The notes below the pieces were generated by a model that made no database searches, was not told the DNA's origin, and saw only the letters and a list, made by a program, of their open reading frames with translations. A stretch of 64,000 nucleotides of DNA from an uncultured Thermoplasmata archaeon (GTDB taxonomy: Archaea; Thermoplasmatota; Thermoplasmata; Halarchaeoplasmatales; Halarchaeoplasmataceae), in contig CAZPCW010000001.1 in the NCBI GenBank assembly GCA_964585175.1, forward strand, positions 12,314 through 76,313. Direction: 5' to 3'. How positions within the stretch are numbered: the stretch's first letter is position 1; each line of letters opens with the position of its first letter. Position numbers and translations under genes: made by a program. Below are positions 1 through 64,000 of the stretch, piece by piece.

Positions 1-2369
1 CGGTATCTTTCATCCATCTCCGGCCAGTTGCATGTAAAGATACTATTTTCTTCTTCGTTCATATCTTGGTAAATTTTTTCACCGATATAAGGAGCAGACG
101 GGAATATCAATTTAGAGACTATATTTAAGCTCCTGTAGAAGACTTTTAAAATAGTCGATATATTTTCCTTGTCCTCATTTATTCTGGCTTTAGCTAAGCT
201 AAAATACCACTGGGCAAAGTCATCCAAGATGAATTCCTCTAATTCCTCTTCGGTATTATCGATTCTCCCGTTTTCATAGTGTTCTACCAATGTTTTTTTA
301 GTAGTTTCTAATTTCGACAATAACCACATATCTTCAATTTCTAGTTTTTCTAACTCAATCTCAGAGTCTAACTCTTTAGGTTTGATTTCGGTATCTTCAA
401 TTTGATCTTCAAAAAATTTGTAAAGGTTCCATAACACTCTTATCATTGGATGGGGCTCTTGGAGTTGTTCTCCCTCTATTCTCCTGTTATCACATAAATT
501 TGAATCAGATAAAAGATGTAATCTGAGAGTATCGTGACCCTGATTATCGACTAGCCCCTTCACATTTTTGTAATCTATCCCGCTAATCACCGTTCCCCTG
601 AATAATATCTTTTCAACACTAGTTTCTTCGAAAAGAGATAAAGATAAAGCTAAGTTAGCGGATATCAAACTATTTTTTTCGGGTTTTTCACCGATTAAAA
701 CTTTTCCCGGCCACCATGAGTGATAGCCATCCTCTTCCTGTGGATATCCCATCTGGGCCCAAGGAGAGACAGCTTGGAGGAACAAAGGACTTATCACCTT
801 GTGTTCACGATCCATCTCTTTTCCACATTCTGGACAATTCACTTCTATATCGTTGAGAACATTTGGGGTCACAGCCACTTCTATCTTATCCTCCATATTA
901 TCATCTTCTAGATCAAAATTTGATTTTTCACTTAAAGCTTCTCTATCTGAAGGAATAAGTGATTCTCCGCACTCACAAATCCAGAAGGGAAAAGAAACGC
1001 CCCAATTATTATCTCTAGTTATGATCCAATCATTCAATTTTAGTTCTTCATCAGACGGGAAAGTCTGGACTTTATCATTTAGATCCTCTTCCATATGTTC
1101 TTTGATCTCTTCGCCCTCTAAAAACCATTCTTTGTGAATGTGTTTAGTCATCTTACTTCTACAGGCGTCGCAGATCTCTATTTTTCTTTTTTCACGATCT
1201 TCCCAAAACAACAGTTCCTCAGATTTTAGATCGTCCAATATGACGTCTTCGTTCTGAAGAGCCGATAAACCAGAATATTTATTTTTTCTTGGACCTTTAT
1301 CAAAATATCCATTCTCTTTGATCGGGTCGTAAATATTCATATCTTTTTCTTCGGCCAATTCCCAGTGTTTCTCATCATATGCAGGGGTAAAAAATTCTAT
1401 CCCGCTTCCATTAACCTCTACACTTTCTGAAGTTATCACCTTTCTTTTGTTATCGCATTCAACTTCTCGCTTTTCAGGAATCTTTTTTCCTAACGGGTAT
1501 CTATAAGAGAGACCTTCTAACTGTTCACCTTTTACAGTCTTTAATATTTCATAACTTTTCCTTCCGGACTTTTCCATGATCTCTTCCACTTTTTCTCGCT
1601 GGACAACGAATTGCTCAATCTTTTTGTCCTCGCTAGTGGACTTTACTATAGAATAGTTACTTTCCTTATCTACCAATAAAGATAAACTGCTCGGGATTTT
1701 CCATATTTCGTTAATTTCCACTAAAAAATATCTCTCTTTTCCGCTTGCAAGAGGGATTTTAATTATTGCACTATTCTTTTGCTCTTCTCTTGTGGAGATT
1801 TCTGTAGAGGTGACTGGTATTTTACAATCGGGACACCATTTGACTGGTTTTTCCTTCTTTGTCAACAAATCTTTTTCCATCAATTCACTGATACTCCACC
1901 AAACGGAATCTATAAATTTACCGTAAATAGTTTTGTAGTCGAATTCGGATTTTGTCCATATCCCAAGTTGCTGAAGATGTTCTTCTGTGTCTTTCTCGAA
2001 CTCTTCAGCCATCTCTGACATGCTTTCAAAAATTTCATCTTCACTATCTATGGATGTTTTCAAACATTTTCGTCCTTTCTCCTTCAAAGCTAATTTTTCT
2101 ATCCTTAAACTCAACGGATCGAAACCAATACCGTTCCTTACATTAAATCCATGCATCCCCTTAAAACGAGCCCACACGTCATAGATGATATTTTCAAATA
2201 AATCATCCCAGCTGAACTCATCTTTAATTTGAAATGGAGGTCTTACCAAGTAGTAATTCCTACCGCCCTTCCTCGCCTCGCTTAATTCCTCATTGATATT
2301 TTTGGATTGCCAAAACTGAAGAATTTCCTCTTCCATCTCCTCAGGATTCAAATCATAGATATTTCCCAT
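1..2369 (-). CDS. Class Ia aminoacyl-tRNA synthetase of the isoleucyl-tRNA synthetase family, N-terminal about 790 aa (C-terminus lies beyond the window start); HIGH and KMSKS catalytic motifs are degenerate
   Basis: Hand translation of the minus strand from the ATG at 2367-2369: MGNIYDLNPEEMEEEILQFWQSKNINEEL...YYLVRPPFQIKDEFSWDDLFENIIYDVWARFKGMHGFNVRNGIGFDPLSLRIE. This is co-linear with the IleRS block PPxANGxxHIGHAL...ILKDII..R...M.G....GWDxHGLPIE, but HIGH is replaced by FSWD. Downstream come QLGIWTKSEFDYKTIYGKFIDSVWWSISELMEKDLL and KWCPDCKIP (the IleRS-type zinc knuckle). Around nt 480-600 I read ...FRGTVISGIDYKNVKGLVDNQGHDTLRLHLL where IleRS has HGF..DEKGRKMSKSLGNVVDP..GADALRL. The frame stays open to nt 1. 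It is absent from the ORF track because it runs off the window edge. Confidence 0.7.
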   Translation of the reverse strand, partial: MGNIYDLNPEEMEEEILQFWQSKNINEELSEARKGGRNYYLVRPPFQIKDEFSWDDLFENIIYDVWARFKGMHGFNVRNGIGFDPLSLRIEKLALKEKGRKCLKTSIDSEDEIFESMSEMAEEFEKDTEEHLQQLGIWTKSEFDYKTIYGKFIDSVWWSISELMEKDLLTKKEKPVKWCPDCKIPVTSTEISTREEQKNSAIIKIPLASGKERYFLVEINEIWKIPSSLSLLVDKESNYSIVKSTSEDKKIEQFVVQREKVEEIMEKSGRKSYEILKTVKGEQLEGLSYRYPLGKKIPEKREVECDNKRKVITSESVEVNGSGIEFFTPAYDEKHWELAEEKDMNIYDPIKENGYFDKGPRKNKYSGLSALQNEDVILDDLKSEELLFWEDREKRKIEICDACRSKMTKHIHKEWFLEGEEIKEHMEEDLNDKVQTFPSDEELKLNDWIITRDNNWGVSFPFWICECGESLIPSDREALSEKSNFDLEDDNMEDKIEVAVTPNVLNDIEVNCPECGKEMDREHKVISPLFLQAVSPWAQMGYPQEEDGYHSWWPGKVLIGEKPEKNSLISANLALSLSLFEETSVEKILFRGTVISGIDYKNVKGLVDNQGHDTLRLHLLSDSNLCDNRRIEGEQLQEPHPMIRVLWNLYKFFEDQIEDTEIKPKELDSEIELEKLEIEDMWLLSKLETTKKTLVEHYENGRIDNTEEELEEFILDDFAQWYFSLAKARINEDKENISTILKVFYRSLNIVSKLIFPSAPYIGEKIYQDMNEEENSIFTCNWPEMDERY

Positions 2370-2479
2370 ACTATCTTACATACATATCGTTCTTCTATAT
2401 TAAATTAATTTCCATCTTTCACGGCGAGAAATACTTTATAAGGATTGATAACCTTAAATATAAAAGGGAGTTCGGTGAT

Positions 2480-3418
2480 ATGAAACTAGATCAAATGCCA
2501 AAAGAGCTAAAAGAAAAAACCAGTCCCGATCATCTTTCAAAAAATGACCATGGTCCTAAGAGAGGAGATATACTAAAAAGACTAAAAAAAGAAATTAACA
2601 GTTTAAGAAATAAAGATCAGTCTAAGAAAAGCGAGGGTATAACGAAATATGAATACTATCCTGGAGAATTTAGAGAAGACCTGCAGAGAGTCAAATCGGT
2701 TCTAGAAGATATTTCTGATGAAAGAATAGATACTGATAACTTAGAAAAAAAGGTAGAACAAGTTCTTTCCCTTAAAGAAGATGGAAAGTACAAGAGAGCG
2801 ATACACTTAATCCATGAGCAAGTTCTAGATGTGGAGGTGATCGAAGATTTAGAAAGAGTTTTGAAAAAGACCGGTCACCTTGGAGAGAATGAACTCGATG
2901 ACGAGGAAGAAAAAAAATGGTATAAAAAGGTAAAAAAGATAAGAAAGAACTGTGAAAACGGCGAATATTTGAAGGCCTTAAACATCGCCGAAAGTTTGAA
3001 TGGTCTCAAAAGCAGAAGAACTGCCGGGAAAAGAGAAAAAACTTTTGAAAACAAGTTGGAAAGAGCGAGGAAGAAATTGAGAGTATCAAGATTTTCAGAT
3101 GTTGATCTTAAGGAGATAAAGGTACACATCAAGAAGGGCGTGGAAGCAGCAAAAAGAGGCAAGACAAAGAAGGCGATAGAAAACCTGGATAGAGGCATCG
3201 ACAAACTAGATGACGTGTTCTTATTCTCTTTAAAATTGGAAAAAGCCGAAACTGAACTCAAAGACTCCGATCTTTCTAAAGAGGCAAAAAGAAGATATGA
3301 GAAGAGATTGGATGATCTTCAAAACATGGGGAAAAGAGGTAACTTTGACAAAGCTTCTTCGAAAATAGATGATTTGATCTCTGAACTATCTAGAAAAGAA
3401 AAAGCCAAAAGTGGTTAA
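2480..3418 (+). CDS. Hypothetical Lys/Glu-rich coiled-coil protein
   Basis: 312-aa ORF with strongly charged composition (KELKEK, KKEINSLRNKDQSKK, LEKAETELKD) and no recognisable catalytic motif. It is divergent from the IleRS-like gene. Confidence 0.4.
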   Translation: MKLDQMPKELKEKTSPDHLSKNDHGPKRGDILKRLKKEINSLRNKDQSKKSEGITKYEYYPGEFREDLQRVKSVLEDISDERIDTDNLEKKVEQVLSLKEDGKYKRAIHLIHEQVLDVEVIEDLERVLKKTGHLGENELDDEEEKKWYKKVKKIRKNCENGEYLKALNIAESLNGLKSRRTAGKREKTFENKLERARKKLRVSRFSDVDLKEIKVHIKKGVEAAKRGKTKKAIENLDRGIDKLDDVFLFSLKLEKAETELKDSDLSKEAKRRYEKRLDDLQNMGKRGNFDKASSKIDDLISELSRKEKAKSG

Positions 3419-3444
3419 AGGATTTTCTATTATATCCACCCATA

Positions 3445-4803
3445 TCATGAACTATGGACGCTTTCACCTGAAACGTTTTCTGCGGCTTCCTTGATCGCTT
3501 CTGAATACGTTGGATGCGGATGGATCATCTCGCCCAGCTCATCTGCTTTCATATCTTTTTCCATAGCCGCAGAACACTCCATTATTATGTCGGTAGCGCC
3601 GGGACAGGCGAGATGAGCTCCCAATATATTATTTTCCGAATCGGACACTATCTTCGCAAACCCCATCCTTTTGCCCGTTGAAGAACCTCTTCCCGTAGCG
3701 GATATGGGGAACTTACCAACCCTAATCTCTCCTTTTTCGTTTTCAGCTTCTTCTTCCGTTAAGCCTATACTAGCCATTTCAGGATGGGTATATATCCCAG
3801 CTGGTATGTATGACCCGGAGAAACCTCTCGTTTCTTCGTCTAACATATCCTTTACGGCTATATCAGCCTGTTTAAAGGCAGCGTGAGCTAGCATCGCCTT
3901 TCCATTAACATCTCCAATAGCATAGACTCCGTCAACATTAGTTTCCATCTTATCGTTGACTTCGATCTCTCCATTTTTCCCGATTATATTTACTTCACAA
4001 TCCGGAGGAGTCGGTTTTCTACCTACAGCGCATAATACTTTTTCGACTTCAACTTCTTTTTCAGTTTCGCCCTCGATCTGGACTTTTACCGGATCTTTCC
4101 TCTCTACATCGGTCACTTTCGACCCAGTGTGGAATTTTATCCTTTTACGTTTCATCATCTTTTCAGCAGTTTCGCTCAAATCTTCATCCATATTAGGTAA
4201 CAATCTATCGAGTAATTCAACTATTATAACTTCAGACCCTAAAGAAGAGTAGGTATATGCCATCTCCAATCCTATATAACCTCCTCCAATTATCAAGAGA
4301 GAATCGGGAATTTCCTCAAGCGAAAGAGCCCCCTTACTTGAAATTACCGAGTTTCCATCGATTTTTATATCTGGAAGAGATATAGGTTCTGAACCCGTAG
4401 CTATGATCATATTGTCGGACTCTATAATCTCATCATCTACTTTAACTTCGTTTGAACTTATTACTTCTGCTTCCCCTTTAATGACTTCGATATCGTGTTT
4501 CTCGAATAGATTTTTTATAGCTTTTCTAGACATCTTTACAGCTCTTTCTTTTTTAGACATCACTTTTTCAAAATCGACTCCGTTAAATTCAGCTTTGATA
4601 CCTTCCCTTTTCGCGCCTTTTATGTTTTCGATTGTTCCTGCCGTAGAGAGCATAGCTTTTGAAGGTATACATCCATGGTTAGTACAGACCCCTCCGATCA
4701 CGTCTTCCTCAATCACTTTGACATCCATACCTCTTTTTGAAGCCAAAATAGACGCCACATATCCTCCCGGTCCAGTTCCTATAACAGTCAAACTCTTTCC
4801 CAT
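3445..4803 (-). CDS. lpdA: Dihydrolipoyl dehydrogenase (E3, pyridine nucleotide-disulfide oxidoreductase)
   Basis: Redox-active disulfide motif GGVCTNHGCIPSK, FAD/NAD Rossmann signatures (VIGTGPGGY, IIGGGYIGLE) and the C-terminal dimerisation motif THPEMASIGLTEEEA. The likely true start is the internal Met of MGKSLTVIG at 4801-4803, with a TATA-like TATATAAATAT about 30 nt upstream. The ORF-track start at 4860 is probably over-extended. Confidence 0.8.
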   Translation of the reverse strand: MGKSLTVIGTGPGGYVASILASKRGMDVKVIEEDVIGGVCTNHGCIPSKAMLSTAGTIENIKGAKREGIKAEFNGVDFEKVMSKKERAVKMSRKAIKNLFEKHDIEVIKGEAEVISSNEVKVDDEIIESDNMIIATGSEPISLPDIKIDGNSVISSKGALSLEEIPDSLLIIGGGYIGLEMAYTYSSLGSEVIIVELLDRLLPNMDEDLSETAEKMMKRKRIKFHTGSKVTDVERKDPVKVQIEGETEKEVEVEKVLCAVGRKPTPPDCEVNIIGKNGEIEVNDKMETNVDGVYAIGDVNGKAMLAHAAFKQADIAVKDMLDEETRGFSGSYIPAGIYTHPEMASIGLTEEEAENEKGEIRVGKFPISATGRGSSTGKRMGFAKIVSDSENNILGAHLACPGATDIIMECSAAMEKDMKADELGEMIHPHPTYSEAIKEAAENVSGESVHSS

Positions 4804-4957
4804 GATATCGGTTATACAATCTCTGTTTCGATATTTATATAGTTTGGTTTGCTTATTCAAAATTCATTTAGTGCCAAGACCAATCTATAATCCATAAATA
4901 TTAATAATAGTTCGTTAATTACAGATGCGATAAGAGTTTATATGAGGCGATGAAACT

Positions 4958-6052
4958 ATGGAATCATTGGTGGATGATGCTCTTTCTAGCGACGAAGAAG
5001 AATTAGAAGATGAAACATACCAAGATGCTGAAACTGACGAGGAACTCAAAGAGGTACTTGAGTCTCTGAGGACAAAGATTTACATCACCGGATTAGGAGG
5101 TGCCGGATGTAACACGATCAATCGTATCTCTGAAGAGGGCATACACGGTGCGGAGCTTATCGCTGGTAATACCGACGCTCAGGACCTTTTGACTGTCAGG
5201 GCGAACCGTAAAGTTCTGATGGGCAAAAACTTGACAAAAGGTCTGGGAGCAGGTGCAAAACCCGAGGTCGGAGAAAAGGCGGCGAAAGAAGCTAAAGAAA
5301 AATATGAAAACATCCTGGAAGACTCAGATATTTGTTTTTTGACCTGCGGCTTAGGAGGAGGAACCGGCACAGGTTCCGTTGGAACGGTCGCTAGAGTAGC
5401 TAAGGACGCGGGAGCATTGACCATAGCCGTTTTGACCAAACCTTTCGAAGCTGAAGGCAAATCTAGGATGAAAAATGCCAAATGGGGAATCAAAAGAGTT
5501 CGAGACATAGCCGATACGGTCATAGTTATACCCAATGATAAACTATTAGAACTCGTTCCGAGACTCCCTCTCAACAAGGCCTTCAAAGTGGCCGACGAAG
5601 TGTTGATGAGAGCGATCAAGGGCATGACGGAAATAATCACTAAACCAGGTCTGGTGAACTTGGATTACAACGATCTCAAGACAATAATGGAAGGAGCCGG
5701 TCAGGCGATGATCGGTATGGGAGAATCTTCCGCAGGCGGCGATAAAAGGGCCGAAGAAGCCATAGAAGAAGCTATCAACTCTCCTCTCTTAGATGTAGAT
5801 ATATCCGGTGCTTCAGGTGTTTTAATCAATGTTACGGGTCCCGAAGATATGAGTGTTCACGAAGCTGAAATGGTTGCTGAAAGTGTTGAACAAAAAGCTG
5901 GAGAAGGAGCAAACATAATTTGGGGATGTAGTGTGGATCCCACTCTGGAAGATCAGTTAAAAGTGATGATCGTAGCTACCGGAGTCGAATCAGAACAGAT
6001 ATTAAGTGCAAGTAGTTCGTCTAAGACCAAAGATATCGAAGAAGTAGCTTAA
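4958..6052 (+). CDS. ftsZ: Cell division GTPase FtsZ (tubulin superfamily) with an acidic N-terminal extension
   Basis: Tubulin signature GLGGGTGTGS, GLGGAGCNTINRI, NTDAQ, VIVIPNDKLLELV and NLDYNDLKTIMEGAGQAMIGMGE. These are typical of FtsZ rather than CetZ. Confidence 0.8.
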   Translation: MESLVDDALSSDEEELEDETYQDAETDEELKEVLESLRTKIYITGLGGAGCNTINRISEEGIHGAELIAGNTDAQDLLTVRANRKVLMGKNLTKGLGAGAKPEVGEKAAKEAKEKYENILEDSDICFLTCGLGGGTGTGSVGTVARVAKDAGALTIAVLTKPFEAEGKSRMKNAKWGIKRVRDIADTVIVIPNDKLLELVPRLPLNKAFKVADEVLMRAIKGMTEIITKPGLVNLDYNDLKTIMEGAGQAMIGMGESSAGGDKRAEEAIEEAINSPLLDVDISGASGVLINVTGPEDMSVHEAEMVAESVEQKAGEGANIIWGCSVDPTLEDQLKVMIVATGVESEQILSASSSSKTKDIEEVA

Positions 6053-6064
6053 TTAAAAATCTCT

Positions 6065-6925
6065 CTAATATTTTTTATTTATTTTTTCTCTAGCTCCGAT
6101 TAACTCGTAGATGAATCTAGCGGCTAGGTTTGATGTTATATCGCTTTCATCATATTTTGGAGATACTTCAACCACATCCATACCGACTAGATCTCCCGAT
6201 AAATTCTTTATGATCTCTTTAACATCTAATGATGAAAGACCAAACGGTTCGGGATTTCCAACACCTGGTGCATAAGAAGGATCTAAAACATCCATATCTA
6301 TAGATAGATATATAGGGGAACTTAGACTATCGGTTATTTTATCAAGGGTTTGATTAACACTTTCGATATCTCTTGAGTTTACATAAAGAGGCATTTCTAC
6401 ATCGAAAGACTGCGACGATATCGATCTTACTCCCAAGACAGCCAAGTTACTTGTACCAACTAATTCAGATATCCTTCTATTTACGGTGGCATGACTGTGC
6501 TCCAACCCTTCATATCTATCTCTAAAGTCAAGATGAGCATCTAGTGTTAAGACATTTAGGTCAGAATATTGATCTTTTAACGCCTCGACTGCGATGGGAG
6601 AAATAGAATGTTCTCCGCCTAGAATTATTGGAAATTTTTTCTTTTCAACTCTACTTGATATAAATTGAATCAGCTCTTTTTTGAGAGATTCAAAATCACC
6701 TGTATTTTCTATATCTCCAGCGTCGTGCAGTTCCAATCTATCTAAAGACACTGAGTGTTCTTCAATATATGGCTCGAAGCAATACGATGATTCTCTGATT
6801 TTAGAGGGAGCATGTTTGCTCCCAGTACGAAAAGAAGAGGTTTTATCGTAGGGAGCTCCTACTAGAACGTAATCTGCCTCATCTAAACTAGAATCGAAAC
6901 TGGCAAAATTTAGATCCCGTTTCAT
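6065..6925 (-). CDS. speB: Agmatinase (arginase/ureohydrolase family)
   Basis: Mn-binding ureohydrolase motifs ILGGEHSIS, DAHLDFRD and SIDMDVLDPSYAPGVGNPEPFG. It overlaps the upstream aIF5A gene by 4 nt (ATGA), so the two are co-transcribed. Confidence 0.75.
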   Translation of the reverse strand: MKRDLNFASFDSSLDEADYVLVGAPYDKTSSFRTGSKHAPSKIRESSYCFEPYIEEHSVSLDRLELHDAGDIENTGDFESLKKELIQFISSRVEKKKFPIILGGEHSISPIAVEALKDQYSDLNVLTLDAHLDFRDRYEGLEHSHATVNRRISELVGTSNLAVLGVRSISSQSFDVEMPLYVNSRDIESVNQTLDKITDSLSSPIYLSIDMDVLDPSYAPGVGNPEPFGLSSLDVKEIIKNLSGDLVGMDVVEVSPKYDESDITSNLAARFIYELIGAREKINKKY

Positions 6926-7317
6926 GTCCTGATGATCTTCTTACTGCCCATGGCTTCAAGATATCTGATATTTTGTCCCTGCTCTATTTCTTCATAGGTT
7001 TCTTGATCCACATTTATCTGGAATGTGTCGTAGGAATCTAGATCCATAACATTGACTTCTCCATCGGACTTATTGACGATCTGTCCTTTTCTTCTGTCTA
7101 TTATAGGGACTCTAACTTTCGTAGTTACCGGGTTCAACATGCTGTGCTTCTTATTATCAAATATACCTTTAGCTTCTATACGGGCTTTAGCTTCTCCATG
7201 TTTTCCAGGCTTGGAAGTATCTATGCTGTTTATCTCACATGGCTCGTCATCGATTATTATATATTGACTTTCCTGTAGATTTCTAATTTCTTCCTGTTCC
7301 CAATCCATAACTATCAC
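6922..7317 (-). CDS. eif5a: Translation initiation factor 5A (aIF-5A)
   Basis: Hypusine-loop motif SKPGKHGEAKARIEAKGIF, 131 aa, and the SH3-like plus OB-fold length typical of aIF5A. Confidence 0.85.
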   Translation of the reverse strand: MIVMDWEQEEIRNLQESQYIIIDDEPCEINSIDTSKPGKHGEAKARIEAKGIFDNKKHSMLNPVTTKVRVPIIDRRKGQIVNKSDGEVNVMDLDSYDTFQINVDQETYEEIEQGQNIRYLEAMGSKKIIRT

Positions 7318-7373
7318 TCCGGATTATAACCTTATCAATTAAAAATATTATGTTTGGCTGAGTGAGGGAGTTT

Positions 7374-9197
7374 TTATATCTTCCCTACACTTTCAGCCAG
7401 TTCCTCCATCTTTTCCAATTTGTCTGATAGAACTCGGATACCTCTTTCCCAGAAATCGGGATCCGTGATATCCACTCCGATCTTTTTCAATAGATCTTTT
7501 GGATCCTCCGAACCACCGGCTTTTAACAACTCGAGGTATTGGGGTACGAACTCATCGCCTTTTTCCTTGTAAATATCGTATAATGCTAGAACGAGCAATT
7601 CACCAAAAGCGTAGGCATAGCAATAGAACGGATAATGGACAAAATGTAGCACGTAGCTCCACCACCAGCCGTATTCATCTCTCAACTCTACTGAATCTCC
7701 GAATTCCTCTCGATTAGCTTCAAGCCAAAGTTCGTTTATCTTTTCACTCCTCAATTCGCCCTCTTCTCTTTGGGCTTGGTGCAATTTCTGTTCGAATCGG
7801 GTCATTATTACCTGTCTGAAAACTGTTGAAAAATCTCGCTGGAGCTTGTTTCCTATCAACAACAATTTGGTCTCTTCGTCCTCGACTTCACTCATCAATT
7901 TATCGAAAAGAAGCATCTCTCCGAAAACACTAGCCATCTCTGCGGTTGTCAGCGGGGTGCTCTGCTGGAGGGCCCCCTGGTCTCGAGCAAGATATTGGTG
8001 TACGCCGTGTCCAAGTTCATGAGCTAAGGTGATCGTATCGCTGGTTTTATCTGAGAAATTCAACATGATGTAGGGATGAACGGATGGAACGGTAGGCGAA
8101 CTGAAAGCTCCGCCTCTTTTACCCTCTTTTATCTCTGCATCTATCCAATCGTTATCGAAGAATTTCTCAACTATATCTTTCATTTCAGGGGAGAATTTTT
8201 CATAGGCGTCTAACACCTTCTCTTGGCTCTCATCAAATGTAGTTTCCGGAACACTTCCTGGGAGTGGGCTATATCGATCATAATCATAGAGAGTATCGAA
8301 ATCTACTAGTTCCTGCTTTAAGTTATAAAATCGCTCGACTATATCCGTATTTTCTTCGACCGTCTCCATCAAAGCGTCCACTGTTTTCCTATCAACTCTA
8401 TTGTTTAGATTTCTAGGAGTCATCGGGTCAGGATAATCCCTGAACTTGCATATTGTCGAATGGTTCTGAACTATATTGTTGAAGATGAAGTTAAGGAGTT
8501 TGTTTTCGTCTTTCAATGATTCCGTTACCGCGTCTGAAGCTGCTTTCCTTTTCTCTCTGTTTTCTTCATAAAGAACTGACAAAGCCTGATCTAAAACCAT
8601 CTCGTACTCTTCTCCTTTCGCTTCGAACTCGACCGTTATATCACCTATCGTCTGATCGAACAATCGTTTGAAAGCCTCTTTACCGGTGTTCTGTAACGAC
8701 TCTATGATCTGTTCTTCATATTCGCTCAGCATATAAGGACTGTATCTTCTCCAATTGTTCAAGTAACTAGAATAGTGTTCGAGTTCCTCGCTATCCATGT
8801 ACCTTTCGGCTTCATCATCATCTAATTCCTGCCATTCGAGTTCAAAAAAGATCAGTTTGTTTTTGACTTCGCTCTGCTTATTTTTTGCTTCTTGAAGCAG
8901 TGCCCCCCTGTCTGGGTCTTGGGTATCCATCGCATGATAAAGTGAAGCATAAGAACTAACCTTTCCTATTTTTTCTTGGATCTCCTCGTATTCCTCCATG
9001 GCCTCTCTGAACTGCTCGGGCGAAAGCTGTGATGTCTCAACTTTCCCTTTGTATTCTTCTCTAAAATCTTCTGCTCTTTCAATAGCTTCTTCTATATCTT
9101 GTTCTAATTCTGGATCATCAGGCCCCTCGTATAGGTCACTTAAATCCCACTCTACACCATCTGCGCTCGTTGATTTTGTTGGGCTCATTAATTTCAC
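7374..9197 (-). CDS. pepF: Oligoendopeptidase F (M3B zinc metallopeptidase)
   Basis: HEXXH zinc site in TLAHELGHGVHQYLA, 607 aa, overall M3B layout. Confidence 0.8.
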   Translation of the reverse strand: MKLMSPTKSTSADGVEWDLSDLYEGPDDPELEQDIEEAIERAEDFREEYKGKVETSQLSPEQFREAMEEYEEIQEKIGKVSSYASLYHAMDTQDPDRGALLQEAKNKQSEVKNKLIFFELEWQELDDDEAERYMDSEELEHYSSYLNNWRRYSPYMLSEYEEQIIESLQNTGKEAFKRLFDQTIGDITVEFEAKGEEYEMVLDQALSVLYEENREKRKAASDAVTESLKDENKLLNFIFNNIVQNHSTICKFRDYPDPMTPRNLNNRVDRKTVDALMETVEENTDIVERFYNLKQELVDFDTLYDYDRYSPLPGSVPETTFDESQEKVLDAYEKFSPEMKDIVEKFFDNDWIDAEIKEGKRGGAFSSPTVPSVHPYIMLNFSDKTSDTITLAHELGHGVHQYLARDQGALQQSTPLTTAEMASVFGEMLLFDKLMSEVEDEETKLLLIGNKLQRDFSTVFRQVIMTRFEQKLHQAQREEGELRSEKINELWLEANREEFGDSVELRDEYGWWWSYVLHFVHYPFYCYAYAFGELLVLALYDIYKEKGDEFVPQYLELLKAGGSEDPKDLLKKIGVDITDPDFWERGIRVLSDKLEKMEELAESVGKI

Positions 9198-9320
9198 AAC
9201 CGGTACGATACATATACATGGTCAAAATAAAGTTTTTTATCTAATTCGAATCAAATCCCGTTATCATCGAGGATAATTAGAAGTGAATATTTATAGTGAT
9301 ATGAAGGGTATTTACCATAG

Positions 9321-9656
9321 ATGATGAGATCAAAAAACACTCACGAAAAAATACGCATACTCCAAAACTCGGTCTCAAAAAAGATATTGAGTGCCTGCTC
9401 AAACGAACCGAAATCTGTAACGGAGATCAGCAAAATTCAGGGTATTCCACTTGCAAAATGTTATCGTATGGTGACTGAACTTGAAGAAAAGGGTTACATC
9501 GAAGTCGCTCAAAAGCTCCTAACAAACGGAAAAGAGGTCTGTCTTTATAAAACTATGATAGATTTGAAATTTATCAGTCATGGTGATGGAAAAGAGACAC
9601 TCAAGGTGGATTTAGAAGATATAAGAGAAAAAGATCATAAACCCTCCACTGGATAA
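9321..9656 (+). CDS. Small winged-helix (ArsR/TrmB-like) transcriptional regulator
   Basis: 111 aa. The HTH-like segment KSVTEISKIQGIPLAKCYRMVTELEEKGYIEV is followed by a beta-wing. Confidence 0.5.
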   Translation: MMRSKNTHEKIRILQNSVSKKILSACSNEPKSVTEISKIQGIPLAKCYRMVTELEEKGYIEVAQKLLTNGKEVCLYKTMIDLKFISHGDGKETLKVDLEDIREKDHKPSTG

Positions 9657-9728
9657 ACATCGATACGGCGTTATCATCTGTGATTTTCGAAACGTATTAT
9701 TTATAATTGAAAGGAGAAATGATAAACC

Positions 9729-12131
9729 ATGAGGCCCTTGGGAATCTTCGTTGCCTTGATATTGATCACCTCGATTTTAACAGCAGGAGCCTTACCTAAG
9801 GCTATGGGAAGTGGTGAAGGCGCCCCCAATAGGGTCTATGAAGGAGATATGGAAGAAGAGTTTGAAGAGATAAATGAGTTCGAATCTCCCGGGATTTGGA
9901 GTGATAGACACGGTGTGACCTTTAAAAACTCAACCTCTAGAAATATGTCTACGGACATAGATGCAAGGGGTGATGTCGATATAGGTTGGGAAGATAATAG
10001 AAGGGGTAATTGGAATATATATTATGTTAAACTGGATAATCATGATGGCGAAAAGCTGATCAATGATTATAGAGTGACAGATAATGAGAAAAAATCTGTG
10101 AATCCAAAAATCGTTTCATATTCAGATAACATATACGTAGTTTGGGAAGAATTATCCGATGGCACCTGGGAACTGTATTTTTCCAAATTGCGATATTCGG
10201 ATGAAGAGGTAACGTCAATAATAGAAAGAAAACGTGTAGCCTCGCTGGGAACACCAGGTCCTAAAGAATACACTTTCGTAAGGGGTAGAGATACTAGTTT
10301 TCATCTGATCTATGAAAGAGAGAAAGACGGTAGACAGAATATATTTTACAGGAGAATAAACGGAAGAGGAGAAAACATAATATCTCCATTTCAGATAACT
10401 GAAACTTCAAATCCGTCCTACGATCCCAAACTAAAACTTACCGAGAACGGAGAATTACATCTTCTCTGGTTGGAACCTATAGAAAGGAACAACGGAATAT
10501 TTTACAAAAAGATAGACTACGCTGGAAATACGCACGTCAATAGAAAAAGATTGACAGTTGTAAATAGGTTGGATAGATACGCGTTAGGAAAAGATCGTGA
10601 AGGAAACCTTCATATGGTATTCGATGACGATAGGTATCACGAGTACAAAAGAGACGTAATATATCAAAAACTGAGCTCAGATGGAAAAATCCTTATCGAC
10701 GACTCTGTGATCACTGCTAGAGATGACGATACTAACTCTTTCTTACCCTCGATATGTAAAGGGAGAAAAGGGTTCATGTACGTTTCCTGGAGTGACAGTA
10801 GAGACTATCAGGCATTGGAAGAAGGTAAAAAAAATCTATCTGAAACCCCTCATGATATTTATGTCCAAAAGATAGATTTAAATGGTGAAACGGTGAGACC
10901 AGACAGAAGAGTAACAGGAACTTTTTCATACTCAGCTAACCCGATTTTATTCACTGATAATGAAAATCAACAGCAATTGATTTGGGGGGACTCAAGACGA
11001 GGGGTATTAGATATCTATCATAAAAAGACTGTCAAACCTGATATCACCGTAAATGACTTCGATATTGGGCCTGTCAGCCCCGAGTTTAACTCAACGGTCG
11101 ATGTTACTATTAAATTAGAAAATATAGGTCAGTCTTCGATCGAAACTAATGGTAGATTGTATATAGGAGAGGGTCGAGACGAATTGATAAATGAGTTTAA
11201 TATCTCATTGCCTTCCGAGGCGAAAAAAACAGTTTCATTTAATTTTACCGCAAAAAGAAAAGGTGAACAAAACCTTACTTTCGTAGTTAATGAAGATGAG
11301 GAGATTACGGAAAAAAATTATGATAATAACCTCGCTCACTCTCAGATATTTATCGGTTATTATGAGTTGAGTTTGGATATGATAGATGAATATAAATCTG
11401 TAGATCCAGGAGACGGAACCGAGTTCAGTTACAGCATAACTAACGATGGTAATGTTCCACAAGATGTCGAAATGATCTTTGAGTCCCCTAAGAAGATAGA
11501 AGTCGATCAAGATACTAATAAATCTACCTTGGATAGTGGAGACACTGAAAGATATAACTTTACTGTGAACACAAGTGCGGGTCAGATAGCGGGAGAATAT
11601 GAAATAAAGCTGATAGTCGAGTCTTTAGATAGAGCAGAATTGAACCTCACAGAAAATTTCACTCTCAATGTCAATCCGATCTATGATTTTTCACTTTCTG
11701 CTGAGAAGAAGAGTATCTCTGATCCAGGAAAAATGAACTATACAGTCGATCTATCGGTTACTAACTTGGCTAACACCGATCAAGAGATATTTGTATATGT
11801 ATTAGAGGGAACCAATTACGCGGCCGTAGAAGGAGGTTTGATGACTCTAGGGCCCGACGAAGAGGGAAACGCAGTACTCAATTTAACTAATTATAAATCG
11901 ATAGAGGCTCAAGAACTTGAAATAACAGTGATGGCCGAATCGATGGACAATGGAGTGGATAATGGAAACCTAACTAAAACGGAAACAATAACGATAGAAG
12001 GAGAAGAGCAAAAAAAAGAATCATCTGAGTCCTGGCTCGATATGATCCCATGGTTCTGGATAGGAATAGCTCTTGCTGTAATCTTGGGTATCTTCGTAGC
12101 CCTCAGGATTTATTACACTTACATTTCCTAG
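9729..12131 (+). CDS. Large cell-surface glycoprotein: N-terminal signal/TM, beta-propeller-like repeats, CARDB-like Ig domains and a C-terminal TM anchor
   Basis: N-terminal hydrophobic segment LGIFVALILITSILTAG. Repeated WxxY blades (GNWNIYYVKLD, NIYVVWEELSDGTWELYFSKL, RQNIFYRRINGRGEN, NNGIFYKKIDYAG). CARDB-like block ITVNDFDIGPVSPEFNSTVDVTIKLENIGQ. C-terminal anchor WFWIGIALAVILGIFVALRIYY. There are more than 12 N-x-S/T sequons. Confidence 0.55.
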   Translation: MRPLGIFVALILITSILTAGALPKAMGSGEGAPNRVYEGDMEEEFEEINEFESPGIWSDRHGVTFKNSTSRNMSTDIDARGDVDIGWEDNRRGNWNIYYVKLDNHDGEKLINDYRVTDNEKKSVNPKIVSYSDNIYVVWEELSDGTWELYFSKLRYSDEEVTSIIERKRVASLGTPGPKEYTFVRGRDTSFHLIYEREKDGRQNIFYRRINGRGENIISPFQITETSNPSYDPKLKLTENGELHLLWLEPIERNNGIFYKKIDYAGNTHVNRKRLTVVNRLDRYALGKDREGNLHMVFDDDRYHEYKRDVIYQKLSSDGKILIDDSVITARDDDTNSFLPSICKGRKGFMYVSWSDSRDYQALEEGKKNLSETPHDIYVQKIDLNGETVRPDRRVTGTFSYSANPILFTDNENQQQLIWGDSRRGVLDIYHKKTVKPDITVNDFDIGPVSPEFNSTVDVTIKLENIGQSSIETNGRLYIGEGRDELINEFNISLPSEAKKTVSFNFTAKRKGEQNLTFVVNEDEEITEKNYDNNLAHSQIFIGYYELSLDMIDEYKSVDPGDGTEFSYSITNDGNVPQDVEMIFESPKKIEVDQDTNKSTLDSGDTERYNFTVNTSAGQIAGEYEIKLIVESLDRAELNLTENFTLNVNPIYDFSLSAEKKSISDPGKMNYTVDLSVTNLANTDQEIFVYVLEGTNYAAVEGGLMTLGPDEEGNAVLNLTNYKSIEAQELEITVMAESMDNGVDNGNLTKTETITIEGEEQKKESSESWLDMIPWFWIGIALAVILGIFVALRIYYTYIS

Positions 12132-12248
12132 AAAAAGTCAACTTCTTCATTTTTGATTTTCAAATCCTATTATCAAAACGGATAACAATACTAGAAAAAT
12201 AAAGATGGAATAACCCTGGGAGGGTTGTGGGAAATAATTTCTATTTTT

Positions 12249-12851
12249 CTAAAGGTGCATTATATCTTTGTGGTACACGGAAGGAGTCACTAAAGTCTCT
12301 ATCGTACTTGCTCCATGTTTTGGAGTGAACTGTATATTCATCTCGGACTGTGGACCGAGGTTAAATCCTACTTTAGTGGTGTTGACTGTTACCTGTAGTG
12401 TAGTACCACTAGCGATTAATGGATTATCTTCAGCGTCGAACTCGCCTTCAGGATCCATAAGGGCTTCCGCTGTATAGTTGTGCTCACTAGTTTCCGTTGC
12501 ATTGTATTCTAAAGCTGTTTGATTATTTCCGTCATCGACGTGTATCAATAGGTTTTCAAGATTTTGAGGTGGTGTGCCGGGTCCAACTCCTATATTGAAA
12601 TGTATTTTTCTTAGATCCGTTCCGTTATTGTCTCTAATTCCGAGGATCGACCTTACCTTGATGTAAGTCGAGACCTCGGCCATCGCTTCTTCCGCGGACT
12701 GTTCGGCCTGCTGTTTTAACATCGTCGCTGTTCGGATGAAAACACCTGCTGACACTGCAGACACTAGAACTATCGCTATAAAGATCATCAGGGTTCCCAC
12801 ACCCATCATAGCGTTTTCGTCTTCTTCGGTATTCCTTTTTATACGCCTCAT
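12249..12851 (-). CDS. arlB: Archaellin (ArlB/FlaB family), divergent paralog 1
   Basis: Class III signal peptide plus hydrophobic N-terminus MRRIKRNTEEDENAMMGVGTLMIFIAIVLVSAVSAGVF and the archaellin C-terminal beta-domain ending QFTPKHGASTIETLVTPSVY. Confidence 0.8.
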   Translation of the reverse strand: MRRIKRNTEEDENAMMGVGTLMIFIAIVLVSAVSAGVFIRTATMLKQQAEQSAEEAMAEVSTYIKVRSILGIRDNNGTDLRKIHFNIGVGPGTPPQNLENLLIHVDDGNNQTALEYNATETSEHNYTAEALMDPEGEFDAEDNPLIASGTTLQVTVNTTKVGFNLGPQSEMNIQFTPKHGASTIETLVTPSVYHKDIMHL

Positions 12852-13552
12852 AAATTATCCGCCTCTTAGACACCCGGTCAAGGGCAATTTCGAACAGGCG
12901 CAATCAGTTCCTGTTCTCGTTATGAAATATCATTATCGATATAAATAGTAGTTTCGAAAGTGGTATCATTCTTGATAAAAAACACAAATTATCATCTTTG
13001 AAAATCAATATCGAAGGTAAATGATTCAAGAATCTATTTCATTTTGATTTTTCATCCGGGTCATTATCAATATTGAAAATACAGCAATATGTTTATTTAC
13101 TATGATGTAATAATCATATTTGATAACATGTCCCTAGGATCCCAGGATTCTGTGGATTCTTCGGTCCTGGAATTTGAAAAGTTTCTTGGAATTGGATGGG
13201 AACCTATTTCGGTCAGGATGGAAAGAACGAAGAAAGGACCTAATCACTTGGAACAAACGATAACGATCTCCTGCATTCGAAGGAAACAGGCGGTCGAAGG
13301 CGAAAAGCAGTTCTGTGGGCGGTCTAATCTTCGTTTGGAGTTTTTGATGGAAGATGGAAAAAGTTCTTCCACACAGGATTAAAAACCTCTTTTCTCTTTA
13401 TTTTTGTGCCTTATTTGTTTCATGAAAATCATTTTTGATTTTAAGTAGTGAAAATGTTATTTAGATAGAAAGTATCTTTTCTATCTTAAAGATATAAAAT
13501 ACTAATAGTATTAAAAATAATAAGAAAATCAGTAAGATACAAATACCACTTT

Positions 13553-14047
13553 TTGTCTTATGTAATATTGATGTCAAAGAAAAACATCAAGGTGAGCGAA
13601 GTAGTTTATGATAGACTTGTAGCTGAAAAAGAGGGAAATGAGAGTTTTGACGACACTTTGAGAAGGATACTGGAACTTTCCCCGGACATCCAGGATTTAG
13701 CGGCATATTATCCGGATGAGATGAGAGATATGTCGAAGGAGATAGTAGATTTTATTTTCCAGATGGATGATTTCAAAAGGAACGTGAATAGGGGAAGTGA
13801 ATGTGATACGTTAAAATTCATACCGGAAGATTCCGACTTGGCTGTCGCCCAGATACAGTTTTGGGAGGACAGTTTGAAGATAATGTACAGGAACAAGAAC
13901 GGAGATATGGATTGGATAACTTCTCTCGTTGTAGGGAACGATAAAGATACGAATTTCGGTTACGATCTCGATGGTGAATTCGACGAGTTAAAGGAGGAAA
14001 TCAAAAGAAAAATAAAAGGTGCAATAAGAAAATGGGCCGGTTCATGA
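13553..14047 (+). CDS. Hypothetical protein with an N-terminal CopG/RHH antitoxin-like domain (COG1753-like)
   Basis: KNIKVSEVVYDRLVAEKEGNESFDDTLRRILE resembles the small archaeal antitoxin-like family (motif KtItVsdEvYekL...g.eSFSdvI.rLLe). The likely start is the internal Met at 13571. A further 110 aa downstream are acidic and of unknown function. The gene sits inside the archaellin array on the opposite strand. Confidence 0.35.
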   Translation: MSYVILMSKKNIKVSEVVYDRLVAEKEGNESFDDTLRRILELSPDIQDLAAYYPDEMRDMSKEIVDFIFQMDDFKRNVNRGSECDTLKFIPEDSDLAVAQIQFWEDSLKIMYRNKNGDMDWITSLVVGNDKDTNFGYDLDGEFDELKEEIKRKIKGAIRKWAGS

Positions 14048-14053
14048 TAAAAA

Positions 14054-14108
14054 GAGAGGTAAAATCCCCGGGCCTAGGGACATGTTTTATCACCGGGGTT
14101 TACCTCTC
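14054..14108 (+). terminator. GC-rich extended hairpin immediately 3' of the 13553..14047 ORF
   Basis: GAGAGGTAAAATCCCCGGG-(20 nt loop containing CCTAGG)-CCGGGGTTTACCTCTC. It is a 10-bp perfect outer stem plus a 6-bp inner stem, in an otherwise AT-rich intergenic region. Confidence 0.4.
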
Positions 14109-14313
14109 CCATTCATTATGAATACAATCAGGGACCGGTGAGTTATAGGGACGTATTGTTTATCTAGATTGAAGTTTATAAAGCTTTGATGATTATTATC
14201 AGTTTGAATAATTTGGTAAAAGTTATTGGATTGTTCTTTATAGAAAATTAGTGATTCAGAAGAGAATAAAAAAGCAAAAATAGAGAAAGTAGAAAGGGTT
14301 TTTAATCTCAGCT

Positions 14314-14936
14314 TTATAGATCTACCATCCGCTCAGTTATAACAGGCGGTGTGACTACTTCTTCATAGGTCGGCGTGCCGTGTTTTGGTATGATCCTTAT
14401 GTTGAGCGGTTCCTGTGTTCCTACTGATCCATCTATCGCATTGTCTAGATTGACGGTGATATTGTACAAGTCCCCAGATTCTACGTACTGGTCCTCACTA
14501 CCATCCTGCTCTTTGATAACTTCCCAATCATAGTGTGTGTTTGTGTTCACTGGACTGGTAGCAGAGCCATCAGTACCATCGGGTCCCTGTAGGTTTACTT
14601 CCTGAGTGTTGTTCTGCACTTCGATTACAGTTTGATTGAGGTCCTGCCCTGTGGCTCCGGCTGCTAAACTCACCTTCAGATATATCGCATCTATTTCACC
14701 ATCAGCGGTGCCAGTGGCGGCATCCAAATCTTGACCGTAAATCTCCTGCACCTTGAAAGAGCTGGACACTTCTCTGATCGCTTCGTCACCTGTCCTCTCA
14801 GCCTGCTACTGCAGCTGATTAGCGGTATCGATGAGTACACTCGCGGCTACAGCCGCCACTAAGACCATCGCTATGAACACTATGAGCGTGCCTACGCCCA
14901 TCGCACCTTTGTCGTCTTCTCTCTTTATCCGCTCAT
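14314..14936 (-). pseudogene. arlB: Archaellin (arlB) pseudogene with an in-frame TAG nonsense codon and a start-proximal frameshift
   Basis: Homologous along its whole length to the neighbouring archaellins. It keeps the promoter, the SD (GGAGG) and an ATG at 14934-14936, but a 1-nt deletion near codons 2-6 puts the ATG out of frame (ATG AGC GGA TAA). Where the intact paralogs have CAG in [10 protein letters not shown], this copy has TAG at 14806-14808 (minus strand). The ORF track recovers only the 151-aa distal fragment 14314..14769. Confidence 0.7.
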
Positions 14937-15116
14937 ATTTGGTATTTTCCTCCTATTCGAATACAGCATGATAATCATCACTGTTTCTCAATATATAATT
15001 AAAGAATTAATTATACTGATCCATATTCAACAGCGATAATCCAAGGTGATAAAACTTAGACACATTTCTATGATCTAAGAAATTTATTATTTGAGCTTAG
15101 AAAAGACAAAAATAGA

Positions 15117-15145
15117 AAAAAGTAGAAAGGGTTTTTATTTCATTT
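15117..15145 (-). terminator. Conserved archaellin 3' element AAAAACCCTTTCTAC followed by a T-tract (transcript sense)
   Basis: The plus-strand motif AGTAGAAAGGGTTTTT recurs within 30 nt after the stop of six archaellin copies (about 14288, 15121, 15917, 16688, 17523, 18306). Oligo-U tracts follow on the mRNA. Confidence 0.5.
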
Positions 15146-15760
15146 TTACAGATCTACTAAGGTGCTTGTTATCGTTGGCGGAGTGACTACCTGCTCGTAA
15201 GTCGGCGTGCCGTGCTTCGGTATTATGTTTATATCGAGTTGTTCTTGTGTTCCTATTGTTCCACCCAGATCATTTTGTAGATTGATAGTGATCTTGTAAA
15301 GATCACCACTTTCGACATACTGGTCTTTATCGCCGTCCTGTTCTTTGACAACTGACCAGTCATAGTGGATTTCGTCAAGATTCTCACTAGCGGCTCCATT
15401 TCCGTTTCCATCGGCTCCTTGTAAATTGACTTCTGCACTCTTATTCTGTAACTGCACTATCGTCTGATTGAGATCTTGTCCGGTCGCACCAGCTGCTAGT
15501 CCTATTTTCAAAGTTATATTCTGGATTTCGTTTGCATCAGTAGATTCATTCGTTTCTCCAAAAACATCCTGTACCTGGAACGAGCTGGACACTTCTCTGA
15601 TCGCTTCGTCACCTGTTCTCTCTGCCTGCTGCTGTAGCTGGTTCGCGGTATCGATGAGTACACTTGCCGCAACAGCGGCCACCAAGACCATCGCTATGAA
15701 CACTATGAGCGTGCCTACGCCCATCGCACCTTTGTCGTCTTCTCTTTTTATCCTTCGCAT
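15146..15760 (-). CDS. arlB: Archaellin (ArlB/FlaB), major-type paralog
   Basis: [57 protein letters not shown] is a class III signal peptide (KGA|MGVGTL) followed by the conserved hydrophobic helix. The C-terminus is [27 protein letters not shown]. An AGGAGA SD lies 8 nt upstream. Confidence 0.85.
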   Translation of the reverse strand: MRRIKREDDKGAMGVGTLIVFIAMVLVAAVAASVLIDTANQLQQQAERTGDEAIREVSSSFQVQDVFGETNESTDANEIQNITLKIGLAAGATGQDLNQTIVQLQNKSAEVNLQGADGNGNGAASENLDEIHYDWSVVKEQDGDKDQYVESGDLYKITINLQNDLGGTIGTQEQLDINIIPKHGTPTYEQVVTPPTITSTLVDL

Positions 15761-15786
15761 AGTTATTATCTCCTTTCGGATACAGC

Positions 15787-15818
15787 ATGATAATCATCTC
15801 TTTTTATCATTATATAAT
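15787..15818 (-). promoter_or_regulatory. Archaellin promoter/leader: TATA box ATTATATAAT (15809-15818), palindrome ATGATAATCAT (15787-15797), SD AGGAGA (15769-15774)
   Basis: The same arrangement is conserved upstream of the copies starting at 14936, 16531 and 17308, with the palindrome at 14968-14978, 16558-16568 and 17334-17344. A variant TCGATAATCAC sits at 18163-18175. Confidence 0.6.
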
Positions 15819-15940
15819 TTGATAAACAATTATGCTGACTCATATTCAATAGTGATAATCCGAGATGATAAAACACAGATAAACATCTACAATATAAAAA
15901 TCTAAAATAGAAAAAAGTAGAAAGGGTTTTTAGTTCATTT

Positions 15941-16531
15941 CTACAGATCAACTAGCTCGGTGGTTATCGTTGGCGGAGTGACTACCTCTTCGTAGGTAGG
16001 TGTTCCGTGTTTTGGTATTATATTTATGTCTAGATCCGCTTGGGTTCCTAATTGGCCTACCGTGTTTTCAAGATCGATAGTTATATTATAGAGATCGCCG
16101 GATTCTACGTACTGGTCTGAACTACCTTCTTGTTCTATGATCGAACTCCAAGAATAGTTATTTGAACCCGGACCTTCTCCCTCTGCACCTGCAGCAACTA
16201 AGTTTTGTTCACTCGTGTTAGTTTGTATTTGAATAACGGTTTGATTGAGGTCCTGTCCCGTAGCTCCTGCTGCTAAACCAACCTTCAATGTCAGTTCATT
16301 GAGTTCACCACTGTCAGAAGTATCCCTACCGAACACGTCCTGCACCTGGAACGAGCTGGATACTTCCCTGATCGCTTCGTCACCTGTTCTCTCTGCCTGC
16401 TGCTGTAGCTGGTTCGCAGTATCGATAAGTACACTTGCCGCAACAGCGGCCACTAAGACCATCGCTATGAACACTATGAGCGTGCCTACGCCCATCGCAC
16501 CTTTGTCGTCTTCTCTCTTTATCCTTCGCAT
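15941..16531 (-). CDS. arlB: Archaellin (ArlB/FlaB), major-type paralog
   Basis: The first 70 codons and the upstream 170 bp are nucleotide-identical to the 15146..15760 copy. The central variable domain differs. Confidence 0.85.
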
Positions 16532-16711
16532 AGTTATTATCTCCTTTCGGATACAGCATGATAATCATCTCTTTTTATCATTATATAATTTGATAAACAA
16601 TTATGCTGACTCATATTCAATAGTGATAATCCGAGATGATAAAACACAGATAAACATCTACAATATAAAAATCTAAAATAGAAAAAAGTAGAAAGGGTTT
16701 TTAGTTCATCT

Positions 16712-17308
16712 CTACAGATCTACTAGCTCGGTGGTTATCGTGGGCGGCGTGACAACTTCTTCGTAGGTCGGTGTTCCGTGTTTCGGTATTATGTTGATGT
16801 CTAAGTCTGCCTGAGTACCTATCGAGTCTATATCAGTTGCACTAAGATCGACCGTTATATTATAGAGATCGCCGGATTCTACGTACTGGTCTGAACTACC
16901 TTCCTGTTCTATAATAGATGTCCATGCATAGTTATTTCCGATAGGATCAGCTCCTTCAGATGTGGCAGCCACCAGATTCACTTCACTTTCATTACTCTGG
17001 ATCTGAATTATGGTTTGATTCAGATCCTGTCCAGTTGCTCCAGCTGCTAGACCTACCTTCAAAGTTATCCTATCAATTTTATGATCACTCGCATCTAAAT
17101 TTCTACCGAACACGTCCTGCACCTTGAAAGAGCTGGACACTTCTCTGATCGCTTCGTCACCTGTTCTCTCTGCCTGCTGCTGTAGCTGGTTCGCGGTATC
17201 GATGAGTACACTTGCCGCAACAGCGGCCACCAAGACCATCGCTATGAACACTATGAGCGTGCCTACGCCCATCGCACCTTTGTCGTCTTCTCTTTTTATC
17301 CGTCTCAT
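16712..17308 (-). CDS. arlB: Archaellin (ArlB/FlaB), major-type paralog
   Basis: Same conserved N-terminus and C-terminus as the neighbouring copies, with a variable central domain containing N-x-S/T sequons. Confidence 0.85.
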
Positions 17309-17545
17309 ATTTTATCTCCTTTCGAATACAGCATGATAATCATCTCTGTTTTTCACTATATAATTTAATAAACAGTTATATCGGAAGGTATTCAATTTTG
17401 ATAATCTTCTTCTATAAAACGACCTTACTTATTCAGAGTGGTCTACCTTTAAAATCAGAATTGGGTTTTTATGATTATTCAAGAAGTCAGGAGATCTAAA
17501 AAGATCTAAAATAAAGTAATTAAAAGAAAGGTTTTTTAAATTAGC

Positions 17546-18136
17546 TTAGAGATCGACTATTTCACTAGTTACCGTAGGAGGTACAACTACTTCTTCATAT
17601 GTAGGTGTCCCGTGTTTCGGTATTATGTTTATATCTAGATTAGCCTGTGTTCCTAAAGATCCTACCGTGTTTTCAAGATCGATGGTTATATTGTAGAGAT
17701 CGCCGGATTCTACGTACTGGTCTGAACTACCTTCTTGTTCTATGATCGAACTCCAGGAATAGTTATTGGATCCCGGACCTTCACCTTCTGCGCCGGCAGC
17801 AACTAAGTTTTCTTCGGTAGTGTTACTCTGAACTTGAATAACAGTCTGGTTAAGATCCTGTCCAGTTGCTCCAGATGAAAGGGCAACTTTTAGGGTTGCT
17901 CTTTCTATTTCATTATCATCATCGATGTTTCTGCCAAATGCATCCTGTATTTTGAACGAGCTAGACACTTCACGTATCGCTTCGTCACCTGTTCTCTCAG
18001 CCTGTTGTTGTAACTGGTTAGCGGTATCGATGAGTACACTTGCGGCTACTGCAGCCACTAAGACCATCGCTATGAACACGATGAGTGTTCCGACGCCCAT
18101 CGCGCCTTTGTCGTCTTCTCTTTTTATTCTTCTCAT
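17546..18136 (-). CDS. arlB: Archaellin (ArlB/FlaB), major-type paralog
   Basis: The ORF-track start at 18187 is over-extended. The true start is the Met of [11 protein letters not shown] at 18134-18136, which has an AGGAGA SD 8 nt upstream like its siblings. Confidence 0.8.
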
Positions 18137-18330
18137 GGTTATTATCTCCTTTCGGATACAGCATCGATAATCACCTTCCTTATTCATTATATATATTCGC
18201 TAGTGATTATCTCTCAGCGTAAATCAATCTTGATAACGGGAGTTGATAGTCTATGAAAACGAAGATTACTCTTATATATTGAAGAAGCCTGTAAAAAAGA
18301 TATAAAAAGAAAGGGTTTTTTTTCGGTTAT

Positions 18331-18933
18331 TCACAGATCCACAATCTTTGTGGTTAAAGTAGGCGGCGCCACTAGCTCTTCATATGTGGATGTTCCATGC
18401 TTTGGTATGATCTGTAAATCTACTTCGGACTGTGTTGTCAGGTTGTCTATACTATCTATTTCTGTCAGATTTATACTGAGTGCATATAGATCACCTGGTT
18501 CAACAAATGAATTTGTGTTATCACTTTCTTGTGTTATTATTGGTTCCCAGTAGTAATGAGTTGCGTTTGCTTCTGGATTTTCTGCTGCACCTTGAAGATT
18601 TGTTTCACCGCTAGCAGTCATGATCTGAATCACTGTTTGGTTCAAGTCCTGAGACGTAGCACCAGCCGCTAGTCCGATTTTCATCGTTACATTGACTATC
18701 ACTCTTTCTCCATCCGACATATCTGTTTCACCGAATGTGTCCTGCACTTGGAAAGAGCTGGATACTTCCCTGATCGCTTCGTCACCTGTTCTCTCTGCCT
18801 GCTGCTGTAGTTTGTTCGCGGTATCTATAAGTACACTGGCTGCCACTGCTGATACTAGTACCATGGCTATGAATATGATGAGCGTGCCTACGCCCATCGC
18901 GCCTTTGTCGTCTTCTCTTTTTATCCTTCTCAT
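18331..18933 (-). CDS. arlB: Archaellin (ArlB/FlaB) paralog
   Basis: [57 protein letters not shown]; the central domain is more diverged. Confidence 0.8.
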   Translation of the reverse strand: MRRIKREDDKGAMGVGTLIIFIAMVLVSAVAASVLIDTANKLQQQAERTGDEAIREVSSSFQVQDTFGETDMSDGERVIVNVTMKIGLAAGATSQDLNQTVIQIMTASGETNLQGAAENPEANATHYYWEPIITQESDNTNSFVEPGDLYALSINLTEIDSIDNLTTQSEVDLQIIPKHGTSTYEELVAPPTLTTKIVDL

Positions 18934-19225
18934 AGTTACTATCTCCTTTCGGATACTCTAGTTTAATCACCTTCCTAATTGATTATATAAATTCGGAACC
19001 AATTATCCTTTAAGTTTTCAAATATCAATTATATAAGGAGGTTATAACGATAAAGAATCACGCGCGTTTACAAACTATGTTTATTAAGCTAAAAAGTCAA
19101 TTGTAATTATCAAGCACAATAACATCGAGTAAACGCTTATATCTGATAAGAATATTAATTTAATAGTCTTAGCAGGCCTATTACAGATTACAACCCTTTT
19201 TTCCCTGAAGGCTATTATCTAGAGA

Positions 19226-19259
19226 GATAATCACGACATTAAATATAATATGATAATCG
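19226..19259 (+). promoter_or_regulatory. Promoter of the divergent arl accessory operon: TATA TTAAATATAATA (19239-19250) flanked by GATAATCAC (19226-19234) and TGATAATCG (19251-19259)
   Basis: The TATA box lies about 30 nt upstream of the ATG at 19275 (leaderless or short leader). The GATAATC core is the same as in the archaellin leader palindromes. Confidence 0.45.
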
Positions 19260-19274
19260 AAACTGTTTATCATA

Positions 19275-19952
19275 ATGCTTGAGGACTTAAGAGAGACAGA
19301 GCTATTTCAAGGGTCTTCATCGTTCAGACGGGCCCGGTTGTCCGATGACGAATCTGCTTCCACAGGAGTCAGTTCATTGATGCTTCTGATCGCCACGATA
19401 ATGATCACGGCGATAGTGGCCGGGGTCCTGGTAGATACGGTGACCAAGCTCCAAAATCAGTCGGAGAAAACCGCTGACCAGGCTATATCGGACGTGAGCA
19501 CGGGGATGAACACTCTTTCATTGACAGGAGATAGAAAGGAAAACGGGAATTCGAGTAAACCAACATCAAATGAAATAGAGGTGGTGGAAGTGATAGTTAG
19601 ACTTCAGTCGGGAAGCAATCCTGTAGATATGGATGACGTCGTGACTATAATTAACGACGGTAACACAACAAGTGAATTGCTCCATAATCCAGATACGAAT
19701 GATCCGACGGGAGCTGATGATACTAATTTCACTACAAAAGTTCTTAGAGATCCTGAAGGGGACTACGCGGATTCCAATGTGATGAATCAGGGTACTTTGG
19801 TAAAGATCTACATAGACGCTAACCTTACCGGTCTTCAACTGGACACCAATACCCCTGTTGAAATCAAAATTATACCAAATACCGGCCAATCCACTCAGAT
19901 ATCCTTCACCACTCCTTCAGTCTATGCTTCAAGGAAGGTGAATCTGAAATGA
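19275..19952 (+). CDS. Archaellin-like protein (divergent ArlB/ArlA-type) heading the arl accessory operon
   Basis: Archaellin-type hydrophobic N-terminus GVSSLMLLIATIMITAIVAGVLVDTVTKLQNQSEKTADQAISDV and archaellin-like C-terminus EIKIIPNTGQSTQISFTTPSVYA. Its central domain (DDGN.T...DPEGDY) resembles paralog 1 at 12249 more than the five major copies. Confidence 0.6.
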   Translation: MLEDLRETELFQGSSSFRRARLSDDESASTGVSSLMLLIATIMITAIVAGVLVDTVTKLQNQSEKTADQAISDVSTGMNTLSLTGDRKENGNSSKPTSNEIEVVEVIVRLQSGSNPVDMDDVVTIINDGNTTSELLHNPDTNDPTGADDTNFTTKVLRDPEGDYADSNVMNQGTLVKIYIDANLTGLQLDTNTPVEIKIIPNTGQSTQISFTTPSVYASRKVNLK

Positions 19953-20014
19953 TAAGGAAGAGTTTAAATAAGGTTAGATATCAAATTTATATTTACGCGC
20001 GAAGGTGGTAAGAT

Positions 20015-23000
20015 ATGGTAGACTTCGGAAAGTTGTTGGGAAAAGACAAAGATGAAGAAGAGGAAGATGAAGCCGAAGAAGAATCGGAAGGCGACATAGA
20101 TGATATTATAGACGGCGACGAAGGAGAGGGGGGGATGGGTCCGATGGGCGCGGATATGGACGAAGGTGAAGGTATCGGACCGCAGGGTGGTGGAGAAGGA
20201 GGTATGGGCGTGGCGCCCGACGTTAGGGACGATATTGACAGAAATAGAGATGACATCAGAGAAGTGGAAAATAAAGTAGAAACCATGAATGACACGGTAG
20301 ACGATATAGAGGAAAGAGTAAATGATCTTGAAGAAGATATAAGTCAATTATTAGATGTTTATGAGATGGTGACCGCTGAATTCAATCCTTTCTTAGAAGA
20401 AGGCGGCGGTTTAAGCGGAGGAGGTGGATCCTCTGAAGAAGGAGGCGGAGATGACTGGGATAGTATGGATTTCGGTGGATCACCTGAAGAAGAAAGCGAA
20501 GAAGAAAGTTCTGAAGGATCACCTCTTGATGAACTTGTAGAACCCCCTGAAGAGGAGCAAGAAGAGGAAGCGCCCGAAATGCCAGATATCGGATCCCCAG
20601 GTGAAGAAGAAGCCCCTGAAGCTCCGACGGAAACACCTCCTCAAGATCAATCTCAGGAACCAAAAAGTCCTGAACCCGCTCAGCCGGAGACCCCACAACA
20701 GCCTGCACAAGAACAACAGGCTCCACCTCAAACAGAACAAACCCAAGAACCCGTTCAACAACCCTCGACACAGCAAGAAGAATCTCAACAATCTCCTCAA
20801 CCCGCACAAGAACAGGTTCAGGAGCCTACCCAACAACCACAAACCCCTACCCAAGAACCTCAGCAACCGGCTCAAAAACAGCAAACCTCTCCACAGCAAC
20901 AACCAACACCTTCTCAAGAATCCAAACAACCGGCTCAAGAGCCTGAAAGGTCTACTGAACCTCAGCTATCTAAAGAACCAGGACCCGTCATGGAAGAGTC
21001 AGTTGAAACCATGGAAGAGGCACCAGGAGGTGAAATAACTGATGCCGAAGAACTACTAGATGAACTTGAAGGTGGGACTATGTATTTACTCGAATCTAGT
21101 GATGAGGATTTTCCATATGAAATATTTCAAGCTCTAGTTAAAGACAGATCTGGATTATGCCTAGTTAGAAACCACCCCGATGATATAAAAGACAATTATG
21201 ACATGACAGGAGTGGAATACGGGTGGCTTTCATCCTCTGGTGAAGACGTTGCTATTGGACCTGACGAATTAGATCTATTGGGCTTGACTATAGAGAGATT
21301 CATTTCGGAAGATGATGGAATAATACTCCTTGATGGGATTGGTTATCTTCTTTCGAACAATCCCGAATCTACTGTTATCCATTTCATACAATCCCTGCAG
21401 GATCAGATAACAGTCAAATCTACAATATTCTTGATCGTAGTCGATCCAGAGGATATGGAGCAGAAGAACATAGATCTGATCAAGAATGAACTTGATCTAG
21501 AAGTCAAAAAGAAAGAGGAGCTCTCTAAGGATACTGGAAGGAGCATCAGTGGAGGAGAAGAAAACCTAGTCTCAAAAGTAAGAAGAATGATGCAGTTCCT
21601 GGAAGAACAGGAGAAAAATCTTCAGGAGAGAGTCGATGAAATCAATCAGAAGACCATACCAGAATTTTCAGAGAGTATGGATTCGTCTGTAGTAAAAGAA
21701 GCTATCGAAGATCTGAAAAAAGAAAACAGAAGGCTTAAAGAGGAACTAGATAGATTGAAAGAAGAAGAATCGGAAGAGGAGATAGATACTTCTCCAGAAA
21801 GAGCTAAAGACATAAAGGAAACGATGGATCTATTCAAAGAAGAAAAAGAAACCCTTGAGGAGATAAAAGAACTTGAAGAGGAAGAAGAGGTGGAAGAAGA
21901 AGTCGGTGAAGAACCTTCTGCTATAATCGAAGCTATACAAGATCTCGAAGAAGAGATCGATAAGTTGAAGGATGAGATGAAAGAGCTCAAAGAAGGTGCT
22001 CCAGAAGAAAGTGAAATTGTCGAAAAAGAAGAAACTATAGAGGGTATTGATGAAAGTTTGAAAGGAGAAACGGAAGTTGAAGTGGAACCAGAACCTGAAC
22101 AGGAAATCAAAATCGAAGAACCAGAAGAATCAGTTGAAGAGGAATCGATGGATGAAATCACCGATATACCCGGAAATATAGACGAAAAAGTCGATGTTGA
22201 AATCGAGGAAGAAACAGGAATAGAAGAAGAAAAAGAAGCTGAGGAATCGGGTCTTCCGGAAATAGAAGAAGAGGAAACTGAAGAGCTCGAAGTAGAAGAA
22301 CCGGGGATGGAAGAATCAGAAGCGGAAGAAAACAAAGAGGAAAAAACGGTTGAAGAAAAAAGCGAAGAAAAACCAGAAGAAGAAACTTCCATCTTGAAGG
22401 AAATGATACAGGGTCTAGAAAAAGAAATAGATGGTCTAAGGAACGAAATCCAGGATCTAAAACAGGGTGAAGAGGAAACTGAAGCTATTGGTGAAGAAAC
22501 CGGCGAGAAGATTGAAGAGATCGAGGAAAAAGATCTAGCGAGTGAAGCAGCAGAGAAAGCTGGTGAGATCGTTGAAGAGGTAGAAGAAGAGCTGGGCGAA
22601 GATATGGTCGATGAGGATGTACAGGAGGAAAGCGAAGAGGAAGAAAAAGAGATGGAAGAAGTGATGGAAGTGATCGAAAAGGAAGAACAATTGATGGAAG
22701 AACCTGAAAAAGTTAAAGAAAAAGTAGGATCTGAGGAAGTGGAAAGCCCAGTCCAGACTGAAGGATCAGAAGAAGAGAAAGAAGAGGAACTCGAATCGGA
22801 TCATTTAACTGAAGACGCTGAAAAAGGGATTGAAGAGGACAAAGAAGTGATGCCAGAGCGCGAAGAGCCGATAGAGGAAAGTGAGAAAGAGACAGAAGAT
22901 AAAGAAATAGAGCCCGAAAAGAAAGAGGAAACAGTCGAGGAGCCAAAAATAGATGAAAAAGAAGAAGGAACTATCTATTCTGAGGAAGAAATACAGTTAG

Positions 23001-23458
23001 AGCCAGAGTCGGAGATATCTGGTGATATAGCATCTGATAGTGATGTCCAGATCGAGAAAGATGTGAAAGTTGACGGATCTTTGAGTGCAGAAGAGGATAT
23101 CAAAATACACGAAAAAACTGAGATACAGGGAGATATAAAATCTGATTCTGGTGACGTAAATATAGGTGAAGAGTGTAAGGTGGGAGGAGAGATCAATGGA
23201 AAGAAAGTGTTAATCTCTAAAGGAAGTGAAGTGGAAGATATTGAAGCAGAAGAAAAAGTGATCTTGGAAGAAAATACGAAAGTGAATAAAGTTTTGTGTG
23301 AAGGTGACGTGAAGCTGTCAGAAAACGTCCAGATCGAAGAAGGAATTGAGTACGGTGGCCAATTACTATTTGAAGGAGATAAGATAAGTATCGGTGATCT
23401 GGTTCATCCGATAAATGAAGACGAAGAGGTGGTGAAAGAAAGATGGGCTTCTCAGTAG
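20015..23458 (+). CDS. Giant acidic multidomain protein: ArlC/D/E-like N-terminus, PQ-rich linker, DUF835-like (KaiC-lobe-like) domain, a long Glu-rich coiled coil of about 450 aa, and a bactofilin-like beta-helical C-terminus
   Basis: It occupies the position of arlCDE, between the archaellin-like gene and arlF. N-terminal coiled coil ending LLDVYEMVTAEFNPF, which I read as ArlD/E-family-like. A P/Q/E low-complexity block around 20580-20990. Block GLCLVRNHPDDIKDNYDMTGVEYGWLSSSGEDVAIGPDELDLLGLTIERFISEDDGIILLDGIGYLLSNNPESTVIHFIQSLQDQITVKSTIFLIVVDP, which I read as DUF835-like. An extremely E/K-rich region with heptad-like periodicity. C-terminal 150 aa built from the repeat D/E-V-x-I-x-G-D-I/V (SGDIASDSDVQIEKDVKVDGSLSAEEDIKIHEKTEIQGDIKSDSGDVNIGEECKVGGEINGKKVLISKGSEVEDIE...), which is bactofilin-like. 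The 3' end overlaps the arlF start by 16 nt. Confidence 0.55.
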   Translation: MVDFGKLLGKDKDEEEEDEAEEESEGDIDDIIDGDEGEGGMGPMGADMDEGEGIGPQGGGEGGMGVAPDVRDDIDRNRDDIREVENKVETMNDTVDDIEERVNDLEEDISQLLDVYEMVTAEFNPFLEEGGGLSGGGGSSEEGGGDDWDSMDFGGSPEEESEEESSEGSPLDELVEPPEEEQEEEAPEMPDIGSPGEEEAPEAPTETPPQDQSQEPKSPEPAQPETPQQPAQEQQAPPQTEQTQEPVQQPSTQQEESQQSPQPAQEQVQEPTQQPQTPTQEPQQPAQKQQTSPQQQPTPSQESKQPAQEPERSTEPQLSKEPGPVMEESVETMEEAPGGEITDAEELLDELEGGTMYLLESSDEDFPYEIFQALVKDRSGLCLVRNHPDDIKDNYDMTGVEYGWLSSSGEDVAIGPDELDLLGLTIERFISEDDGIILLDGIGYLLSNNPESTVIHFIQSLQDQITVKSTIFLIVVDPEDMEQKNIDLIKNELDLEVKKKEELSKDTGRSISGGEENLVSKVRRMMQFLEEQEKNLQERVDEINQKTIPEFSESMDSSVVKEAIEDLKKENRRLKEELDRLKEEESEEEIDTSPERAKDIKETMDLFKEEKETLEEIKELEEEEEVEEEVGEEPSAIIEAIQDLEEEIDKLKDEMKELKEGAPEESEIVEKEETIEGIDESLKGETEVEVEPEPEQEIKIEEPEESVEEESMDEITDIPGNIDEKVDVEIEEETGIEEEKEAEESGLPEIEEEETEELEVEEPGMEESEAEENKEEKTVEEKSEEKPEEETSILKEMIQGLEKEIDGLRNEIQDLKQGEEETEAIGEETGEKIEEIEEKDLASEAAEKAGEIVEEVEEELGEDMVDEDVQEESEEEEKEMEEVMEVIEKEEQLMEEPEKVKEKVGSEEVESPVQTEGSEEEKEEELESDHLTEDAEKGIEEDKEVMPEREEPIEESEKETEDKEIEPEKKEETVEEPKIDEKEEGTIYSEEEIQLEPESEISGDIASDSDVQIEKDVKVDGSLSAEEDIKIHEKTEIQGDIKSDSGDVNIGEECKVGGEINGKKVLISKGSEVEDIEAEEKVILEENTKVNKVLCEGDVKLSENVQIEEGIEYGGQLLFEGDKISIGDLVHPINEDEEVVKERWASQ

Positions 23459-24651
23459 CTGGTTCCGGCGGAATAATCTTTGTAGCTCTTATCGTTACCT
23501 TCTCTGCACTCTCAGGAGCTTTTTACTCCAGCATGGAGAACTTTGAAACTGAGATAAATGATAGTTCGGAAAGAAAGATATATCGGCAACAGACGGACAT
23601 CGAAATAAAGTCCGTAATGTATAATAGGACCAATAACCAGACGGTAATCAAAGTCAAAAATACCGGTTCAACTGTTTTGAACGCTACAAAAAGCGACGTC
23701 GTTCTAGACGGAGAAATCATAAACTCTGAAAATATAACCTTCGATAATGAAGAATATGAAGGTTATCATTGGCCGCCTGAAGAGGATTTGAAGATAAGAT
23801 TGAACGATGTAGACCTGGACTTTATACCGACCGTTAGCGAAAGAGTTGGTAATAAGGTTACGAAAGGAATAACCCTACCAGGTTCTATCAGTTCAAATTC
23901 AAATTATACATATGTTATAGAAGATGGAGATGTAGACGATAGAGGAAACATCTCGATATATGATTACAAAAATAATCTGATCAACACGATATCGGGAGGT
24001 ATCCTAGATAAAGCCACGGACCTCTCTTCTAATTACCAAAATCTTTTCGTTATCGATAATCAAAATCACGTAGACAAGTTTGATCTTGAAGGGGGTGGTG
24101 GAGTTGAACATATAACGAACGGAGAATTGACTTCACCTAAAGCAATATCGGTTACTGATGAAAATACTCAAGACTACATTTACATCTTAGATGATAACTC
24201 CCATGTAGATAGATTTAACCTGAACGGTTCCTATCATGATACTCCAGTGACAAACCTTGATGGCGTTATAGACATTTACGTCACGGACCATATCTACTTG
24301 GTTAATGAAACATCGAACAGTGTAGAAAGGTACTCTCTTGACGGCACCACACATAGCACTTTGATCTCGGGTGGAGAACTTTCTGATCCTAGTAATATTA
24401 CAGTGAGCGATCAGAACTTTGCTTCTCCACGAATATATGTCGTTGATTCTAGTTCTCATGTAGATGTGTTCGATACTGATGGGACCTTCATAAAGACGAT
24501 CGAAGAAGAAATGGGTAGTCAGTTGGGAGGTATAGATGTAGCAGGAAAGATATTCATCGGTAATGGATTGAACGGATGGTTCAGACTCAATCTTGGCCCT
24601 AAGTTAAAAGTAGTTCTTGAAAACGGAATAGCAGATTATGAAAGAATATAG
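23443..24651 (+). CDS. arlF: ArlF (FlaF)-like protein fused to a C-terminal NHL-repeat beta-propeller
   Basis: N-terminal TM plus FlaF/FlaG-family domain (MGFSVAGSGGIIFVALIVTFSALSGAFY...VIKVKNTGSTVLNATKSDVVLDG), homologous to the ArlG next door (VYVKNTGSTRMNMTDVKILVNG). Repeated NHL-like blades follow: LFVIDNQNHVDKFDLEGGG, IYILDDNSHVDRFNLNGSY, IYLVNETSNSVERYSLDGT, IYVVDSSSHVDVFDTDGTF. Confidence 0.6.
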   Translation: MGFSVAGSGGIIFVALIVTFSALSGAFYSSMENFETEINDSSERKIYRQQTDIEIKSVMYNRTNNQTVIKVKNTGSTVLNATKSDVVLDGEIINSENITFDNEEYEGYHWPPEEDLKIRLNDVDLDFIPTVSERVGNKVTKGITLPGSISSNSNYTYVIEDGDVDDRGNISIYDYKNNLINTISGGILDKATDLSSNYQNLFVIDNQNHVDKFDLEGGGGVEHITNGELTSPKAISVTDENTQDYIYILDDNSHVDRFNLNGSYHDTPVTNLDGVIDIYVTDHIYLVNETSNSVERYSLDGTTHSTLISGGELSDPSNITVSDQNFASPRIYVVDSSSHVDVFDTDGTFIKTIEEEMGSQLGGIDVAGKIFIGNGLNGWFRLNLGPKLKVVLENGIADYERI

Positions 24652-24663
24652 GAGGTAAAAAAT

Positions 24664-25101
24664 ATGGGATTCTCTATATCGAGTTCGCACTTGGTCTTTT
24701 TCTTGGCCTCGATGGTAGTGGCATCTACGCTAGCAGGAGTATTTATCACTTCTACCGATACTATTTCCAACGCGATAAGATCAAGAGAGGACTCGTTGAG
24801 CGAAAGGATGAAAAGCGATATCTCTATAATCAATGACCCAAACAATATGCCGAACGATCCATTGACAGTATATGTAAAAAATACCGGTTCGACAAGGATG
24901 AATATGACTGATGTAAAGATACTTGTTAATGGAACGCTTCAACAGACTTCTTCCATCCAACTGGTAGATAGTGACGATAACTATTGGTCACCCACAGATG
25001 TTATAAAGGTGGAAGTAGATATTAATTTACCAGCTGGCGATCACTGGCTAAAAGTTGTGGCTTCTCACCAATCGGAAGATACCTTAGAATTCACTATATA
25101 A
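24664..25101 (+). CDS. arlG: ArlG (FlaG) archaellum stator/accessory protein
   Basis: 145 aa with N-terminal TM helix MGFSISSSHLVFFLASMVVASTLAGVFI and a FlaF/FlaG-family beta-sandwich region. Its position after arlF is canonical. Confidence 0.65.
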   Translation: MGFSISSSHLVFFLASMVVASTLAGVFITSTDTISNAIRSREDSLSERMKSDISIINDPNNMPNDPLTVYVKNTGSTRMNMTDVKILVNGTLQQTSSIQLVDSDDNYWSPTDVIKVEVDINLPAGDHWLKVVASHQSEDTLEFTI

Positions 25102-25113
25102 AAGGTGGTATAG

Positions 25114-25809
25114 ATGGTAGAGATTAGAGAGATAGATATACCTCGTGACGATCTCTCCGATATGCTCGGAGGAGGTTTCCCATCATCATCCCTTGGAATA
25201 ATTGAGGGTAGATACGGTACTGGAAAGTCAGTGTTCACTCAACGCTTAACGTATGGGTTTTTAGAAAATGGTTATCAGGTTTCAGTGATATCTACGGAGT
25301 TGACCGTAAAGGGATTCATCGAACAGATGGATTCCTTGGGGTACAAAATAACATCCTATCTCTTGAATCACGATCTGCTATTCATACCAATTTACGGAAT
25401 GCTTCAACAGGAGTCCTCTACAAATTACGTAGAAAAATTGATGAGTGGAGAAAAGATATTCGAATCTGATGTCATAGTGGTAGACACATTTTCGGCCCTA
25501 GTAAATAAAGATTCTAACCCTGAAGAGTCTTTGAAAAAGTTGGAAAGTTTCACACAGAGACTTTTAGCGCAGGGTAGAACTATTCTGTTGAATATCGAAT
25601 CAGGCCCTTCTTCTGAGAAACTGTTCCCCCCCTTCTATTCCTCCGCACACATGCTTTTTGAGATGGAGCTTAACCAGGTCGGTGGAACCGTCTCCCAGGA
25701 AATCAATATAAAAAGATTTGCTAAAGCTGGAGGCGGAGTTTCTAATAGCATCGCTTTTAGGGTCGAGCCTGGAATCGGATTTGTATTAGAAATCACATCG
25801 GTGGGATAA
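25114..25809 (+). CDS. arlH: ArlH (FlaH) KaiC/RecA-like ATPase
   Basis: Walker A motif GRYGTGKSVF, 231 aa, RecA/KaiC-like layout. Its position before arlI is canonical. Confidence 0.8.
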   Translation: MVEIREIDIPRDDLSDMLGGGFPSSSLGIIEGRYGTGKSVFTQRLTYGFLENGYQVSVISTELTVKGFIEQMDSLGYKITSYLLNHDLLFIPIYGMLQQESSTNYVEKLMSGEKIFESDVIVVDTFSALVNKDSNPEESLKKLESFTQRLLAQGRTILLNIESGPSSEKLFPPFYSSAHMLFEMELNQVGGTVSQEINIKRFAKAGGGVSNSIAFRVEPGIGFVLEITSVG

Positions 25810-25810
25810 G

Positions 25811-27460
25811 ATGTCTCCCGTACAGCAGCATGAAAGTTCATTGGCGCAAGCTAGAAAGAGGAACCCGCACCTTAATGAATATATCAAGGGGCTACAAAGT
25901 AGAGGCATCGACGTTCCTGTATTGAAAAATAGGGTGGATAGAGATCTAAAAGATCAAAACGAAGTGAATATAATATATCCTATAGGTGATCCTATCTTCG
26001 TCCACGTTTATGGGACCGAGAACAGTGGATACAATTACAACGGGATAGAACCTGAATTAGATACTGAAAGCAGGGAACTCCTTCAAGAAATACAGGATTT
26101 TATCTTTGAAAAAGCTGCTTTTGAAGACGTAAAAGACGATCCAGAAAAATTAAAAGATCTTATCGAAGAATCCGTTGAGGAATTCGTCGATAAGGAAACC
26201 AGTGGACTATTATTCAGCAGGGATATACCAAAAGAGAGGGTGAGAAGAGTAAAATACAGACTGATGAGAGATCTGGCTGATCTAGGACCTCTTGAACCTC
26301 TTATGAGAGATCCTTATATAGAAGATATTTACGTAGTTGGTTTAGAACCTATCAAACTCATCCATAAGATATTCGATGAGATGAAGACTAATCTACAATT
26401 CGAGACAATGGAGAAGCTCGATGAATATCTAGTCAATCTAGGGGATAGAGTCGACGTGGATGTGAACGCTTCGGATGCTGTATTTGACACTGCAATGCCA
26501 GATGGATCTAGACTTAATATAATATATCCCGAAGATATTTCGATAAAAGGACCCAGTTTTACGATAAGAAAGTTCGAAGAGACACCTCTTACAATGCCAC
26601 AGATAATTAAGTGGAATACATTCAGTCCGAGGATGGGTGCATACATGTGGCTAGCCATGGAGCATGGCATGTCTGTCATCGTTTCCGGAGAGACAGCTTC
26701 GGGTAAAACTACTACTTTTAACTCAATGTTACCATTCATTCCTCATAACAATAAGGTTTACTCGGTTGAAGATACGGCAGAAGTCCAACCCCCTCAAGAG
26801 ACTTGGCAGCAGATGATAATCAAAGAATCGGAAGACGAGCAGATATCTGTCGAATACTTTGACCTTATAAAGGCCGCTATGAGGAGTAGACCAGAGGCTC
26901 TCCTTGTGGGAGAGATCAGAGGTGAAGAAGGTAATATCGCTTTCCAGGCCATGCAGACCGGTGTACCCGTCATCTCCACTTTCCACGCAGCTTCAGTCCA
27001 CAAGTTAATACAGAGGATGAGTGGAGAACCGATAAACGTTCCTTTACACTTTTTCCCGAATCTTGATTTCGTCGTTATACAGCAGGCGGTTTATGTTGGT
27101 GGTGAATTTCTGAGAAGGATGTTAGCTCTAACCGAGATAACCGGTTACCTGAGAGAAGAAGACAGCGTAGAGGTCCGAGAGATATTTGGATGGGATCCTG
27201 TCAGTGACAGTTTCGACTTTAGAGGAAAATTTAACAGTCAGCTTTTAGAAGAAAAGATAGCTCCAAGGATGGGTTTTGATGATAAAAGAGACATATATTT
27301 GGAGCTGGAAAAAAGAGCCCAGATAATCAAAAACATGATCAGAGAAGATATATTGGGTTATGATGAGGTAATAGAGACACTAAGAAAATGGCATAGAGGA
27401 GGTATGGAATCTCTGCCTCCCCGTTTAAGAGTAAAAGATTCCCAGGTTAGCATAAAATAA
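25811..27460 (+). CDS. arlI: ArlI (FlaI) archaellum motor ATPase (type II/IV secretion ATPase family)
   Basis: Walker A motif SGETASGKTTTFNSMLPFIP, Asp box, His box (STFHAAS) and an N-terminal FlaI-specific domain. It lies immediately upstream of arlJ. Confidence 0.85.
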   Translation: MSPVQQHESSLAQARKRNPHLNEYIKGLQSRGIDVPVLKNRVDRDLKDQNEVNIIYPIGDPIFVHVYGTENSGYNYNGIEPELDTESRELLQEIQDFIFEKAAFEDVKDDPEKLKDLIEESVEEFVDKETSGLLFSRDIPKERVRRVKYRLMRDLADLGPLEPLMRDPYIEDIYVVGLEPIKLIHKIFDEMKTNLQFETMEKLDEYLVNLGDRVDVDVNASDAVFDTAMPDGSRLNIIYPEDISIKGPSFTIRKFEETPLTMPQIIKWNTFSPRMGAYMWLAMEHGMSVIVSGETASGKTTTFNSMLPFIPHNNKVYSVEDTAEVQPPQETWQQMIIKESEDEQISVEYFDLIKAAMRSRPEALLVGEIRGEEGNIAFQAMQTGVPVISTFHAASVHKLIQRMSGEPINVPLHFFPNLDFVVIQQAVYVGGEFLRRMLALTEITGYLREEDSVEVREIFGWDPVSDSFDFRGKFNSQLLEEKIAPRMGFDDKRDIYLELEKRAQIIKNMIREDILGYDEVIETLRKWHRGGMESLPPRLRVKDSQVSIK

Positions 27461-27475
27461 GTAATATGGGATAAT

Positions 27476-29134
27476 ATGGATATAGAAATATTAGAACATT
27501 ACCAGAAGATGGAGATGTCCTTTAGGGATTACATACTTGGAGGTTTACTTCCATCTATAGTTCTATTTATCCTTATTGTTTTCTTCCCTAGTTTGATATT
27601 TCCCGAAATCCTTCTAGAAGGATTCTTGATGTTTTTTACTCAATATGTTCTTCCTACGGTGATTCTAGTTCTAGCTATACTTTTCCCCATAATTATTAGA
27701 AAATTGAAAAAGGAGGAAATCGATTCTTATCTTCATCTATTTATCACATTCTTTTATGCGTTATCCACTTCTGCCGTATCTGAAGCGAGGATGATAAAAA
27801 AGCTCTCGGAAGTCGACGAATACGAATCTTTGGCAGATGAGATTAAAAAGGTCTATAGTAGAATGGAATACTGGGATATGCCTTTACCTGAAGCGGCGAG
27901 GGACGTTGCGGATGAAACACCCAGTGAAAGGTTATCAGACTTTTTAACCAGGCTCGCCCACTCGCAGGAAGCCGGAGAGAACATGACTACCTTTCTCGAA
28001 AAAGAGCATTCTGTAGTTATGAAGGATTATGAAACAGAGTATAGATCCGCACTCGAGACGCTCGATCTACTGAAGGAAGTCTTTATCGCACTGATGACTT
28101 CGACTCTATTTCTTTTAGTCTTCCTGAGCATCCTTCCGATCTTTAGCGGTACTTCGGCGATGCTGCTTTTAACGGGAGGATTAGTTGTATTCATAATAAC
28201 GGAGGTGATCATGGCCGTAGCCGTAAAAACCGTCATGCCAAATGATCCCATTTGGCATCAATTAAATAGAAGACCTCCTCTGACGAGTAAGCTAAAAAAA
28301 GTAATACCCGCCTGTGTAGTGGGAGCTGTAGTACTTTTCTTTGTATTGGTATCCTACATACAATTAGATATATTTTGGATAGTCGCTATTTCACTGAGTC
28401 CTTTCATAGCCCCGGGTTTGATGATATATTTCTCTGAAAAGGAATTGAAAAGGTCTGATAATAACTACGATGCGTTCATGAGAGCTATAGCGAGTAGTAT
28501 CGCGATGAAAGGAGGAAGTGTAGAGAACGCTTTACAAAAACTGAGGCAGTACGATTTCGGACCACTAACTGAAGAGATCGAAAAACTATACAAAAGGTTG
28601 CTGACTAGGATCGACGAAGAAAAAGCTTGGAGATTTTTCGCTTCTGGTACTGGAAGCAATCTTATAGCCACTTTTACGAACATATATAACGGTTCGACAG
28701 ATTTAGGTGCCAATGTCAGAGATGTCAGCGATATAATCTCAGACACGTTCGTTAGAATCCTTTCTTTGAGAAAAGATAGATATCAGCAGGCTTCCGGCAT
28801 GATAGGGATCTTTTATGGGTTGGGCCTTGGTGCCGCACTGACTCTTACTTTGACCTTGAACATATCGGTTATGATGAACGATTCGATCGGGATGGTCACT
28901 CAAACATCAGAATTTTCAAACATTCTGCACCAAGTTCAATACAGCCCTCAGATGATCCAAATATTTATCCTGGCTGCGATACTTGTACACGCCATATTTG
29001 CTTCTCTCTCTTTGGTGATGTCTGCAGGTAGTCATAAGCTGTCGATCCTTTACCACACCGTAGGTATGACCTGGATAGGAGTCGTTTCCTCTTTGATCGC
29101 TCGTTCGGTAATGAGCGGACTTATTGGGGTGTGA
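27476..29134 (+). CDS. arlJ: ArlJ (FlaJ) archaellum platform membrane protein (TadC/GspF family)
   Basis: 552 aa, polytopic (multiple long hydrophobic segments), two cytoplasmic domains. Its position after arlI is canonical. Confidence 0.75.
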   Translation: MDIEILEHYQKMEMSFRDYILGGLLPSIVLFILIVFFPSLIFPEILLEGFLMFFTQYVLPTVILVLAILFPIIIRKLKKEEIDSYLHLFITFFYALSTSAVSEARMIKKLSEVDEYESLADEIKKVYSRMEYWDMPLPEAARDVADETPSERLSDFLTRLAHSQEAGENMTTFLEKEHSVVMKDYETEYRSALETLDLLKEVFIALMTSTLFLLVFLSILPIFSGTSAMLLLTGGLVVFIITEVIMAVAVKTVMPNDPIWHQLNRRPPLTSKLKKVIPACVVGAVVLFFVLVSYIQLDIFWIVAISLSPFIAPGLMIYFSEKELKRSDNNYDAFMRAIASSIAMKGGSVENALQKLRQYDFGPLTEEIEKLYKRLLTRIDEEKAWRFFASGTGSNLIATFTNIYNGSTDLGANVRDVSDIISDTFVRILSLRKDRYQQASGMIGIFYGLGLGAALTLTLTLNISVMMNDSIGMVTQTSEFSNILHQVQYSPQMIQIFILAAILVHAIFASLSLVMSAGSHKLSILYHTVGMTWIGVVSSLIARSVMSGLIGV

Positions 29135-29140
29135 TCATAG

Positions 29141-30751
29141 ATGGAGAGGAAGTTAAAAGCCCATATGAAAAAAAATCCCTTTTTAGGGAGCTACATAAAA
29201 AGGGTCAGAAGAGAAGTAGGTGTGCCAAAATTTAGAGAGGAATGTCCAGATTGGGGAGACGTGAGGGATGATTTCAATATAATGTATCCCATAACAGATC
29301 TAGTTTATATCCATTGTTACGTTTCCGAGGACGAAGAGAAGCATTATATCGCGGTAGAACCCCCACTAAATGAAGAAAGGCAGGAAAAACTTGAGAAGGC
29401 TAAGAAGTATATCTATAGAGAGGCGGATTACGAGAAGGAGATCGAATACAGAGAAGAATTGAGGGAAATGATCCATGATATTTTTGACAGGATCGTGGGT
29501 GAAGGAGGAGGTTTCTTTTCGAAACTCCAAGGTAGGACATTAGACGTAGATGATGATGAGATACCTATCTTGAAATATTATGTTGTGAGAGACCTAGTAG
29601 ATTATGGAGTTCTTGATCCACTGATCAACGATCCTAATATCGAAGATATAAATTGTGTGGGAACAGAGCCTCTTACTATTATTCACCAAACATTTGGAAG
29701 GATAAAAACGAACATCTCATTTGACTCTGAATTTGAATTAGATGAATATCTGAAAAGACTAAGCCAAAGAATAGGCAGTCCGGTCGGTGAAGCTCATCCC
29801 ATCGTGGATACGGCTATGCCGGACGGATCTAGAATAAACATCGTTTATCCAGAAGATGTTTCTACCAAAGGCAGATCATTCACGATACGAAAATTTCCAG
29901 ATGATCCTATCTCTATAACCAATCTTATTGAATGGAATACTTTATCCCCAGAATTGGCTGGATATATATGGCTCTGTTTGGAAAACTCCATGTCCATCTT
30001 CATATGCGGAGAAACAGCTTCGGGTAAAACAACTACTCTGAACGCTTTTCTCCCTTTCATACACCTTGATAGTAAACTTTACAGCGTGGAAGACACCCCT
30101 GAAGTGCAGCCACCACACGATAATTGGCAGCAACTCATAGTCAGAGAAGAGGGAGCAGAAGATGAGCAGGTCGGTCAGTTCGATCTTTTGAGAGCAGCCC
30201 TCCGTTCAAGGCCAGATTATATAGTTCCCAGTGAGATAAGAGGAGAAGAAGGTAGAGTGGCGTTTCAGGGCATGCAGACAGGCCATCCTGTCATATCGAC
30301 TTTCCATGCCGACTCCATACACAGGATGATCCAGCGACTAACCGGCGAGCCTATCAGGATCCCGATAACTTTCATAGATAATCTGAACGTAGCGGTGATA
30401 CAAGACAGCTTTAGAACCAAAGGGGCCGTTTTGAGAAGAGTAACTGAGGTTGGAGAGATCATGGGTTACTCTGAAGAACAGGATGGAGTGATGATGAGGG
30501 TGGTATTCAAAAGAAATGAACAGGAAGATGAGCTGGAATTCGAAGGTATGTACAACAGCTTTATTCTAGAGGATAAGATCGCACAGATCCAAGGTTACGA
30601 CGATACTAGAAAAATCTACGATGTGATGGAAGAAAGAGCCCAGTTCTTAGAAGATCTCACGAGAAAAGGTATCTACGATTACGATAAGGTGGCGCAGCTG
30701 ATAGACGAATACAGGAAAGGCGGTAGAGAAAATCTTTCAATAAGGCTTTAA
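29141..30751 (+). CDS. Second ArlI/FlaI-like secretion-family ATPase (paralog)
   Basis: Walker A motif CGETASGKTTTLNAFLPFI, His box STFHADS, and the same domain order as ArlI (about 45% identity by eye: MYPITDLVYIHCY against IYPIGDPIFVHVY). It sits 7 nt after arlJ with no adjacent second TadC-like gene. Confidence 0.7.
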   Translation: MERKLKAHMKKNPFLGSYIKRVRREVGVPKFREECPDWGDVRDDFNIMYPITDLVYIHCYVSEDEEKHYIAVEPPLNEERQEKLEKAKKYIYREADYEKEIEYREELREMIHDIFDRIVGEGGGFFSKLQGRTLDVDDDEIPILKYYVVRDLVDYGVLDPLINDPNIEDINCVGTEPLTIIHQTFGRIKTNISFDSEFELDEYLKRLSQRIGSPVGEAHPIVDTAMPDGSRINIVYPEDVSTKGRSFTIRKFPDDPISITNLIEWNTLSPELAGYIWLCLENSMSIFICGETASGKTTTLNAFLPFIHLDSKLYSVEDTPEVQPPHDNWQQLIVREEGAEDEQVGQFDLLRAALRSRPDYIVPSEIRGEEGRVAFQGMQTGHPVISTFHADSIHRMIQRLTGEPIRIPITFIDNLNVAVIQDSFRTKGAVLRRVTEVGEIMGYSEEQDGVMMRVVFKRNEQEDELEFEGMYNSFILEDKIAQIQGYDDTRKIYDVMEERAQFLEDLTRKGIYDYDKVAQLIDEYRKGGRENLSIRL

Positions 30752-30775
30752 AAATCGCTTATCGGCTTCTCTCCC

Positions 30776-31651
30776 TCATTTATTATATTGATTTTCTAAG
30801 TAATTTATATTAGAATAGATATCTTCAATACGAGCTTCAGTCAAACCGATCAAAGGTCGTAAAATCAGAGTGTCTATTTCTTTTTTAGAGAAATTTGGTA
30901 ATCTTTCTCCGAGAACTATCGCCTCGATCTCTTCGGGCAGATCCTTATCTAGCATCTCCTTTAAACTAGAAACTTCTTCCTTTCTCAGATTCGGATCCCA
31001 TCTCTCTAATTTATTACCCCACTTAGGATCGCTAAAATAAACGTATGGTCTCGCACCTCTTTTCATCATCAACCATGTTGCGATTAAATCCGTTCTATCA
31101 TCTACATATGCGGCTACTTTACCCTGAGAACTTAAAGGCAAACCGCCTGGTCCATTTTTCCCGTTCTTGATTATATATGCCCTGTTGTGTCTTATCTCTA
31201 TTTTGAACTTGTGATCAGGTTCATCTAGGTTTACTTCTAACTCCGGATTTTCTTTTAGAATCAAGGCCCCTAGCTCTTCTTCTATATCTTGGCTACCAAA
31301 TTCGTGATCTCCTACCCTTTTGACTCTGACAGCGAATTGACCGTCGATATCATCTGCAAATCTTTCAGCTTCTTCTTTGATTTTTCTTAAATCCGCTTCG
31401 ATAGATTCTATTTCTTCACATTTACTATAAGAGACGACTCCGAATATTCTAGAGAAGAATCCGGCGTTTTTTTCCTGCGTATAAGCAAATATCCTTCCAT
31501 GATGGCGTCCCTCCACAATCACTTCTTTATCTCTAGAAAGAAAAGTTCTCTCTATGTTTTGTATCAATATATTTTTAAAATCCTTACGAATCCTAGGGCT
31601 TTTCGTTCCGAGTTCTCCGTAACGAATCAGATATAACTGAAAATCACTCAT
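30776..31651 (-). CDS. ThiI-like THUMP-domain protein with a degenerate PP-loop (short paralog of tRNA 4-thiouridine synthase)
   Basis: N-terminal ferredoxin-like plus THUMP region (LIRYGELGTKSPRIRKDFKNILIQNI). The C-terminal half aligns to the ThiI adenylation domain (LMMKRGARPYVYF, LILRPLIGLTE). At the SGGxDS PP-loop position the nucleotides at 31090-31140 read GKVAAYVDDRTDLIA. Only 291 aa. Confidence 0.55.
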   Translation of the reverse strand: MSDFQLYLIRYGELGTKSPRIRKDFKNILIQNIERTFLSRDKEVIVEGRHHGRIFAYTQEKNAGFFSRIFGVVSYSKCEEIESIEADLRKIKEEAERFADDIDGQFAVRVKRVGDHEFGSQDIEEELGALILKENPELEVNLDEPDHKFKIEIRHNRAYIIKNGKNGPGGLPLSSQGKVAAYVDDRTDLIATWLMMKRGARPYVYFSDPKWGNKLERWDPNLRKEEVSSLKEMLDKDLPEEIEAIVLGERLPNFSKKEIDTLILRPLIGLTEARIEDIYSNINYLENQYNK

Positions 31652-31670
31652 GTATATCTTTCCTTTTGAA

Positions 31671-32192
31671 TCACCAGCTGCCTTCGTGTATCAATTCTTC
31701 TGCACTCATCTTTTCAGGAGAAGTTGGTTCTTCTGTCGGATACCCGACAGGTATCATTGTTACCGGTCTAACTCCCGCAGGAATTTTAAGCTGATCCGCC
31801 ACTTTTTCTTCCTCAAAGGCCCCTACCCAAACTGCGGCATAACCTTTGTCGACTACGGCTAAGAGCATATTTTCTACCGCAGCGCTAGCGTCCTGTATAG
31901 AATACAGTTCTCTTCCTCTATCTCCATATCTTTCCGCAGATCTTTCTTTATTGGCACAAACCACTATCACCCATGCAGCTTCGCCGATAAACGATTGCCC
32001 GTGAGCATTTTTTACTAACTTTTGCTTTTCTTTCTCATCTCCAACGAGAATAAAATCTCTAGCCTGAAGATTACCAGCGGAAGGGGCCATATGTCCCAGC
32101 TCGATGATCTCTTCGATATCCTCTTTAGGAATATCTTTTTCTTTGAAACTCCTCACGCTTCGTCTCTTCTTGACCACTTCCCTAAACTCCAT
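31671..32192 (-). CDS. Nitroreductase-family NAD(P)H-flavin oxidoreductase
   Basis: RRSVRSFKEKDIPKEDIEEIIELGHMAPSAGNLQARDFILV. The likely start is MEFREV at 32190-32192, which abuts the flavodoxin stop; the track start at 32240 is over-extended. Confidence 0.7.
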   Translation of the reverse strand: MEFREVVKKRRSVRSFKEKDIPKEDIEEIIELGHMAPSAGNLQARDFILVGDEKEKQKLVKNAHGQSFIGEAAWVIVVCANKERSAERYGDRGRELYSIQDASAAVENMLLAVVDKGYAAVWVGAFEEEKVADQLKIPAGVRPVTMIPVGYPTEEPTSPEKMSAEELIHEGSW

Positions 32193-32194
32193 TT

Positions 32195-32686
32195 CTAGAC
32201 CTCCAAACCCGATATTTTTTCCATAAATTCGGCCATCCATTCACCGTAATAACGGCATTGTTTGAGTTCGTTTTCGTCGGGATCACCGATCACTACGGGA
32301 CCGTAGTGATCTCCTTTAGGCATGCCTTTTACTATCATCCCGTGTATGATCAAGCTTTCTAGAAGCGCCATGATAGTGGTTTCGTTTCCTCCGGCGGTAT
32401 TAGCGCTAGAGGTGAAGGCGCCACCTACGATTCCATCAAGATCTCCGTGATGAGTTATACTTTCATCCAAAAATTCCTTCATTTCAGCACTGGGAAGTCC
32501 GTAATAAGTGGGAGATCCGAGTATAATACAGTCGTATTCAGGCAGAGACTCTACGTCAGCTTCTTCGACTGACTTCAAATCTATCTCAATAGAGGCGTCG
32601 CTTTCTTCCGCACCCTCAACTATCTTTTCGGCCATTTCTTCAGTCGTACCACCCTTCGAATAATAACAGACTAACATCTTCGACAT
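32195..32686 (-). CDS. Flavodoxin-like FMN-binding protein
   Basis: MSKMLVCYYSKGGTTEEMAEKIVEGAEE matches the flavodoxin phosphate-binding loop (S/T-x-T-G-x-T). 163 aa. Confidence 0.65.
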   Translation of the reverse strand: MSKMLVCYYSKGGTTEEMAEKIVEGAEESDASIEIDLKSVEEADVESLPEYDCIILGSPTYYGLPSAEMKEFLDESITHHGDLDGIVGGAFTSSANTAGGNETTIMALLESLIIHGMIVKGMPKGDHYGPVVIGDPDENELKQCRYYGEWMAEFMEKISGLEV

Positions 32687-32744
32687 ATTATCGAATTCAT
32701 ATAGTTCTCTCGTTTAATATGTTTTGCTTCCCTCGTATTTCGGA

Positions 32745-33740
32745 TCACTCTTCTCTTTTTTTCTCCTCAAGTTCACAAAGTAGATCAACTATTTCCTCGG
32801 ATTTTTCCTTTTCTAGGGAGACCTCTTCATCATAAAACCCAGATTTTTTTTCTCCCACAAATTGACCGATATTAGTCAATTTTAGGATTATATCCTCTGT
32901 TTTGATCACCTTTTTTTCTTCCAACCTCGTGATAATGCTTTTAAACCTCTCCAAATCCAGGTTGAGGGTCTCAGCTATCTTAGTAGCCAAAAATTGGTTA
33001 CCGCTCTCAAGAGAATTCAAAATTTTTACGACTTTCAATTCCTTTTGATTTAAAGTAGGGATCTTTTGTTCTTCTCTCAAGAAGCAACTCTCAAAGTACT
33101 GTAAAATCATCGAGACTGAAGTATTGACGGGATATATCACATCCACTATCACTTCATCTTCGTTCTCGTTTTCCCCGTCTTCGTAATATATTTTTAAAGA
33201 GTTTTTACCCTTCAGTTCCTCAGTAGCCACGAACAAAATCTTCTTTCGGGGGATCGCTAAAAGTCTATTGTCTTCTCCAAGTATCTGAACGTGCTCTGTA
33301 CCCTTACCTCTATATTTTCCTTCTTTCCATTCTTTATCCTTATTTACCTTTTCTCCGACTTGATATTTTGTTATGTAATTAATCTTGGCACCCGACATTA
33401 TTTGCCTTAAAATAGTTCTTTTAAGCTTTCTTTTAGAAGAAGTTTTTATCAACGCTAGATATCCGCCGTCGGAGGTCATGAAATTAAATGTCAATACGTT
33501 GTGTTCCCTAGCTTTCAAAAAGTTTATCTGACGATCGAGGTAAAAAATTGAGTTCAATTCGATCCTTTTGGTCTCTTCCTTCGTTTCATATATAAGTTTA
33601 TCTGGGGTGAGATATATCTTGGAAGGTGTCCATTCTTTTTCTTTGTAAAAATCCTCTTCAACTTCATTGATAGTTCCCGCAGGTATGATCGCTTGTACTT
33701 CCTCCTCAAACTGAACATTTCTTCTACCTATATTAAACAC
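32745..33740 (-). CDS. CheF-like protein (archaea-specific che/archaellum adaptor family, DUF439-like), paralog A
   Basis: Co-linear homology with the two tandem genes at 38957 and 39880: AIIPAG..., (K)IYLT/YLVYK, LIKTS.K..LKRTIL, ...KDKEW.KG, IYYED/IRYEKDDEE, and a C-terminal winged-helix-like region. It is co-operonic with a PAS-HK, a REC and a CheB-methylesterase domain protein. Confidence 0.5.
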   Translation of the reverse strand: MFNIGRRNVQFEEEVQAIIPAGTINEVEEDFYKEKEWTPSKIYLTPDKLIYETKEETKRIELNSIFYLDRQINFLKAREHNVLTFNFMTSDGGYLALIKTSSKRKLKRTILRQIMSGAKINYITKYQVGEKVNKDKEWKEGKYRGKGTEHVQILGEDNRLLAIPRKKILFVATEELKGKNSLKIYYEDGENENEDEVIVDVIYPVNTSVSMILQYFESCFLREEQKIPTLNQKELKVVKILNSLESGNQFLATKIAETLNLDLERFKSIITRLEEKKVIKTEDIILKLTNIGQFVGEKKSGFYDEEVSLEKEKSEEIVDLLCELEEKKREE

Positions 33741-33747
33741 CTCAGAA

Positions 33748-34320
33748 TCACTTCTTAAACAATTCTATAAGTTTAGCTCTGATACCTTCGGGTTTTAAGA
33801 TAAACTCCACACTGCCGGTATCTATAGCACCCTCGGGCATATGTGATATTATCGCGGAAGAGACTTTTTGTGCTATAGTGGTGCCTCCAATGCTGTCTAT
33901 ATGCTCAATACCTTCGATACCGTCATGCCCTATCCCGCTCAGTAAGATGCCTACATACTCATGATCCTTTTTTATATCTAAACTTTTCATCACCCCGTCT
34001 ATAGAAGGACAAGCAAAACTTTCTTTAGGACATTTGGAAAAAGAAATTTTAGAGTTATCTTTTATATCGAGTTGCTTTTTCGAAGGTGCAATATAGATCG
34101 TTCCGCTTGACAAGCGTTCGTCCTCCGCAAGTTTCACTTCCATTTTCGTGAGACTGTTGATCCTTTTTACCATACCTTCGTTTAGCTGTTTAGACATGTG
34201 CTGAACGATTATTATAGCCGCGTCTAACTCGGGCAGATGGGAGAATATAACTTTTAAAGCGTTGGGTCCCCCAGTCCCGGAACCTATAACTACTATATTT
34301 TTGCACAATTCAGACGACAT
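33748..34320 (-). CDS. Standalone CheB-type methylesterase catalytic domain (no receiver domain)
   Basis: VVIGSGTGGPNALKVIFSHLPELDAAIIIVQHMSKQL, IYIAP, CPSIDGVM, LSGIGHDGIEGIEHIDSIGGTTIAQ. The Ser-His-Asp triad positions are present. 190 aa. Confidence 0.75.
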   Translation of the reverse strand: MSSELCKNIVVIGSGTGGPNALKVIFSHLPELDAAIIIVQHMSKQLNEGMVKRINSLTKMEVKLAEDERLSSGTIYIAPSKKQLDIKDNSKISFSKCPKESFACPSIDGVMKSLDIKKDHEYVGILLSGIGHDGIEGIEHIDSIGGTTIAQKVSSAIISHMPEGAIDTGSVEFILKPEGIRAKLIELFKK

Positions 34321-34327
34321 ATTTTCA

Positions 34328-34702
34328 TTATTCCATATATTTCCAATATTCCGAGATCTTTTCTTTTATTTCTTCACTAGTTACTGGTTTCCGGATATAA
34401 TCTATAACGTACTTTTGAAGATCCTTTCTATTTTCAGCCGGTGAATCCTTTGCCGTGAGCATCGATATCACAATATTCTGCATGTCAAATCTGTCCGCGA
34501 TCCCTCGAACCGTCTCCCATCCGTCCATATCGGGCATCATCACGTCCATCAATATTATACCTTCAAAACCTTCGTCTAAAGTATCCAAACATTCTTTTCC
34601 GCTCTCTACCGTTATCACTTCTAAATCCTCGTCTTCCAATATCCTCTCTAAAGTATAGAGGAGGTGAGGATCATCATCCACGATCATGATTTTTCTATCC
34701 AT
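34328..34702 (-). CDS. Single-domain response regulator (REC)
   Basis: KIMIVDDDPHLL...GIILMDVMMPDMDGWETV...YIRKPV is a CheY-like receiver fold with the phospho-acceptor Asp in MDVMMP. Its stop is adjacent to the HK start. Confidence 0.8.
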   Translation of the reverse strand: MDRKIMIVDDDPHLLYTLERILEDEDLEVITVESGKECLDTLDEGFEGIILMDVMMPDMDGWETVRGIADRFDMQNIVISMLTAKDSPAENRKDLQKYVIDYIRKPVTSEEIKEKISEYWKYME

Positions 34703-36163
34703 CTAAAGCATCTCCTTCTGTTCTTTGGGCAGTTCTATACAGAAGACAGTCCCTTTTCCATCTTCAGATCTTTCTGCCCATATATTGCCATTGTGGTTTT
34801 CTATTATATATTTTGAGATTGGTAAACCCAAACCGGTGGATTCTAGTTTATGTTTAGTTTTTCCGGTAGTATAAAAGTACTTAAAGATATTCTCTAACTC
34901 TTCTTCTTCCAAATTTCCACCCGTATCTCGGAACTTGATGATAACCGAATCCTCTTTTTCCTCCGCACCGATAAACATTTTACCTTCTTTAGATAAATGT
35001 TCAAGAGAGTTTTTAGCTAAATTATCGAATACTTCAAAAAGACCCATCTTGTCAACTTCTATCCGGGTATCTAACTCGATTTCATTCCTAAATTCTATAT
35101 TCCACTTTTCTTCTATCTCATCCAAATTTCGCCCCTTGAAGTTCGACAACCAATCTTCAACAAGTTCTTTAACTTGAACAGATTGCAGACCCGTTTTTCT
35201 ACCGCTTTTACTGTATTCAGCTATCTTCAATATGTGTTCAAGCAATTCTTTCAGGTAAAGCGCATTTTTTTCACAGATTTCTAGGTCTTTTTGGATGATT
35301 TCATCGTCAAGCTTTTTGCCAACTTTGTCTTTCACCATAGGAATCAAATTGACCAATGGACTCACCGGTGTTTTGAGGTCATGACTCAATCTATGTATTA
35401 TATTTTCTCTCTCTTCTAAAAGATCTTTCAATCTTTGTTCAGCTTTTTTTCTTTCCGTCACGTCTTCCGCAAATCCTAAATATCGATCTTTCGATATTTT
35501 TACCGCATTTACTATCCAATACCCTTTAGACCCGCCTTTTCTTTTGTAAGGGAGTTCTATTTTCATCTTTCCTCTTTCGAGAAGTTTATCAAAAGACTCT
35601 TTCGCCTTCCCTCGAGCGTTAGAAGTAGTTATATCTGATATATTCATTTCTAGCATCTCTTTTTCTGAATATCCAGTCATCTCACAGGCGCTTTCATTGA
35701 TTTCGAGATAGTCACCCTTCGAATCGACTACGAAGACGCCGCTCGGTGCATTTTCTACATAACTTCGAAATTTTTCTTCACTTTTCTTTAATTCCTCCTC
35801 GGCTTTTTTTCTCTCAGTTATATCTCTAGCTACGCTCAGTACAACTTTTTCATCTTTGAATTTAATCAGTGAGGAATTTATTTCGACAGGTATCTTCCTT
35901 CCATCCTTTGTTTCGTGTTCAGCCTTAAAAGTGAGATGTCCTCTTTTCTTTATTTCCTCCAATCTCCCCTCTACCAAGGGTTTGCTCTCTTCAGAATCTA
36001 ATTCATAAGGCGTCATCTCCATAAATTCATCTCTACTGTATCCATATCTTTCTACGGCGGCTCTATTTACCTTTATGAATCCACCATCTAGATTATGGAC
36101 GAAAACGGCGTCCTTCATCCCGTCCAAGATATGTTCGTATTTTTTTTCATCATCAAAAGACAT
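34703..36163 (-). CDS. PAS/PAC sensor histidine kinase
   Basis: Two PAS-like segments (AVFVHNLDGGFIKVNRAAVERYGYSRDEF...; GVFVVDSKGDYLEINESACEMTGYSEKEM), H-box IIHRLSHDLKTPVSP, and HATPase_c G-boxes (FRDTGGNLEEEELENIF, TGLGLPISKYIIENHNGNIWAE). Confidence 0.8.
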   Translation of the reverse strand: MSFDDEKKYEHILDGMKDAVFVHNLDGGFIKVNRAAVERYGYSRDEFMEMTPYELDSEESKPLVEGRLEEIKKRGHLTFKAEHETKDGRKIPVEINSSLIKFKDEKVVLSVARDITERKKAEEELKKSEEKFRSYVENAPSGVFVVDSKGDYLEINESACEMTGYSEKEMLEMNISDITTSNARGKAKESFDKLLERGKMKIELPYKRKGGSKGYWIVNAVKISKDRYLGFAEDVTERKKAEQRLKDLLEERENIIHRLSHDLKTPVSPLVNLIPMVKDKVGKKLDDEIIQKDLEICEKNALYLKELLEHILKIAEYSKSGRKTGLQSVQVKELVEDWLSNFKGRNLDEIEEKWNIEFRNEIELDTRIEVDKMGLFEVFDNLAKNSLEHLSKEGKMFIGAEEKEDSVIIKFRDTGGNLEEEELENIFKYFYTTGKTKHKLESTGLGLPISKYIIENHNGNIWAERSEDGKGTVFCIELPKEQKEML

Positions 36164-36302
36164 GATTAGCTTCCCCCGGCCTTTAATTCTTTATCTCTAC
36201 TCTTCTTTATAAAGGTAACTTTTTCATAAACAGGGGTTAGTAAATTTCAGTTTCTGAAAAGTTACAGGAACTTTTTTTTAGTTTCTCTCTTATGACCGTT
36301 TA

Positions 36303-38873
36303 ATGAGTTCCTTGGACGAGTTGATCTCAAATCTTGGCCGATTCTGGAAAAGAAAAAATGCTTTCCAAGAACTAGTAAAGAAAGGAAAGAAAGATCCAGA
36401 AGAGGTTGTTCCTAAACTCCTGAGAAGATTAGAAAGTAATGGCGGTAAGGTTGAGAAGAGAATCAAAAAAGTGTATGAAGAAATAGCGAAGGATATCGAT
36501 CTTGTTCCCATACTCTACAGTGTTCCAACTGTTGAGAATCTATGGACTTTTACAGAAAGTGATAATTCTATTTCCTGCGTATGTGCAGGGGAATTGGATG
36601 ATGATAATATCATGGCGGTTGGGTCTAGATCGGGAACAGTCTACATCTTGGATAAGGAAGGAGAGGAGAAGTGGAAAAAAGAGGATATAACAAGCGGTAT
36701 CAGCAGTCTCTTGGTAGATGAACTTGGAGACAAAAAGGTCGTTATAGCAGGATCGGGAAAGGCTTTCGGCAGTTCAGAGGAAAATAACGTTTACGTATGG
36801 AGCGAAAAGGGGGGATCTATTTGGACTGGAATTCAACCAGAATCTTGGATCACCGATTTAAAGACCGGGAGATTGAAGGGGAGGAATGTTGTAGTAGCGG
36901 GATGCGGAGGTTTGGAGGTCAGGTCCACCAATCTGATCGTATGGGATGAAGAAGGAAATCTCTTATGGGCTAGAGATGAACCAAATTCATGGATAAGCGG
37001 AGTAAGGATCACGGAACTAAATGGAAAAAAAGCCGTTATAGGTAGTTCGGGAGATAACAATATTTACGGGTGGGACGCTACTGGAAGTTTGGTATGGGAG
37101 GGGACGGAGTCAGAAGAATCTTTAGTCGGTCTAACAGTAGGCGATTTAGGAGGAAAAGAGGGTATTATAAGCATATCTTCAAATGTTTATGCATGGGACA
37201 AGAAAAAAAATCTCTTGTGGAAGAGTACTCATCCCGATTCTTGGCTCAGATGTGTTGATCTTGGTGACTTCAATGGTAAAAAGATGATAGTCGCAGGTTC
37301 AGAAGAAGGAATCGTGTACGGATGGGATGGAAAAGGTGATCTTGTGTTCAAAGACGAATCCCTAAACGGTGAGATCAATACGATCAAGATCGGAGAGATC
37401 GACGGGAAAAATGTCATAGTCGCCGGAACGAAAGTTGGCAGCCTTTACATTTGGAAAGAAGAAAGCTCTTTTCCTTCGGTATCTAACGTACCAAGAGACG
37501 CCATAAATGAGATCGCTTTTGGAAATTTTGAAGATCAAAATGTCATGATTTCAGGATCTGAAGATAAAAAAGTCTATGTCTTCAGGTATGAACTTACAAC
37601 TTTAGATGATCTTATTTCAAATACTGAAGAAGTAATACCAGTTCCCGATCTGAAAAGAAAATATAAAAAATTGAAAAAATCGGTAGATACCGATACGCCG
37701 GGTAAAGACAAAGAGATATACAATAGATTTCTCAAGCTCGGCGAAAAGATCAAAAATAGACAGGACAAAGGAGATGAGATAATAAGTGACATGAAGACCA
37801 TACAGGAGCACATCGAGAAGTTTAGAGATAAAGGAATAGATACAAGCGGTTTAACAGATAGATTTGAAAGATCAAAAATATATCTGAAAGATGGAAAGAT
37901 TAGGAATTGTGAAAATTATCTTGACGATCTATTGAAGGATTTATCCGATATCCAGAAAAGATTAGACAAGAAGAAAGAAAAAAACAAAAAGATAAGGAAT
38001 TGGATAGAAAAACTTGAAGTAGATATCGACACTGAGTCGATCCCAAAAGAGGCTATAGAGAATCTTGAACCGATCTATTCCAAATATGAAGAGATCTTAA
38101 AAGAACTCATAATAGAGGAAAATATAGATGAATTAAGAGAAAAGATACAGAAATTTGACAAAGTAACCGATAAGTACCATGAAGTGTCGGCCCAACATCG
38201 TAATGCTTTCAAAGTTTCAAAAAATTTAAACGAATTCGTGACTGAAAGATTGAAAAACCTGAAATCCGATCGTCAAAAACTGAAAAGATTGAAGCGTAAA
38301 AAAGAACTAGCTTTGAAAAATATACAGGACTCTACAAGCAGTGTCATCCTACAGTCACGATCACAGAAAACGTGGATCTCACCTGATGACCTATTAAATA
38401 GGATTAGAGAAATAGAAGATAAACTAAAAAATACTTTAGAAGATTTAATGTTGGATATAGTAAAAAACACTGTGGATATAAAAATGAAGATAGGATACGA
38501 AAACCAAGAATTCTTCATTCCAAAAGGCTATCCCTCAAAAGAAAAAGTAAATTTTGGATTGAGAAAGATTCGAGAAGAAATAAAGGAGATAGATGACGAG
38601 TCTTTAGAGAAAAGTATAGATTTCAATAAATTGAACCAAAAAATCGGCAATTCCGATCTAAAAACCTCTTCAAAGTTGATGAATGATATCGCTCATGAGA
38701 TATTTAGATACAAGGCTATTCTTAGTTTAGAAGAAACTCTGAAAAGTGAAGGAAACAGTAAAAGTTTGTATGAAAATTTTGAAATTCCAGAGGACTTTAA
38801 AACTAATATTCTAGCAAGGATAAAAAGAAAGAAAAAAGAAGTGAAAGCGAAAATGATCGAAATCCAAAAATAG
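36303..38873 (+). CDS. Beta-propeller (PQQ/WD-like repeats) protein with a long C-terminal Lys/Glu-rich coiled coil
   Basis: The N-terminal 430 aa or so is tandem 40-aa blades with conserved (V/I)YxWD...G.LxW and interleaved G(K/R)xVVIAGS (NVYVWSEKGGSIW, LIVWDEEGNLLW, NIYGWDATGSLVW, VYAWDKKKNLLW, IVYGWDGKGDLVF). The C-terminal 420 aa is K/E/I-rich with heptad character. It sits between the HK operon and the cheF paralogs. Confidence 0.5.
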   Translation: MSSLDELISNLGRFWKRKNAFQELVKKGKKDPEEVVPKLLRRLESNGGKVEKRIKKVYEEIAKDIDLVPILYSVPTVENLWTFTESDNSISCVCAGELDDDNIMAVGSRSGTVYILDKEGEEKWKKEDITSGISSLLVDELGDKKVVIAGSGKAFGSSEENNVYVWSEKGGSIWTGIQPESWITDLKTGRLKGRNVVVAGCGGLEVRSTNLIVWDEEGNLLWARDEPNSWISGVRITELNGKKAVIGSSGDNNIYGWDATGSLVWEGTESEESLVGLTVGDLGGKEGIISISSNVYAWDKKKNLLWKSTHPDSWLRCVDLGDFNGKKMIVAGSEEGIVYGWDGKGDLVFKDESLNGEINTIKIGEIDGKNVIVAGTKVGSLYIWKEESSFPSVSNVPRDAINEIAFGNFEDQNVMISGSEDKKVYVFRYELTTLDDLISNTEEVIPVPDLKRKYKKLKKSVDTDTPGKDKEIYNRFLKLGEKIKNRQDKGDEIISDMKTIQEHIEKFRDKGIDTSGLTDRFERSKIYLKDGKIRNCENYLDDLLKDLSDIQKRLDKKKEKNKKIRNWIEKLEVDIDTESIPKEAIENLEPIYSKYEEILKELIIEENIDELREKIQKFDKVTDKYHEVSAQHRNAFKVSKNLNEFVTERLKNLKSDRQKLKRLKRKKELALKNIQDSTSSVILQSRSQKTWISPDDLLNRIREIEDKLKNTLEDLMLDIVKNTVDIKMKIGYENQEFFIPKGYPSKEKVNFGLRKIREEIKEIDDESLEKSIDFNKLNQKIGNSDLKTSSKLMNDIAHEIFRYKAILSLEETLKSEGNSKSLYENFEIPEDFKTNILARIKRKKKEVKAKMIEIQK

Positions 38874-38956
38874 ATTATGAATATCTAATCGTTGGGATTA
38901 AATAGTAAATGAATCATGATATATATTGTAATTGATAGATGATGAGGTATAACTAG

Positions 38957-39826
38957 ATGGGAAAACAAAACGTACTGTATAACCAAGTAGAAAAGGCGAT
39001 AATACCCGCCGCAGAAGGTGATCGATACTTTAGAAATAAAGACTGGATCAAAACAACTGTTGCAGTAACTGGAGAATATCTAGTCTATAAAAATTCGGAA
39101 GGCGAAGGTTCGATTCCATTGAATGAAATCTACTATATGGATAGAAAAGTGGGCTACTCGAAAGCTCAAGGGGGAGCTGTTCTCAATTTCAATTATAAGC
39201 AGAATGGAGAAACTTATATGGGGTTGATAAAGACGTCCCATAAAGATTACTTGAAGAGAACTATACTTATTGCAACTATTTCGAATATTCCCATCTATTT
39301 TATTTCTCCCTACCAGAGCGGAGGAAGGATTCATACCGATAAAGAATGGAAAAAAGGAATTTTTCAGGTGACTAAGAACAAGGTCATAATTAAATCTCCA
39401 AACGGTTCGGTGGTTAATGAAATACCCGAGAGAAAAATATTCGGTGAAAGTGAGGATAAAATTAAGGGATACGATGCCATAAAGATCAGATACGAGAAAG
39501 ATGACGAGGAATTAGCTGATCTGATGTTCTCGCCGGAAGTTTCATTGGCTATACTGAGCGATTTCTTTTCTGAAGTTCTGATGAAGAAAAAGGGTAAAAA
39601 AAGAAAACTTTCAGAAGATGAAAAAGAAATCATGATGGCTATCCAGACGGGGATCAATTCTTCCACCGAAATAGCCGAATTGATGGAGATGGATCACGAA
39701 GATGTATTAAACTCTATAGACACGCTAAAGGATAAGAACGTGATAAATATAGTCGGAAGAGAAAAAATAGTCGAGTTAAGTTCAGAAGGAAAACAGGCTT
39801 TAGATGATTCAGGCGAATCGATGTGA
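38957..39826 (+). CDS. CheF-like protein (DUF439-like), paralog B
   Basis: Same family as 32745 and 39880. Directly upstream of cheW-cheR and facing cheA-cheB. Confidence 0.55.
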   Translation: MGKQNVLYNQVEKAIIPAAEGDRYFRNKDWIKTTVAVTGEYLVYKNSEGEGSIPLNEIYYMDRKVGYSKAQGGAVLNFNYKQNGETYMGLIKTSHKDYLKRTILIATISNIPIYFISPYQSGGRIHTDKEWKKGIFQVTKNKVIIKSPNGSVVNEIPERKIFGESEDKIKGYDAIKIRYEKDDEELADLMFSPEVSLAILSDFFSEVLMKKKGKKRKLSEDEKEIMMAIQTGINSSTEIAELMEMDHEDVLNSIDTLKDKNVINIVGREKIVELSSEGKQALDDSGESM

Positions 39827-39879
39827 GATTATATTTATGAAAAGTTTCATTATGAATACCAAAATGAAGAGGGAAAAAA

Positions 39880-40743
39880 ATGGCTCAAGATCAATTGTAT
39901 AACAATGTTGACGAAGCGATAATACCAGCTGGACAAGGAGGAAAGATCAAGGGGAATTTAAGCTGGGAGAAGACAAGGATAGTGATCACCAGTAAATACT
40001 TGATATACAAAGGGATGAATTCTGAGGGTTACATACCACTCAACAATATATTTAATATGGATAAAAAATTAGATTTTCAAAAAGGAAAGGGAAAAAATAT
40101 ACTTAACTTCTTTTATACAAAAGACGAAAAAAACTATTTCGGTCTGATCAGATCTAATCAGAAGAGTTATCTAAAAAGGAGTGTTTTGGTCGCATCGATC
40201 TCGAGTATACCCATCTACTACATATCTCCTTATCGGGTTGGGGGAAGGATTAACACTAGTAAAGAATGGGAACGAGGTATTTTGGAAATAAATCCAAGAT
40301 CTATGAAGATAAAAAATGTGGGAGAAGAATTAGTAAACGAATTATCCGAGGATGATATATATAGAATAGATTCTGACAAGGTAAAAGGTCATGATGCGGT
40401 AAAGATAAGCTACGAGAAAAACGAAGAAGAATTCACCGATCTCCTTTATTCTCCGGGTATTTCTCTCTCGATCCTTTACGATTATTTCGAAGAAATTTTG
40501 ATAGGAAAAGACGTTACGGATATAACTATCTCTGAACTGGAAAAGGAGATGATCTTGGCGATCGAAAGTGGTATCAACTCGTCTAAAGAACTCTCGGATC
40601 TGATCGAAAGTGACCATGAAAAGGTCTTAAATAGCTTGAAAAGATTGAAGGAAAAAGGGTTAATAGAAGAGATAGGCATAGATAAGATTGTTGATCTCAC
40701 ATCTCAAGGTAAAAAGAAGATAGGCGATTCGATAGAAAGGTGA
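39880..40743 (+). CDS. CheF-like protein (DUF439-like), paralog C
   Basis: About 45% identical to paralog B along the whole length. C-terminal wHTH-like block EKEMILAIESGINSSKELSDLIESDHEKVLNSLKRLKEKGLI. Confidence 0.55.
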   Translation: MAQDQLYNNVDEAIIPAGQGGKIKGNLSWEKTRIVITSKYLIYKGMNSEGYIPLNNIFNMDKKLDFQKGKGKNILNFFYTKDEKNYFGLIRSNQKSYLKRSVLVASISSIPIYYISPYRVGGRINTSKEWERGILEINPRSMKIKNVGEELVNELSEDDIYRIDSDKVKGHDAVKISYEKNEEEFTDLLYSPGISLSILYDYFEEILIGKDVTDITISELEKEMILAIESGINSSKELSDLIESDHEKVLNSLKRLKEKGLIEEIGIDKIVDLTSQGKKKIGDSIER

Positions 40744-40747
40744 TCTG

Positions 40748-41293
40748 ATGGAAAGAGAAGATATGGATATAGACGACACTAAAAAAGAATTAGAAGAAGA
40801 AGTCAAAGAAAAGATAGAGGGGATGAAAGGAATCGATAGAGAAAATGAACTCCTCTTTACTATTTTTGAACTAAGCGGCGAAGATTATGGCGTCTCAGTG
40901 GACGAGATGGATGAAATAGTTAAGGATGTAGATACTTTCAATATTCCCGGTGCTCCAGATTATGTGTTGGGTGCTGCAAAATTAAGAGGAGATGTGGTTC
41001 CCGTTATTGATCTTAAAAAAGTTCTAGGAATAGGTGAAACCAGAGAAGGATGGAAGGAGGTACTATTAATAACTCATGAGGATGAAAAATACGCCATGCC
41101 AGTAGATAAGTTAAAAGATATGATCACACCCGAAAGAGAACAGTTAGTCGATCCCACTTCTATCACGAATTTAAGGGACAAGATGCTCAAATGGATAATC
41201 AGCCTAGAGGATAATAAGAGTATACGAGTAATAGACATGGATGAATTGATAAGCAAAAAAACTGAAGACCTTGATATTAAAGAGAAAAGTTAG
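40748..41293 (+). CDS. cheW: Chemotaxis coupling protein CheW
   Basis: LLFTIFELSGEDYGVSVDEMDEIVKDVDTFNIPGAPDYVLGAAKLRGDVVPVIDLKKVLG is a CheW-like domain. 181 aa. Confidence 0.85.
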   Translation: MEREDMDIDDTKKELEEEVKEKIEGMKGIDRENELLFTIFELSGEDYGVSVDEMDEIVKDVDTFNIPGAPDYVLGAAKLRGDVVPVIDLKKVLGIGETREGWKEVLLITHEDEKYAMPVDKLKDMITPEREQLVDPTSITNLRDKMLKWIISLEDNKSIRVIDMDELISKKTEDLDIKEKS

Positions 41294-41308
41294 GGCGGGT
41301 AGAATAGG

Positions 41309-42130
41309 ATGCCAGAACTAGAAGAAAATACTGATTCTAAGGGATTTAAAAGACTTAGAAAAGAAGTATCCCGAAAAATAGGCGTAGATTATGATAATTA
41401 CTCTAAGCGGCACTTGAGAAGACGTTTTCACGCAAGGATGAGAGTCGTAGAAACTCCAAAATTTGAGGGATATCTCGACTATATCAAAAAACACGAAGAA
41501 GAGATCGAAGAGCTTAGAGATCTCCTTACGGTGAACGTGACTAGATTTAAAAGAGATGAGGAAGTCTGGGAAATTATAGAGGATGAACTTATACCCGAAT
41601 TAATCGAAAATAAGGGTACAGGTGTTTTAGATAGTTTTGATGTCTGGTCAGCTGGATGTGCGACCGGAGAAGAACCATATTCGCTTGCTATCAGTTATTT
41701 AAAAAATAATCCTCCTGCCAATCTCTCTTTTTCCGTCACCGCTACAGATTTGGATAATGAAGCCCTAGATTTTGCGAGAAACGGCGAATATCCCAGTAAA
41801 TCGATCAAAAACTTATCCGAATCAGAAAAAAGAAAGTTTTTTAAAGATAAAAAGGGCGGTTGGCAGGTAAAAGGCAAGGTCAAAGAATTGGTGGAGTTCA
41901 AGGAAAAAGACATCTTCAAAACCTCCTTTAAAAAGAAATTCGATCTTATACTCTGTAGAAATCTGATGATTTACTTCAACAACGAGGCTAAAAGCAAATT
42001 GATGGAAAGGCTCGTAGAAAGTTTAAGCAAAGGAGGCTATCTTGTTATAGGTATGTCTGAAAATTTAAGATCACCAGCTAAGGACAAGGTTGAATCCTAC
42101 AATTTAAAAAGAAGGGTGTTTAAGAGGTAG
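41309..42130 (+). CDS. cheR: Chemotaxis protein methyltransferase CheR
   Basis: SAM-binding core FDVWSAGCATGEEPYSLAIS, a CheR N-terminal helical domain, and LILCRNLMIYF. Confidence 0.85.
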   Translation: MPELEENTDSKGFKRLRKEVSRKIGVDYDNYSKRHLRRRFHARMRVVETPKFEGYLDYIKKHEEEIEELRDLLTVNVTRFKRDEEVWEIIEDELIPELIENKGTGVLDSFDVWSAGCATGEEPYSLAISYLKNNPPANLSFSVTATDLDNEALDFARNGEYPSKSIKNLSESEKRKFFKDKKGGWQVKGKVKELVEFKEKDIFKTSFKKKFDLILCRNLMIYFNNEAKSKLMERLVESLSKGGYLVIGMSENLRSPAKDKVESYNLKRRVFKR

Positions 42131-44096
42131 TCTTTATCCAGTGAAGCGTGTCGAGTATCATCGCTATAGTACCGTCTCCAAGTATCGTTGCCCCCATGAA
42201 TCCTCCGAGACCCTGAAGATGTTCCGGCAGCGGTTTTATAACTATCTCCTTTTCGGTTAGGACGTCGTCTATAACTAGACCGGCGGTCTTTCCTTCTTTG
42301 GAAACGATCGAGACTTTTAGCTTTTCTTTTTCCTCTTTTATAGAACTCGCAGGATATCCTTCAAACTCCTCTTGCAGATAGATAAGAGGTAAATATTCAT
42401 CCCTGATTTTCACGAAATCATTTCCTTTGATTTTTTCTATCTGCTCCAAATCGACCTGAGCAGTTTCAACTACGTCTTCTAAAGGTACAGCGTAAGTACC
42501 GTCTCCGACCTTAATCAGGAATGCCTGAACTATTGCCACCGAAGGAGGTAATGTCAATCTGATAGTTGTACCTTCATCGATCTCTGACTCAACGTTTACT
42601 TCTCCACCAAGAGAATCCATGGTTTTCTTAACCACTTCCATGCCAACTCCTCTTCCAGAGACTTTAGTAACCTCGTCTTTGGTGGAGAAATGGGAATTGA
42701 ATATAAACATGTATAAATCTTCATCTGATATTTCTTCAGCTTCTTCTTCGTCTATAAGATCATTATCGATGGCCTTTTCCTTGATCTTCTCTTTATTCAA
42801 TCCTCGACCGTCATCGCTTACTTCTATTACAACGTTCTCCTCTTTTTGGGTCGCGGCTAGTTTGATCTTACCTTTTTTTGGCTTTCCCTTCTTTTCTCTT
42901 TCTTCTACAGGCTCAATACCATGATCTATAGCGTTCCTCAAAAGATGAACTAAAGGATCGGTTATTCGGTCGAGAATGGTTCTATCCAGCTCTATTTCTT
43001 CACCCTGCATTTCGAAATCGACCTTTTTATTATTCTCCTTAGCAAGATCTCTCACCATCCTCGGGAAGCGTCTAAAGACGGTCTTGACTTCCGTCATCTT
43101 CATGTCTAGGACCGATTCTCTCAACTCGCTGGATATCCTGTCTATTCTCCCGGTCACATTAGAAAGTCTATCCGATTCCAAAGAGCGAGAAAGATCTTCC
43201 AAAGTACCTTTTGAAATAACTAATTCACTTACTAGGTTCATTATATGTTCGATATCTTCTAGGTCTACCTTTATCTTGTCCGATGTCGAAATCTTTTTTT
43301 CCTTCTTTTTCTTTTTTTCCTTTTTTTCTTCGGTTTCTTCTTCCTTTTCTGGTTTTTCTACCCCCTTCTTTTGCTTTAGGAGACCTTCTCCAGCTCCTCT
43401 TCTTACTTCGATTGTTAACCCGGCTGTTTTATCTAAATCTTTTTCTTCTATCTCTTCTTCAGTCACGATATAAAACTGGTTATGCTGTGGATCTACTTCA
43501 TCAGGATCGGGATAGAACATTTCACATTCAAAATCTAACTTTTCTTGGACCTCCATGCCTCTAACAGCGGGCAGCTTTTCCTCTTGAGAAACTTCCAATA
43601 TACCTAAGGAGATCTCTTCCTCTGCTTTTTCTTTTAATTTCTCTTGCACTTCGTCTGGGACATCTATCTCTTCTATTTCTTCAGACTCTTCGACTTCAAC
43701 CTCTTCTTCAGTGCTCCCCTCTTCCTTTGTAACTTCACCTCCTTCTATTAGCTCGTTGAGCTCATTTACCAAATGGCCATAATCTTCGTCTTCTCCGCTA
43801 GCGAGTATTTCTATGGTGTCAACACATTCAAAAAGAAGATCGAAAAGCTCTTCCTCTACCTTACCCCCTTCGCCCTTCAACTTATCAAAAAGTTCCTCCA
43901 TCCTATGACTTATCTTCTGGATACCGTCATAACCCATTGTGCCCGCCATACCCTTCAAAGTATGGCTGGCTCTATAGATTTCTTCTATCAATTCGATATC
44001 CTTCGGATCATCTTCCAATGCCAAAAGATTCTCATTCATCTTTTCAATTTGTTCTCTTGTCTCTTCTTCAAACATTTCTTGATATTCTTCACTCAT
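42120..44096 (-). CDS. cheA: Chemotaxis histidine kinase CheA
   Basis: Hpt P1 with H-box ASHTLKGMAGTMG, a dimerisation domain, HATPase_c (VIEVSDDGRGLNKEKI...STKDEVTKVSGRGVGMEVVKK) and a C-terminal CheW-like P5 (DGTYAVPLEDVVE...AGLVIDDVLTEKEIVIKPL). Confidence 0.9.
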   Translation of the reverse strand: MSEEYQEMFEEETREQIEKMNENLLALEDDPKDIELIEEIYRASHTLKGMAGTMGYDGIQKISHRMEELFDKLKGEGGKVEEELFDLLFECVDTIEILASGEDEDYGHLVNELNELIEGGEVTKEEGSTEEEVEVEESEEIEEIDVPDEVQEKLKEKAEEEISLGILEVSQEEKLPAVRGMEVQEKLDFECEMFYPDPDEVDPQHNQFYIVTEEEIEEKDLDKTAGLTIEVRRGAGEGLLKQKKGVEKPEKEEETEEKKEKKKKKEKKISTSDKIKVDLEDIEHIMNLVSELVISKGTLEDLSRSLESDRLSNVTGRIDRISSELRESVLDMKMTEVKTVFRRFPRMVRDLAKENNKKVDFEMQGEEIELDRTILDRITDPLVHLLRNAIDHGIEPVEEREKKGKPKKGKIKLAATQKEENVVIEVSDDGRGLNKEKIKEKAIDNDLIDEEEAEEISDEDLYMFIFNSHFSTKDEVTKVSGRGVGMEVVKKTMDSLGGEVNVESEIDEGTTIRLTLPPSVAIVQAFLIKVGDGTYAVPLEDVVETAQVDLEQIEKIKGNDFVKIRDEYLPLIYLQEEFEGYPASSIKEEKEKLKVSIVSKEGKTAGLVIDDVLTEKEIVIKPLPEHLQGLGGFMGATILGDGTIAMILDTLHWIKTTS

Positions 44097-45145
44097 TATT
44101 TCTCCTCCATAAACATATCAACCAATTTCTTTCCAATTTCAGAAGGTGTTCCTTCAAAATCAGGAGTTGTTTTATTTTTCGCAGATTTAGGCATCCCATA
44201 TACAACGGAACTCTCTTCATCTTGGAGGGCAAGAAAACCATCGTTATCTTTTACTATTTTAGCTCCGGTAGCTCCATCCTTTCCCATTCCAGTCAAAACT
44301 ACCCCAATAACTTTATCCCGATATACTTCGGCGGCGGATTGGAAAAGATAATCCGCAGAGGGTCTAACGCCGTGTAATTTGGGTTTTTTCTTGAGGACTA
44401 TAGATTTCTCTTCATTCCATTCTCTTACCATTCCATGATAGTCCGAAGGGATTATGTAGATATTATTAGGTTCGATATTATCATGATCTTTAGCCTCCCT
44501 AACTGGGAGCTCAAGTTTTGAATTCAATGTAGAAGCTAGATATTCGGTAAAATCAGGGGGCATATGCTGGACTACAACGATAGGAACAGGGAAATTAGAG
44601 GGTAGATTAGATAGTAAGCTGTCTAAAGCTCTCGTCCCGCCTGTGGATGAAGCTATAGTGATAATATTATCTTTAAATTTTTCTGGGACGAATTCCTTTT
44701 CTATCGGCTTTCCCTTTTCCAACTCCAAAGATTCCATATCGGTCTTTCCAGCATTGATAACTTTTTGAGTGATCTCGTCTGATTTCTTCCTGATATCCAT
44801 CGATAAAGAACCAGATGTCTTTGGGATGAAATCCACAGCTCCCGCTTCTAGAGCCTTCACTGACATCCCAGTCTTCTTATCTTCCATCGCGGAAACTATA
44901 ACGACTGGTGTAGGATTGTCGGACATGATTTTTTTTACGGCGGTGAGCCCGTCCATCACGGGCATCTCGATGTCCATTAATATGACATCAGGATCTTTCT
45001 CTCTGTTAAGTTCTATAGCTTCTTCACCGTTACCACCAGTGCCTACTACTTCTATCTGTTCATTCTCTTCAAGTATGTCTGTTAATATGGTAACCATGAA
45101 ATTCGAATCATCTACTACGACAGCGCTGATTTTACTTGAAGTCAT
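44096..45145 (-). CDS. cheB: Chemotaxis methylesterase CheB (REC plus methylesterase)
   Basis: N-terminal receiver (VVVDDSNFMV...DVILMDIEMPVMDGL) and C-terminal esterase (IASSTGGTRALDSLLSNLP, VVVQHMPPDF, LTGMGKDGATG). Its stop overlaps the cheA start. Confidence 0.9.
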   Translation of the reverse strand: MTSSKISAVVVDDSNFMVTILTDILEENEQIEVVGTGGNGEEAIELNREKDPDVILMDIEMPVMDGLTAVKKIMSDNPTPVVIVSAMEDKKTGMSVKALEAGAVDFIPKTSGSLSMDIRKKSDEITQKVINAGKTDMESLELEKGKPIEKEFVPEKFKDNIITIASSTGGTRALDSLLSNLPSNFPVPIVVVQHMPPDFTEYLASTLNSKLELPVREAKDHDNIEPNNIYIIPSDYHGMVREWNEEKSIVLKKKPKLHGVRPSADYLFQSAAEVYRDKVIGVVLTGMGKDGATGAKIVKDNDGFLALQDEESSVVYGMPKSAKNKTTPDFEGTPSEIGKKLVDMFMEEK

Positions 45146-45312
45146 TTATCGAATTATGCTTAGGATGATATTTATAGTTTCTCAAGATTAACAAAATTTG
45201 CTATTAGTGATAGTGTCAGACGAATAGATAAATCAATAGAGGGTCAACTTGGGCATCCAGAGTGTTGTTATTACCCAATCGAAAAATATATAAGTAACTT
45301 ACTCGTTGTTTT

Positions 45313-45330
45313 GTCCGACAAAGTGTCAGA
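45313..45330 (+). promoter_or_regulatory. Tandem GTCnGAC sites (GTCCGAC-AAAGT-GTCAGAC) between a TATA-like box and the ATG at 45341
   Basis: The same architecture (GTCGGAC-GAAGT-GTCCGAC, 61420-61438, minus strand) lies between a TTTAAATAA box and the ATG at 61398. A third single site GTGTCAGACGAA is at 45214-45225. Confidence 0.45.
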
Positions 45331-45340
45331 CGATGGTGGT

Positions 45341-45490
45341 ATGATGGATGAAAGAAATGTAGACGAACTGATAAAGAAAATGCACGAAAAAGAAGGAAAC
45401 ACGGTCGAGTATCTGAAAGAATCCTATAGTGAAGAAGAACTTGCCAATTTGAATAAGAAAATATCTGGAGAATTACATCTCAAAAACTAA
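45341..45490 (+). CDS. Possible small acidic protein (49 aa) between cheB and cheY
   Basis: The ATG at 45341 is preceded by a TATA-like AAAATATATAAG (45284-45295) and by the tandem GTCnGAC motif. The ORF MMDERNVDELIKKMHEKEGNTVEYLKESYSEEELANLNKKISGELHLKN has the acidic composition typical of this genome. It is below the ORF-track size cutoff. Confidence 0.3.
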   Translation: MMDERNVDELIKKMHEKEGNTVEYLKESYSEEELANLNKKISGELHLKN

Positions 45491-45545
45491 AAAAATCAGG
45501 TGTTGTTTTAATAGTACAACACTCTCTTATCTTTTTATTATTATA

Positions 45546-45908
45546 TTATTCCTCAAGGACTTTTCCTATCTCTTCTAAAACACTATCCTTTTTAAACGGC
45601 TTAACTATATAACCATCGGCTCCTCTCTTTATTGCTTCCGTGACTTTCTCATGCTGGTCCACAGACGTACACATGATCACTTTCTGAGTTTCGTCATGGT
45701 TTTTTATCTCCGATAATGCCTCAAATCCGTCCATCTCGGGCATAACGACGTCGAGAGTCACGAGATCGGGATCTAGTTCTTTTACCTTTTCGACAGCCTC
45801 CTTTCCATTCTCAGCCTCGTCAGCTACGTTGTATTTAACTGAGAGGATCTTTCTAAGCATCTTTCTCATGAACTTAGTATCATCCACGATCAACACTCTT
45901 TTAGCCAT
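45546..45908 (-). CDS. cheY: Chemotaxis response regulator CheY
   Basis: KRVLIVDDTKFMRKMLRKIL...DLVTLDVVMPEMDGFEALSEIK...ADGYIVKPF; 120 aa single REC. Confidence 0.85.
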   Translation of the reverse strand: MAKRVLIVDDTKFMRKMLRKILSVKYNVADEAENGKEAVEKVKELDPDLVTLDVVMPEMDGFEALSEIKNHDETQKVIMCTSVDQHEKVTEAIKRGADGYIVKPFKKDSVLEEIGKVLEE

Positions 45909-46019
45909 TGTAAAATGTGAGGGTGATTAGATATATATAATTTTTCGGATTTCTTTTGATTTTTTGATAGGAAACTACGAAGATATCTCTATCTACCGAT
46001 CATCATTTAGATTTGTCAA

Positions 46020-46600
46020 CTACCTCCACCTGAAGGAGGAGGCTTGTAATATGGCAGGACCAGACCACAGAGACAATTTAATTATCAGTGTACTCCACTC
46101 TATCCCGCAAAACGGGAACGGAGAGGCACATGGCTTCACGTTCGCTTCAACGCACCTGATTCAAGGGCCAGTTGACCGTGACTCACACACGCAGAGAACG
46201 AAACATGGTCAGTCGTTTCATCGCTCCTCATGGAACGGCTTTTGCCCAGCGTGCGGGTTTGTATCTCATCCACAGTGGCGTAACGCAACCGAAGCGGTTT
46301 TCTCTCCTTCAAGAAGAGTGCCTTTTATGGTGCAGCCTACTGTACTCGGATACAGTGTATTAACATCATCTTCCCCATATTTAAAGCATGACTACGGGAG
46401 TCACTGTTATGAAATAATTCCAGTGGAAGAGGAATTTTTAATTCCTCGTCGCTAGTGAGGATGCGAGGACTTTGTCCTCTTTTCCCTCAACTAGTGAGTT
46501 TCGGGAATGAAAGGATGTTAATCCTGCAACATCCGCAGTGCTAACGAGGAATGAAAGGATGTTTATCCTGCACATGAAGGAAGGAGTTTCCTGCCTGTTT
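46020..46600. other. GC-rich (about 50%) non-acidic island, probably non-coding. Candidate structured RNA or a foreign DNA remnant; the ORF-track protein 45964..46455 is probably spurious.
   Basis: Local GC is well above the 38-40% of flanking genes. The predicted 163-aa ORF is H/S/R/C-rich and neutral to basic, unlike every other protein here. There are multiple local stem-loops (CCUCCACC-UGAA-GGAGGAGG, GAAAC-N10-GUUUC, GCG-UAA-CGC, GAGGAC-UUU-GUCCUC) and a tandem 26-nt direct repeat GGAATGAAAGGATGTT(A/T)ATCCTGCA at 46505 and 46545, each able to form alternative hairpins. Confidence 0.35.
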
Positions 46601-47189
46601 AGCCTTGATGAAAATCCGGGAGTTTGATGATCAGGAAGTATATCAGAAATATCGTAATAGCTACGAATAAAAGAGAAAAACCAAACAGGACCATTATATC
46701 GGTCTCTTCGCTGAAATTGAAGGAACCCGCCCAACTTATTAACATCGCCAATAATGAAATCACAAACGTAAGAGAAGAATTTTTCAACAAAGAATGATTC
46801 CATTCTTTTCTATAGTCCTCTAATATTTCATTTTCTTTTCCTTCTGAACATCTAAGGATGCTATTTATTCTCATCAGGTTATTTATGTACAGTAGTGCAG
46901 CATAAAATAATACTAGTGCCCCCACTAAAATTGTCACATTTAGCAGAGTAAAGGGGAAATCTAAATTACTTAAATAAAATGCAGAGCCCATAATTCCTAC
47001 TCCTAAATTGACTAAAATTTTTCTTTTATCGAAAAATCCTACAGCCGATAGTGCACCTCCTATGATGGCTCCATACCATAATAGATTAGGATAAGAAAAT
47101 ACAGCTGATAGTACTATCAAAACGAATATAACGAAAAAAGCCCTAATTTGGGCATATCTTTTTCCAGTAAATTGACTTGTCCATTGCAA
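46599..47189 (-). CDS. Hypothetical polytopic membrane protein
   Basis: 196 aa with 5-6 hydrophobic helices (FFVIFVLIVLSAVF, GAIIGGALSAVGFF, LLNVTILVGALVLFYAALLYI, FVISLLAMLISWAG, LFGFSLLFVAITIFLIYFLII). Confidence 0.5.
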   Translation of the reverse strand: MQWTSQFTGKRYAQIRAFFVIFVLIVLSAVFSYPNLLWYGAIIGGALSAVGFFDKRKILVNLGVGIMGSAFYLSNLDFPFTLLNVTILVGALVLFYAALLYINNLMRINSILRCSEGKENEILEDYRKEWNHSLLKNSSLTFVISLLAMLISWAGSFNFSEETDIMVLFGFSLLFVAITIFLIYFLIIKLPDFHQG

Positions 47190-47212
47190 AAAGAATGTAC
47201 TCTCATTTTCTT

Positions 47213-48478
47213 CTATTTTCTCATCTGATATCGTCTCACCCCCTCAATAGCTACCTCTAACGGTTGTCCAGGATCCCAATCGATGACCGGCCCGTAATTT
47301 CTTAAATGGGCCATTCGATTCTTTCTTTCTATAGTTCTGAGCCTCTCCGCAAGCTCTTCATCCCCTTGTAGATATCGTTTTTGTAGGTCTAAAGGAGATG
47401 GTGAAAGAACGGCTATATCATATTTCTTTCTCGCAAGACCGGCTATGGCATCGGTCACTTTTTCACTGGTCAGAGGAGAGATAAAAAGTAAAAGGCACCT
47501 ATTTGGGAATATATTATCTAGAATATAATTAGCATGTTCTAAACGCCACATACTTCCGCTGTCTAAACTCATAAGATTATCCATTATCCGATATAACTGT
47601 TCTTCGCCCGATCGAGGGTAAACCCATCTAACAAAATCGCCTATCACCATCAGACCGACCCTATTTCGATCTGAAAGGATATCGGAAGCTAAACTGGTAG
47701 CGGCTCTCACAGAATGTTTTAACATATTGTCCTTGAAGACACCGACGTTAGATACATGGAAAGCGTCAACTATTATTATAACATCCCCGCTTTTTTCAGC
47801 CTCGTAAGAGTTAGTTTTAGGGGTTAGATATCTAGCGGTAGCTTTCCAATTTATGTCTCTCATCTCGTCTCCCTGAAGATATTCCCTTATAGAAAAAAAT
47901 TCAGAGCCCAACCCCATCTGAGAGGATTTAATATTACCTAACCAGCCTCTAGTATGCTGAGGTCTCAGTTTGGTTCTACTTAGTTCCTCTATAGGCGGCA
48001 TTGCTACAACATTCATGTACTTTTTGAATATCATATCTTGAGAAAAAAGTTCGAATGTATCTATGTGCCTGGCTTTTACAGGCCCGATTTTATAATTATC
48101 GGTTTTCAAGAATTTTACACTATATTTTATCTTTTGTTTATCCTTAGGCCCTAGATGGACTAATTGATGGTTTGATCCTTCTGTCAATTCTAAGTTGGAT
48201 GATAATTCATCTATGATTTCGAGAAAGACCTCTTCTTCACTTTCATTTTTAACGGTGAATCCTACTTCCATCTCTTCACCTTCATATGAATGGACTTCCT
48301 CTCGATCCCTTTCTATTACTATAGACTCAACCTCGCCAGGAAGACCAAAATAGCCGATCGCGATAATGGTCATGGATACGATAGTCACGATCATAAGGGG
48401 ATAATTCAAAGTCGCCAAGCTCAGAATAAGGGCTAGGATGGAGATTGAAAACAACATCGAAAAATTAGTTGTATTCAT
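47213..48478 (-). CDS. DUF58-family protein (vWA-like, MoxR-associated), N-terminal TM
   Basis: DUF58 signature SIREYLQGDEMRDINW and a vWA-like core DVIIIVDAF...VGLMVIGDFVRWVYP. 421 aa. Confidence 0.65.
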   Translation of the reverse strand: MNTTNFSMLFSISILALILSLATLNYPLMIVTIVSMTIIAIGYFGLPGEVESIVIERDREEVHSYEGEEMEVGFTVKNESEEEVFLEIIDELSSNLELTEGSNHQLVHLGPKDKQKIKYSVKFLKTDNYKIGPVKARHIDTFELFSQDMIFKKYMNVVAMPPIEELSRTKLRPQHTRGWLGNIKSSQMGLGSEFFSIREYLQGDEMRDINWKATARYLTPKTNSYEAEKSGDVIIIVDAFHVSNVGVFKDNMLKHSVRAATSLASDILSDRNRVGLMVIGDFVRWVYPRSGEEQLYRIMDNLMSLDSGSMWRLEHANYILDNIFPNRCLLLFISPLTSEKVTDAIAGLARKKYDIAVLSPSPLDLQKRYLQGDEELAERLRTIERKNRMAHLRNYGPVIDWDPGQPLEVAIEGVRRYQMRK

Positions 48479-49134
48479 GAATTATCATCAGGATTATTCG
48501 TCCATTTATTAATCTTTTCCAGTTCATTCATGGTTTCCTTAACCTTCTCTTCGAAATCTATATCGTTATTGCTCCCAATCCTTTGGATCTTTTTAGTGAA
48601 CGGATCACCTTTTTTGCCTTTTTGAATCGTTTTAAAATCGGCTAAGGATTTCATATTCAGAAGATATCTCCGGAAGGTATCGTTTTCTATAAATTCATCT
48701 ACTTTCTTGGGGTCATTTTTTATTTCTTTTATTTCCTCCTCTGTAAGTTCATTTTTGTTTTTAAGGGTGTAGAATATCTCGTCTCTGAGCCTCTCTTCGA
48801 TTAAAGCTTGTTTCACCTTTGAACCCTTCCTCGCGTTACGAATAGAGTGGACATCTTCTTTGAGAGGAAGTCTCGAAAAATTTTCCTTTTTTGTAGAGGT
48901 TTCCCAAATATCTTGCAATTCCTTGTTTTTTCCTACGATTATGGATAACAAAAACAATGGTATCAATAGAGCGGTCATCACCATCGCTGCTCGGACACCC
49001 TTAATAGAGAGTATTATGATTATGAATGCTCCAATCAACGCCAACTTAATGAACTCCATATAACCCCAGGCAGTAGCGTCTTCGTTCCAACCTGGAATCC
49101 TAGAAGCCATTTCTCCTCCACCACCAAGAGGCAT
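48475..49134 (-). CDS. Hypothetical membrane protein
   Basis: 219 aa with two N-terminal TM helices and a charged cytoplasmic tail. It overlaps the DUF58 gene start by 4 nt. Confidence 0.45.
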   Translation of the reverse strand: MPLGGGGEMASRIPGWNEDATAWGYMEFIKLALIGAFIIIILSIKGVRAAMVMTALLIPLFLLSIIVGKNKELQDIWETSTKKENFSRLPLKEDVHSIRNARKGSKVKQALIEERLRDEIFYTLKNKNELTEEEIKEIKNDPKKVDEFIENDTFRRYLLNMKSLADFKTIQKGKKGDPFTKKIQRIGSNNDIDFEEKVKETMNELEKINKWTNNPDDNS

Positions 49135-49136
49135 AT

Positions 49137-50009
49137 TTATTCACCACCCAGTTGATCTCTAATTTGTTTGAAGTTTTCGATAGCTCTATCGCGTTCTTTT
49201 TCCTTTAAAGGATGATCACTGTACTTGGCCTCTTCAAATAGTTTCGTCATCTTGTCGATGGTTTTCTCTTTTAGGCTCAATTGATTTAAAGCTTTATTTT
49301 CGAGTTCTCTAGGTGTATAGGATATTTCCTGATTAACACCTTTTCTCTCTAAAATAAGACACATCTTTTGATAATTACGGATTATCACGTCTCTCACATT
49401 TTTTCCTTCATGAAGCTCCTCCAATGCCCTGTCGGCTGTTTTACTTATATTTTCTTCTTTGTCTTTTGAATCTTCAGAGGATGATTCCATCCGTCTAAAG
49501 AGCAGGAAAGTGAACACAAGTACCGTAACCAGGAACAAAAGCACGCCTATACCAGAGATATTCGAGGTAGCCTGAGATGACCTTATAGGATCGATCACTT
49601 CACCGAATGATATATTAGGAAACGAAGGTAAATTGATTTCCGGAAGATCAATAGAAAATATGTAAGACCTGATCAAGTCGCGGTTCCAAGCTACGATGAC
49701 ACCGATAAATGTAAAAAATAATTGCCCAGCCTTTTTCTTGAGTTCTTCCGTGGGAGAGATCAGAATACCTATAGATGCGAATACAAATACTGCACCAACG
49801 GCTAAGTCTATAATATATTTTGGTATATCTATATAACCAGCAGGAGAACGACCTGAGTCACCAACTTCTGTTTCATCTCCTCTCCAAAGGTCTTCTCCCT
49901 CCATCGAAAAATATGAAACGCTCAAATTTCCAAGTGTCCATGCAAGAAGCAATATGATAATTATACCAATAATAACTATCTTCTTCTTCTTGAACTGGGG
50001 GTTCATCAT
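49137..50009 (-). CDS. Membrane protein with a C-terminal DUF4129-like domain
   Basis: N-terminal TM segments plus a C-terminal soluble region (ISYTPRELENKALNQ...EAKYSDHPLKEKERDRAIENFKQIR) of the type found downstream of DUF58/MoxR operons. Confidence 0.45.
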   Translation of the reverse strand: MMNPQFKKKKIVIIGIIIILLLAWTLGNLSVSYFSMEGEDLWRGDETEVGDSGRSPAGYIDIPKYIIDLAVGAVFVFASIGILISPTEELKKKAGQLFFTFIGVIVAWNRDLIRSYIFSIDLPEINLPSFPNISFGEVIDPIRSSQATSNISGIGVLLFLVTVLVFTFLLFRRMESSSEDSKDKEENISKTADRALEELHEGKNVRDVIIRNYQKMCLILERKGVNQEISYTPRELENKALNQLSLKEKTIDKMTKLFEEAKYSDHPLKEKERDRAIENFKQIRDQLGGE

Positions 50010-50108
50010 TCATAAGCTTTATATCCAACTTCGATTTAAAGCTTGTCCCATCTCAGGTCTAGCCAGCTATCATACCAAAATCTCAGACGTAAAGACAATT
50101 ATCCCTTT

Positions 50109-52556
50109 TTAGGATTCGATTTCATCGAGCTCTTCAATTTCTCTCTCGACTTTTTCAAGAAATTTAGCGCCCTGTCCGACCTTCTTGAATAGCTTCTTTG
50201 CTTCTTCAAAATTTTCTCTAGCCTTTTCGTATTCTCCTTTTTCTTTATAGGCTATCCCCAATTCCATCATATCTTCTCCTTTGTTGAACGGAACATCAAA
50301 ATCTTCCAAGATTTCCTGTGCCTCTTTATATAATTTTATAGCACCATCTAAGTCACCATCTACTTCTTTCTTGATCATACCTTCAACTCTTCTAACACTG
50401 GCTAAACCTATCCTTTCCCCCAAACTCTCCATTACATCATCTATTCCTTCAATATATTTCAAAGCTTCTTCTGGATCTCCCTTTTTAACCAAAGCTTCAG
50501 CGGCATTGAATGATGCCCAACCCATATACAAGTCATTTCCTATCCGTTCGGCATTTTCGATACATTTATCAAAGTACTCTATAGCTTGATCATATTTTTC
50601 TCTCTTCATATACTGATCTCCAAGATTGTTGTAAGCTCTAGACAGCTGAGCAAAAATGTCTCTAGAATTCAATATGGGTAGGCTTTTTTCGTAATACTGC
50701 ATAGCTCTATCGTGATTTCCTCTCTGGGCATGTACATTTCCAAAATCTATATAATTGAGTGCCAGTTCTTTATTATTGCCGCTCCTCTTTGAATTCTTGA
50801 TGGCTTTTTCGTAATGCTTCTCCGCCACTTCGAGATGACCTTCTCGCCAGTGAACATATCCGAGTCCTCTATGGGCCTCAGAAATCCCCTCAAGCTCGTC
50901 GATCTCTTCACTCAAATCAAGAGCTTGCTGACAGTATTCCTTCGCTTCTTCATATTTCTCTATATTCTTGTAAGCGTGGCCTAAACGTCTCAATCCCAGT
51001 GATTTCATCTTCTGGTCTTCAGCTTCTTCCGCTTTTTCGATAAGTTCTTGGTAAATCTCTTTAGCCGAGTACCAATCACTCATATCATAATTCAACTGAC
51101 CTAGTCGGACTAAAATATCCATCTCTTTCTCTATTTCATTCTCGATATCTGAAGCTTTTTGTAAGGACTCCAATGTTTTTTCATAATATTCTTTAGCGCG
51201 GGTTATATCTAGGCTCCTCAAAGATCTTTCCGCAGATTTTTTAGAATATTCATAGGCCTTCTCGTATTGTTTACCTTCATAGAAGTGATTACTCAATTCG
51301 TAATAATGCTCCTCTAGATTATCCGAATAGAACTCTTCGAGTGCTTCCCCCATCATTTTATGTGAAACTCGTTTTCTACTCGAACCCATCTCCTCATAAA
51401 GAGTAGTTCGCGTCTGAAGGTGATGGAATCGATAAAGTTCATCTTCACCTTGATCTTCTTCGATGAGGCCCTTTTCCACGAGGTTATCTATTATATCCAA
51501 TAACTCGATGACGTCCATATCGATTACTTTTTCTAATAGTTGAAAATTGAACTCACTCCCGATTAGAGAAGCGAACATCAATATCTTTTTTTCTTCCTTG
51601 TTTAACCTCTCAATCCTTCTAGAAGTGATATCTTTGATAGTCGAAGGTATGGATATATTGGAGAGTTCTTCCTCTGGATCCCATGTATACGAGTCTGGAC
51701 TAATTACATCTTCCTGTTTCATCGAATCGAGCATTTCGATCACATAGAAAGGATTTCCTTCGCTCTCCCTGTAAATCGTCCAGGTAAAGTCATCTGGAAG
51801 ATCTTCTCTATCGAGATATTTTTTCACCAATTTACTAGTAGTAGGTTGATTAAATCTTGAGATTTCGATGATATTCACTAGGTCTTCATCTTTTAGCCTG
51901 TTTAAGGTCTCCTTAAGAGGGAGTTCTTCTTCTACATATCTCAGCTCTTCCTGCCGATAAGCACCAAGCAATAATATAGAGTTATCCGTGATATCTCTAG
52001 CTAGGTGGTGCATCAATTGAGCGGAAGATTTGTCGATCCATTGGAGATCGTCCATAAAGAAAACCACCGGCTTTTCTTCCGATAATTCTTTTAATAGATC
52101 AGAAACTCGGTTGAACATCATCTCCTGCTGACTCGCTAAAGAGGTGTCTGATTCTTCTTGCAAATTTTGTGCCCCGCCCATCATACTCATAGGAGCGGAT
52201 CCTGTCGATTTCGAGCCGGAGGAGCTGGGTTGAATGAATGCTGGACCGAACTCTTCCCCACTATCTTCCTCGAGATGTTCCTCCAACGCTTCATAATAAG
52301 GAAGATAGGGTTCAGAAGTTTCATAATAAAGACATCTGCTTCTCAGTACTTGAAATCCTTGGTTTTCACACTCTTTAAGAAACTCCTCCGCCAAACGAGT
52401 TTTACCTACTCCAGTCTCACCTTTCAACAGAACAGTCTTTCCCTCACCTGATTCTATAGAATTTTTATAGTGACTCAATTCCGCAAGATGGCTTTTCCTA
52501 TCTACAAAATCGATTTCATGCTCTTCATCTATTGCCGTTTGACGTGGAACCATCAA
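50109..52556 (-). CDS. AAA_16/STAND-like P-loop NTPase with C-terminal TPR repeat array
   Basis: Walker A motif KGETGVGKTRLAEEFL, Walker B motif VVFFMDDLQW and a 400-aa or so C-terminus of TPR-like repeats (W-x2-A-x3-Y-x-A periodicity). 815 aa. Confidence 0.65.
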   Translation of the reverse strand: MMVPRQTAIDEEHEIDFVDRKSHLAELSHYKNSIESGEGKTVLLKGETGVGKTRLAEEFLKECENQGFQVLRSRCLYYETSEPYLPYYEALEEHLEEDSGEEFGPAFIQPSSSGSKSTGSAPMSMMGGAQNLQEESDTSLASQQEMMFNRVSDLLKELSEEKPVVFFMDDLQWIDKSSAQLMHHLARDITDNSILLLGAYRQEELRYVEEELPLKETLNRLKDEDLVNIIEISRFNQPTTSKLVKKYLDREDLPDDFTWTIYRESEGNPFYVIEMLDSMKQEDVISPDSYTWDPEEELSNISIPSTIKDITSRRIERLNKEEKKILMFASLIGSEFNFQLLEKVIDMDVIELLDIIDNLVEKGLIEEDQGEDELYRFHHLQTRTTLYEEMGSSRKRVSHKMMGEALEEFYSDNLEEHYYELSNHFYEGKQYEKAYEYSKKSAERSLRSLDITRAKEYYEKTLESLQKASDIENEIEKEMDILVRLGQLNYDMSDWYSAKEIYQELIEKAEEAEDQKMKSLGLRRLGHAYKNIEKYEEAKEYCQQALDLSEEIDELEGISEAHRGLGYVHWREGHLEVAEKHYEKAIKNSKRSGNNKELALNYIDFGNVHAQRGNHDRAMQYYEKSLPILNSRDIFAQLSRAYNNLGDQYMKREKYDQAIEYFDKCIENAERIGNDLYMGWASFNAAEALVKKGDPEEALKYIEGIDDVMESLGERIGLASVRRVEGMIKKEVDGDLDGAIKLYKEAQEILEDFDVPFNKGEDMMELGIAYKEKGEYEKARENFEEAKKLFKKVGQGAKFLEKVEREIEELDEIES

Positions 52557-52619
52557 GTATAAAATGAAGAGAAGTTCTATAAAAGTTTACCTAAAAGTTA
52601 GTATCTAATAGATCTCAAT

Positions 52620-53402
52620 TTAAGTCTGACTCTGGTTCATCGGTTCATCTGGTGTTACCGTCAACCATCCCGCATGATCGCCCACACGAACCTTAACTTC
52701 ATAAACTTCCCTAATATTATCTTTGTTGACAACATCCATGCCACCTGAGACATAGACCTCCCCTTCTTTTAGCATAACTATTCTATCACTGTATCTGATG
52801 GCCATATTAAGATCGTGAATGGCAATGATCGACGAAATATCTTCCTTAGTCTGTTCCTTTATTATATTCAATACTTCTAATTGATGTTTTAGATCAAGAT
52901 TACTCGTTGGCTCGTCTAATAACAATATTTCTGGTTGTTGTGCTAACGCCCTAGCTACAAAAACTTTCTGTCTCTGCCCTCCGCTCAATTCGTCGATATC
53001 TCTCATAGCAAAATCGGTTAATTCCATCTTTTTGATCAGGTCAGATACTATCTTCTTGTCCTTTTCACCGGGTTTCCAAGAGATGTATGGTTTTCTTCCC
53101 ATGAGTATCGTCTCGAATACCGTAGAAGGAAAATTAACATTCTCTATCTGTGGGACATATCCTAATTTTCTCGCTTTCTCGTTCAGAGTGTAATCCGTTA
53201 TACTTTTCCCATCTATCCTCACAGTGCCCTTTTTGGGTTTGTGAAAATTTCCTAAACATTTCAGCAAAGTACTCTTTCCTGAGCCATTGGGGCCTACTAA
53301 AGCTAAGATCTCACCCTCCTTTATTTCTATATCTATGTCCTTTAATACCCTAGGCTCGTTATTGTATGAAAAATGCACTCCATTAGCTTCCAATCGACTC
53401 AC
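52620..53402 (-). CDS. ABC transporter ATP-binding protein (FecE/BtuD iron-siderophore/cobalamin type)
   Basis: Walker A motif GPNGSGKSTLLK, ABC signature LSGGQRQKVFVARAL and Walker B motif ILLLDEPTSNLD. Confidence 0.85.
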   Translation of the reverse strand: MSRLEANGVHFSYNNEPRVLKDIDIEIKEGEILALVGPNGSGKSTLLKCLGNFHKPKKGTVRIDGKSITDYTLNEKARKLGYVPQIENVNFPSTVFETILMGRKPYISWKPGEKDKKIVSDLIKKMELTDFAMRDIDELSGGQRQKVFVARALAQQPEILLLDEPTSNLDLKHQLEVLNIIKEQTKEDISSIIAIHDLNMAIRYSDRIVMLKEGEVYVSGGMDVVNKDNIREVYEVKVRVGDHAGWLTVTPDEPMNQSQT

Positions 53403-54475
53403 CAGTAAGACCTCCCGTTTATTAATACATATATGAAAAGCGGCGCACCCATGAACGAAGTCAGTATACCCACAGGTAGTATCTCTGGAGATATTACCGT
53501 TCTAGCTACTGTATCACAGGCTAATAAAAACGCGCCTCCAAAGAAAACAGAAGCAGGGATCAGATATCTTTCGTCTCCACCGATAATCCTTCTGATTATA
53601 TGAGGAACGACCAAGCCTACAAAACTGATTATCCCAAAAAAGGATACGATTATTGCTGTGACCAGGGAAGATAATACCATGCCTACGATCCTTGTTCTTT
53701 CGATGTCAACACCAAGACTTTTAGCAGTTTCATCTCCACTGTCAAGAGCGTTGAGATCCCAGCTTTTCTTTATGAAATATATAGAGATCGGGATAACCAC
53801 AGCCGCTAAGATCATTATCCAATGCCAGTTACCTAGTATCTTGCTTATATCACCGAATCTCCATGCTATGAAGGCAGCCAGATTAGTCTCGTCGGTGGAA
53901 AAATATTGTAGGGAAAGTATACCCGCGTTGAAAAGAGAACCTAATGCTACGCCTGTTAAAATCAATGTTGCCGGTGAAGTATCGGTCAATCTGATAAGTA
54001 GTAAAAGGACAAGGGTGGCCACCATCGCAAAAGTAAAAGCTGAAACGGTTGTCATATAGGGATTATGGATGGTTATGGCATCGGCACCGCTGCTGTAAGT
54101 ACCTCCCGCTCCTAGGTATAGTATAGAAAACGCAGCCCCAAAAGCTGCTGCCGAGGATATACCCATCGTTGAGGGAGACCCTAAAGGATTCCTCAATATG
54201 CTCTGCATGGTTGCCCCAGCCACAGACAAACCGAGGCCCGCTAATATAGCTCCCGCTACTCTAGGCATCCTGATACGCCATATTATACCTATATCGACCT
54301 CATCACCTTTTCCTAAAAGTGCGTAAAAAACCACATCTAAAGGTTTGTTTGATGGGCCAATAGAAACGGCTATAACTACGAGTATGAATAATAAAAGGAT
54401 AGATGTTAAGATGAACATTACTTTTTTTGATATATGTTCATCATAGCTCTTCAAAATATCTGGTTTATTGGACAT
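53399..54475 (-). CDS. ABC transporter permease, FecCD/BtuC family
   Basis: 358 aa, about 9-10 TM segments, FecCD-type composition. It overlaps the ATPase gene by 4 nt. Confidence 0.75.
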   Translation of the reverse strand: MSNKPDILKSYDEHISKKVMFILTSILLLFILVVIAVSIGPSNKPLDVVFYALLGKGDEVDIGIIWRIRMPRVAGAILAGLGLSVAGATMQSILRNPLGSPSTMGISSAAAFGAAFSILYLGAGGTYSSGADAITIHNPYMTTVSAFTFAMVATLVLLLLIRLTDTSPATLILTGVALGSLFNAGILSLQYFSTDETNLAAFIAWRFGDISKILGNWHWIMILAAVVIPISIYFIKKSWDLNALDSGDETAKSLGVDIERTRIVGMVLSSLVTAIIVSFFGIISFVGLVVPHIIRRIIGGDERYLIPASVFFGGAFLLACDTVARTVISPEILPVGILTSFMGAPLFIYVLINGRSYW

Positions 54476-54479
54476 GTTA

Positions 54480-55574
54480 TTATCTCTTTAGATCAACTTT
54501 CTTGAATCCGCCAAAGTCCTCTTCCATTTCGTCATAAACACCTTCTCCGACAAGCTCTTTGTATATCTGATCTGCTTTTTCTTCAGCATCAACGTCGTTG
54601 AACCTCTCTGGAAATAGAACTTTTCCTATGTAATACGAATCTGCAAGTATAGTTCCATAGTTAGCTGTATAGTAGTTGAAGGGCATAACCGCATAGGTTT
54701 CATTATTTTTAACAGCATCTATACTTTTGTAAAGATCGTTGTTTTCAATGTCATCTTTTAAAAGTTCATATCCCCCTTCATCGATGAATAATCTCTCCGG
54801 GTTCCAATCAACAATCTTTTCAGGATCTACCATGGCATGCTCAGTGGTTAGATCATCCGCAACGTTCTTTGCATTTACGAACTCGAACGGAGAATAGTCA
54901 GGTAATGTAGATTTTATTCCATGTGGACCTCTTTGTCCTATTCCTCCGACGTAACATTTACTTTTTTCTTCTTCGGGTATCTCTTCTGTTCTTTGATTTA
55001 GGTCGGAAATTGTACCCTCGATAAAATCCTGGATTTCTTGAGCCCTTTCAGTCTTATCCAAGACTTTTCCGATAGTATCCAAAGCACGGTAAAACATATC
55101 CCGGTTATCGTCTAGATCGCCATATCTTAATGCGATCACAGGTATTCCAGTCTGTTCTTGAAGATCTTCAGCTTTACCTGCTTCTGCATAGGTCCAAAAG
55201 ATCACATCCGGATCAAGGTCCATTATCAGTTCAGAATTTCCCCCATGTTGTGGACCGATACTTGTTTCGTCCTGAAGTTCAGGATGAGCCATGATATAAG
55301 GCCTCAAACCATCATCTTTTTCAAAATTCTCAACACCGCTCACCATATCAGTGGCGTTCATGTAGACTAAAAGACGCAGCGCACCGGCTTCGATCCCCAC
55401 GACTTCATCTATATCTTTAGGAACTTCGACTTCTCTCCCCGTCATGTCTGTTATCGTTCTAGTTTCTCCATCACTCTCTGCACTTAAATTAACACAACCA
55501 CTGCTGAAAACTGAGAAGAGAATCAATCCTACAAAAAGAATAGAAATTTTTTTATCCACCTTATTCACCATCAC
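54480..55574 (-). CDS. ABC transporter substrate-binding lipoprotein (cluster A, FecB/BtuF-like)
   Basis: Signal peptide with a lipobox-like FSSGC, and a two-lobe periplasmic binding protein layout with an acidic mature protein. Confidence 0.65.
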   Translation of the reverse strand: MMVNKVDKKISILFVGLILFSVFSSGCVNLSAESDGETRTITDMTGREVEVPKDIDEVVGIEAGALRLLVYMNATDMVSGVENFEKDDGLRPYIMAHPELQDETSIGPQHGGNSELIMDLDPDVIFWTYAEAGKAEDLQEQTGIPVIALRYGDLDDNRDMFYRALDTIGKVLDKTERAQEIQDFIEGTISDLNQRTEEIPEEEKSKCYVGGIGQRGPHGIKSTLPDYSPFEFVNAKNVADDLTTEHAMVDPEKIVDWNPERLFIDEGGYELLKDDIENNDLYKSIDAVKNNETYAVMPFNYYTANYGTILADSYYIGKVLFPERFNDVDAEEKADQIYKELVGEGVYDEMEEDFGGFKKVDLKR

Positions 55575-56259
55575 AAATTATACCGTATCCAGTCAACTCG
55601 TTATAATTTGAGGCCGCGCAGTCTAAACATAAAATTTTACCGTCCTCTTCTACTGTTCTCGTGGCCATGACACTCTCTCCACAGCTATCGCATATATGAC
55701 TATCATGTATTGGGGCATATTCAGGTATTTCAACATCTACTATCTCAATTTTGAATAAGTCCTCAGCGGGCAGATTTACAACGTGATGAGAGACTTTTTT
55801 AGCAAGTTTAGAGAACTTCCTTTCGTCCTCTTCACTCGCTTCTCTCTTTGTAACCACCTTTTCAAACAATTCTTGGTACTCAGGAAATTCATCCGCCCAA
55901 TTCTCGCTTGTGTCCGGCTTCGATACAAGCCTGATTCCTTTACCATCTCTTTTAGCGAGCGTGAAGGCTGTCTTTCCGAGATCTCTGAATACAAGTGAAT
56001 TATTACCAAAGGTACATCCTGTAACTAACTGCACACCGTCAGAGGCGCAGTTGTTTGTTTCCATCATCGCCAATACATCTTCCATGCCTTCCGAGTGGAG
56101 ATCCATCTCTTTTACCGCTGTATAGGCGGCCTTGACCCCGATCGCCAACCCAGGACAATAGTGCCCGTGCAGAACCGCGGCTCTATCCAAAAGCTCACCT
56201 AAATTACCATCTTCTATTATTTTCCATATAGCATCCCTTGGGGCTTTCGTGTTATCCAT
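55561..56259 (-). CDS. FmdE-family protein with a C-terminal zinc ribbon
   Basis: FmdE-domain motif [15 protein letters not shown] and a C-terminal CxxC...CxxC (CDSCGESV...CLDCA). The real start is MDNTKAPRD at 56257-56259; the track ORF is over-extended upstream to 56556 through a low-complexity stretch. It is the first gene of the ABC transporter operon. Confidence 0.65.
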
Positions 56260-56279
56260 ATCTATATACCTCGTTAATT

Positions 56280-56364
56280 GTAACACGAAAAAGATATGGA
56301 TAACATTATTAAGTCTTTCGGAAAGTGTAACACGAAAGATATATATCTTTGTCATTGATAACAC
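56280..56364. promoter_or_regulatory. Candidate NikR operator region in the divergent fmdE-like/nikR intergenic region: GTAACACGAAA (56280-56290), GTGTAACACGAAAG (56325-56338), GATAACAC (56357-56364)
   Basis: Direct and palindromic GT(G)TAACAC repeats lie between the two divergent start codons. A palindromic TATA-like AGATATATATCT is at 56335-56346. Confidence 0.35.
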
Positions 56365-56377
56365 TGATTTGATAAAT

Positions 56378-56782
56378 ATGGATGACACAACCAGGTTCGG
56401 AGTCTCCGTTCCTACGGAATTATTGGAAAAGTTCGATGAAAAGATAGATGAAAAGATGTACACTAACCGCTCTGAAGCGATAAGGGATCTCATTAGAAAC
56501 TTTTTGGTCGAAGAAAGATGGGAAGTGTCAGAAGAAAAGGTATACGGCTCGCTCACTATAGTTTATGACCATGAGAAAAGAGGCATAGCAGATAAACTTA
56601 CAGATCTACAGCACAAGGACCATACCCATATCGTTTCCACTATGCATATACATCTAGATGAACACAACTGTATGGAGACTATGGCTATAAGGGGAAAACC
56701 TGATGATATCAAGAATATAGCCGATAAGTTGAAGAGTACCAAAGGAGTAAAACACGGAAAATTGATGATGACGTCTGTGTGA
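56378..56782 (+). CDS. nikR: Nickel-responsive regulator NikR (ribbon-helix-helix plus ACT-like metal-binding domain)
   Basis: [39 protein letters not shown] is an RHH like Nik[61 protein letters not shown] carries the NikR high-affinity site His/Cys (H..H, H.H....C). The true start is the Met at 56378; the track ORF is over-extended. Confidence 0.75.
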
Positions 56783-56846
56783 AATCCCGTTTAGAAGTCT
56801 TAGTTAGAAAACCCAATGGCAGTTGATAAACCAATCGGGATCGAAT

Positions 56847-59063
56847 TTATTTCTCATCCTCGCTGAAAAGTACCAAAAGGATAATTATTATCCCTGCACC
56901 AGGCAGAATAAGATAGAAGGCTCTATCATTAGTCTGTGGATCATCCTTTATTTCTCCTTCCTGAATTTCCACCGACTTTTCATATGCCCTTGTTATGCCG
57001 TTTTCAGCAGTTATATTTACTGTTACATTATACGTTCCGATGTCTGAATACTCATGGACAACCTCTTTACCATAACAAGTTGAACCATCGCCAAAATGCC
57101 AGGTAGAGTTCTTAACCTTGACATCCTCTTTACACTTTAAACTGAACTTTACTCTATCCGATAGTAATGGTTTTTCCGGTTTGATAGATATATCTCCATC
57201 AATTGGATCAATTATATTTACCGTTTTATTCACGCTCGAGGAGGCACCTTCTTCATCCCATACTGTGAGATTTACATAGAATATTCCCTCATTTTCAAAG
57301 GTCATAGTCGGATTCTCTTTATCAGAACCATTCTTTCCTCCAAAATCCCATCGATGCCTAACTATTTCTCCATCACTGTCTTTAGATCCAGATTCAAATT
57401 TTATTTGCTGATCGACTTCTGGATTTTTAGGGTTAAAAGTAAAATTCGCAATAGGTAATTCATTTTTAGTAGTAATAAAATTAAAGACGTGAGCTTCACC
57501 TAGAGTATTTCCGGCCCTATCCGTAATATTTCTAAAGATCAGTGAATAGCTGGTGTTTTTCTCCAAAGAACTGAGCGTAGTGACCAGGCGTATCTTTAAA
57601 GTATCGTTTTCAACAAGTTTTAGATAATAAGACTCTAGGTCAGGTTGGAAATAGACATTTTTTTCACTGATGCTTTCCTCGTCGATCTCCTCTGAAAATT
57701 TTGCAGTGAATTTATCTCTTTGATTATCTATTCGGTCTTGATCTTTGGATGGTTCGATTTTTGATACTTCTGGAGCGACACTGTCAACGGTTAATTCATA
57801 ATGATCTTCAAAAATCAAACTATCGTCTGGATGAAAAATTCGACAATTTAAAGTCAGATTACCGTTTATCTCGGGTAGCTCCCATTCCGTTCTATATTCC
57901 CCCTGATAACTTCCGATATGGTGATCCACGCTGTTAGTTGTATAATTCAATTCTAAACTGAACTCAGAAGAACTTAGATTTTCATGGTCTAAAAACCAGT
58001 TGATCTCCATAGATTCTCCACCATGATGAAGCGAATCCGGCTCGGGATTCTGAAGATAAAACAGGAATGGATCCGGTTTGACTAATTCTCCAAGATGGGC
58101 CGAACAGCCTACGGATAATTGTGTCACCTTTTCCATCATCTTCATAGACATCTTATCGATAGTATCATTAGTTGAATGATAATATGGATTCATATTTTCC
58201 TCTATCATCATGGTCGCGTTATATCCACGAGACCAAAAGGAACTATGGTCACTAGCCCTCATTGAGCTATTATATACTGGTGTAATATTTAATTGATTTT
58301 CATATATCTGATTTACCTTCAACATATGGTCTAACTGAGGTCTAGATTCATGATTAGAATGCACTTTAACATTACTCTCTCTTGACTCCGAATATCCTAC
58401 CATATCATATTGAAACATAGCATCTATTTTGGTCTCTTCTTGATTCAAAGCTGAGCTAACAAAGTAATTGCTTCCTACTAGACCGACCTCTTCAGCGTTC
58501 CAAGCACAGTATTTTATGGTTCTAGAATAATTGTACCTGCTCAGTATCCTAGCTGTTTCTAAAGTCGCCGCAACTCCACTTGCGTCATCATCAGCTCCTG
58601 GCGCCTTTGCTGAATCGTTATTATAAGTGGCACCGGAGATAGAGTCAAAATGTGCTCCAATAACGATCGTACTACCCTCCTTATCAGGATTTACACCCTG
58701 TTGGGTTGCTATAACGTTCGATAATTCTTCACCCTCATATGTAAAATTTTGTAATTCACTTTTCAAACCAAATGAATCAAATTTCTGGTTGATCCACTTT
58801 GTGGCGTTCTCGTTACCATCCGTGCCGATATATCTCGTTCCAAAATTCTGTAATTTGGTTATGTACTCGTTGATTTTAGAAGAGTTCACTTTCTCCATCA
58901 TATTAGAGATGTTTTGATCATGCTCGGGAGTGCTAAAAAAAGAAGAACTTTGATCGACTGATTGTAAGGTTGTATCTGTCCCGGGAGCGGCAGTGTTTAA
59001 AGGAATAAAAGCTAGAATCAAACAAAATAAAACAAGATATGTTAATACGTTCTTTTCAAACAT
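56847..59063 (-). CDS. Membrane-anchored secreted M28-family aminopeptidase with PA and PKD domains
   Basis: N-terminal signal peptide, M28 zinc ligands (GAHFDSISGATYNNDSAKAPGADDDASGVAA, YDMVGYSE), PKD-like repeats (IANFTFNPKNPEVDQQIKFESGSKDSDGEIVRHRWDFGGKNGSD) and a C-terminal TM anchor AFYLILPGAGIIIILLVLF. Confidence 0.7.
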   Translation of the reverse strand: MFEKNVLTYLVLFCLILAFIPLNTAAPGTDTTLQSVDQSSSFFSTPEHDQNISNMMEKVNSSKINEYITKLQNFGTRYIGTDGNENATKWINQKFDSFGLKSELQNFTYEGEELSNVIATQQGVNPDKEGSTIVIGAHFDSISGATYNNDSAKAPGADDDASGVAATLETARILSRYNYSRTIKYCAWNAEEVGLVGSNYFVSSALNQEETKIDAMFQYDMVGYSESRESNVKVHSNHESRPQLDHMLKVNQIYENQLNITPVYNSSMRASDHSSFWSRGYNATMMIEENMNPYYHSTNDTIDKMSMKMMEKVTQLSVGCSAHLGELVKPDPFLFYLQNPEPDSLHHGGESMEINWFLDHENLSSSEFSLELNYTTNSVDHHIGSYQGEYRTEWELPEINGNLTLNCRIFHPDDSLIFEDHYELTVDSVAPEVSKIEPSKDQDRIDNQRDKFTAKFSEEIDEESISEKNVYFQPDLESYYLKLVENDTLKIRLVTTLSSLEKNTSYSLIFRNITDRAGNTLGEAHVFNFITTKNELPIANFTFNPKNPEVDQQIKFESGSKDSDGEIVRHRWDFGGKNGSDKENPTMTFENEGIFYVNLTVWDEEGASSSVNKTVNIIDPIDGDISIKPEKPLLSDRVKFSLKCKEDVKVKNSTWHFGDGSTCYGKEVVHEYSDIGTYNVTVNITAENGITRAYEKSVEIQEGEIKDDPQTNDRAFYLILPGAGIIIILLVLFSEDEK

Positions 59064-59126
59064 ATCATGGTGATTGTAAGACCATCTAATTAAATATTGC
59101 TATTTGATCACTTGCTGCTATCGAGC

Positions 59127-60335
59127 TCATTTCTTTTTTGGCAATTTCTGCATCTTTCCAACCTTCGCTATTACCAGCCCAAATATTGAGACTAGGCCCA
59201 TAGCGATCCATCCATATATCAAAGCTTCAGATCTTAATATATTCGTTACTATAGGAGCCGCTACATTTGCTGAATTCCCCAGTAGCCCTAGGGCGAATCC
59301 TCCTCTACTGACCAAATTGTCCGGATAAATCAATGAAGGCGAACTCCAGAACACCGGTCCTACACCCTGTATACCGGCTGTTAAGAAAAGAGCAAAGGGA
59401 AACAAAGAATTGATCTCATTGCTCAATGCATATACCATCAACATCAATCCTCCAAATGCGATGATGAAGGAAGCGTACATGATATGAACATATGAATTAA
59501 AAATGCCTCTATCAGTCTTTTTCCGTGTAGTTATCTTGTAGGCTATGTAACCGATTGTTATAGACCAGAACACTTTGCAAGCGTTTAGTACTATATGTAG
59601 ATTTTTTATGAAAGAGTCTTGTAAGCCTATTTCGAAACCCGTAGAGGGTAGAAAACCCTGTATGGTAAAAACTACCCATATGGTCGGGAAGAAAGTAAAT
59701 CCCCATATCCAGGTGAATTTGATGTTCCAAACACTTTCCACGTCGTGGTCTGGTTCCTCTATTTCAGGTTCAGTGGTAAAGATCCACCAAACTACCAACA
59801 TCCCGTAAAGCAAGATCCCAGTTAGCCAAAAGGTGTTTCTCCAACCCAATATATTGTTTAAAGGACCGGCCGAAAAACTTCCAAACATGCCTCCCAAAAA
59901 TATCCCAGATAAGACGATACCTACTGCCAAAGGCTTTTCGTCTTTCAATATCCTGCCCAATTGGGCGGAAAAAAGAGGGACCATCGATACGACGAAACCC
60001 TGTAAAAACCTTAACGCTATCAAGAGATAAATATTACCGATAAAAGGTATCAAAAGTTGAGGGATGGCCGCAAAAGAAGTTGCGATAACCACTCCTTTTT
60101 TCAAGTTATGTTCGAAGAACTCAGAATGACCTATGAAAAAAGCGGCAAATAGACCAACAGTGAAAGCGAGAATACTCCAATCAAATAATCCTCCACCCAC
60201 TCCAAGCGAGCTTTTAATTGTATTTTGAAGATCTGGATATAAACTCATTGTGGCGAATCCGAACGTAAGCATCAGTAAATTCAAAACGACAGGTCTTATT
60301 TTTTCCGTGACATCTTGGAGAGCTTGTCCTGACAT
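59127..60335 (-). CDS. MFS-type transporter
   Basis: 402 aa with about 12 TM helices in a 6+6 arrangement with a central loop. Confidence 0.6.
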   Translation of the reverse strand: MSGQALQDVTEKIRPVVLNLLMLTFGFATMSLYPDLQNTIKSSLGVGGGLFDWSILAFTVGLFAAFFIGHSEFFEHNLKKGVVIATSFAAIPQLLIPFIGNIYLLIALRFLQGFVVSMVPLFSAQLGRILKDEKPLAVGIVLSGIFLGGMFGSFSAGPLNNILGWRNTFWLTGILLYGMLVVWWIFTTEPEIEEPDHDVESVWNIKFTWIWGFTFFPTIWVVFTIQGFLPSTGFEIGLQDSFIKNLHIVLNACKVFWSITIGYIAYKITTRKKTDRGIFNSYVHIMYASFIIAFGGLMLMVYALSNEINSLFPFALFLTAGIQGVGPVFWSSPSLIYPDNLVSRGGFALGLLGNSANVAAPIVTNILRSEALIYGWIAMGLVSIFGLVIAKVGKMQKLPKKK

Positions 60336-60486
60336 CTTTACACCGATTTACATGGTCTCTTGGTGCTCTATCAACGAGTGTTATTTAATTCATTCGTCCA
60401 ATTTTCTAGATACTCGTATGACTATTGAAGAAAAAGTATTGAGGAAAATAATTTGAATTATAGAAAAAAGTATAGTCGGGTTTTTC

Positions 60487-61398
60487 TCAGAGGAATTCCC
60501 AATCGTCACCGTTCGAAGTGGAGTGATGTCTGACATCACTCTTTGGAATCGACTCCTCGTCTTCGAACCCGAACTGATCACTTACCTTTTTATCAGGACT
60601 ATTTTCAAAGTTCTTTTTAGATTTTGGAGAAGGTTTCCTTTTTTTGGGTCTTCTTTTTTCAGTATCATCAGAACCTTTAGTCTGTTTCTTTCCCTGATAT
60701 CTTACCGCGTTAAGATTGTTCAGACTTCTAGCATTGTTCGTTGGCGCTTTCGTTCCCTTAGGAGTATCTTTCGAGGCTGGATTTTTAGCATATTTATGTA
60801 GATTCGACATTTCTTTTTTTACCCTGTCTATAGAGCGAACTCCATTCGTTACTTCCTTTCTCTTTTCTAAAGAGATAATCCCCCCAATATATGCAAATAT
60901 CATGGTCAAGATATAACTATTAGAACCAAAGGGAACGCCAGCTATAACGCTGTGAAAGAACGCTGTCCAATACAGCCTTAAGAATTCAAAATATGGTCCC
61001 AAAACGGAATGAGAAGTTGCTAAAGCCATGATCTGTTCCGGATATTCCACGATATGTTCAACTGTTAGAAATAAATAACCTTGAGTAAGAGCGTAATATA
61101 TAGCTCCGATGATCCCTAAACCCACGATAGAAGATAAGATTCCTTTTTTAGGACCTCCTGTTCTTCTTCCACCGACATAACCAGCCAACATCGGTCCGAA
61201 GAGAGGTATCCACCACAGTAAAGCTGATAAAACCACGATATACTTTACCCCGCTCCAAAAATCGTAGCTTATTCTCCCAAATTCCTTTATCTTCTTAGCC
61301 GTTCTCCCACGGCCGTTGTTTTTTCGAAAATTCAATAAACCATCGTTTTCCAACTTTCGAGTCGCAGGATCCCTATCCTTTTTACTTCTTAGGTTCAT
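60487..61398 (-). CDS. Hypothetical membrane protein with a Lys/Arg-rich C-terminal tail
   Basis: Four TM helices followed by a 120-aa basic low-complexity tail (KRRPKKRKPSPKSKK) ending DDWEFL. The likely start is the ATG at 61396-61398 (MNLRSKKDRD). The track start at 61440 is a TTG inside the upstream GTCGGAC...GTCCGAC palindrome. Confidence 0.45.
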   Translation of the reverse strand: MNLRSKKDRDPATRKLENDGLLNFRKNNGRGRTAKKIKEFGRISYDFWSGVKYIVVLSALLWWIPLFGPMLAGYVGGRRTGGPKKGILSSIVGLGIIGAIYYALTQGYLFLTVEHIVEYPEQIMALATSHSVLGPYFEFLRLYWTAFFHSVIAGVPFGSNSYILTMIFAYIGGIISLEKRKEVTNGVRSIDRVKKEMSNLHKYAKNPASKDTPKGTKAPTNNARSLNNLNAVRYQGKKQTKGSDDTEKRRPKKRKPSPKSKKNFENSPDKKVSDQFGFEDEESIPKSDVRHHSTSNGDDWEFL

Positions 61399-61499
61399 TT
61401 TTACCCCATCTAGTAATATGTCGGACGAAGTGTCCGACAATAAAGATAGGGTGGTAAAATTATTTAAAGATTTTGGCCGATGCTATCTAACGTCATACG

Positions 61500-62855
61500 T
61501 TATTTGATCGACTCCAGTACGCTTTCCACCTTTTCTTTGTGCTCTTCGGCTAGTTTTTCAGCGGTTTCACTATTTTTAGCTTCGGAATATACTCTATACT
61601 TGGGCTCCGTACCAGAAGGCCTTATCAATACCCATCCTTCGTCGTAATATATCTTGAGACCGTCAGTATCGTCGTGGTTTGTATCACTGTAAACCTCTTT
61701 CAATTTTTCTAAAAGAGGTGTCTTCAATTCGTCCTCACATTCGACTCCTTTCTTTTCTAAGGCGTAGTTTGGAAGATCATCTATGAGATGAGATAGTTTA
61801 TCTTGTTTAGCGACCATCTCTACGATTTGGGCCGCGGTCATCGCCCCGTCCCTGCAGTACTGGTGATCGGCAAATATCAATCCACCGTTTTCTTCTCCAC
61901 CAAATAGTGCGTCTTCATCTTTCATCCTCCTAGCAACGATAGGTGATCCAACAGCCGTGTAGATCAGTTCCCCTCCATTCTCTTCCACCACATCGGCCAC
62001 GCTACTTGAGGATGACACTGGAGTAACGACTATACCTCCATCATGTTCTTTGACAAGTTTTTTTGCGATGAGAGTCAGCGTTCGATCCCCCTCTATATAA
62101 CCACCGTTTTCATCGACAAAGATCGTTCGGTCAGCGTCTCCGTCGTGAGCTATCCCAAGATCAGCATCTGTTTCTTTTGTCAATCTTCTAAGGTCTTCTA
62201 GATTCTCCGGCGTAGGTTCGCTGTTATGACCGGGAAAAGACCCGTCGGGTTGAGCGTTGAGAGTGATGACTTTACATCCTAGATTTCTGAGAAGATAAGG
62301 AGTAAAATAGCAACCGGCTCCATTAGCACAATCTACGATGACCTTCAAATCATTTTCTTCGATAGATTTATGATCAATTCTTTCTTCGATAGCCGCAGCA
62401 TAAAGTTCTAAAGCATCATCCGTTCTTTTAGCGCCTACCTTCTCCCATCCTACGAGATCAAAATCTTCGGAAAAATAGATATCCTCTATCTCTTCTTCCA
62501 TCCATTTAATCAATTCCGTTCCATCCTCGTTCACACACTTTATCCCGTTGAACTCCGGGGGATTATGCGAGGCGGTAATAGCTATTCCTAGATCCGTTCT
62601 TCTTTTGGTATAATACTGAATAGCGGGTGTTGGGGCTTCGCCTAAATCTATCACGTCGCAACCAACGGCCATAAGCCCAGAAGAGACCGCATTTTTCAAC
62701 ATCTCGTTAGAATCTCGCGTATCAGTTCCTACAGCTGCCGTCTTTCCCTCGCCAAACCAAGTTCCGATTGCTTTGCCAAGCTTAAGTGCGAGGTCGGTAT
62801 TCATATTTTTATTGACTTTTCCTCTAACTCCGTTCGTTCCGAATAACTCCGTCAT
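61500..62855 (-). CDS. glmM: Phosphohexomutase (phosphoglucosamine mutase / phosphomannomutase family)
   Basis: Active-site serine loop GIAITASHNPPEFNGIK, metal-binding loop GIAHDGDADR, 451 aa. Confidence 0.8.
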   Translation of the reverse strand: MTELFGTNGVRGKVNKNMNTDLALKLGKAIGTWFGEGKTAAVGTDTRDSNEMLKNAVSSGLMAVGCDVIDLGEAPTPAIQYYTKRRTDLGIAITASHNPPEFNGIKCVNEDGTELIKWMEEEIEDIYFSEDFDLVGWEKVGAKRTDDALELYAAAIEERIDHKSIEENDLKVIVDCANGAGCYFTPYLLRNLGCKVITLNAQPDGSFPGHNSEPTPENLEDLRRLTKETDADLGIAHDGDADRTIFVDENGGYIEGDRTLTLIAKKLVKEHDGGIVVTPVSSSSSVADVVEENGGELIYTAVGSPIVARRMKDEDALFGGEENGGLIFADHQYCRDGAMTAAQIVEMVAKQDKLSHLIDDLPNYALEKKGVECEDELKTPLLEKLKEVYSDTNHDDTDGLKIYYDEGWVLIRPSGTEPKYRVYSEAKNSETAEKLAEEHKEKVESVLESIK

Positions 62856-63835
62856 TTTCTTTCCTCCTCAGGTTTTAGATCTTCCTCTATTATCTCAGAT
62901 CCTTTTTCTATATAAAGTCCGTCCGAGATAACAGAATTTTTTATAGTCACATCATCATCGACTATTACGTCGTATCCCAAAATACTGTTTTCGATGGTAG
63001 AACCTTCATCGATTTCTACCCCGTCGAAAAGAATAGAATTTGATATATCACTCTCATCTATAAAACAGTCCTTTCCGATCGTTACATATTCTCCTAGTTC
63101 GCCTTTCACAGAACTCCCTTCATCTATCAGGTTTTTCTTTCCTTTCTCATCCAAGAGAGTCCGAGTGGCTTCAAAAAGACTGGAAGGTCTTCCACAATCT
63201 ATCCAATAACCGCTGAACTGGTACCCGTACATCCTGTCTTCGAGCAATTTTGGGAAAATCTCATGTTCGATAGATATTTTTTGTCCCTCCGGTATCCTGT
63301 CCAATACTTCCGGTTCAAGTATATAATGACCGGCATTTATAAGATCAGAAAAAGCCTCTCCGGGATCTGGCTTCTCTTGAAAGCGTTTTATCCTGGAGTT
63401 ATCATCGAGGTCCATTATACCAAATTCAGTAGGATCGTCGACACTCCAGGCTGAAATCGCACCTATGCCGTCTTTTTTGTTGTAAAAATCGAGATATCTC
63501 TCGAAATCTAAACTCGAAACTACATCTGAATTTAGAACGATAAAGGTGTCATCGATGAATTCTTCCACGTTTTTTATAGCTCCTCCGGTACCTCTCGGTT
63601 CTGGTTCATCCACCACATGAACTTTTTCATCCAAGTCCACTTCTGAAAAATAATCCCTGAGCATTTCGATTTTATAATTAGCTGCCAGTACGATCTCATC
63701 TACAGCATCAGGTAATGAATCTATTAAACGGTGTATCAACGGCTTATTCAGCAGTGGTAGAAGCGGTTTTGGGGTCGTATAAGTCAGGGGACGCATTCTT
63801 GTCCCAAATCCTCCCGAAAGTATTATCGCTTGCAT
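62852..63835 (-). CDS. Sugar-1-phosphate nucleotidyltransferase with C-terminal left-handed beta-helix acyltransferase domain (archaeal GlmU-like)
   Basis: N-terminal MQAIILSGGFGTRMRPLTYTTPKPLL matches GxGTRxxPxT. The C-terminus carries hexapeptide repeats (ILGYDVIVDDDVTIKNSVISDGLYIEKGSEII). It overlaps glmM by 4 nt. Confidence 0.7.
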   Translation of the reverse strand: MQAIILSGGFGTRMRPLTYTTPKPLLPLLNKPLIHRLIDSLPDAVDEIVLAANYKIEMLRDYFSEVDLDEKVHVVDEPEPRGTGGAIKNVEEFIDDTFIVLNSDVVSSLDFERYLDFYNKKDGIGAISAWSVDDPTEFGIMDLDDNSRIKRFQEKPDPGEAFSDLINAGHYILEPEVLDRIPEGQKISIEHEIFPKLLEDRMYGYQFSGYWIDCGRPSSLFEATRTLLDEKGKKNLIDEGSSVKGELGEYVTIGKDCFIDESDISNSILFDGVEIDEGSTIENSILGYDVIVDDDVTIKNSVISDGLYIEKGSEIIEEDLKPEEERK

Positions 63836-63870
63836 GGGAAGTTATTATACCTGTTTTACTAATAAAGATT

Positions 63871-64000
63871 ACGATTCCAGTTTATCTAATTCTTTCCCTA
63901 CATCCTCTATATTATCAAAACTTTCGACTGCATCGACTTCCCAAGTTCCCAGACCGAGTATCCGCTTACCGTATTTTTGGGCCATAGAAATTTCCGATAG
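63871..64000 (-). CDS. 3' end of a CDS continuing beyond the window (unknown product)
   Basis: The minus-strand frame stays open from 64000 down to the TAA at 63871-63873 (...MAQKYGKRILGLGTWEVDAVESFDNIEDVGKELDKLES*). The acidic composition fits the genome. Alternatively it is a 35-aa micro-ORF. Confidence 0.25.

Follow-up and report, generated by a model that had tools for sequence, protein, structure and literature searches.

Three paralogous genes in the window analysed here, a 64,000-nucleotide stretch of DNA from an uncultured Thermoplasmata archaeon, all encode CheF, an adaptor restricted to archaea that connects the chemotaxis response regulator to the motor of the archaellum. The data point to two functional classes of this protein: CheF-B and CheF-C, which are encoded with the che operon, and CheF-A, which is encoded with two-component genes of its own. 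From the observed family membership, paralogy, CheF-C fold, gene linkage, tail differences and phospho-acceptor residues, we infer the binding partners of each CheF and its effect on the motor. The reading which we regard as reasonably probable is that CheF-B and CheF-C are CheY-P adaptors and that CheF-A is a specialised adaptor, probably linking the archaellum to a separate two-component input.

Open reading frames were found as initially annotated for cheF-A (32745..33740, minus strand, 331 aa, GTG start), cheF-B (38957..39826, plus strand, 289 aa) and cheF-C (39880..40743, plus strand, 287 aa). Their initial assignment to the CheF/DUF439 family is borne out by the CheF-arch profile PF04283 (formerly DUF439; 218 positions, gathering score 25 bits): CheF-A scores 30.4, CheF-B 33.4 and CheF-C 36.5 bits, with most of the profile covered, and the precomputed Pfam annotation in the database agrees. 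CheF-B and CheF-C share 48% identity across 284 aa (E 1e-99), and CheF-A and CheF-C share 29% (E 7e-33). When the A-type profile is aligned with the B/C-type profile by hhalign, the probability is 100% (E 7.9e-52) over columns 7-292, the C-terminal domain (CTD) included. All the motifs by which the shared architecture was first recognised are present in the three-way alignment, in the order A, B, C: AIIPAG, AIIPAA and AIIPAG; LIKTS..LKRTIL, LIKTS..LKRTIL and LIRSN..LKRSVL; KDKEWKEG, TDKEWKKG and TSKEWERG; and KIYYEDG, KIRYEKD and KISYEKN. By sequence, the three proteins are thus paralogous far above chance level, yet they are not equivalent. Neither CheF-A alone nor the A-type profile matches the solved CheF structure 7ovp by sequence, and the AF2 model of CheF-A (pLDDT 48.7) is too low in confidence for use; the placement of CheF-A in the family draws on its modest Pfam score and its homology to CheF-B and CheF-C.

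In published CheF, two PH-like domains at the N-terminus provide docking to the switch proteins ArlC/D/E, and a winged-helix-shaped CTD consisting of helices a5-a7, strand b16 and helix a8 dimerises CheF and binds CheY-P, the free C-terminus contacting the CheY-P active site (PMC9126983). The AF2 model of CheF-C (pLDDT 83.3) has 7ovp_A as its top Foldseek match (E 1.6e-10), followed by tandem-PH proteins. As modelled, the CheF-C fold is that of 7ovp: two N-terminal PH-like domains, a helical bundle and an elongated CTD. The CTD (residues 215-287; 40522..40740, plus strand) aligns to residues 248-330 of 7ovp_A and, by sequence, the tail aligns both to 7ovp_A (E 1.5e-5) and to 7od9_C, the 'C-terminal domain of CheF'. 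Its modelled secondary structure comprises helices at 219-229, 235-242 and 246-258, strands at 262-265 and 270-273, and a helix at 275-285, that is, three helices, a beta hairpin equivalent to b16 and a terminal helix a8. CheF-B would have the same 7ovp-like fold, given its 48% identity to CheF-C. The winged-helix-like tail noted in the initial annotation is therefore present, but it is the canonical CheF CTD rather than an add-on (PMC9126983), and as such provides neither novelty nor evidence of DNA binding. Both CheF-B and CheF-C end 10-11 residues past the b16 'G-K', as canonical CheF does.

These features place the three proteins with canonical euryarchaeal CheF, as represented by 7ovp of P. 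horikoshii and by 7od9, the CheY:CheF-CTD complex of M. maripaludis: PF04283 is matched above threshold by all three, CheF-C combines tandem PH-like domains with a winged-helix-shaped helical CTD, CheF-B and CheF-C end soon past the a8 equivalent, and the genes lie beside cheW, cheR, cheA, cheB and cheY and the arl operon. Unlike canonical CheF, they are very divergent, a structure-based alignment to 7ovp giving 18% identity and the Pfam scores being only 5-11 bits over threshold; CheF-B and CheF-C, at 287-289 aa, are also shorter than canonical CheF (340 aa). Their host differs as well, as the Thermoplasmata stand outside the classical che-bearing euryarchaeal groups. A 2022 survey did not find a chemotaxis system in the phylum of the host, and the CheF trio in this uncultured lineage is new.

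The location of the genes between che and arl genes, also proposed at first, agrees with the domain matches of their neighbours, and che/arl linkage is likewise seen in relatives. The cheF-B and cheF-C genes form a tandem pair upstream of and in the same orientation as cheW (40748..41293, plus strand; PF01584, E 5e-25) and cheR (41309..42130, plus strand; PF01739 and PF03705), with only 4 nt between the end of cheF-C and cheW. This unit adjoins cheA (42120..44096, minus strand; Hpt, H-kinase_dim, HATPase_c and CheW domains), a canonical cheB with receiver and methylesterase domains (44096..45145, minus strand), in which the nucleophile Ser is kept ('ASSTGG'), and an archaeal-type cheY (45546..45908, minus strand). 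The product of cheY has P. horikoshii CheY 6er7 as its best PDB match (E 1.5e-37) and also matches M. maripaludis CheY 6ekg and 7od9_B, the CheY chain of the CheY:CheF-CTD complex. The window CheY is the expected partner of the CheF-B and CheF-C CTDs. CheF-B and CheF-C would act as CheY-P adaptors of the MCP/CheA pathway, forming homodimers or, possibly, a heterodimer of the two.

CheF-A departs from this pattern at its C-terminus. Its winged-helix-like CTD core (residues 228-295; 32856..33059, minus strand) aligns to the CTDs of CheF-B and CheF-C up to the b16 strand, but the protein does not end at a8 with a free C-terminus as canonical CheF does. Instead, it continues into a conserved acidic extension of 36 aa (residues 296-331; 32748..32855, minus strand; net charge -7), which is predicted to be helical. 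An extension of 30-36 aa past a8 is conserved in CheF-A and its five orthologs; it is present in all long-tailed CheFs and absent in the B and C types. Because of this tail, CheF-A is classed as a CheF-family variant and not as canonical CheF. Fusing GFP to the C-terminus of H. volcanii CheF specifically blocked its interaction with CheY-P, and MmCheF reaches the active site of CheY with its C-terminal carboxylate, that of F348 (PMC9126983). Taken together, these observations suggest that a C-terminal extension should alter the canonical binding mode.

The conserved core of the extension is S-E-E-I-V-D-L-L. All six A-type orthologs keep the motif [EK]I..[LI]L, which, among the 18,097 aa of window proteins, is unique to the extension. 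Within this core, E-I-V-D-L-L has the E-I-x-x-L-L spacing of the 'EIDALL' peptide by which the N-termini of FliM and FliY bind CheY-P. Unlike FliM and FliY, however, CheF-A belongs to the archaellum, whose machinery is unrelated to that of the flagellum, and the likeness spans six residues of an amphipathic helix; we treat it as a convergent analogy and only as a lead.

The cheF-A gene lies on the strand opposite to cheF-B and cheF-C, with the arl operon on one side and the che genes on the other, and is the last gene of a separate, divergently oriented block, all on the minus strand. This block starts with a cytoplasmic sensor histidine kinase (34703..36163, 486 aa; two PAS domains, HisKA and HATPase_c), the stop codon of which abuts the start codon of a stand-alone receiver (34328..34702, 124 aa; PF00072), followed by a receiver-less CheB methylesterase-like protein, CheB' (33748..34320, 190 aa; PF01339, E 8e-48), and CheF-A; the successive gaps are 0, 7 and 7 nt. 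The receiver keeps its phospho-acceptor residues D9, D10, D53, T83 and K105. Its best PDB match is the generic receiver 3cg4 (E 2e-32), and it shares 29% identity with the window CheY; as its best PDB matches are generic receivers, with no archaeal CheY among those with E <= 1e-8, it was ruled out as a CheY ortholog. In CheB', the stretch equivalent to 'GSSTGG' in T. maritima CheB 3sft reads 'GSGTGG', the nucleophile Ser being replaced by Gly. Each of the five orthologs shares this replacement and retains His and Asp. Despite its strong domain match, CheB' therefore lacks the full catalytic Ser-His-Asp triad, and its esterase activity is doubtful.

Both gene arrangements recur in related genomes. 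The kinase-receiver-CheB'-CheF-A block is present in all five A-type genomes, to the extent that the contigs cover it, and the order is shared by CheF-A orthologs at 76, 58, 57, 54 and 44% identity; a kinase gene stands upstream of the other three in L004, L007 and L019 (a fragment in the last). The order cheF-B, cheF-C, cheW, cheR is repeated in L004, L012 and L021. All three cheF genes occur on L001 and on L004, and GCA_964632835.1 carries cheF-A on L019 and cheF-B and cheF-C on L021; the trio is thus conserved in at least three MAGs. That CheF-A is consistently encoded beside a sensor kinase and a receiver of its own suggests a possible second signal route to the motor. Long-tailed CheFs of a more distant clade (P0014 type, 27% identity) lack an adjoining kinase-receiver pair, which indicates that the tail can occur apart from the two-component linkage.

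In the mechanism that we regard as most likely, CheF-A would retain the two PH-like domains and the core of the CTD and add an acidic helix at the site of the canonical C-terminus. The cytoplasmic PAS kinase would phosphorylate the stand-alone receiver, and the phosphorylated receiver might engage the CheF-A dimer, possibly via the extension; CheF-A would thereby bias or gate the rotation of the archaellum without involvement of the chemoreceptor array. That the receiver pairs with CheF-A is inferred from conserved gene order, the sole basis for this step. The fullest version, in which CheF-A, the receiver and the PAS kinase make up a dedicated chemoreceptor-independent pathway into the archaellum switch and the E-I-x-x-L-L helix binds the receiver, is tentative and somewhat doubtful. 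In concept, it would resemble the bacterial auxiliary CheY-like inputs, in which a receiver outside the main CheA-CheY path acts on the motor switch. If true, this would give archaellar rotation its first signalling input from outside CheA/CheY, and it would be the first case of CheF paralogs serving as input-specific adaptors.

A simpler possibility, which we hold to be unlikely but deserving of real weight, is that all three CheFs serve the one canonical CheY, with differences of degree only, through redundancy, expression conditions or mixed dimers, and with cheF-A merely co-transcribed with kinase, receiver and CheB-like genes that act elsewhere, for example in receptor adaptation or as a phosphate sink. 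Haloarchaea provide a precedent: H. salinarum (OE2404R) and H. volcanii have an extra paralog, CheF2, beside the main copy, CheF1 and CheF2 of H. salinarum are both able to bind CheY, and CheF2, reported in only a few haloarchaea, is a recent duplicate the loss of which has a mild phenotype (PMC7289035), so that an additional copy of CheF can be close to redundant. The good alignment of the CheF-A CTD core to the B/C CTD is also consistent with a shared partner, and the CheB-like gene links the block to chemoreceptor biology. Against this, the six A-type orthologs extend just where canonical CheF needs a free C-terminus and where a C-terminal fusion blocks binding, and in L007 the block is intact with the che operon not adjacent but elsewhere. 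Unlike haloarchaeal CheF2, the three types are each conserved as distinct across the Thermoplasmata lineage, CheF-A having its own tail and its kinase/receiver neighbourhood. Their termini are likewise type-specific, with GSGE[SA]M kept at the C-terminus of B-type orthologs and [DE]S[IL]ER at that of C-type orthologs, which argues against simple redundancy.

The gene order of the block, conserved in five genomes, allows another interpretation of the receiver and CheB', as their genes, the receiver directly before the CheB catalytic domain, follow each other as the domains of CheB do: the two might be a 'split CheB' acting on receptors, with CheF-A tethering the pair to the motor or pole and carrying no switching signal. 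This is improbable, given that the receiver is not CheB-receiver-like in PDB searches, that the Ser-to-Gly replacement makes esterase activity doubtful, and that a complete canonical CheB is already encoded in the window. The chance that, as the initial annotation allowed, CheF-A is instead a DNA-binding regulator, its winged-helix CTD controlling transcription of, for example, arl or che genes under the adjacent two-component system, is very slim. The CheF-A core is mildly basic (net charge +2, pI 9.2), whereas the CTDs of CheF-B and CheF-C are acidic (-9 and -4), and it gives weak matches to winged-helix families: Sso10a (E 8e-5; 22.6 against a threshold of 60 bits), HTH_45 (E 0.0014; 19 against 25.5 bits), cas_HTH (18.9 against 60.2 bits) and, with the A-type profile, LrpA (E 0.003). 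However, the matches all remain far below the family thresholds, and assignment to winged-helix regulators of the HTH_45, Sso10a or Lrp/AsnC type was rejected on this ground; the homology of this region is to the CheF CTD, a domain of the same shape that binds CheY-P and not DNA, the PF04283 body is kept, and the extension is strongly acidic.

On the motor side, the window encodes a protein of 1147 aa (20015..23458, plus strand) which heads arlF/G/H/I/J and which had been described as a giant ArlCDE-like protein. A FlaC_arch domain is present (PF05377, 40 bits; gathering score 27.8), but an ArlD/E domain was not detected (Arch_fla_DE, no match even at E <= 10); DUF835 (PF05763, 88.6 bits) and bactofilin (PF04519, 43.5 bits) domains are found as well. 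Searches for a PDB relative returned none. The protein is a candidate docking partner for the CheF PH domains, and since it has no detectable ArlD/E domain, even canonical CheF docking is an assumption here. The earlier suggestion that three CheFs together with this giant ArlC-domain protein make up an elaborated switch complex is a conjecture, and the data favour the two functional classes of CheF instead.

Compared with the published cheF duplication in a few haloarchaea, conservation of an A, B and C trio in these MAGs is new, as are the long-tailed CheF-A subtype and its linked kinase/receiver/CheB' block. In a search of 1.84 billion proteins with the A-type profile, only 10 cluster representatives match. 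The first gene of the cheF-B/C-cheW-cheR unit (36303..38873, plus strand) encodes a putative beta-propeller and long coiled-coil protein of 856 aa, the beta-propeller matches being sub-threshold only; it does not adjoin cheF-B in L012 or L021 and is kept in L004 (871 aa).

The window holds a full motility region, which includes three genes for CheF-like proteins: cheF-A (32745..33740, minus strand; 331 aa, GTG start), cheF-B (38957..39826, plus strand; 289 aa) and cheF-C (39880..40743, plus strand; 287 aa). The initial annotation had placed three paralogous open reading frames at exactly these positions, and all the motifs that it quoted are found in a three-way alignment of the products. Pairwise alignment confirms the paralogy, with 48% identity between CheF-B and CheF-C (E 1e-99) and 29% between CheF-A and CheF-C (E 7e-33). 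Alignment of an A-type profile with a B/C-type profile (hhalign probability 100%, E 7.9e-52, columns 7–292) takes in the C-terminal domain (CTD) as far as its beta strand; judged by sequence, the likeness among the three is not due to chance. Membership in the CheF/DUF439 family, which had been proposed from sequence alone, is borne out by PF04283 (CheF-arch, formerly DUF439; gathering score 25 bits), against which CheF-A, CheF-B and CheF-C score 30.4, 33.4 and 36.5 bits, respectively. All three are very probably CheF-family adaptors.

The CheF fold is seen in CheF-C. Its tail (residues 199–282) aligns by sequence with residues 248–330 of 7ovp_A, the solved 'adaptor protein CheF' (E 1.5e-5), and also with 7od9_C, the 'C-terminal domain of CheF from Methanococcus maripaludis'. 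When an AlphaFold model of CheF-C built from seven orthologs (pLDDT 83.3) was compared with PDB by Foldseek, the best match was again 7ovp_A (E 1.6e-10), followed by the tandem-PH proteins Rtt106, FACT subunits and centaurin. Published CheF has a pair of PH-like domains, a small bundle of helices and a CTD composed of helices a5–a7, the long strand b16 and the terminal helix a8 (PMC9126983). The tail of the model, with three helices, a hairpin and a last helix, reproduces this CTD. Thus, the winged-helix-like shape noticed earlier is real, but the domain with this shape is the usual CTD of CheF and not a distinctive feature. Through the CTD, CheF forms dimers and binds two molecules of CheY-P, and in MmCheF the carboxylate at the chain end extends into the active site of CheY (PMC9126983). 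The CTDs of CheF-B and CheF-C are acidic (net charge −9 and −4). For CheF-A, the AlphaFold model from a four-sequence alignment (pLDDT 48.7) was not good enough to search for similar folds, and PDB sequence searches with CheF-A alone and with the A-type profile did not reach CheF 7ovp.

A different possibility had been that the three genes lack a DUF439 match and encode an unrelated DNA-binding regulator. This is contradicted by the PF04283 scores of all three proteins, and among winged helix-turn-helix families no match to any of them came near threshold. A DNA-binding role confined to CheF-A draws on its winged-helix core, which is mildly basic (net charge +2, pI 9.2) and weakly like Lrp/Sso10a-type domains, but with every such family match far below threshold this role ranks low.

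The minus strand carries, in order, a PAS histidine kinase (34703..36163), a stand-alone receiver (34328..34702), a receiver-less CheB-like protein (CheB'; 33748..34320) and cheF-A. These genes are tightly packed: the kinase stop abuts the receiver start, and the gaps between receiver and CheB' and between CheB' and cheF-A are 7 nt each. The block is present in five of five A-type genomes as far as the contigs reach (loci L004/L010, L007/L011, L019 and L020 underlie this count), down to 44% identity, and L007 keeps it even though its upstream region is not the che operon. Flavodoxin and nitroreductase genes come after the block in four of the five. The receiver retains every phospho-acceptor residue; it belongs with generic stand-alone RECs and is not orthologous to CheY. 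In CheB', the nucleophile Ser is replaced by Gly ('GSGTGG') in all five orthologs, with His and Asp kept; because this replacement is conserved, CheB' is probably a pseudo-esterase. A 'split CheB' reading of these genes is ranked low.

CheF-A has an extension beyond the canonical CheF end (residues 296–331; net charge −7). Its core, SEEIVDLL, is kept as [EK]I..[LI]L in six of six A-type orthologs, and this pattern occurs nowhere else in the window proteins (0 in 18,097 residues, against 3.9 expected from composition). The extension would be expected to change the canonical mode of CheY-P binding, because in Haloferax volcanii GFP fused to the CheF C-terminus specifically blocked the interaction with CheY-P (PMC9126983). 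Over six residues the core also resembles 'EIDALL', the CheY-P-binding motif of bacterial FliM/FliY (quoted in PMC9126983), a likeness of sequence that may serve only as a lead.

A distance tree built from all the sequences recovered separates two superclades, short-tailed (C type, B type and proteins P0011 and P0018–20) and long-tailed (A type, P0014 type, P0016 and P0017). The B and C types stop 10–11 residues past the b16 strand, every B-type protein ending in GSGE[SA]M and every C-type protein in [DE]S[IL]ER, whereas the long-tailed proteins run on for 30–55 charged, predicted helical residues. All three types are present in L001 and in L004, and one MAG, GCA_964632835.1, has A (on L019) together with B and C (on L021); therefore, the trio is a conserved complement and not a recent local duplication. 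The order cheF-B, cheF-C, cheW, cheR also recurs in L004 and L021, and in L012 a permease gene lies between B and C.

Relatives are very few. Searches of 5.8 billion proteins gave four and seven matches, and in an exhaustive HMMER search of 1.84 billion proteins the A-type profile matched just 10 cluster representatives. Scanning of genome_contigs with the single CheF-A protein returned nothing, an alignment-based scan of the same set gave two Thermoplasmata MAG loci, and a scan of metagenome_contigs with the A2 alignment returned nothing. The contigs with relatives belong to MAGs titled 'uncultured Thermoplasmata archaeon' or 'Thermoplasmatota archaeon'. A comparison of 352 archaeal genomes published in 2022 reported that Thermoplasmatota have no chemotaxis system (PMC9680633). 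According to reviews, only a few haloarchaea have a duplicated cheF (cheF2), and its phenotype is mild (PMC7289035). The window proteome is acidic (median pI 4.79, 28 proteins), which is only a hint of a saline habitat.

The window also contains arlF/G-like genes, arlH, arlI, arlJ and a second ArlI-like ATPase gene. On the plus strand, divergent from the kinase–cheF-A block, are a gene for an 856-aa propeller/coiled-coil protein, cheF-B, cheF-C, cheW and cheR, with cheA, cheB and cheY convergent to them. The closest structures to the window CheY are the archaeal CheY proteins 6er7 and 6ekg and 7od9_B, the chain of CheY in its complex with CheF. No genes for MCP, CheC, CheD or ArlD/E domains were found in the window.

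From this arrangement we infer the following partners and effect on the motor. CheA would phosphorylate CheY, and CheY-P would bind the dimerised CTDs of CheF-B, CheF-C or both, whose PH domains would dock on the ArlC-domain protein of the motor and change its rotation, as in the published model; CheF-B and CheF-C are probably CheY-P adaptors of this kind. CheF-A might be a parallel adaptor, its likeliest partner being the receiver from the same gene block, which the cytoplasmic PAS kinase would phosphorylate, and this route would bring a chemoreceptor-independent input (possibly redox or energy) to the same motor. That CheF-A serves a separate two-component pair is put forward tentatively, as a possibility somewhat short of an even chance.

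Apart from CheF, no link from chemotaxis signaling to the archaellum is known, and published work treats CheF as one adaptor serving one CheY. The finding of CheF is not categorically new, and known structural biology explains the tail. What is new is a divergent three-fold radiation of CheF, its occurrence in a phylum thought to be without chemotaxis, and the wiring of one conserved subtype to its own two-component genes. A CheF type whose CheY-binding end is altered and which has a kinase and a receiver of its own offers a testable case of several inputs to the archaeal motor, an archaeal counterpart of the auxiliary CheY-like regulators of bacterial flagella. Chemotaxis and archaellum switching are extended to Thermoplasmata, and such divergent CheF sequences help to locate the truly constrained surfaces of the CTD and PH domains.

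Other CheF loci differ in setting. In L014 (254..3164, from another metagenome), the short-tailed P0011 (281 aa) is encoded directly 3' of a histidine kinase other than CheA that carries a solute-binding-protein domain, making this the second instance in which cheF adjoins a classical sensor kinase; a 61-aa ORF fragment directly 3' of P0011 is CheC-like by eye. The P0014/P0024 loci (L015–L018) represent a distant long-tailed clade (27–28% identity to CheF-A), below Pfam detection in precomputed annotation. There, cheF stands by itself, flanked by a succinyl-CoA-ligase-like gene and trmO, among metabolic genes and without a kinase–receiver pair; a REC-GAF-PAS protein is encoded two genes upstream.

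Within the motility region, eight archaellin (Arch_flagellin) genes occupy 12249..19952 on both strands; one is apparently truncated (14314..14769, 151 aa), and a VapB-antitoxin-like ORF (13553..14047) sits among them. A 1147-aa protein (20015..23458, plus strand), in which FlaC_arch, DUF835 and bactofilin domains are fused, heads the arlF–J genes. Of its earlier description as a giant ArlCDE-like protein, the ArlC-like part stands (FlaC_arch), but no ArlD/E domain was detected in it. Searches found no PDB relative of this protein and no papers linking DUF835 with the archaellum; its relatives are 1090 aa in L004 and, as called, 590 aa in L007. The arlF position is taken by a 402-aa protein (23443..24651, plus strand), unusually long for ArlF, with a sub-threshold archaellin-type match (27 against 29.5 bits). 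The second T2SSE/ArlI-like ATPase (29141..30751, plus strand; 536 aa) is additional to arlI (25811..27460) and lies directly 3' of arlJ. Both this ATPase, at the same place, and the 402-aa protein are kept in L004 and L007.

The 856-aa protein (36303..38873, plus strand), whose gene ends 83 nt upstream of cheF-B, has an N-terminal beta-propeller with sub-threshold matches only and a C-terminal half of long charged coiled coil, including a weak FliS-like match. It is kept in L004 and does not adjoin cheF-B in L012 or L021. Scans for sigma-70 promoters (25 against 24.8 expected) and terminators (6 against 5.9 expected) were at background, and neither model applies to archaea. The mechanical ORFs of the nitroreductase (31671..32240, minus strand) and flavodoxin (32195..32686, minus strand) overlap by 46 nt; because the nitroreductase is called at 173 aa, not 189, in an identical contig, translation probably begins at an internal ATG. 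An 815-aa STAND-type NTPase (AAA_16; 50109..52556, minus strand) with numerous TPR repeats is encoded beside DUF58/DUF4129 genes, downstream of the che region.

Follow-up and report, generated by a model that had tools for sequence, protein, structure and literature searches.

The DNA analysed here is a 64-kb stretch (the window) of a halophilic Thermoplasmatota genome of approximately 39% GC, in which a GC-rich island with a long open reading frame (ORF) lies next to cheY. A reading made from the sequence alone (the sequence-only reading) had described positions 46020-46600 as a structure-rich island of approximately 50% GC in a 38–40% GC genome, with an ORF whose product is non-acidic, and each of these points held. 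The GC content of the region is 47.5% against a window mean of 39.4%, the isoelectric point of the ORF product is 6.8 versus 4.5–5.8 for those of cheA, cheB, cheY and DUF58 (8.0 for the adjacent membrane protein), and the MFE z-scores over 46005-46600 are −3.2 on the plus strand and −4.2 on the minus strand. By part, GC content is 49.7% over 46015-46400, 43.1% over 46401-46609 and 27.4% in the spacer to cheY, and 300-nt segments within the island peak at 0.51–0.52, approximately 2.8 s.d. over the window mean. Because several coding stretches are equally GC-rich (for example, 14550-14700 and 20400-20800), the GC content of the island alone is not unique. ARAGORN detected no tRNA or tmRNA in the window.

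The ORF at 45964..46455 is not coding. A confident protein homologue, which the sequence-only reading had named as evidence that would speak against it, was looked for, and the database 'homologues' of the ORF comprise three clusters only, all of them further copies of the element described below; conservation in relatives is present. No Pfam family was detected for the ORF or for any minus-strand frame, a protein search with a minus-strand ORF returned 0 matches and no coding remnant is detectable on that strand. Substitutions among copies are spread evenly over the codon positions (for example, 13/11/12, 15/15/16, 17/17/14 and 11/13/15), and the nucleotide identity of the element (approximately 88%) exceeds the amino-acid identity (74–77%).

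Comparison with relatives identified the island as a palindrome-associated transposable element (PATE), one of the non-autonomous transposons of the IS200/IS605 superfamily that encode no protein (Table 1). Its borders are sharp: similarity begins exactly at G46015 in every relative and stops at ...TTGA 46608 (TTGA/GTGA), and the flanks on either side are unlike between copies. The limits proposed from the sequence alone were therefore right to within 5–8 nt, the true element spanning 46015-46604 and being followed by TTGA. Although the window holds no second copy, halophilic Thermoplasmatota metagenome-assembled genomes (MAGs) carry two or more copies each, in different flanking sequence. To the left of the element, MAGs of the same species have either cheY or DUF8156/HTH_20, the exchange falling exactly at 46015, and the copies differ by ten single-nucleotide polymorphisms, all in the first 233 nt (46040-46247). 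A soda-lake population has two left and two right flanks in three observed combinations, so that at least two flank sets occur in each of two populations. MAG D3M20_1 has 3 copies (L033, L049), and in Natrinema the element occupies 14 places in one replicon. Contigs break inside the element; one of them (L003) stops 54 nt inside the right boundary, as expected for a k=55 assembly graph at a repeat edge. Identity over 46015-46400 is 82.8–90% among Thermoplasmatota lineages and 97.4% to the second same-species copy (L002), homologous protein-less elements are present in Salinigranum and Natrinema replicons (Halobacteria), and the copies lie among unrelated genes in each lineage. No species-representative genome contained an internal 22-mer of the element when scanned for the exact pattern, a metagenome scan with the exact pattern found 2 contigs only, in a single soda-lake sample, neither core nor left-end (LE) motifs were found in viral contigs, no match to the element was found in a phage collection, and an nhmmer core profile detected no remote homologue among approximately 80 fetched loci.

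The nearest known system is that of the PATEs of Haloquadratum walsbyi (PMC3119063) and Geobacillus stearothermophilus (PMC10055086). As in these, terminal inverted repeats are absent, each end has a subterminal palindrome, the two being similar and on the same strand, and the one at LE stands farther from its end than the one at the right end, RE (18–19 nt versus 8 nt, likewise in viral L026 and L027). A greater cleavage-site distance at LE than at RE has been described for IS608 and PATEs (PMC3119063). In short copies the LE palindrome is whole and lies 18–19 nt from the end; it reads CCTCTTCC-TTCA-GGGAGAGG on the top strand (L049) and is nearly equal to the RE palindrome, CCTC(C/T)TCC-TTCA-GGTGGAGG on the same strand. 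Viral L026 has the LE architecture of the short copies, and an A-to-T change in the RE palindrome of L009 re-forms a pair. One copy, L033, is a 50-nt fusion of both ends, a terminal-only derivative that agrees with the repeat-mediated 52-bp 'terminal-only' PATEs of Haloquadratum (PMC3119063); PATEs in general can lose their core through repeats to leave an ends-only form of approximately 50 nt.

PATEs have ends in common with tnpB- or iscB-bearing IS605-type elements, and so does the island. Its RE terminal octamer, GTCAACTA on the plus strand, is unchanged in all copies, and both the octamer and the first 34 nt, a motif to which the RE palindrome belongs, recur at the terminus of bona fide, Rfam-confirmed HEARO RNAs (L071, L076), of IsrB elements with a sense RRXRR protein (L038, L069) and of TnpB elements whose antisense OrfB_IS605 protein ends 41–90 nt from the terminus (L039, L063). 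The haloarchaeal version of the terminus (L079) matches the RE of ISHsi2 (L081), which carries tnpA and tnpB in antisense, its tnpB stopping 5 nt short of the end, and which begins with GTGAAC rather than GTCAAC. Judged by sequence, the ends of the island transposon are thus of the type common to IscB/IsrB ('ISC', HEARO) and antisense-TnpB elements. Matches to an 18-base terminal pattern in Acidobacteriota were rejected as a conserved protein-coding stretch (..VNYLHLNHGKGFW..).

Beyond LE, NTGA (TCAN on the top strand) was present wherever ends were read: at 7 of 7 Thermoplasmatota sites (the window; L005/L010, with one right flank; L007/L009, with a second right flank; L006; L049; L062; and L033), at two haloarchaeal sites (L079, L080) and at two viral sites (L026, L027). 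Most other copies have GTGA on the plus strand (TCAC on the top strand) where the window has TTGA (TCAA). Since the flanks are otherwise unrelated and without duplication, target-site duplication is absent, as in PATEs, which use a 4-nt targeting sequence. For ISC/IS605B elements the reported targets are GT|GA and N|ATGA (PMC4810608), with which NTGA agrees. Because no empty site was seen among the loci examined, we infer the assignment of the 4 nt at 46605-46608 to the target rather than to the element; the predicted empty site, ...CAAAAGAAAGG-TTGA-TGAAAATCC..., would give a DUF8156 protein ending in QKKG-stop.

Two direct repeats within the island belong to a pair of small nested repeats inserted in the LE palindrome and form their ends. 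The sequence-only reading had reported 26-nt copies at 46505-46530 and 46545-46570; the repeat is real, but its placement was slightly off, the copies being 25 nt long (46504-46528 and 46548-46572), 24/25 identical and 44 nt apart from start to start, where shuffles predict 0 such matches in the window. The alternative, mutually exclusive stems that it had drawn can form, as AGGAT/ATCCT is found in each copy and AACATCC (46528-46534), which sits between them, can pair with GGATGTT of either; they represent ends of nested repeats with a copy number of 0 to 2 among relatives, however, and not a riboswitch-like fold. Nested copy 1 has two hairpins that covary among relatives (compensatory variants GAGGAC/GTCCTC, GGGGAT/ATCCCC and AAGGGAAT/ATTCCCTT) and imperfect terminal inverted repeats (GCAGTGCTAAC and GTAGTCCTGC); L005, L009 and L049 lack it, L062 has it once and L006 has an expanded form. 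A short unit like nested copy 2 stands alone in an unrelated intergenic region (L006:3686-3735). Small repeats inserted into a near-terminal palindrome are also known from PATEs, and the nested unit resembles SMR-A of Haloquadratum (PMC3119063) in being short, in having imperfect terminal inverted repeats, in its position inside a PATE near-terminal palindrome, in its varying copy number and in its occurrence alone elsewhere. The likeness is one of architecture. SMR-A measures approximately 110 bp versus 78 or 38 nt here, and it generates no duplication (PMC3119063), in contrast to the 19-nt duplication that flanks the solo unit. With its LE palindrome interrupted by the nested repeats, the window copy may have been impaired in its mobility and may now be immobile.

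Table 1 Features of the element and its surroundings (positions in the window; minus strand of the window = top strand of the transposon)
Feature	Position	Strand	Description
Whole PATE-like element	46015..46604	minus	Transposon top strand; RE at 46015, LE at 46604
RE terminal octamer	46015..46022	minus	GTCAACTA on plus; top-strand 3′ end ...UAGUUGAC
RE subterminal palindrome	46023..46042	minus	CCTCCACCTGAAGGAGGAGG, 8 nt from the end; folds as a hairpin
Covariation-supported RNA core	46042..46267	minus	10 helices common to Thermoplasmatota and Halobacteria copies
Internal GUCAACU (top strand)	46170..46176	minus	Hairpin loop; complementary to 3′-terminal GUUGAC
Upstream extension of the core	46268..46400	minus	Kept only among Thermoplasmatota copies; closed by a 19-bp long-range helix
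Candidate internal promoter	46377..46386	minus	Archaeal TATA-like box CTTTAAATAT; CGAnCAAA upstream in relatives
Nested small repeat, copy 1	46451..46528		78 nt, in the LE-palindrome loop; 3′ end is the first direct repeat (46504-46528)
Nested small repeat, copy 2	46535..46572		38-nt 'ends-only' unit, GCAGTGCTAACGAGGAATGAAAGGATGTTTATCCTGCA; includes the second direct repeat (46548-46572)
LE terminal segment	46575..46604	minus	TGAAGGAAGGAG, one LE-palindrome arm, duplicates the RE arm; then 18-nt spacer TTTCCTGCCTGTTTAGCC
Putative target / transposon-adjacent motif	46605..46608	minus	Plus reads TTGA, top strand TCAA
Flank beyond RE, would-be guide segment	45995..46014	minus	AAAUCUAAAUGAUGAUCGGU; differs in every copy
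Spurious ORF	45964..46455	plus	163 aa, or 134 aa from ATG 46051

Adjoining RE is a conserved RNA fold of approximately 230 nt, reaching approximately 340–385 nt in the window lineage, on the minus strand of the window. A conserved structured non-coding RNA was among the possibilities raised by the sequence-only reading, and the comparative alignment that it had proposed bore this out. In an alignment of eight sequences from Thermoplasmatota and Halobacteria copies (A6, 57 pairs), 20 of the 57 minus-strand pairs show compensatory change, and 97.1% of the cells are paired, compared with 86.7% in shuffles (0/500) and 36–52% with the partners slid. The same pairs read on the mirror-image plus strand are only 84.6% paired, consensus energy and SCI are −62.6 and 0.75 for the minus strand versus −45.8 and 0.55 for the plus strand, and even pairs optimized for the plus strand fit the minus strand better (92.8% versus 91.0%). 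The Thermoplasmatota copies alone again gave the minus direction, their minus-strand consensus fold having 109 pairs, 97.2% paired cells and −114.8 kcal/mol versus −91.8 for the plus strand of the same alignment. For single sequences, MFE z-scores range from −1.3 to −3.4, which is modest and separates the strands only weakly. A 'strand-neutral' helix search that allowed G·U and A·C pairs was discarded as too permissive.

Because the fold is on the minus (top) strand, the RNA has its 3′ end against the cheY-side flank, an arrangement known from TnpB guide (omega) RNAs. By its sequence-derived strand and position, the scaffold sits at RE and runs toward the flank, and if the RNA is a TnpB-type omega RNA, 45995..46014 would be its guide segment; the placement of a guide beyond RE follows the geometry of TnpB guide RNAs (PMC10055086). 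The loop sequence GUCAACU is kept in 8 of 8 sequences, a C-to-U change in L006 giving G·U on the minus strand, and with the 3′-terminal GUUGAC it forms a candidate pseudoknot next to the guide; the GUCAAC/GUUGAC pairing corresponds to HEARO helix P1 on the opposite strand. The TATA-like motif is conserved in the A5 alignment and weaker in L049 (CTTACAT), and the candidate promoter would start the RNA near 46355, just ahead of the closing helix.

The TnpB omega RNAs or reRNAs, including the haloarchaeal sotRNAs (RF02656, RF02657; PMC4615843, PMC12558985), agree with the island RNA in lying on the top strand, in a scaffold that ends at RE, in a predicted flank-derived 3′ extension and in a terminal hairpin with a possible pseudoknot beside the guide. 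A closely related RE, starting with GTGAAC, is present on ISHsi2 (tnpA plus tnpB) in Haloarcula. There are also differences. The guide RNAs of TnpB usually share sequence with the 3′ end of tnpB, whereas the island RNA neither overlaps nor adjoins tnpB, and it exceeds typical TnpB scaffolds in length. No homology was found between the island RNA and the tnpB-overlapping region of ISHsi2, RF02656 and RF02657 were absent among the matches at E≤10 for the window region and at E≤5 for L062, and nothing reached the gathering score in the haloarchaeal relatives. Pfam searches of some ORFs and tblastn with a few queries revealed no tnpA, tnpB or iscB in the 64-kb window or in approximately 60 kb of related loci; no tnpB gene lies next to any copy, the sole match of the TnpB, IsrB and TnpA tblastn queries to the window and archaeal loci being a tnpB fragment beside a Natrinema copy. 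As TnpA, TnpB and IscB were not found in the sequence examined, the guide-RNA role of the fold is putative. A group I intron or IStron was rejected, as Rfam gave no intron match and the structured part lies at RE, not LE.

PATEs of the kind cited above carry omega-RNA-like non-coding RNA, and they 'often encode omega RNAs' on which TnpB acts in trans (PMC10055086). The island differs from them in its hosts (halophilic Thermoplasmatota plus two Halobacteria), in the size and wholly non-coding nature of its internal RNA (approximately 230 to 385 nt) and in that this RNA has no detectable relation to tnpB 3′ regions or to Rfam omega-RNA families. Taken jointly, we consider it reasonably probable that the island is a PATE whose minus-strand fold is a TnpB-type guide (omega) RNA served by TnpA- and TnpB-like proteins in trans. 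Transcription of the omega RNA would be driven by the internal TATA-like promoter close to 46380, and the part of the RNA that reaches into the cheY-side flank at its 3′ end would serve as the guide. Movement would depend on a Y1 transposase (TnpA) acting in trans, by which the element would leave and enter TCAA/TCAC sites as single-stranded DNA. The emptied donor site (TCAA plus flank) would be cut by a TnpB-like nuclease, likewise provided in trans and carrying the RNA of the element, and recombination after this cut would restore the element.

The same transposon could instead carry an orphan IscB/IsrB-type, HEARO-like omega RNA on the plus strand, with a 5′ guide from the cheY-side flank and a scaffold starting from GUCAAC. 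The Rfam search that had been proposed from the sequence alone gave zero matches at gathering score over the whole window, and its best weak match was HEARO (RF02033, the IscB/IsrB omega RNA of ISC transposons; PMC4810608), on the plus strand, with E values of 0.08 for the window and 0.04 for L062. The match aligns GUCAACUA, hairpin 1, CUUG...CAAG and AGUUGACC, with a CAAG-GGCC-AGUUGAC spacing like that of true HEARO RNAs; shared features are the first approximately 34 nt (GUCAACUACC, UNAA-loop hairpin, GCUUG), the distal AGUUGAC closing helix P1 and the NTGA target. Orphan HEARO copies without an IscB ORF exist (L071, L076), a wholly non-coding scaffold of 200–400 nt at this end is typical of IscB elements, though on the plus strand, upstream ORFs run into the element in L002, L049 and L027 and could give read-through transcription, and a plus-strand hairpin followed by a T-run is present at 46300-46332. 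The scores of 20.3 bits (window) and 20.8 bits (L062), however, fall far below the threshold of 83 and the 88–111 of true members, and the match is confined to the terminal domain, which is also common to TnpB-type elements. The second hairpin of the island RNA has a 113-nt insertion, the downstream HEARO helices and pseudoknot are all missing, no iscB or isrB ORF lies near any of 10 copies, and the only coding halophilic-archaeal element found with a closely related terminus, ISHsi2, has its tnpA and tnpB genes on the opposite strand. By covariation, by SCI and by consensus energy alike, the functional fold is placed opposite to the GTCAAC-sense strand, and the minus strand is favoured at every scale (SCI 0.75 versus 0.55; paired cells 97.4% versus 91.0%; one-sided pair-preserving changes 49 versus 17; broken cells 11 versus 38), so we regard a HEARO-like RNA here as quite improbable.

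That the element is a PATE but its fold mere cargo or a cis feature, whether a domesticated regulatory or other hitch-hiking RNA or a single-stranded DNA structure for transposition or replication, seems unlikely. To date the scaffold is known only from protein-less elements of two archaeal classes and is unlike every known omega-RNA family, the window and related loci yielded no nuclease gene, and the structured nested repeats upstream of the putative promoter covary as well; because top-strand DNA hairpins tolerate G·T wobble too, the strand signal alone is no proof of RNA. Yet the fold occupies the exact place and strand of a TnpB guide RNA and ends at RE, ten compensated helices over >220 nt go far beyond the approximately 30-nt hairpins that TnpA needs, and PATE-borne omega RNAs are already documented (PMC10055086). 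We also hold it doubtful, if conceivable, that the approximately 230-nt fold is an uncatalogued transposon-borne RNA family of halophilic Thermoplasmatota and Halobacteria that is not a conventional TnpB/IscB scaffold, that either directs an unlinked, possibly unrecognized effector or has an autonomous role (such as self-processing, regulation or transposition control), and that spreads between archaeal classes in hypersaline habitats. Very improbable is a decaying protein gene or randomly acquired fragment, for which the 163-aa length of the ORF and a CPACGF motif like that of the TnpB zinc finger, encoded at 46243-46260 in the plus frame and identical at 6/6 aa to residues 350-355 of the ISHsi2 TnpB, could be taken to speak. 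The substitution pattern, identities and Pfam searches described above argue against it, a tnpB at this end would lie on the other strand from CPACGF, a motif that the haloarchaeal relatives lack, and the structure-preserving substitutions point to selection on the fold. The sequence-only reading had thought of a degraded, horizontally acquired fragment: the DNA is indeed foreign or mobile, but with transposon ends intact, substitutions that keep the structure and the high identity across lineages given above, it is not degraded. A housekeeping or cis-regulatory RNA gene (RNase P, SRP or other) or a cheY leader, which had likewise been suggested and would suit a GC-rich, structured, intergenic segment of an AT-rich genome, has a negligible probability: Rfam matches to RNase P and SRP are absent on both strands even at E≤10, and such a role is refuted by the distribution of the element (at least two copies per genome with different flanks), by its IS605-type ends and by neighbours that are unrelated in every lineage.

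The reading that we favour, a PATE with a TnpB-type guide RNA, accounts for the unusual 'gene-less' island of high GC content as the relic of a transposon that is still under selection, and the false ORF at 45964..46455 can leave the annotation. The joining of cheY to the membrane gene in the assembly may reflect a genuine rearrangement or a chimera created by the repeat. Protein-less IS605-type elements with a guide RNA are a kind already known, and the RNA of this island is absent from Rfam; for the study of RNA-guided nucleases the element provides a compact test system: its ends are defined, its target is TCAA/TCAC, and its scaffold is supported by covariation and has no entry in that database. 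As the element is present in the cultured haloarchaea Natrinema gelatinilyticum and Salinigranum marinum, it can be asked there which trans-encoded nuclease, if any, uses the RNA. The occurrence of one element family in two archaeal classes is consistent with transfer between classes.

Copies with differing flanks and a common start and end defined the GC-rich island next to cheY as a mobile unit, present in at least two copies per genome. Every copy starts GTCAAC and ends ...CCTGCCTGTnTTAAGGTGA (...TAGCCTTGA in the window copy). The shared termini, together with agreement with published elements (PMC4810608, PMC10055086), indicate that the transposon top strand corresponds to the minus strand of the window and reads TCAA / LE ... 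RE-GTTGAC / flank (LE and RE, left and right ends). The distance from end to palindrome is 18-19 nt at LE and 8 nt at RE, the asymmetry recorded for IS608 and Haloquadratum PATEs (PMC3119063). ISC elements start 5'-GTCA, insert at GT/GA or N/ATGA (slash, insertion point), have termini in common with antisense-TnpB elements and count PATEs as their protein-less relatives (Kapitonov et al., PMC4810608); the island agrees with them in ends and target, and with the account of PATEs by Meers et al. (PMC10055086), in which these elements often carry omega RNAs and TnpB acts on them in trans. Its assignment as a PATE-type IS200/IS605 element is strongly supported.

Coordinates of the element, its relatives and neighbouring features (window positions unless a locus is named)
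Feature	Location	Strand	Details
Element unit	46015-46604, then TTGA 46605-46608	-	limits common to relatives' copies
Spurious ORF	45964..46455	+	163 aa, pI 6.8
Nested repeat copy 1	46451-46528		78 nt
Nested repeat copy 2	46535-46572		38 nt, ends-only, after ACATCC
Archaeal chemotaxis cluster	31671-45908		CheF-arch, CheW, CheR, CheA (658 aa), CheB, CheY
Flagellin-like ORF	23443-24651
FtsZ	4958-6052
FecCD/periplasmic-binding ABC system	53399-55574
Ends-only element, Thermoplasmata archaeon D3M20_1	L033:4896-4945		GTCAACTACCTCCACCTGAAGGAAGAGG joined to CCTCCTGCCTGTATTAAGGTGA
Viral elements, IMG/VR contigs	L026:10987-11542, L027:5199-5466		between structural genes
Vreelandella vilamensis HEARO RNAs	L071:6663-6908, L071:7325-7555, L076:7450-7695	-, +, -	88-111 bits, no downstream IscB ORF
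Acidobacteriota coding matches	L034, L035, L040, L043, L044, L046, L050, L051, L054, L056, L058, L064, L065, L073, L074

Sister-MAG contigs, retrieved by exact-protein look-up of genes neighbouring the island, terminated within it: at 46312 from the cheY side and at 46555 from the membrane-gene side, 54 nt inside the right boundary, which would be the expected break point of a k=55 assembly graph at a repeat edge. At the related loci L002 and L004 the island lies beside the same membrane gene, but the left flank is DUF8156 and HTH_20, with the switch exactly at 46015. These copies differ from the window by ten SNPs, all within the first 233 nt (46040-46247), and are otherwise identical. In one soda-lake population, two left and two right flanks were seen in three combinations. 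The native partner of the membrane-gene side may be other than the cheY-side junction (45909-46014): in sister MAGs that right half continues into DUF8156/HTH_20, and the SNPs are restricted to the left 233 nt. Both the SNP/flank pattern and the join seen in the window could be due to recombination between two copies or to an assembly chimera spanning the 590-nt repeat. If TTGA is the target, removal of the element from the L002 arrangement would leave ...CAA AAG AAA GGT TGA, which would be the natural DUF8156 stop, overlapping the convergent membrane gene. Host ORFs repeatedly terminate within the element: DUF8156 extends 6 codons into RE (L002:5618-5636), a 168-aa ORF ends ..QLPPPEGRGL-stop (L049:517-551), and LE supplies the final Gly codon and the stop codon of the window membrane protein (46599-46608).

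As the sequence-only reading had observed, the island is GC-rich, with 49.7% GC over 46015-46400 against a window mean of 39.4%; values were 43.1% over 46401-46609 and 27.4% in the 106-nt spacer to cheY. This richness fits a structured RNA and, speculatively, may stem from an origin in high-GC haloarchaea of the same habitat. The neutral ORF described in that reading is present among neighbours mostly of pI 4.5-5.8, and it is spurious: its database 'homologues' comprised three clusters only, each leading to further element copies in unrelated contexts, and substitutions in its frame were evenly distributed across codon positions. It contains CPACGF (46243-46260, plus strand), which is also the zinc-finger motif at residues 350-355 of ISHsi2 TnpB, on the strand opposite that expected for tnpB and missing from haloarchaeal relatives; the match is possibly due to chance. 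The chemotaxis cluster, flagellin-like ORF, FtsZ and FecCD system are ordinary chromosomal genes with no transposase among them.

The suggestion of a structured RNA was borne out by comparative analysis. Between lineages, Thermoplasmatota copies of the core (46015-46400) share 82.8-90% identity; for the second same-species copy, L002, the figure is 97.4%. Evaluation of both strands on a single shared alignment of these copies gave consensus fold energies of -114.8 (minus) and -91.8 (plus) kcal/mol, 97.2% and 95.8% paired cells, and 62 and 34 one-sided pair-keeping changes; the SCI likewise favoured minus. Adding the Salinigranum and Natrinema homologues (46042-46267, minus strand, eight sequences) revealed 57 pairs in 10 helices, 20 of them with compensatory change, and 97.1% paired cells versus 86.7% after shuffling (0/500) and 36-52% with slid partners. 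Consensus energy/SCI was -62.6/0.75 on minus versus -45.8/0.55 on plus, the minus-strand pairs fell to 84.6% when read on plus, and even plus-optimised pairs fitted the minus strand better. Together, the covariation, energy, SCI and strand-swap results place the conserved fold on the top strand, terminating at RE. A hairpin-loop GUCAAC complementary to the 3'-terminal GUUGAC is a candidate pseudoknot beside the flank, and the conserved CTTTAAAT (46377-46386, minus) may act as an archaeal promoter, in which case the RNA would start immediately ahead of the long closing helix.

RNase P or another housekeeping RNA had been proposed; an Rfam search of the whole window returned no match at gathering score, and the window held no tRNA. 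The sole notable sub-threshold match was HEARO, the IscB/IsrB omega RNA (plus strand, 46015-46204, 20.3 bits, E 0.08), spanning GUCAACUA, the first hairpin, CUUG...CAAG and AGUUGACC. The scaffold itself has no match to HEARO or to the sotRNA families of haloarchaea, nor any relation to the 3' region of ISHsi2 tnpB.

Species-representative genomes were scanned for GTCAACTACCTCCNCCTNAA and the matches sorted into three groups. The first comprised two further true relatives, L049 and L062, both in halophilic Thermoplasmatota MAGs, the latter from Great Salt Lake. L033 is a 50-nt version with the right-end hairpin joined directly to the left-end tail, in the same MAG as the full copy L049. It seems to result from a deletion between the copies of a 13-nt repeat, TGAAGGAAGAGGC, in the two palindromes, and it matches the 52-bp terminal-only Haloquadratum PATEs, which arise by repeat-mediated deletion (Dyall-Smith et al., PMC3119063). 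Many bacteria also have the 34-nt terminus: in Vreelandella, HEARO RNAs confirmed by Rfam (100-111 bits) and without any IscB begin with it, in Poribacteria and Parcubacteria it lies upstream of sense RRXRR (IsrB) genes, and in Nitratiruptor and Streptomyces it adjoins antisense TnpB genes at their 3' end. Three HEARO RNAs of Vreelandella vilamensis, a halophilic bacterium, are orphan omega RNAs; downstream of one lies a pyrophosphatase-like gene. The remaining matches were protein-coding and irrelevant; in many Acidobacteriota MAGs the 18-base terminal pattern falls in an unrelated conserved coding stretch (..F(F)E/H VNYLHLNHGKGFWTWFAD.Y..).

Protein-less elements of 556 and 268 nt in the viral loci L026 and L027 share the right end of the island and have a left-end palindrome that matches it, a spacer of 19-20 nt and terminal ATGA. 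In L027 a 722-aa portal-like ORF draws its last 12 codons (..SQLPPPKGTGL-stop) from the element; in L026 the ATG of the next gene overlaps the terminal ATGA. When plasmid records were searched by blastn, 46041-46198 matched homologues, 76-77% identical, in Salinigranum marinum and Natrinema gelatinilyticum (the latter with 14 places in a single replicon). These are protein-less elements that share the ends of the island and have TTGA as their target. The right end of ISHsi2 (Haloarcula) is closely related, starting GTGAAC, not GTCAAC; its tnpA and tnpB lie on the strand equivalent to the element top strand, and tnpB stops 5 nt short of the terminus.

The LE palindrome is intact in short copies (L005, L009, L049), whereas L062, L006 and the window carry additional sequence within its loop. 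This insert starts GCAGTGCTAACGAGGATG and ends GAAAGGATG..TCCTGCA, forming imperfect inverted termini, and contains two hairpins with compensatory differences among the three lineages. The direct repeat noted in the sequence-only reading exists (25 nt, 46504-46528 and 46548-46572, 24/25 identical, none expected by chance), 3 nt away from where it had been placed. Its copies are the 3' ends of the 78-nt and 38-nt nested units, and a similar short unit stands solo at L006:3686-3735; they are therefore nested small repeats and not the alternative-stem switch that had been suggested. The solo repeat (L006:3658-3735, AGGATTTAACGATGAAAGGATGCTAATCCTG) occupies unrelated intergenic DNA. A 19-nt direct duplication, CTCATCTTAAAACCTCCTT, flanks it, and the sequence that comes next, CCTGTTTTGA, is similar to the element LE tail. 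Small repeats insert into near-terminal palindromes of PATEs (Dyall-Smith et al., PMC3119063).

A top-strand structured RNA adjoining RE, the geometry of TnpB guide RNAs, is a supported feature of the element. In a guide RNA of this type, flank sequence at the 3' end (here AAAUCUAAAUGAUGAUCGGU) would target cleavage to the emptied site, which consists of TCAA and the flank. We put this predicted function at about an even chance, because tnpA, tnpB and iscB were not found in the window or any fetched archaeal locus, except that one Natrinema copy has a tnpB fragment next to it, the scaffold is unlike those of HEARO, sotRNA and ISHsi2, and the transcript is a predicted one. The fragment (L080:3010-3333, minus) shows 62% identity to residues 307-406 of ISHsi2 TnpB and directly adjoins the protein-less element on its left, an arrangement that may be one mobile element inserted into another. 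The classification is otherwise secure: the element is of a known kind, carries a new RNA family member and provides a defined test case for guide RNAs on protein-less archaeal transposons.
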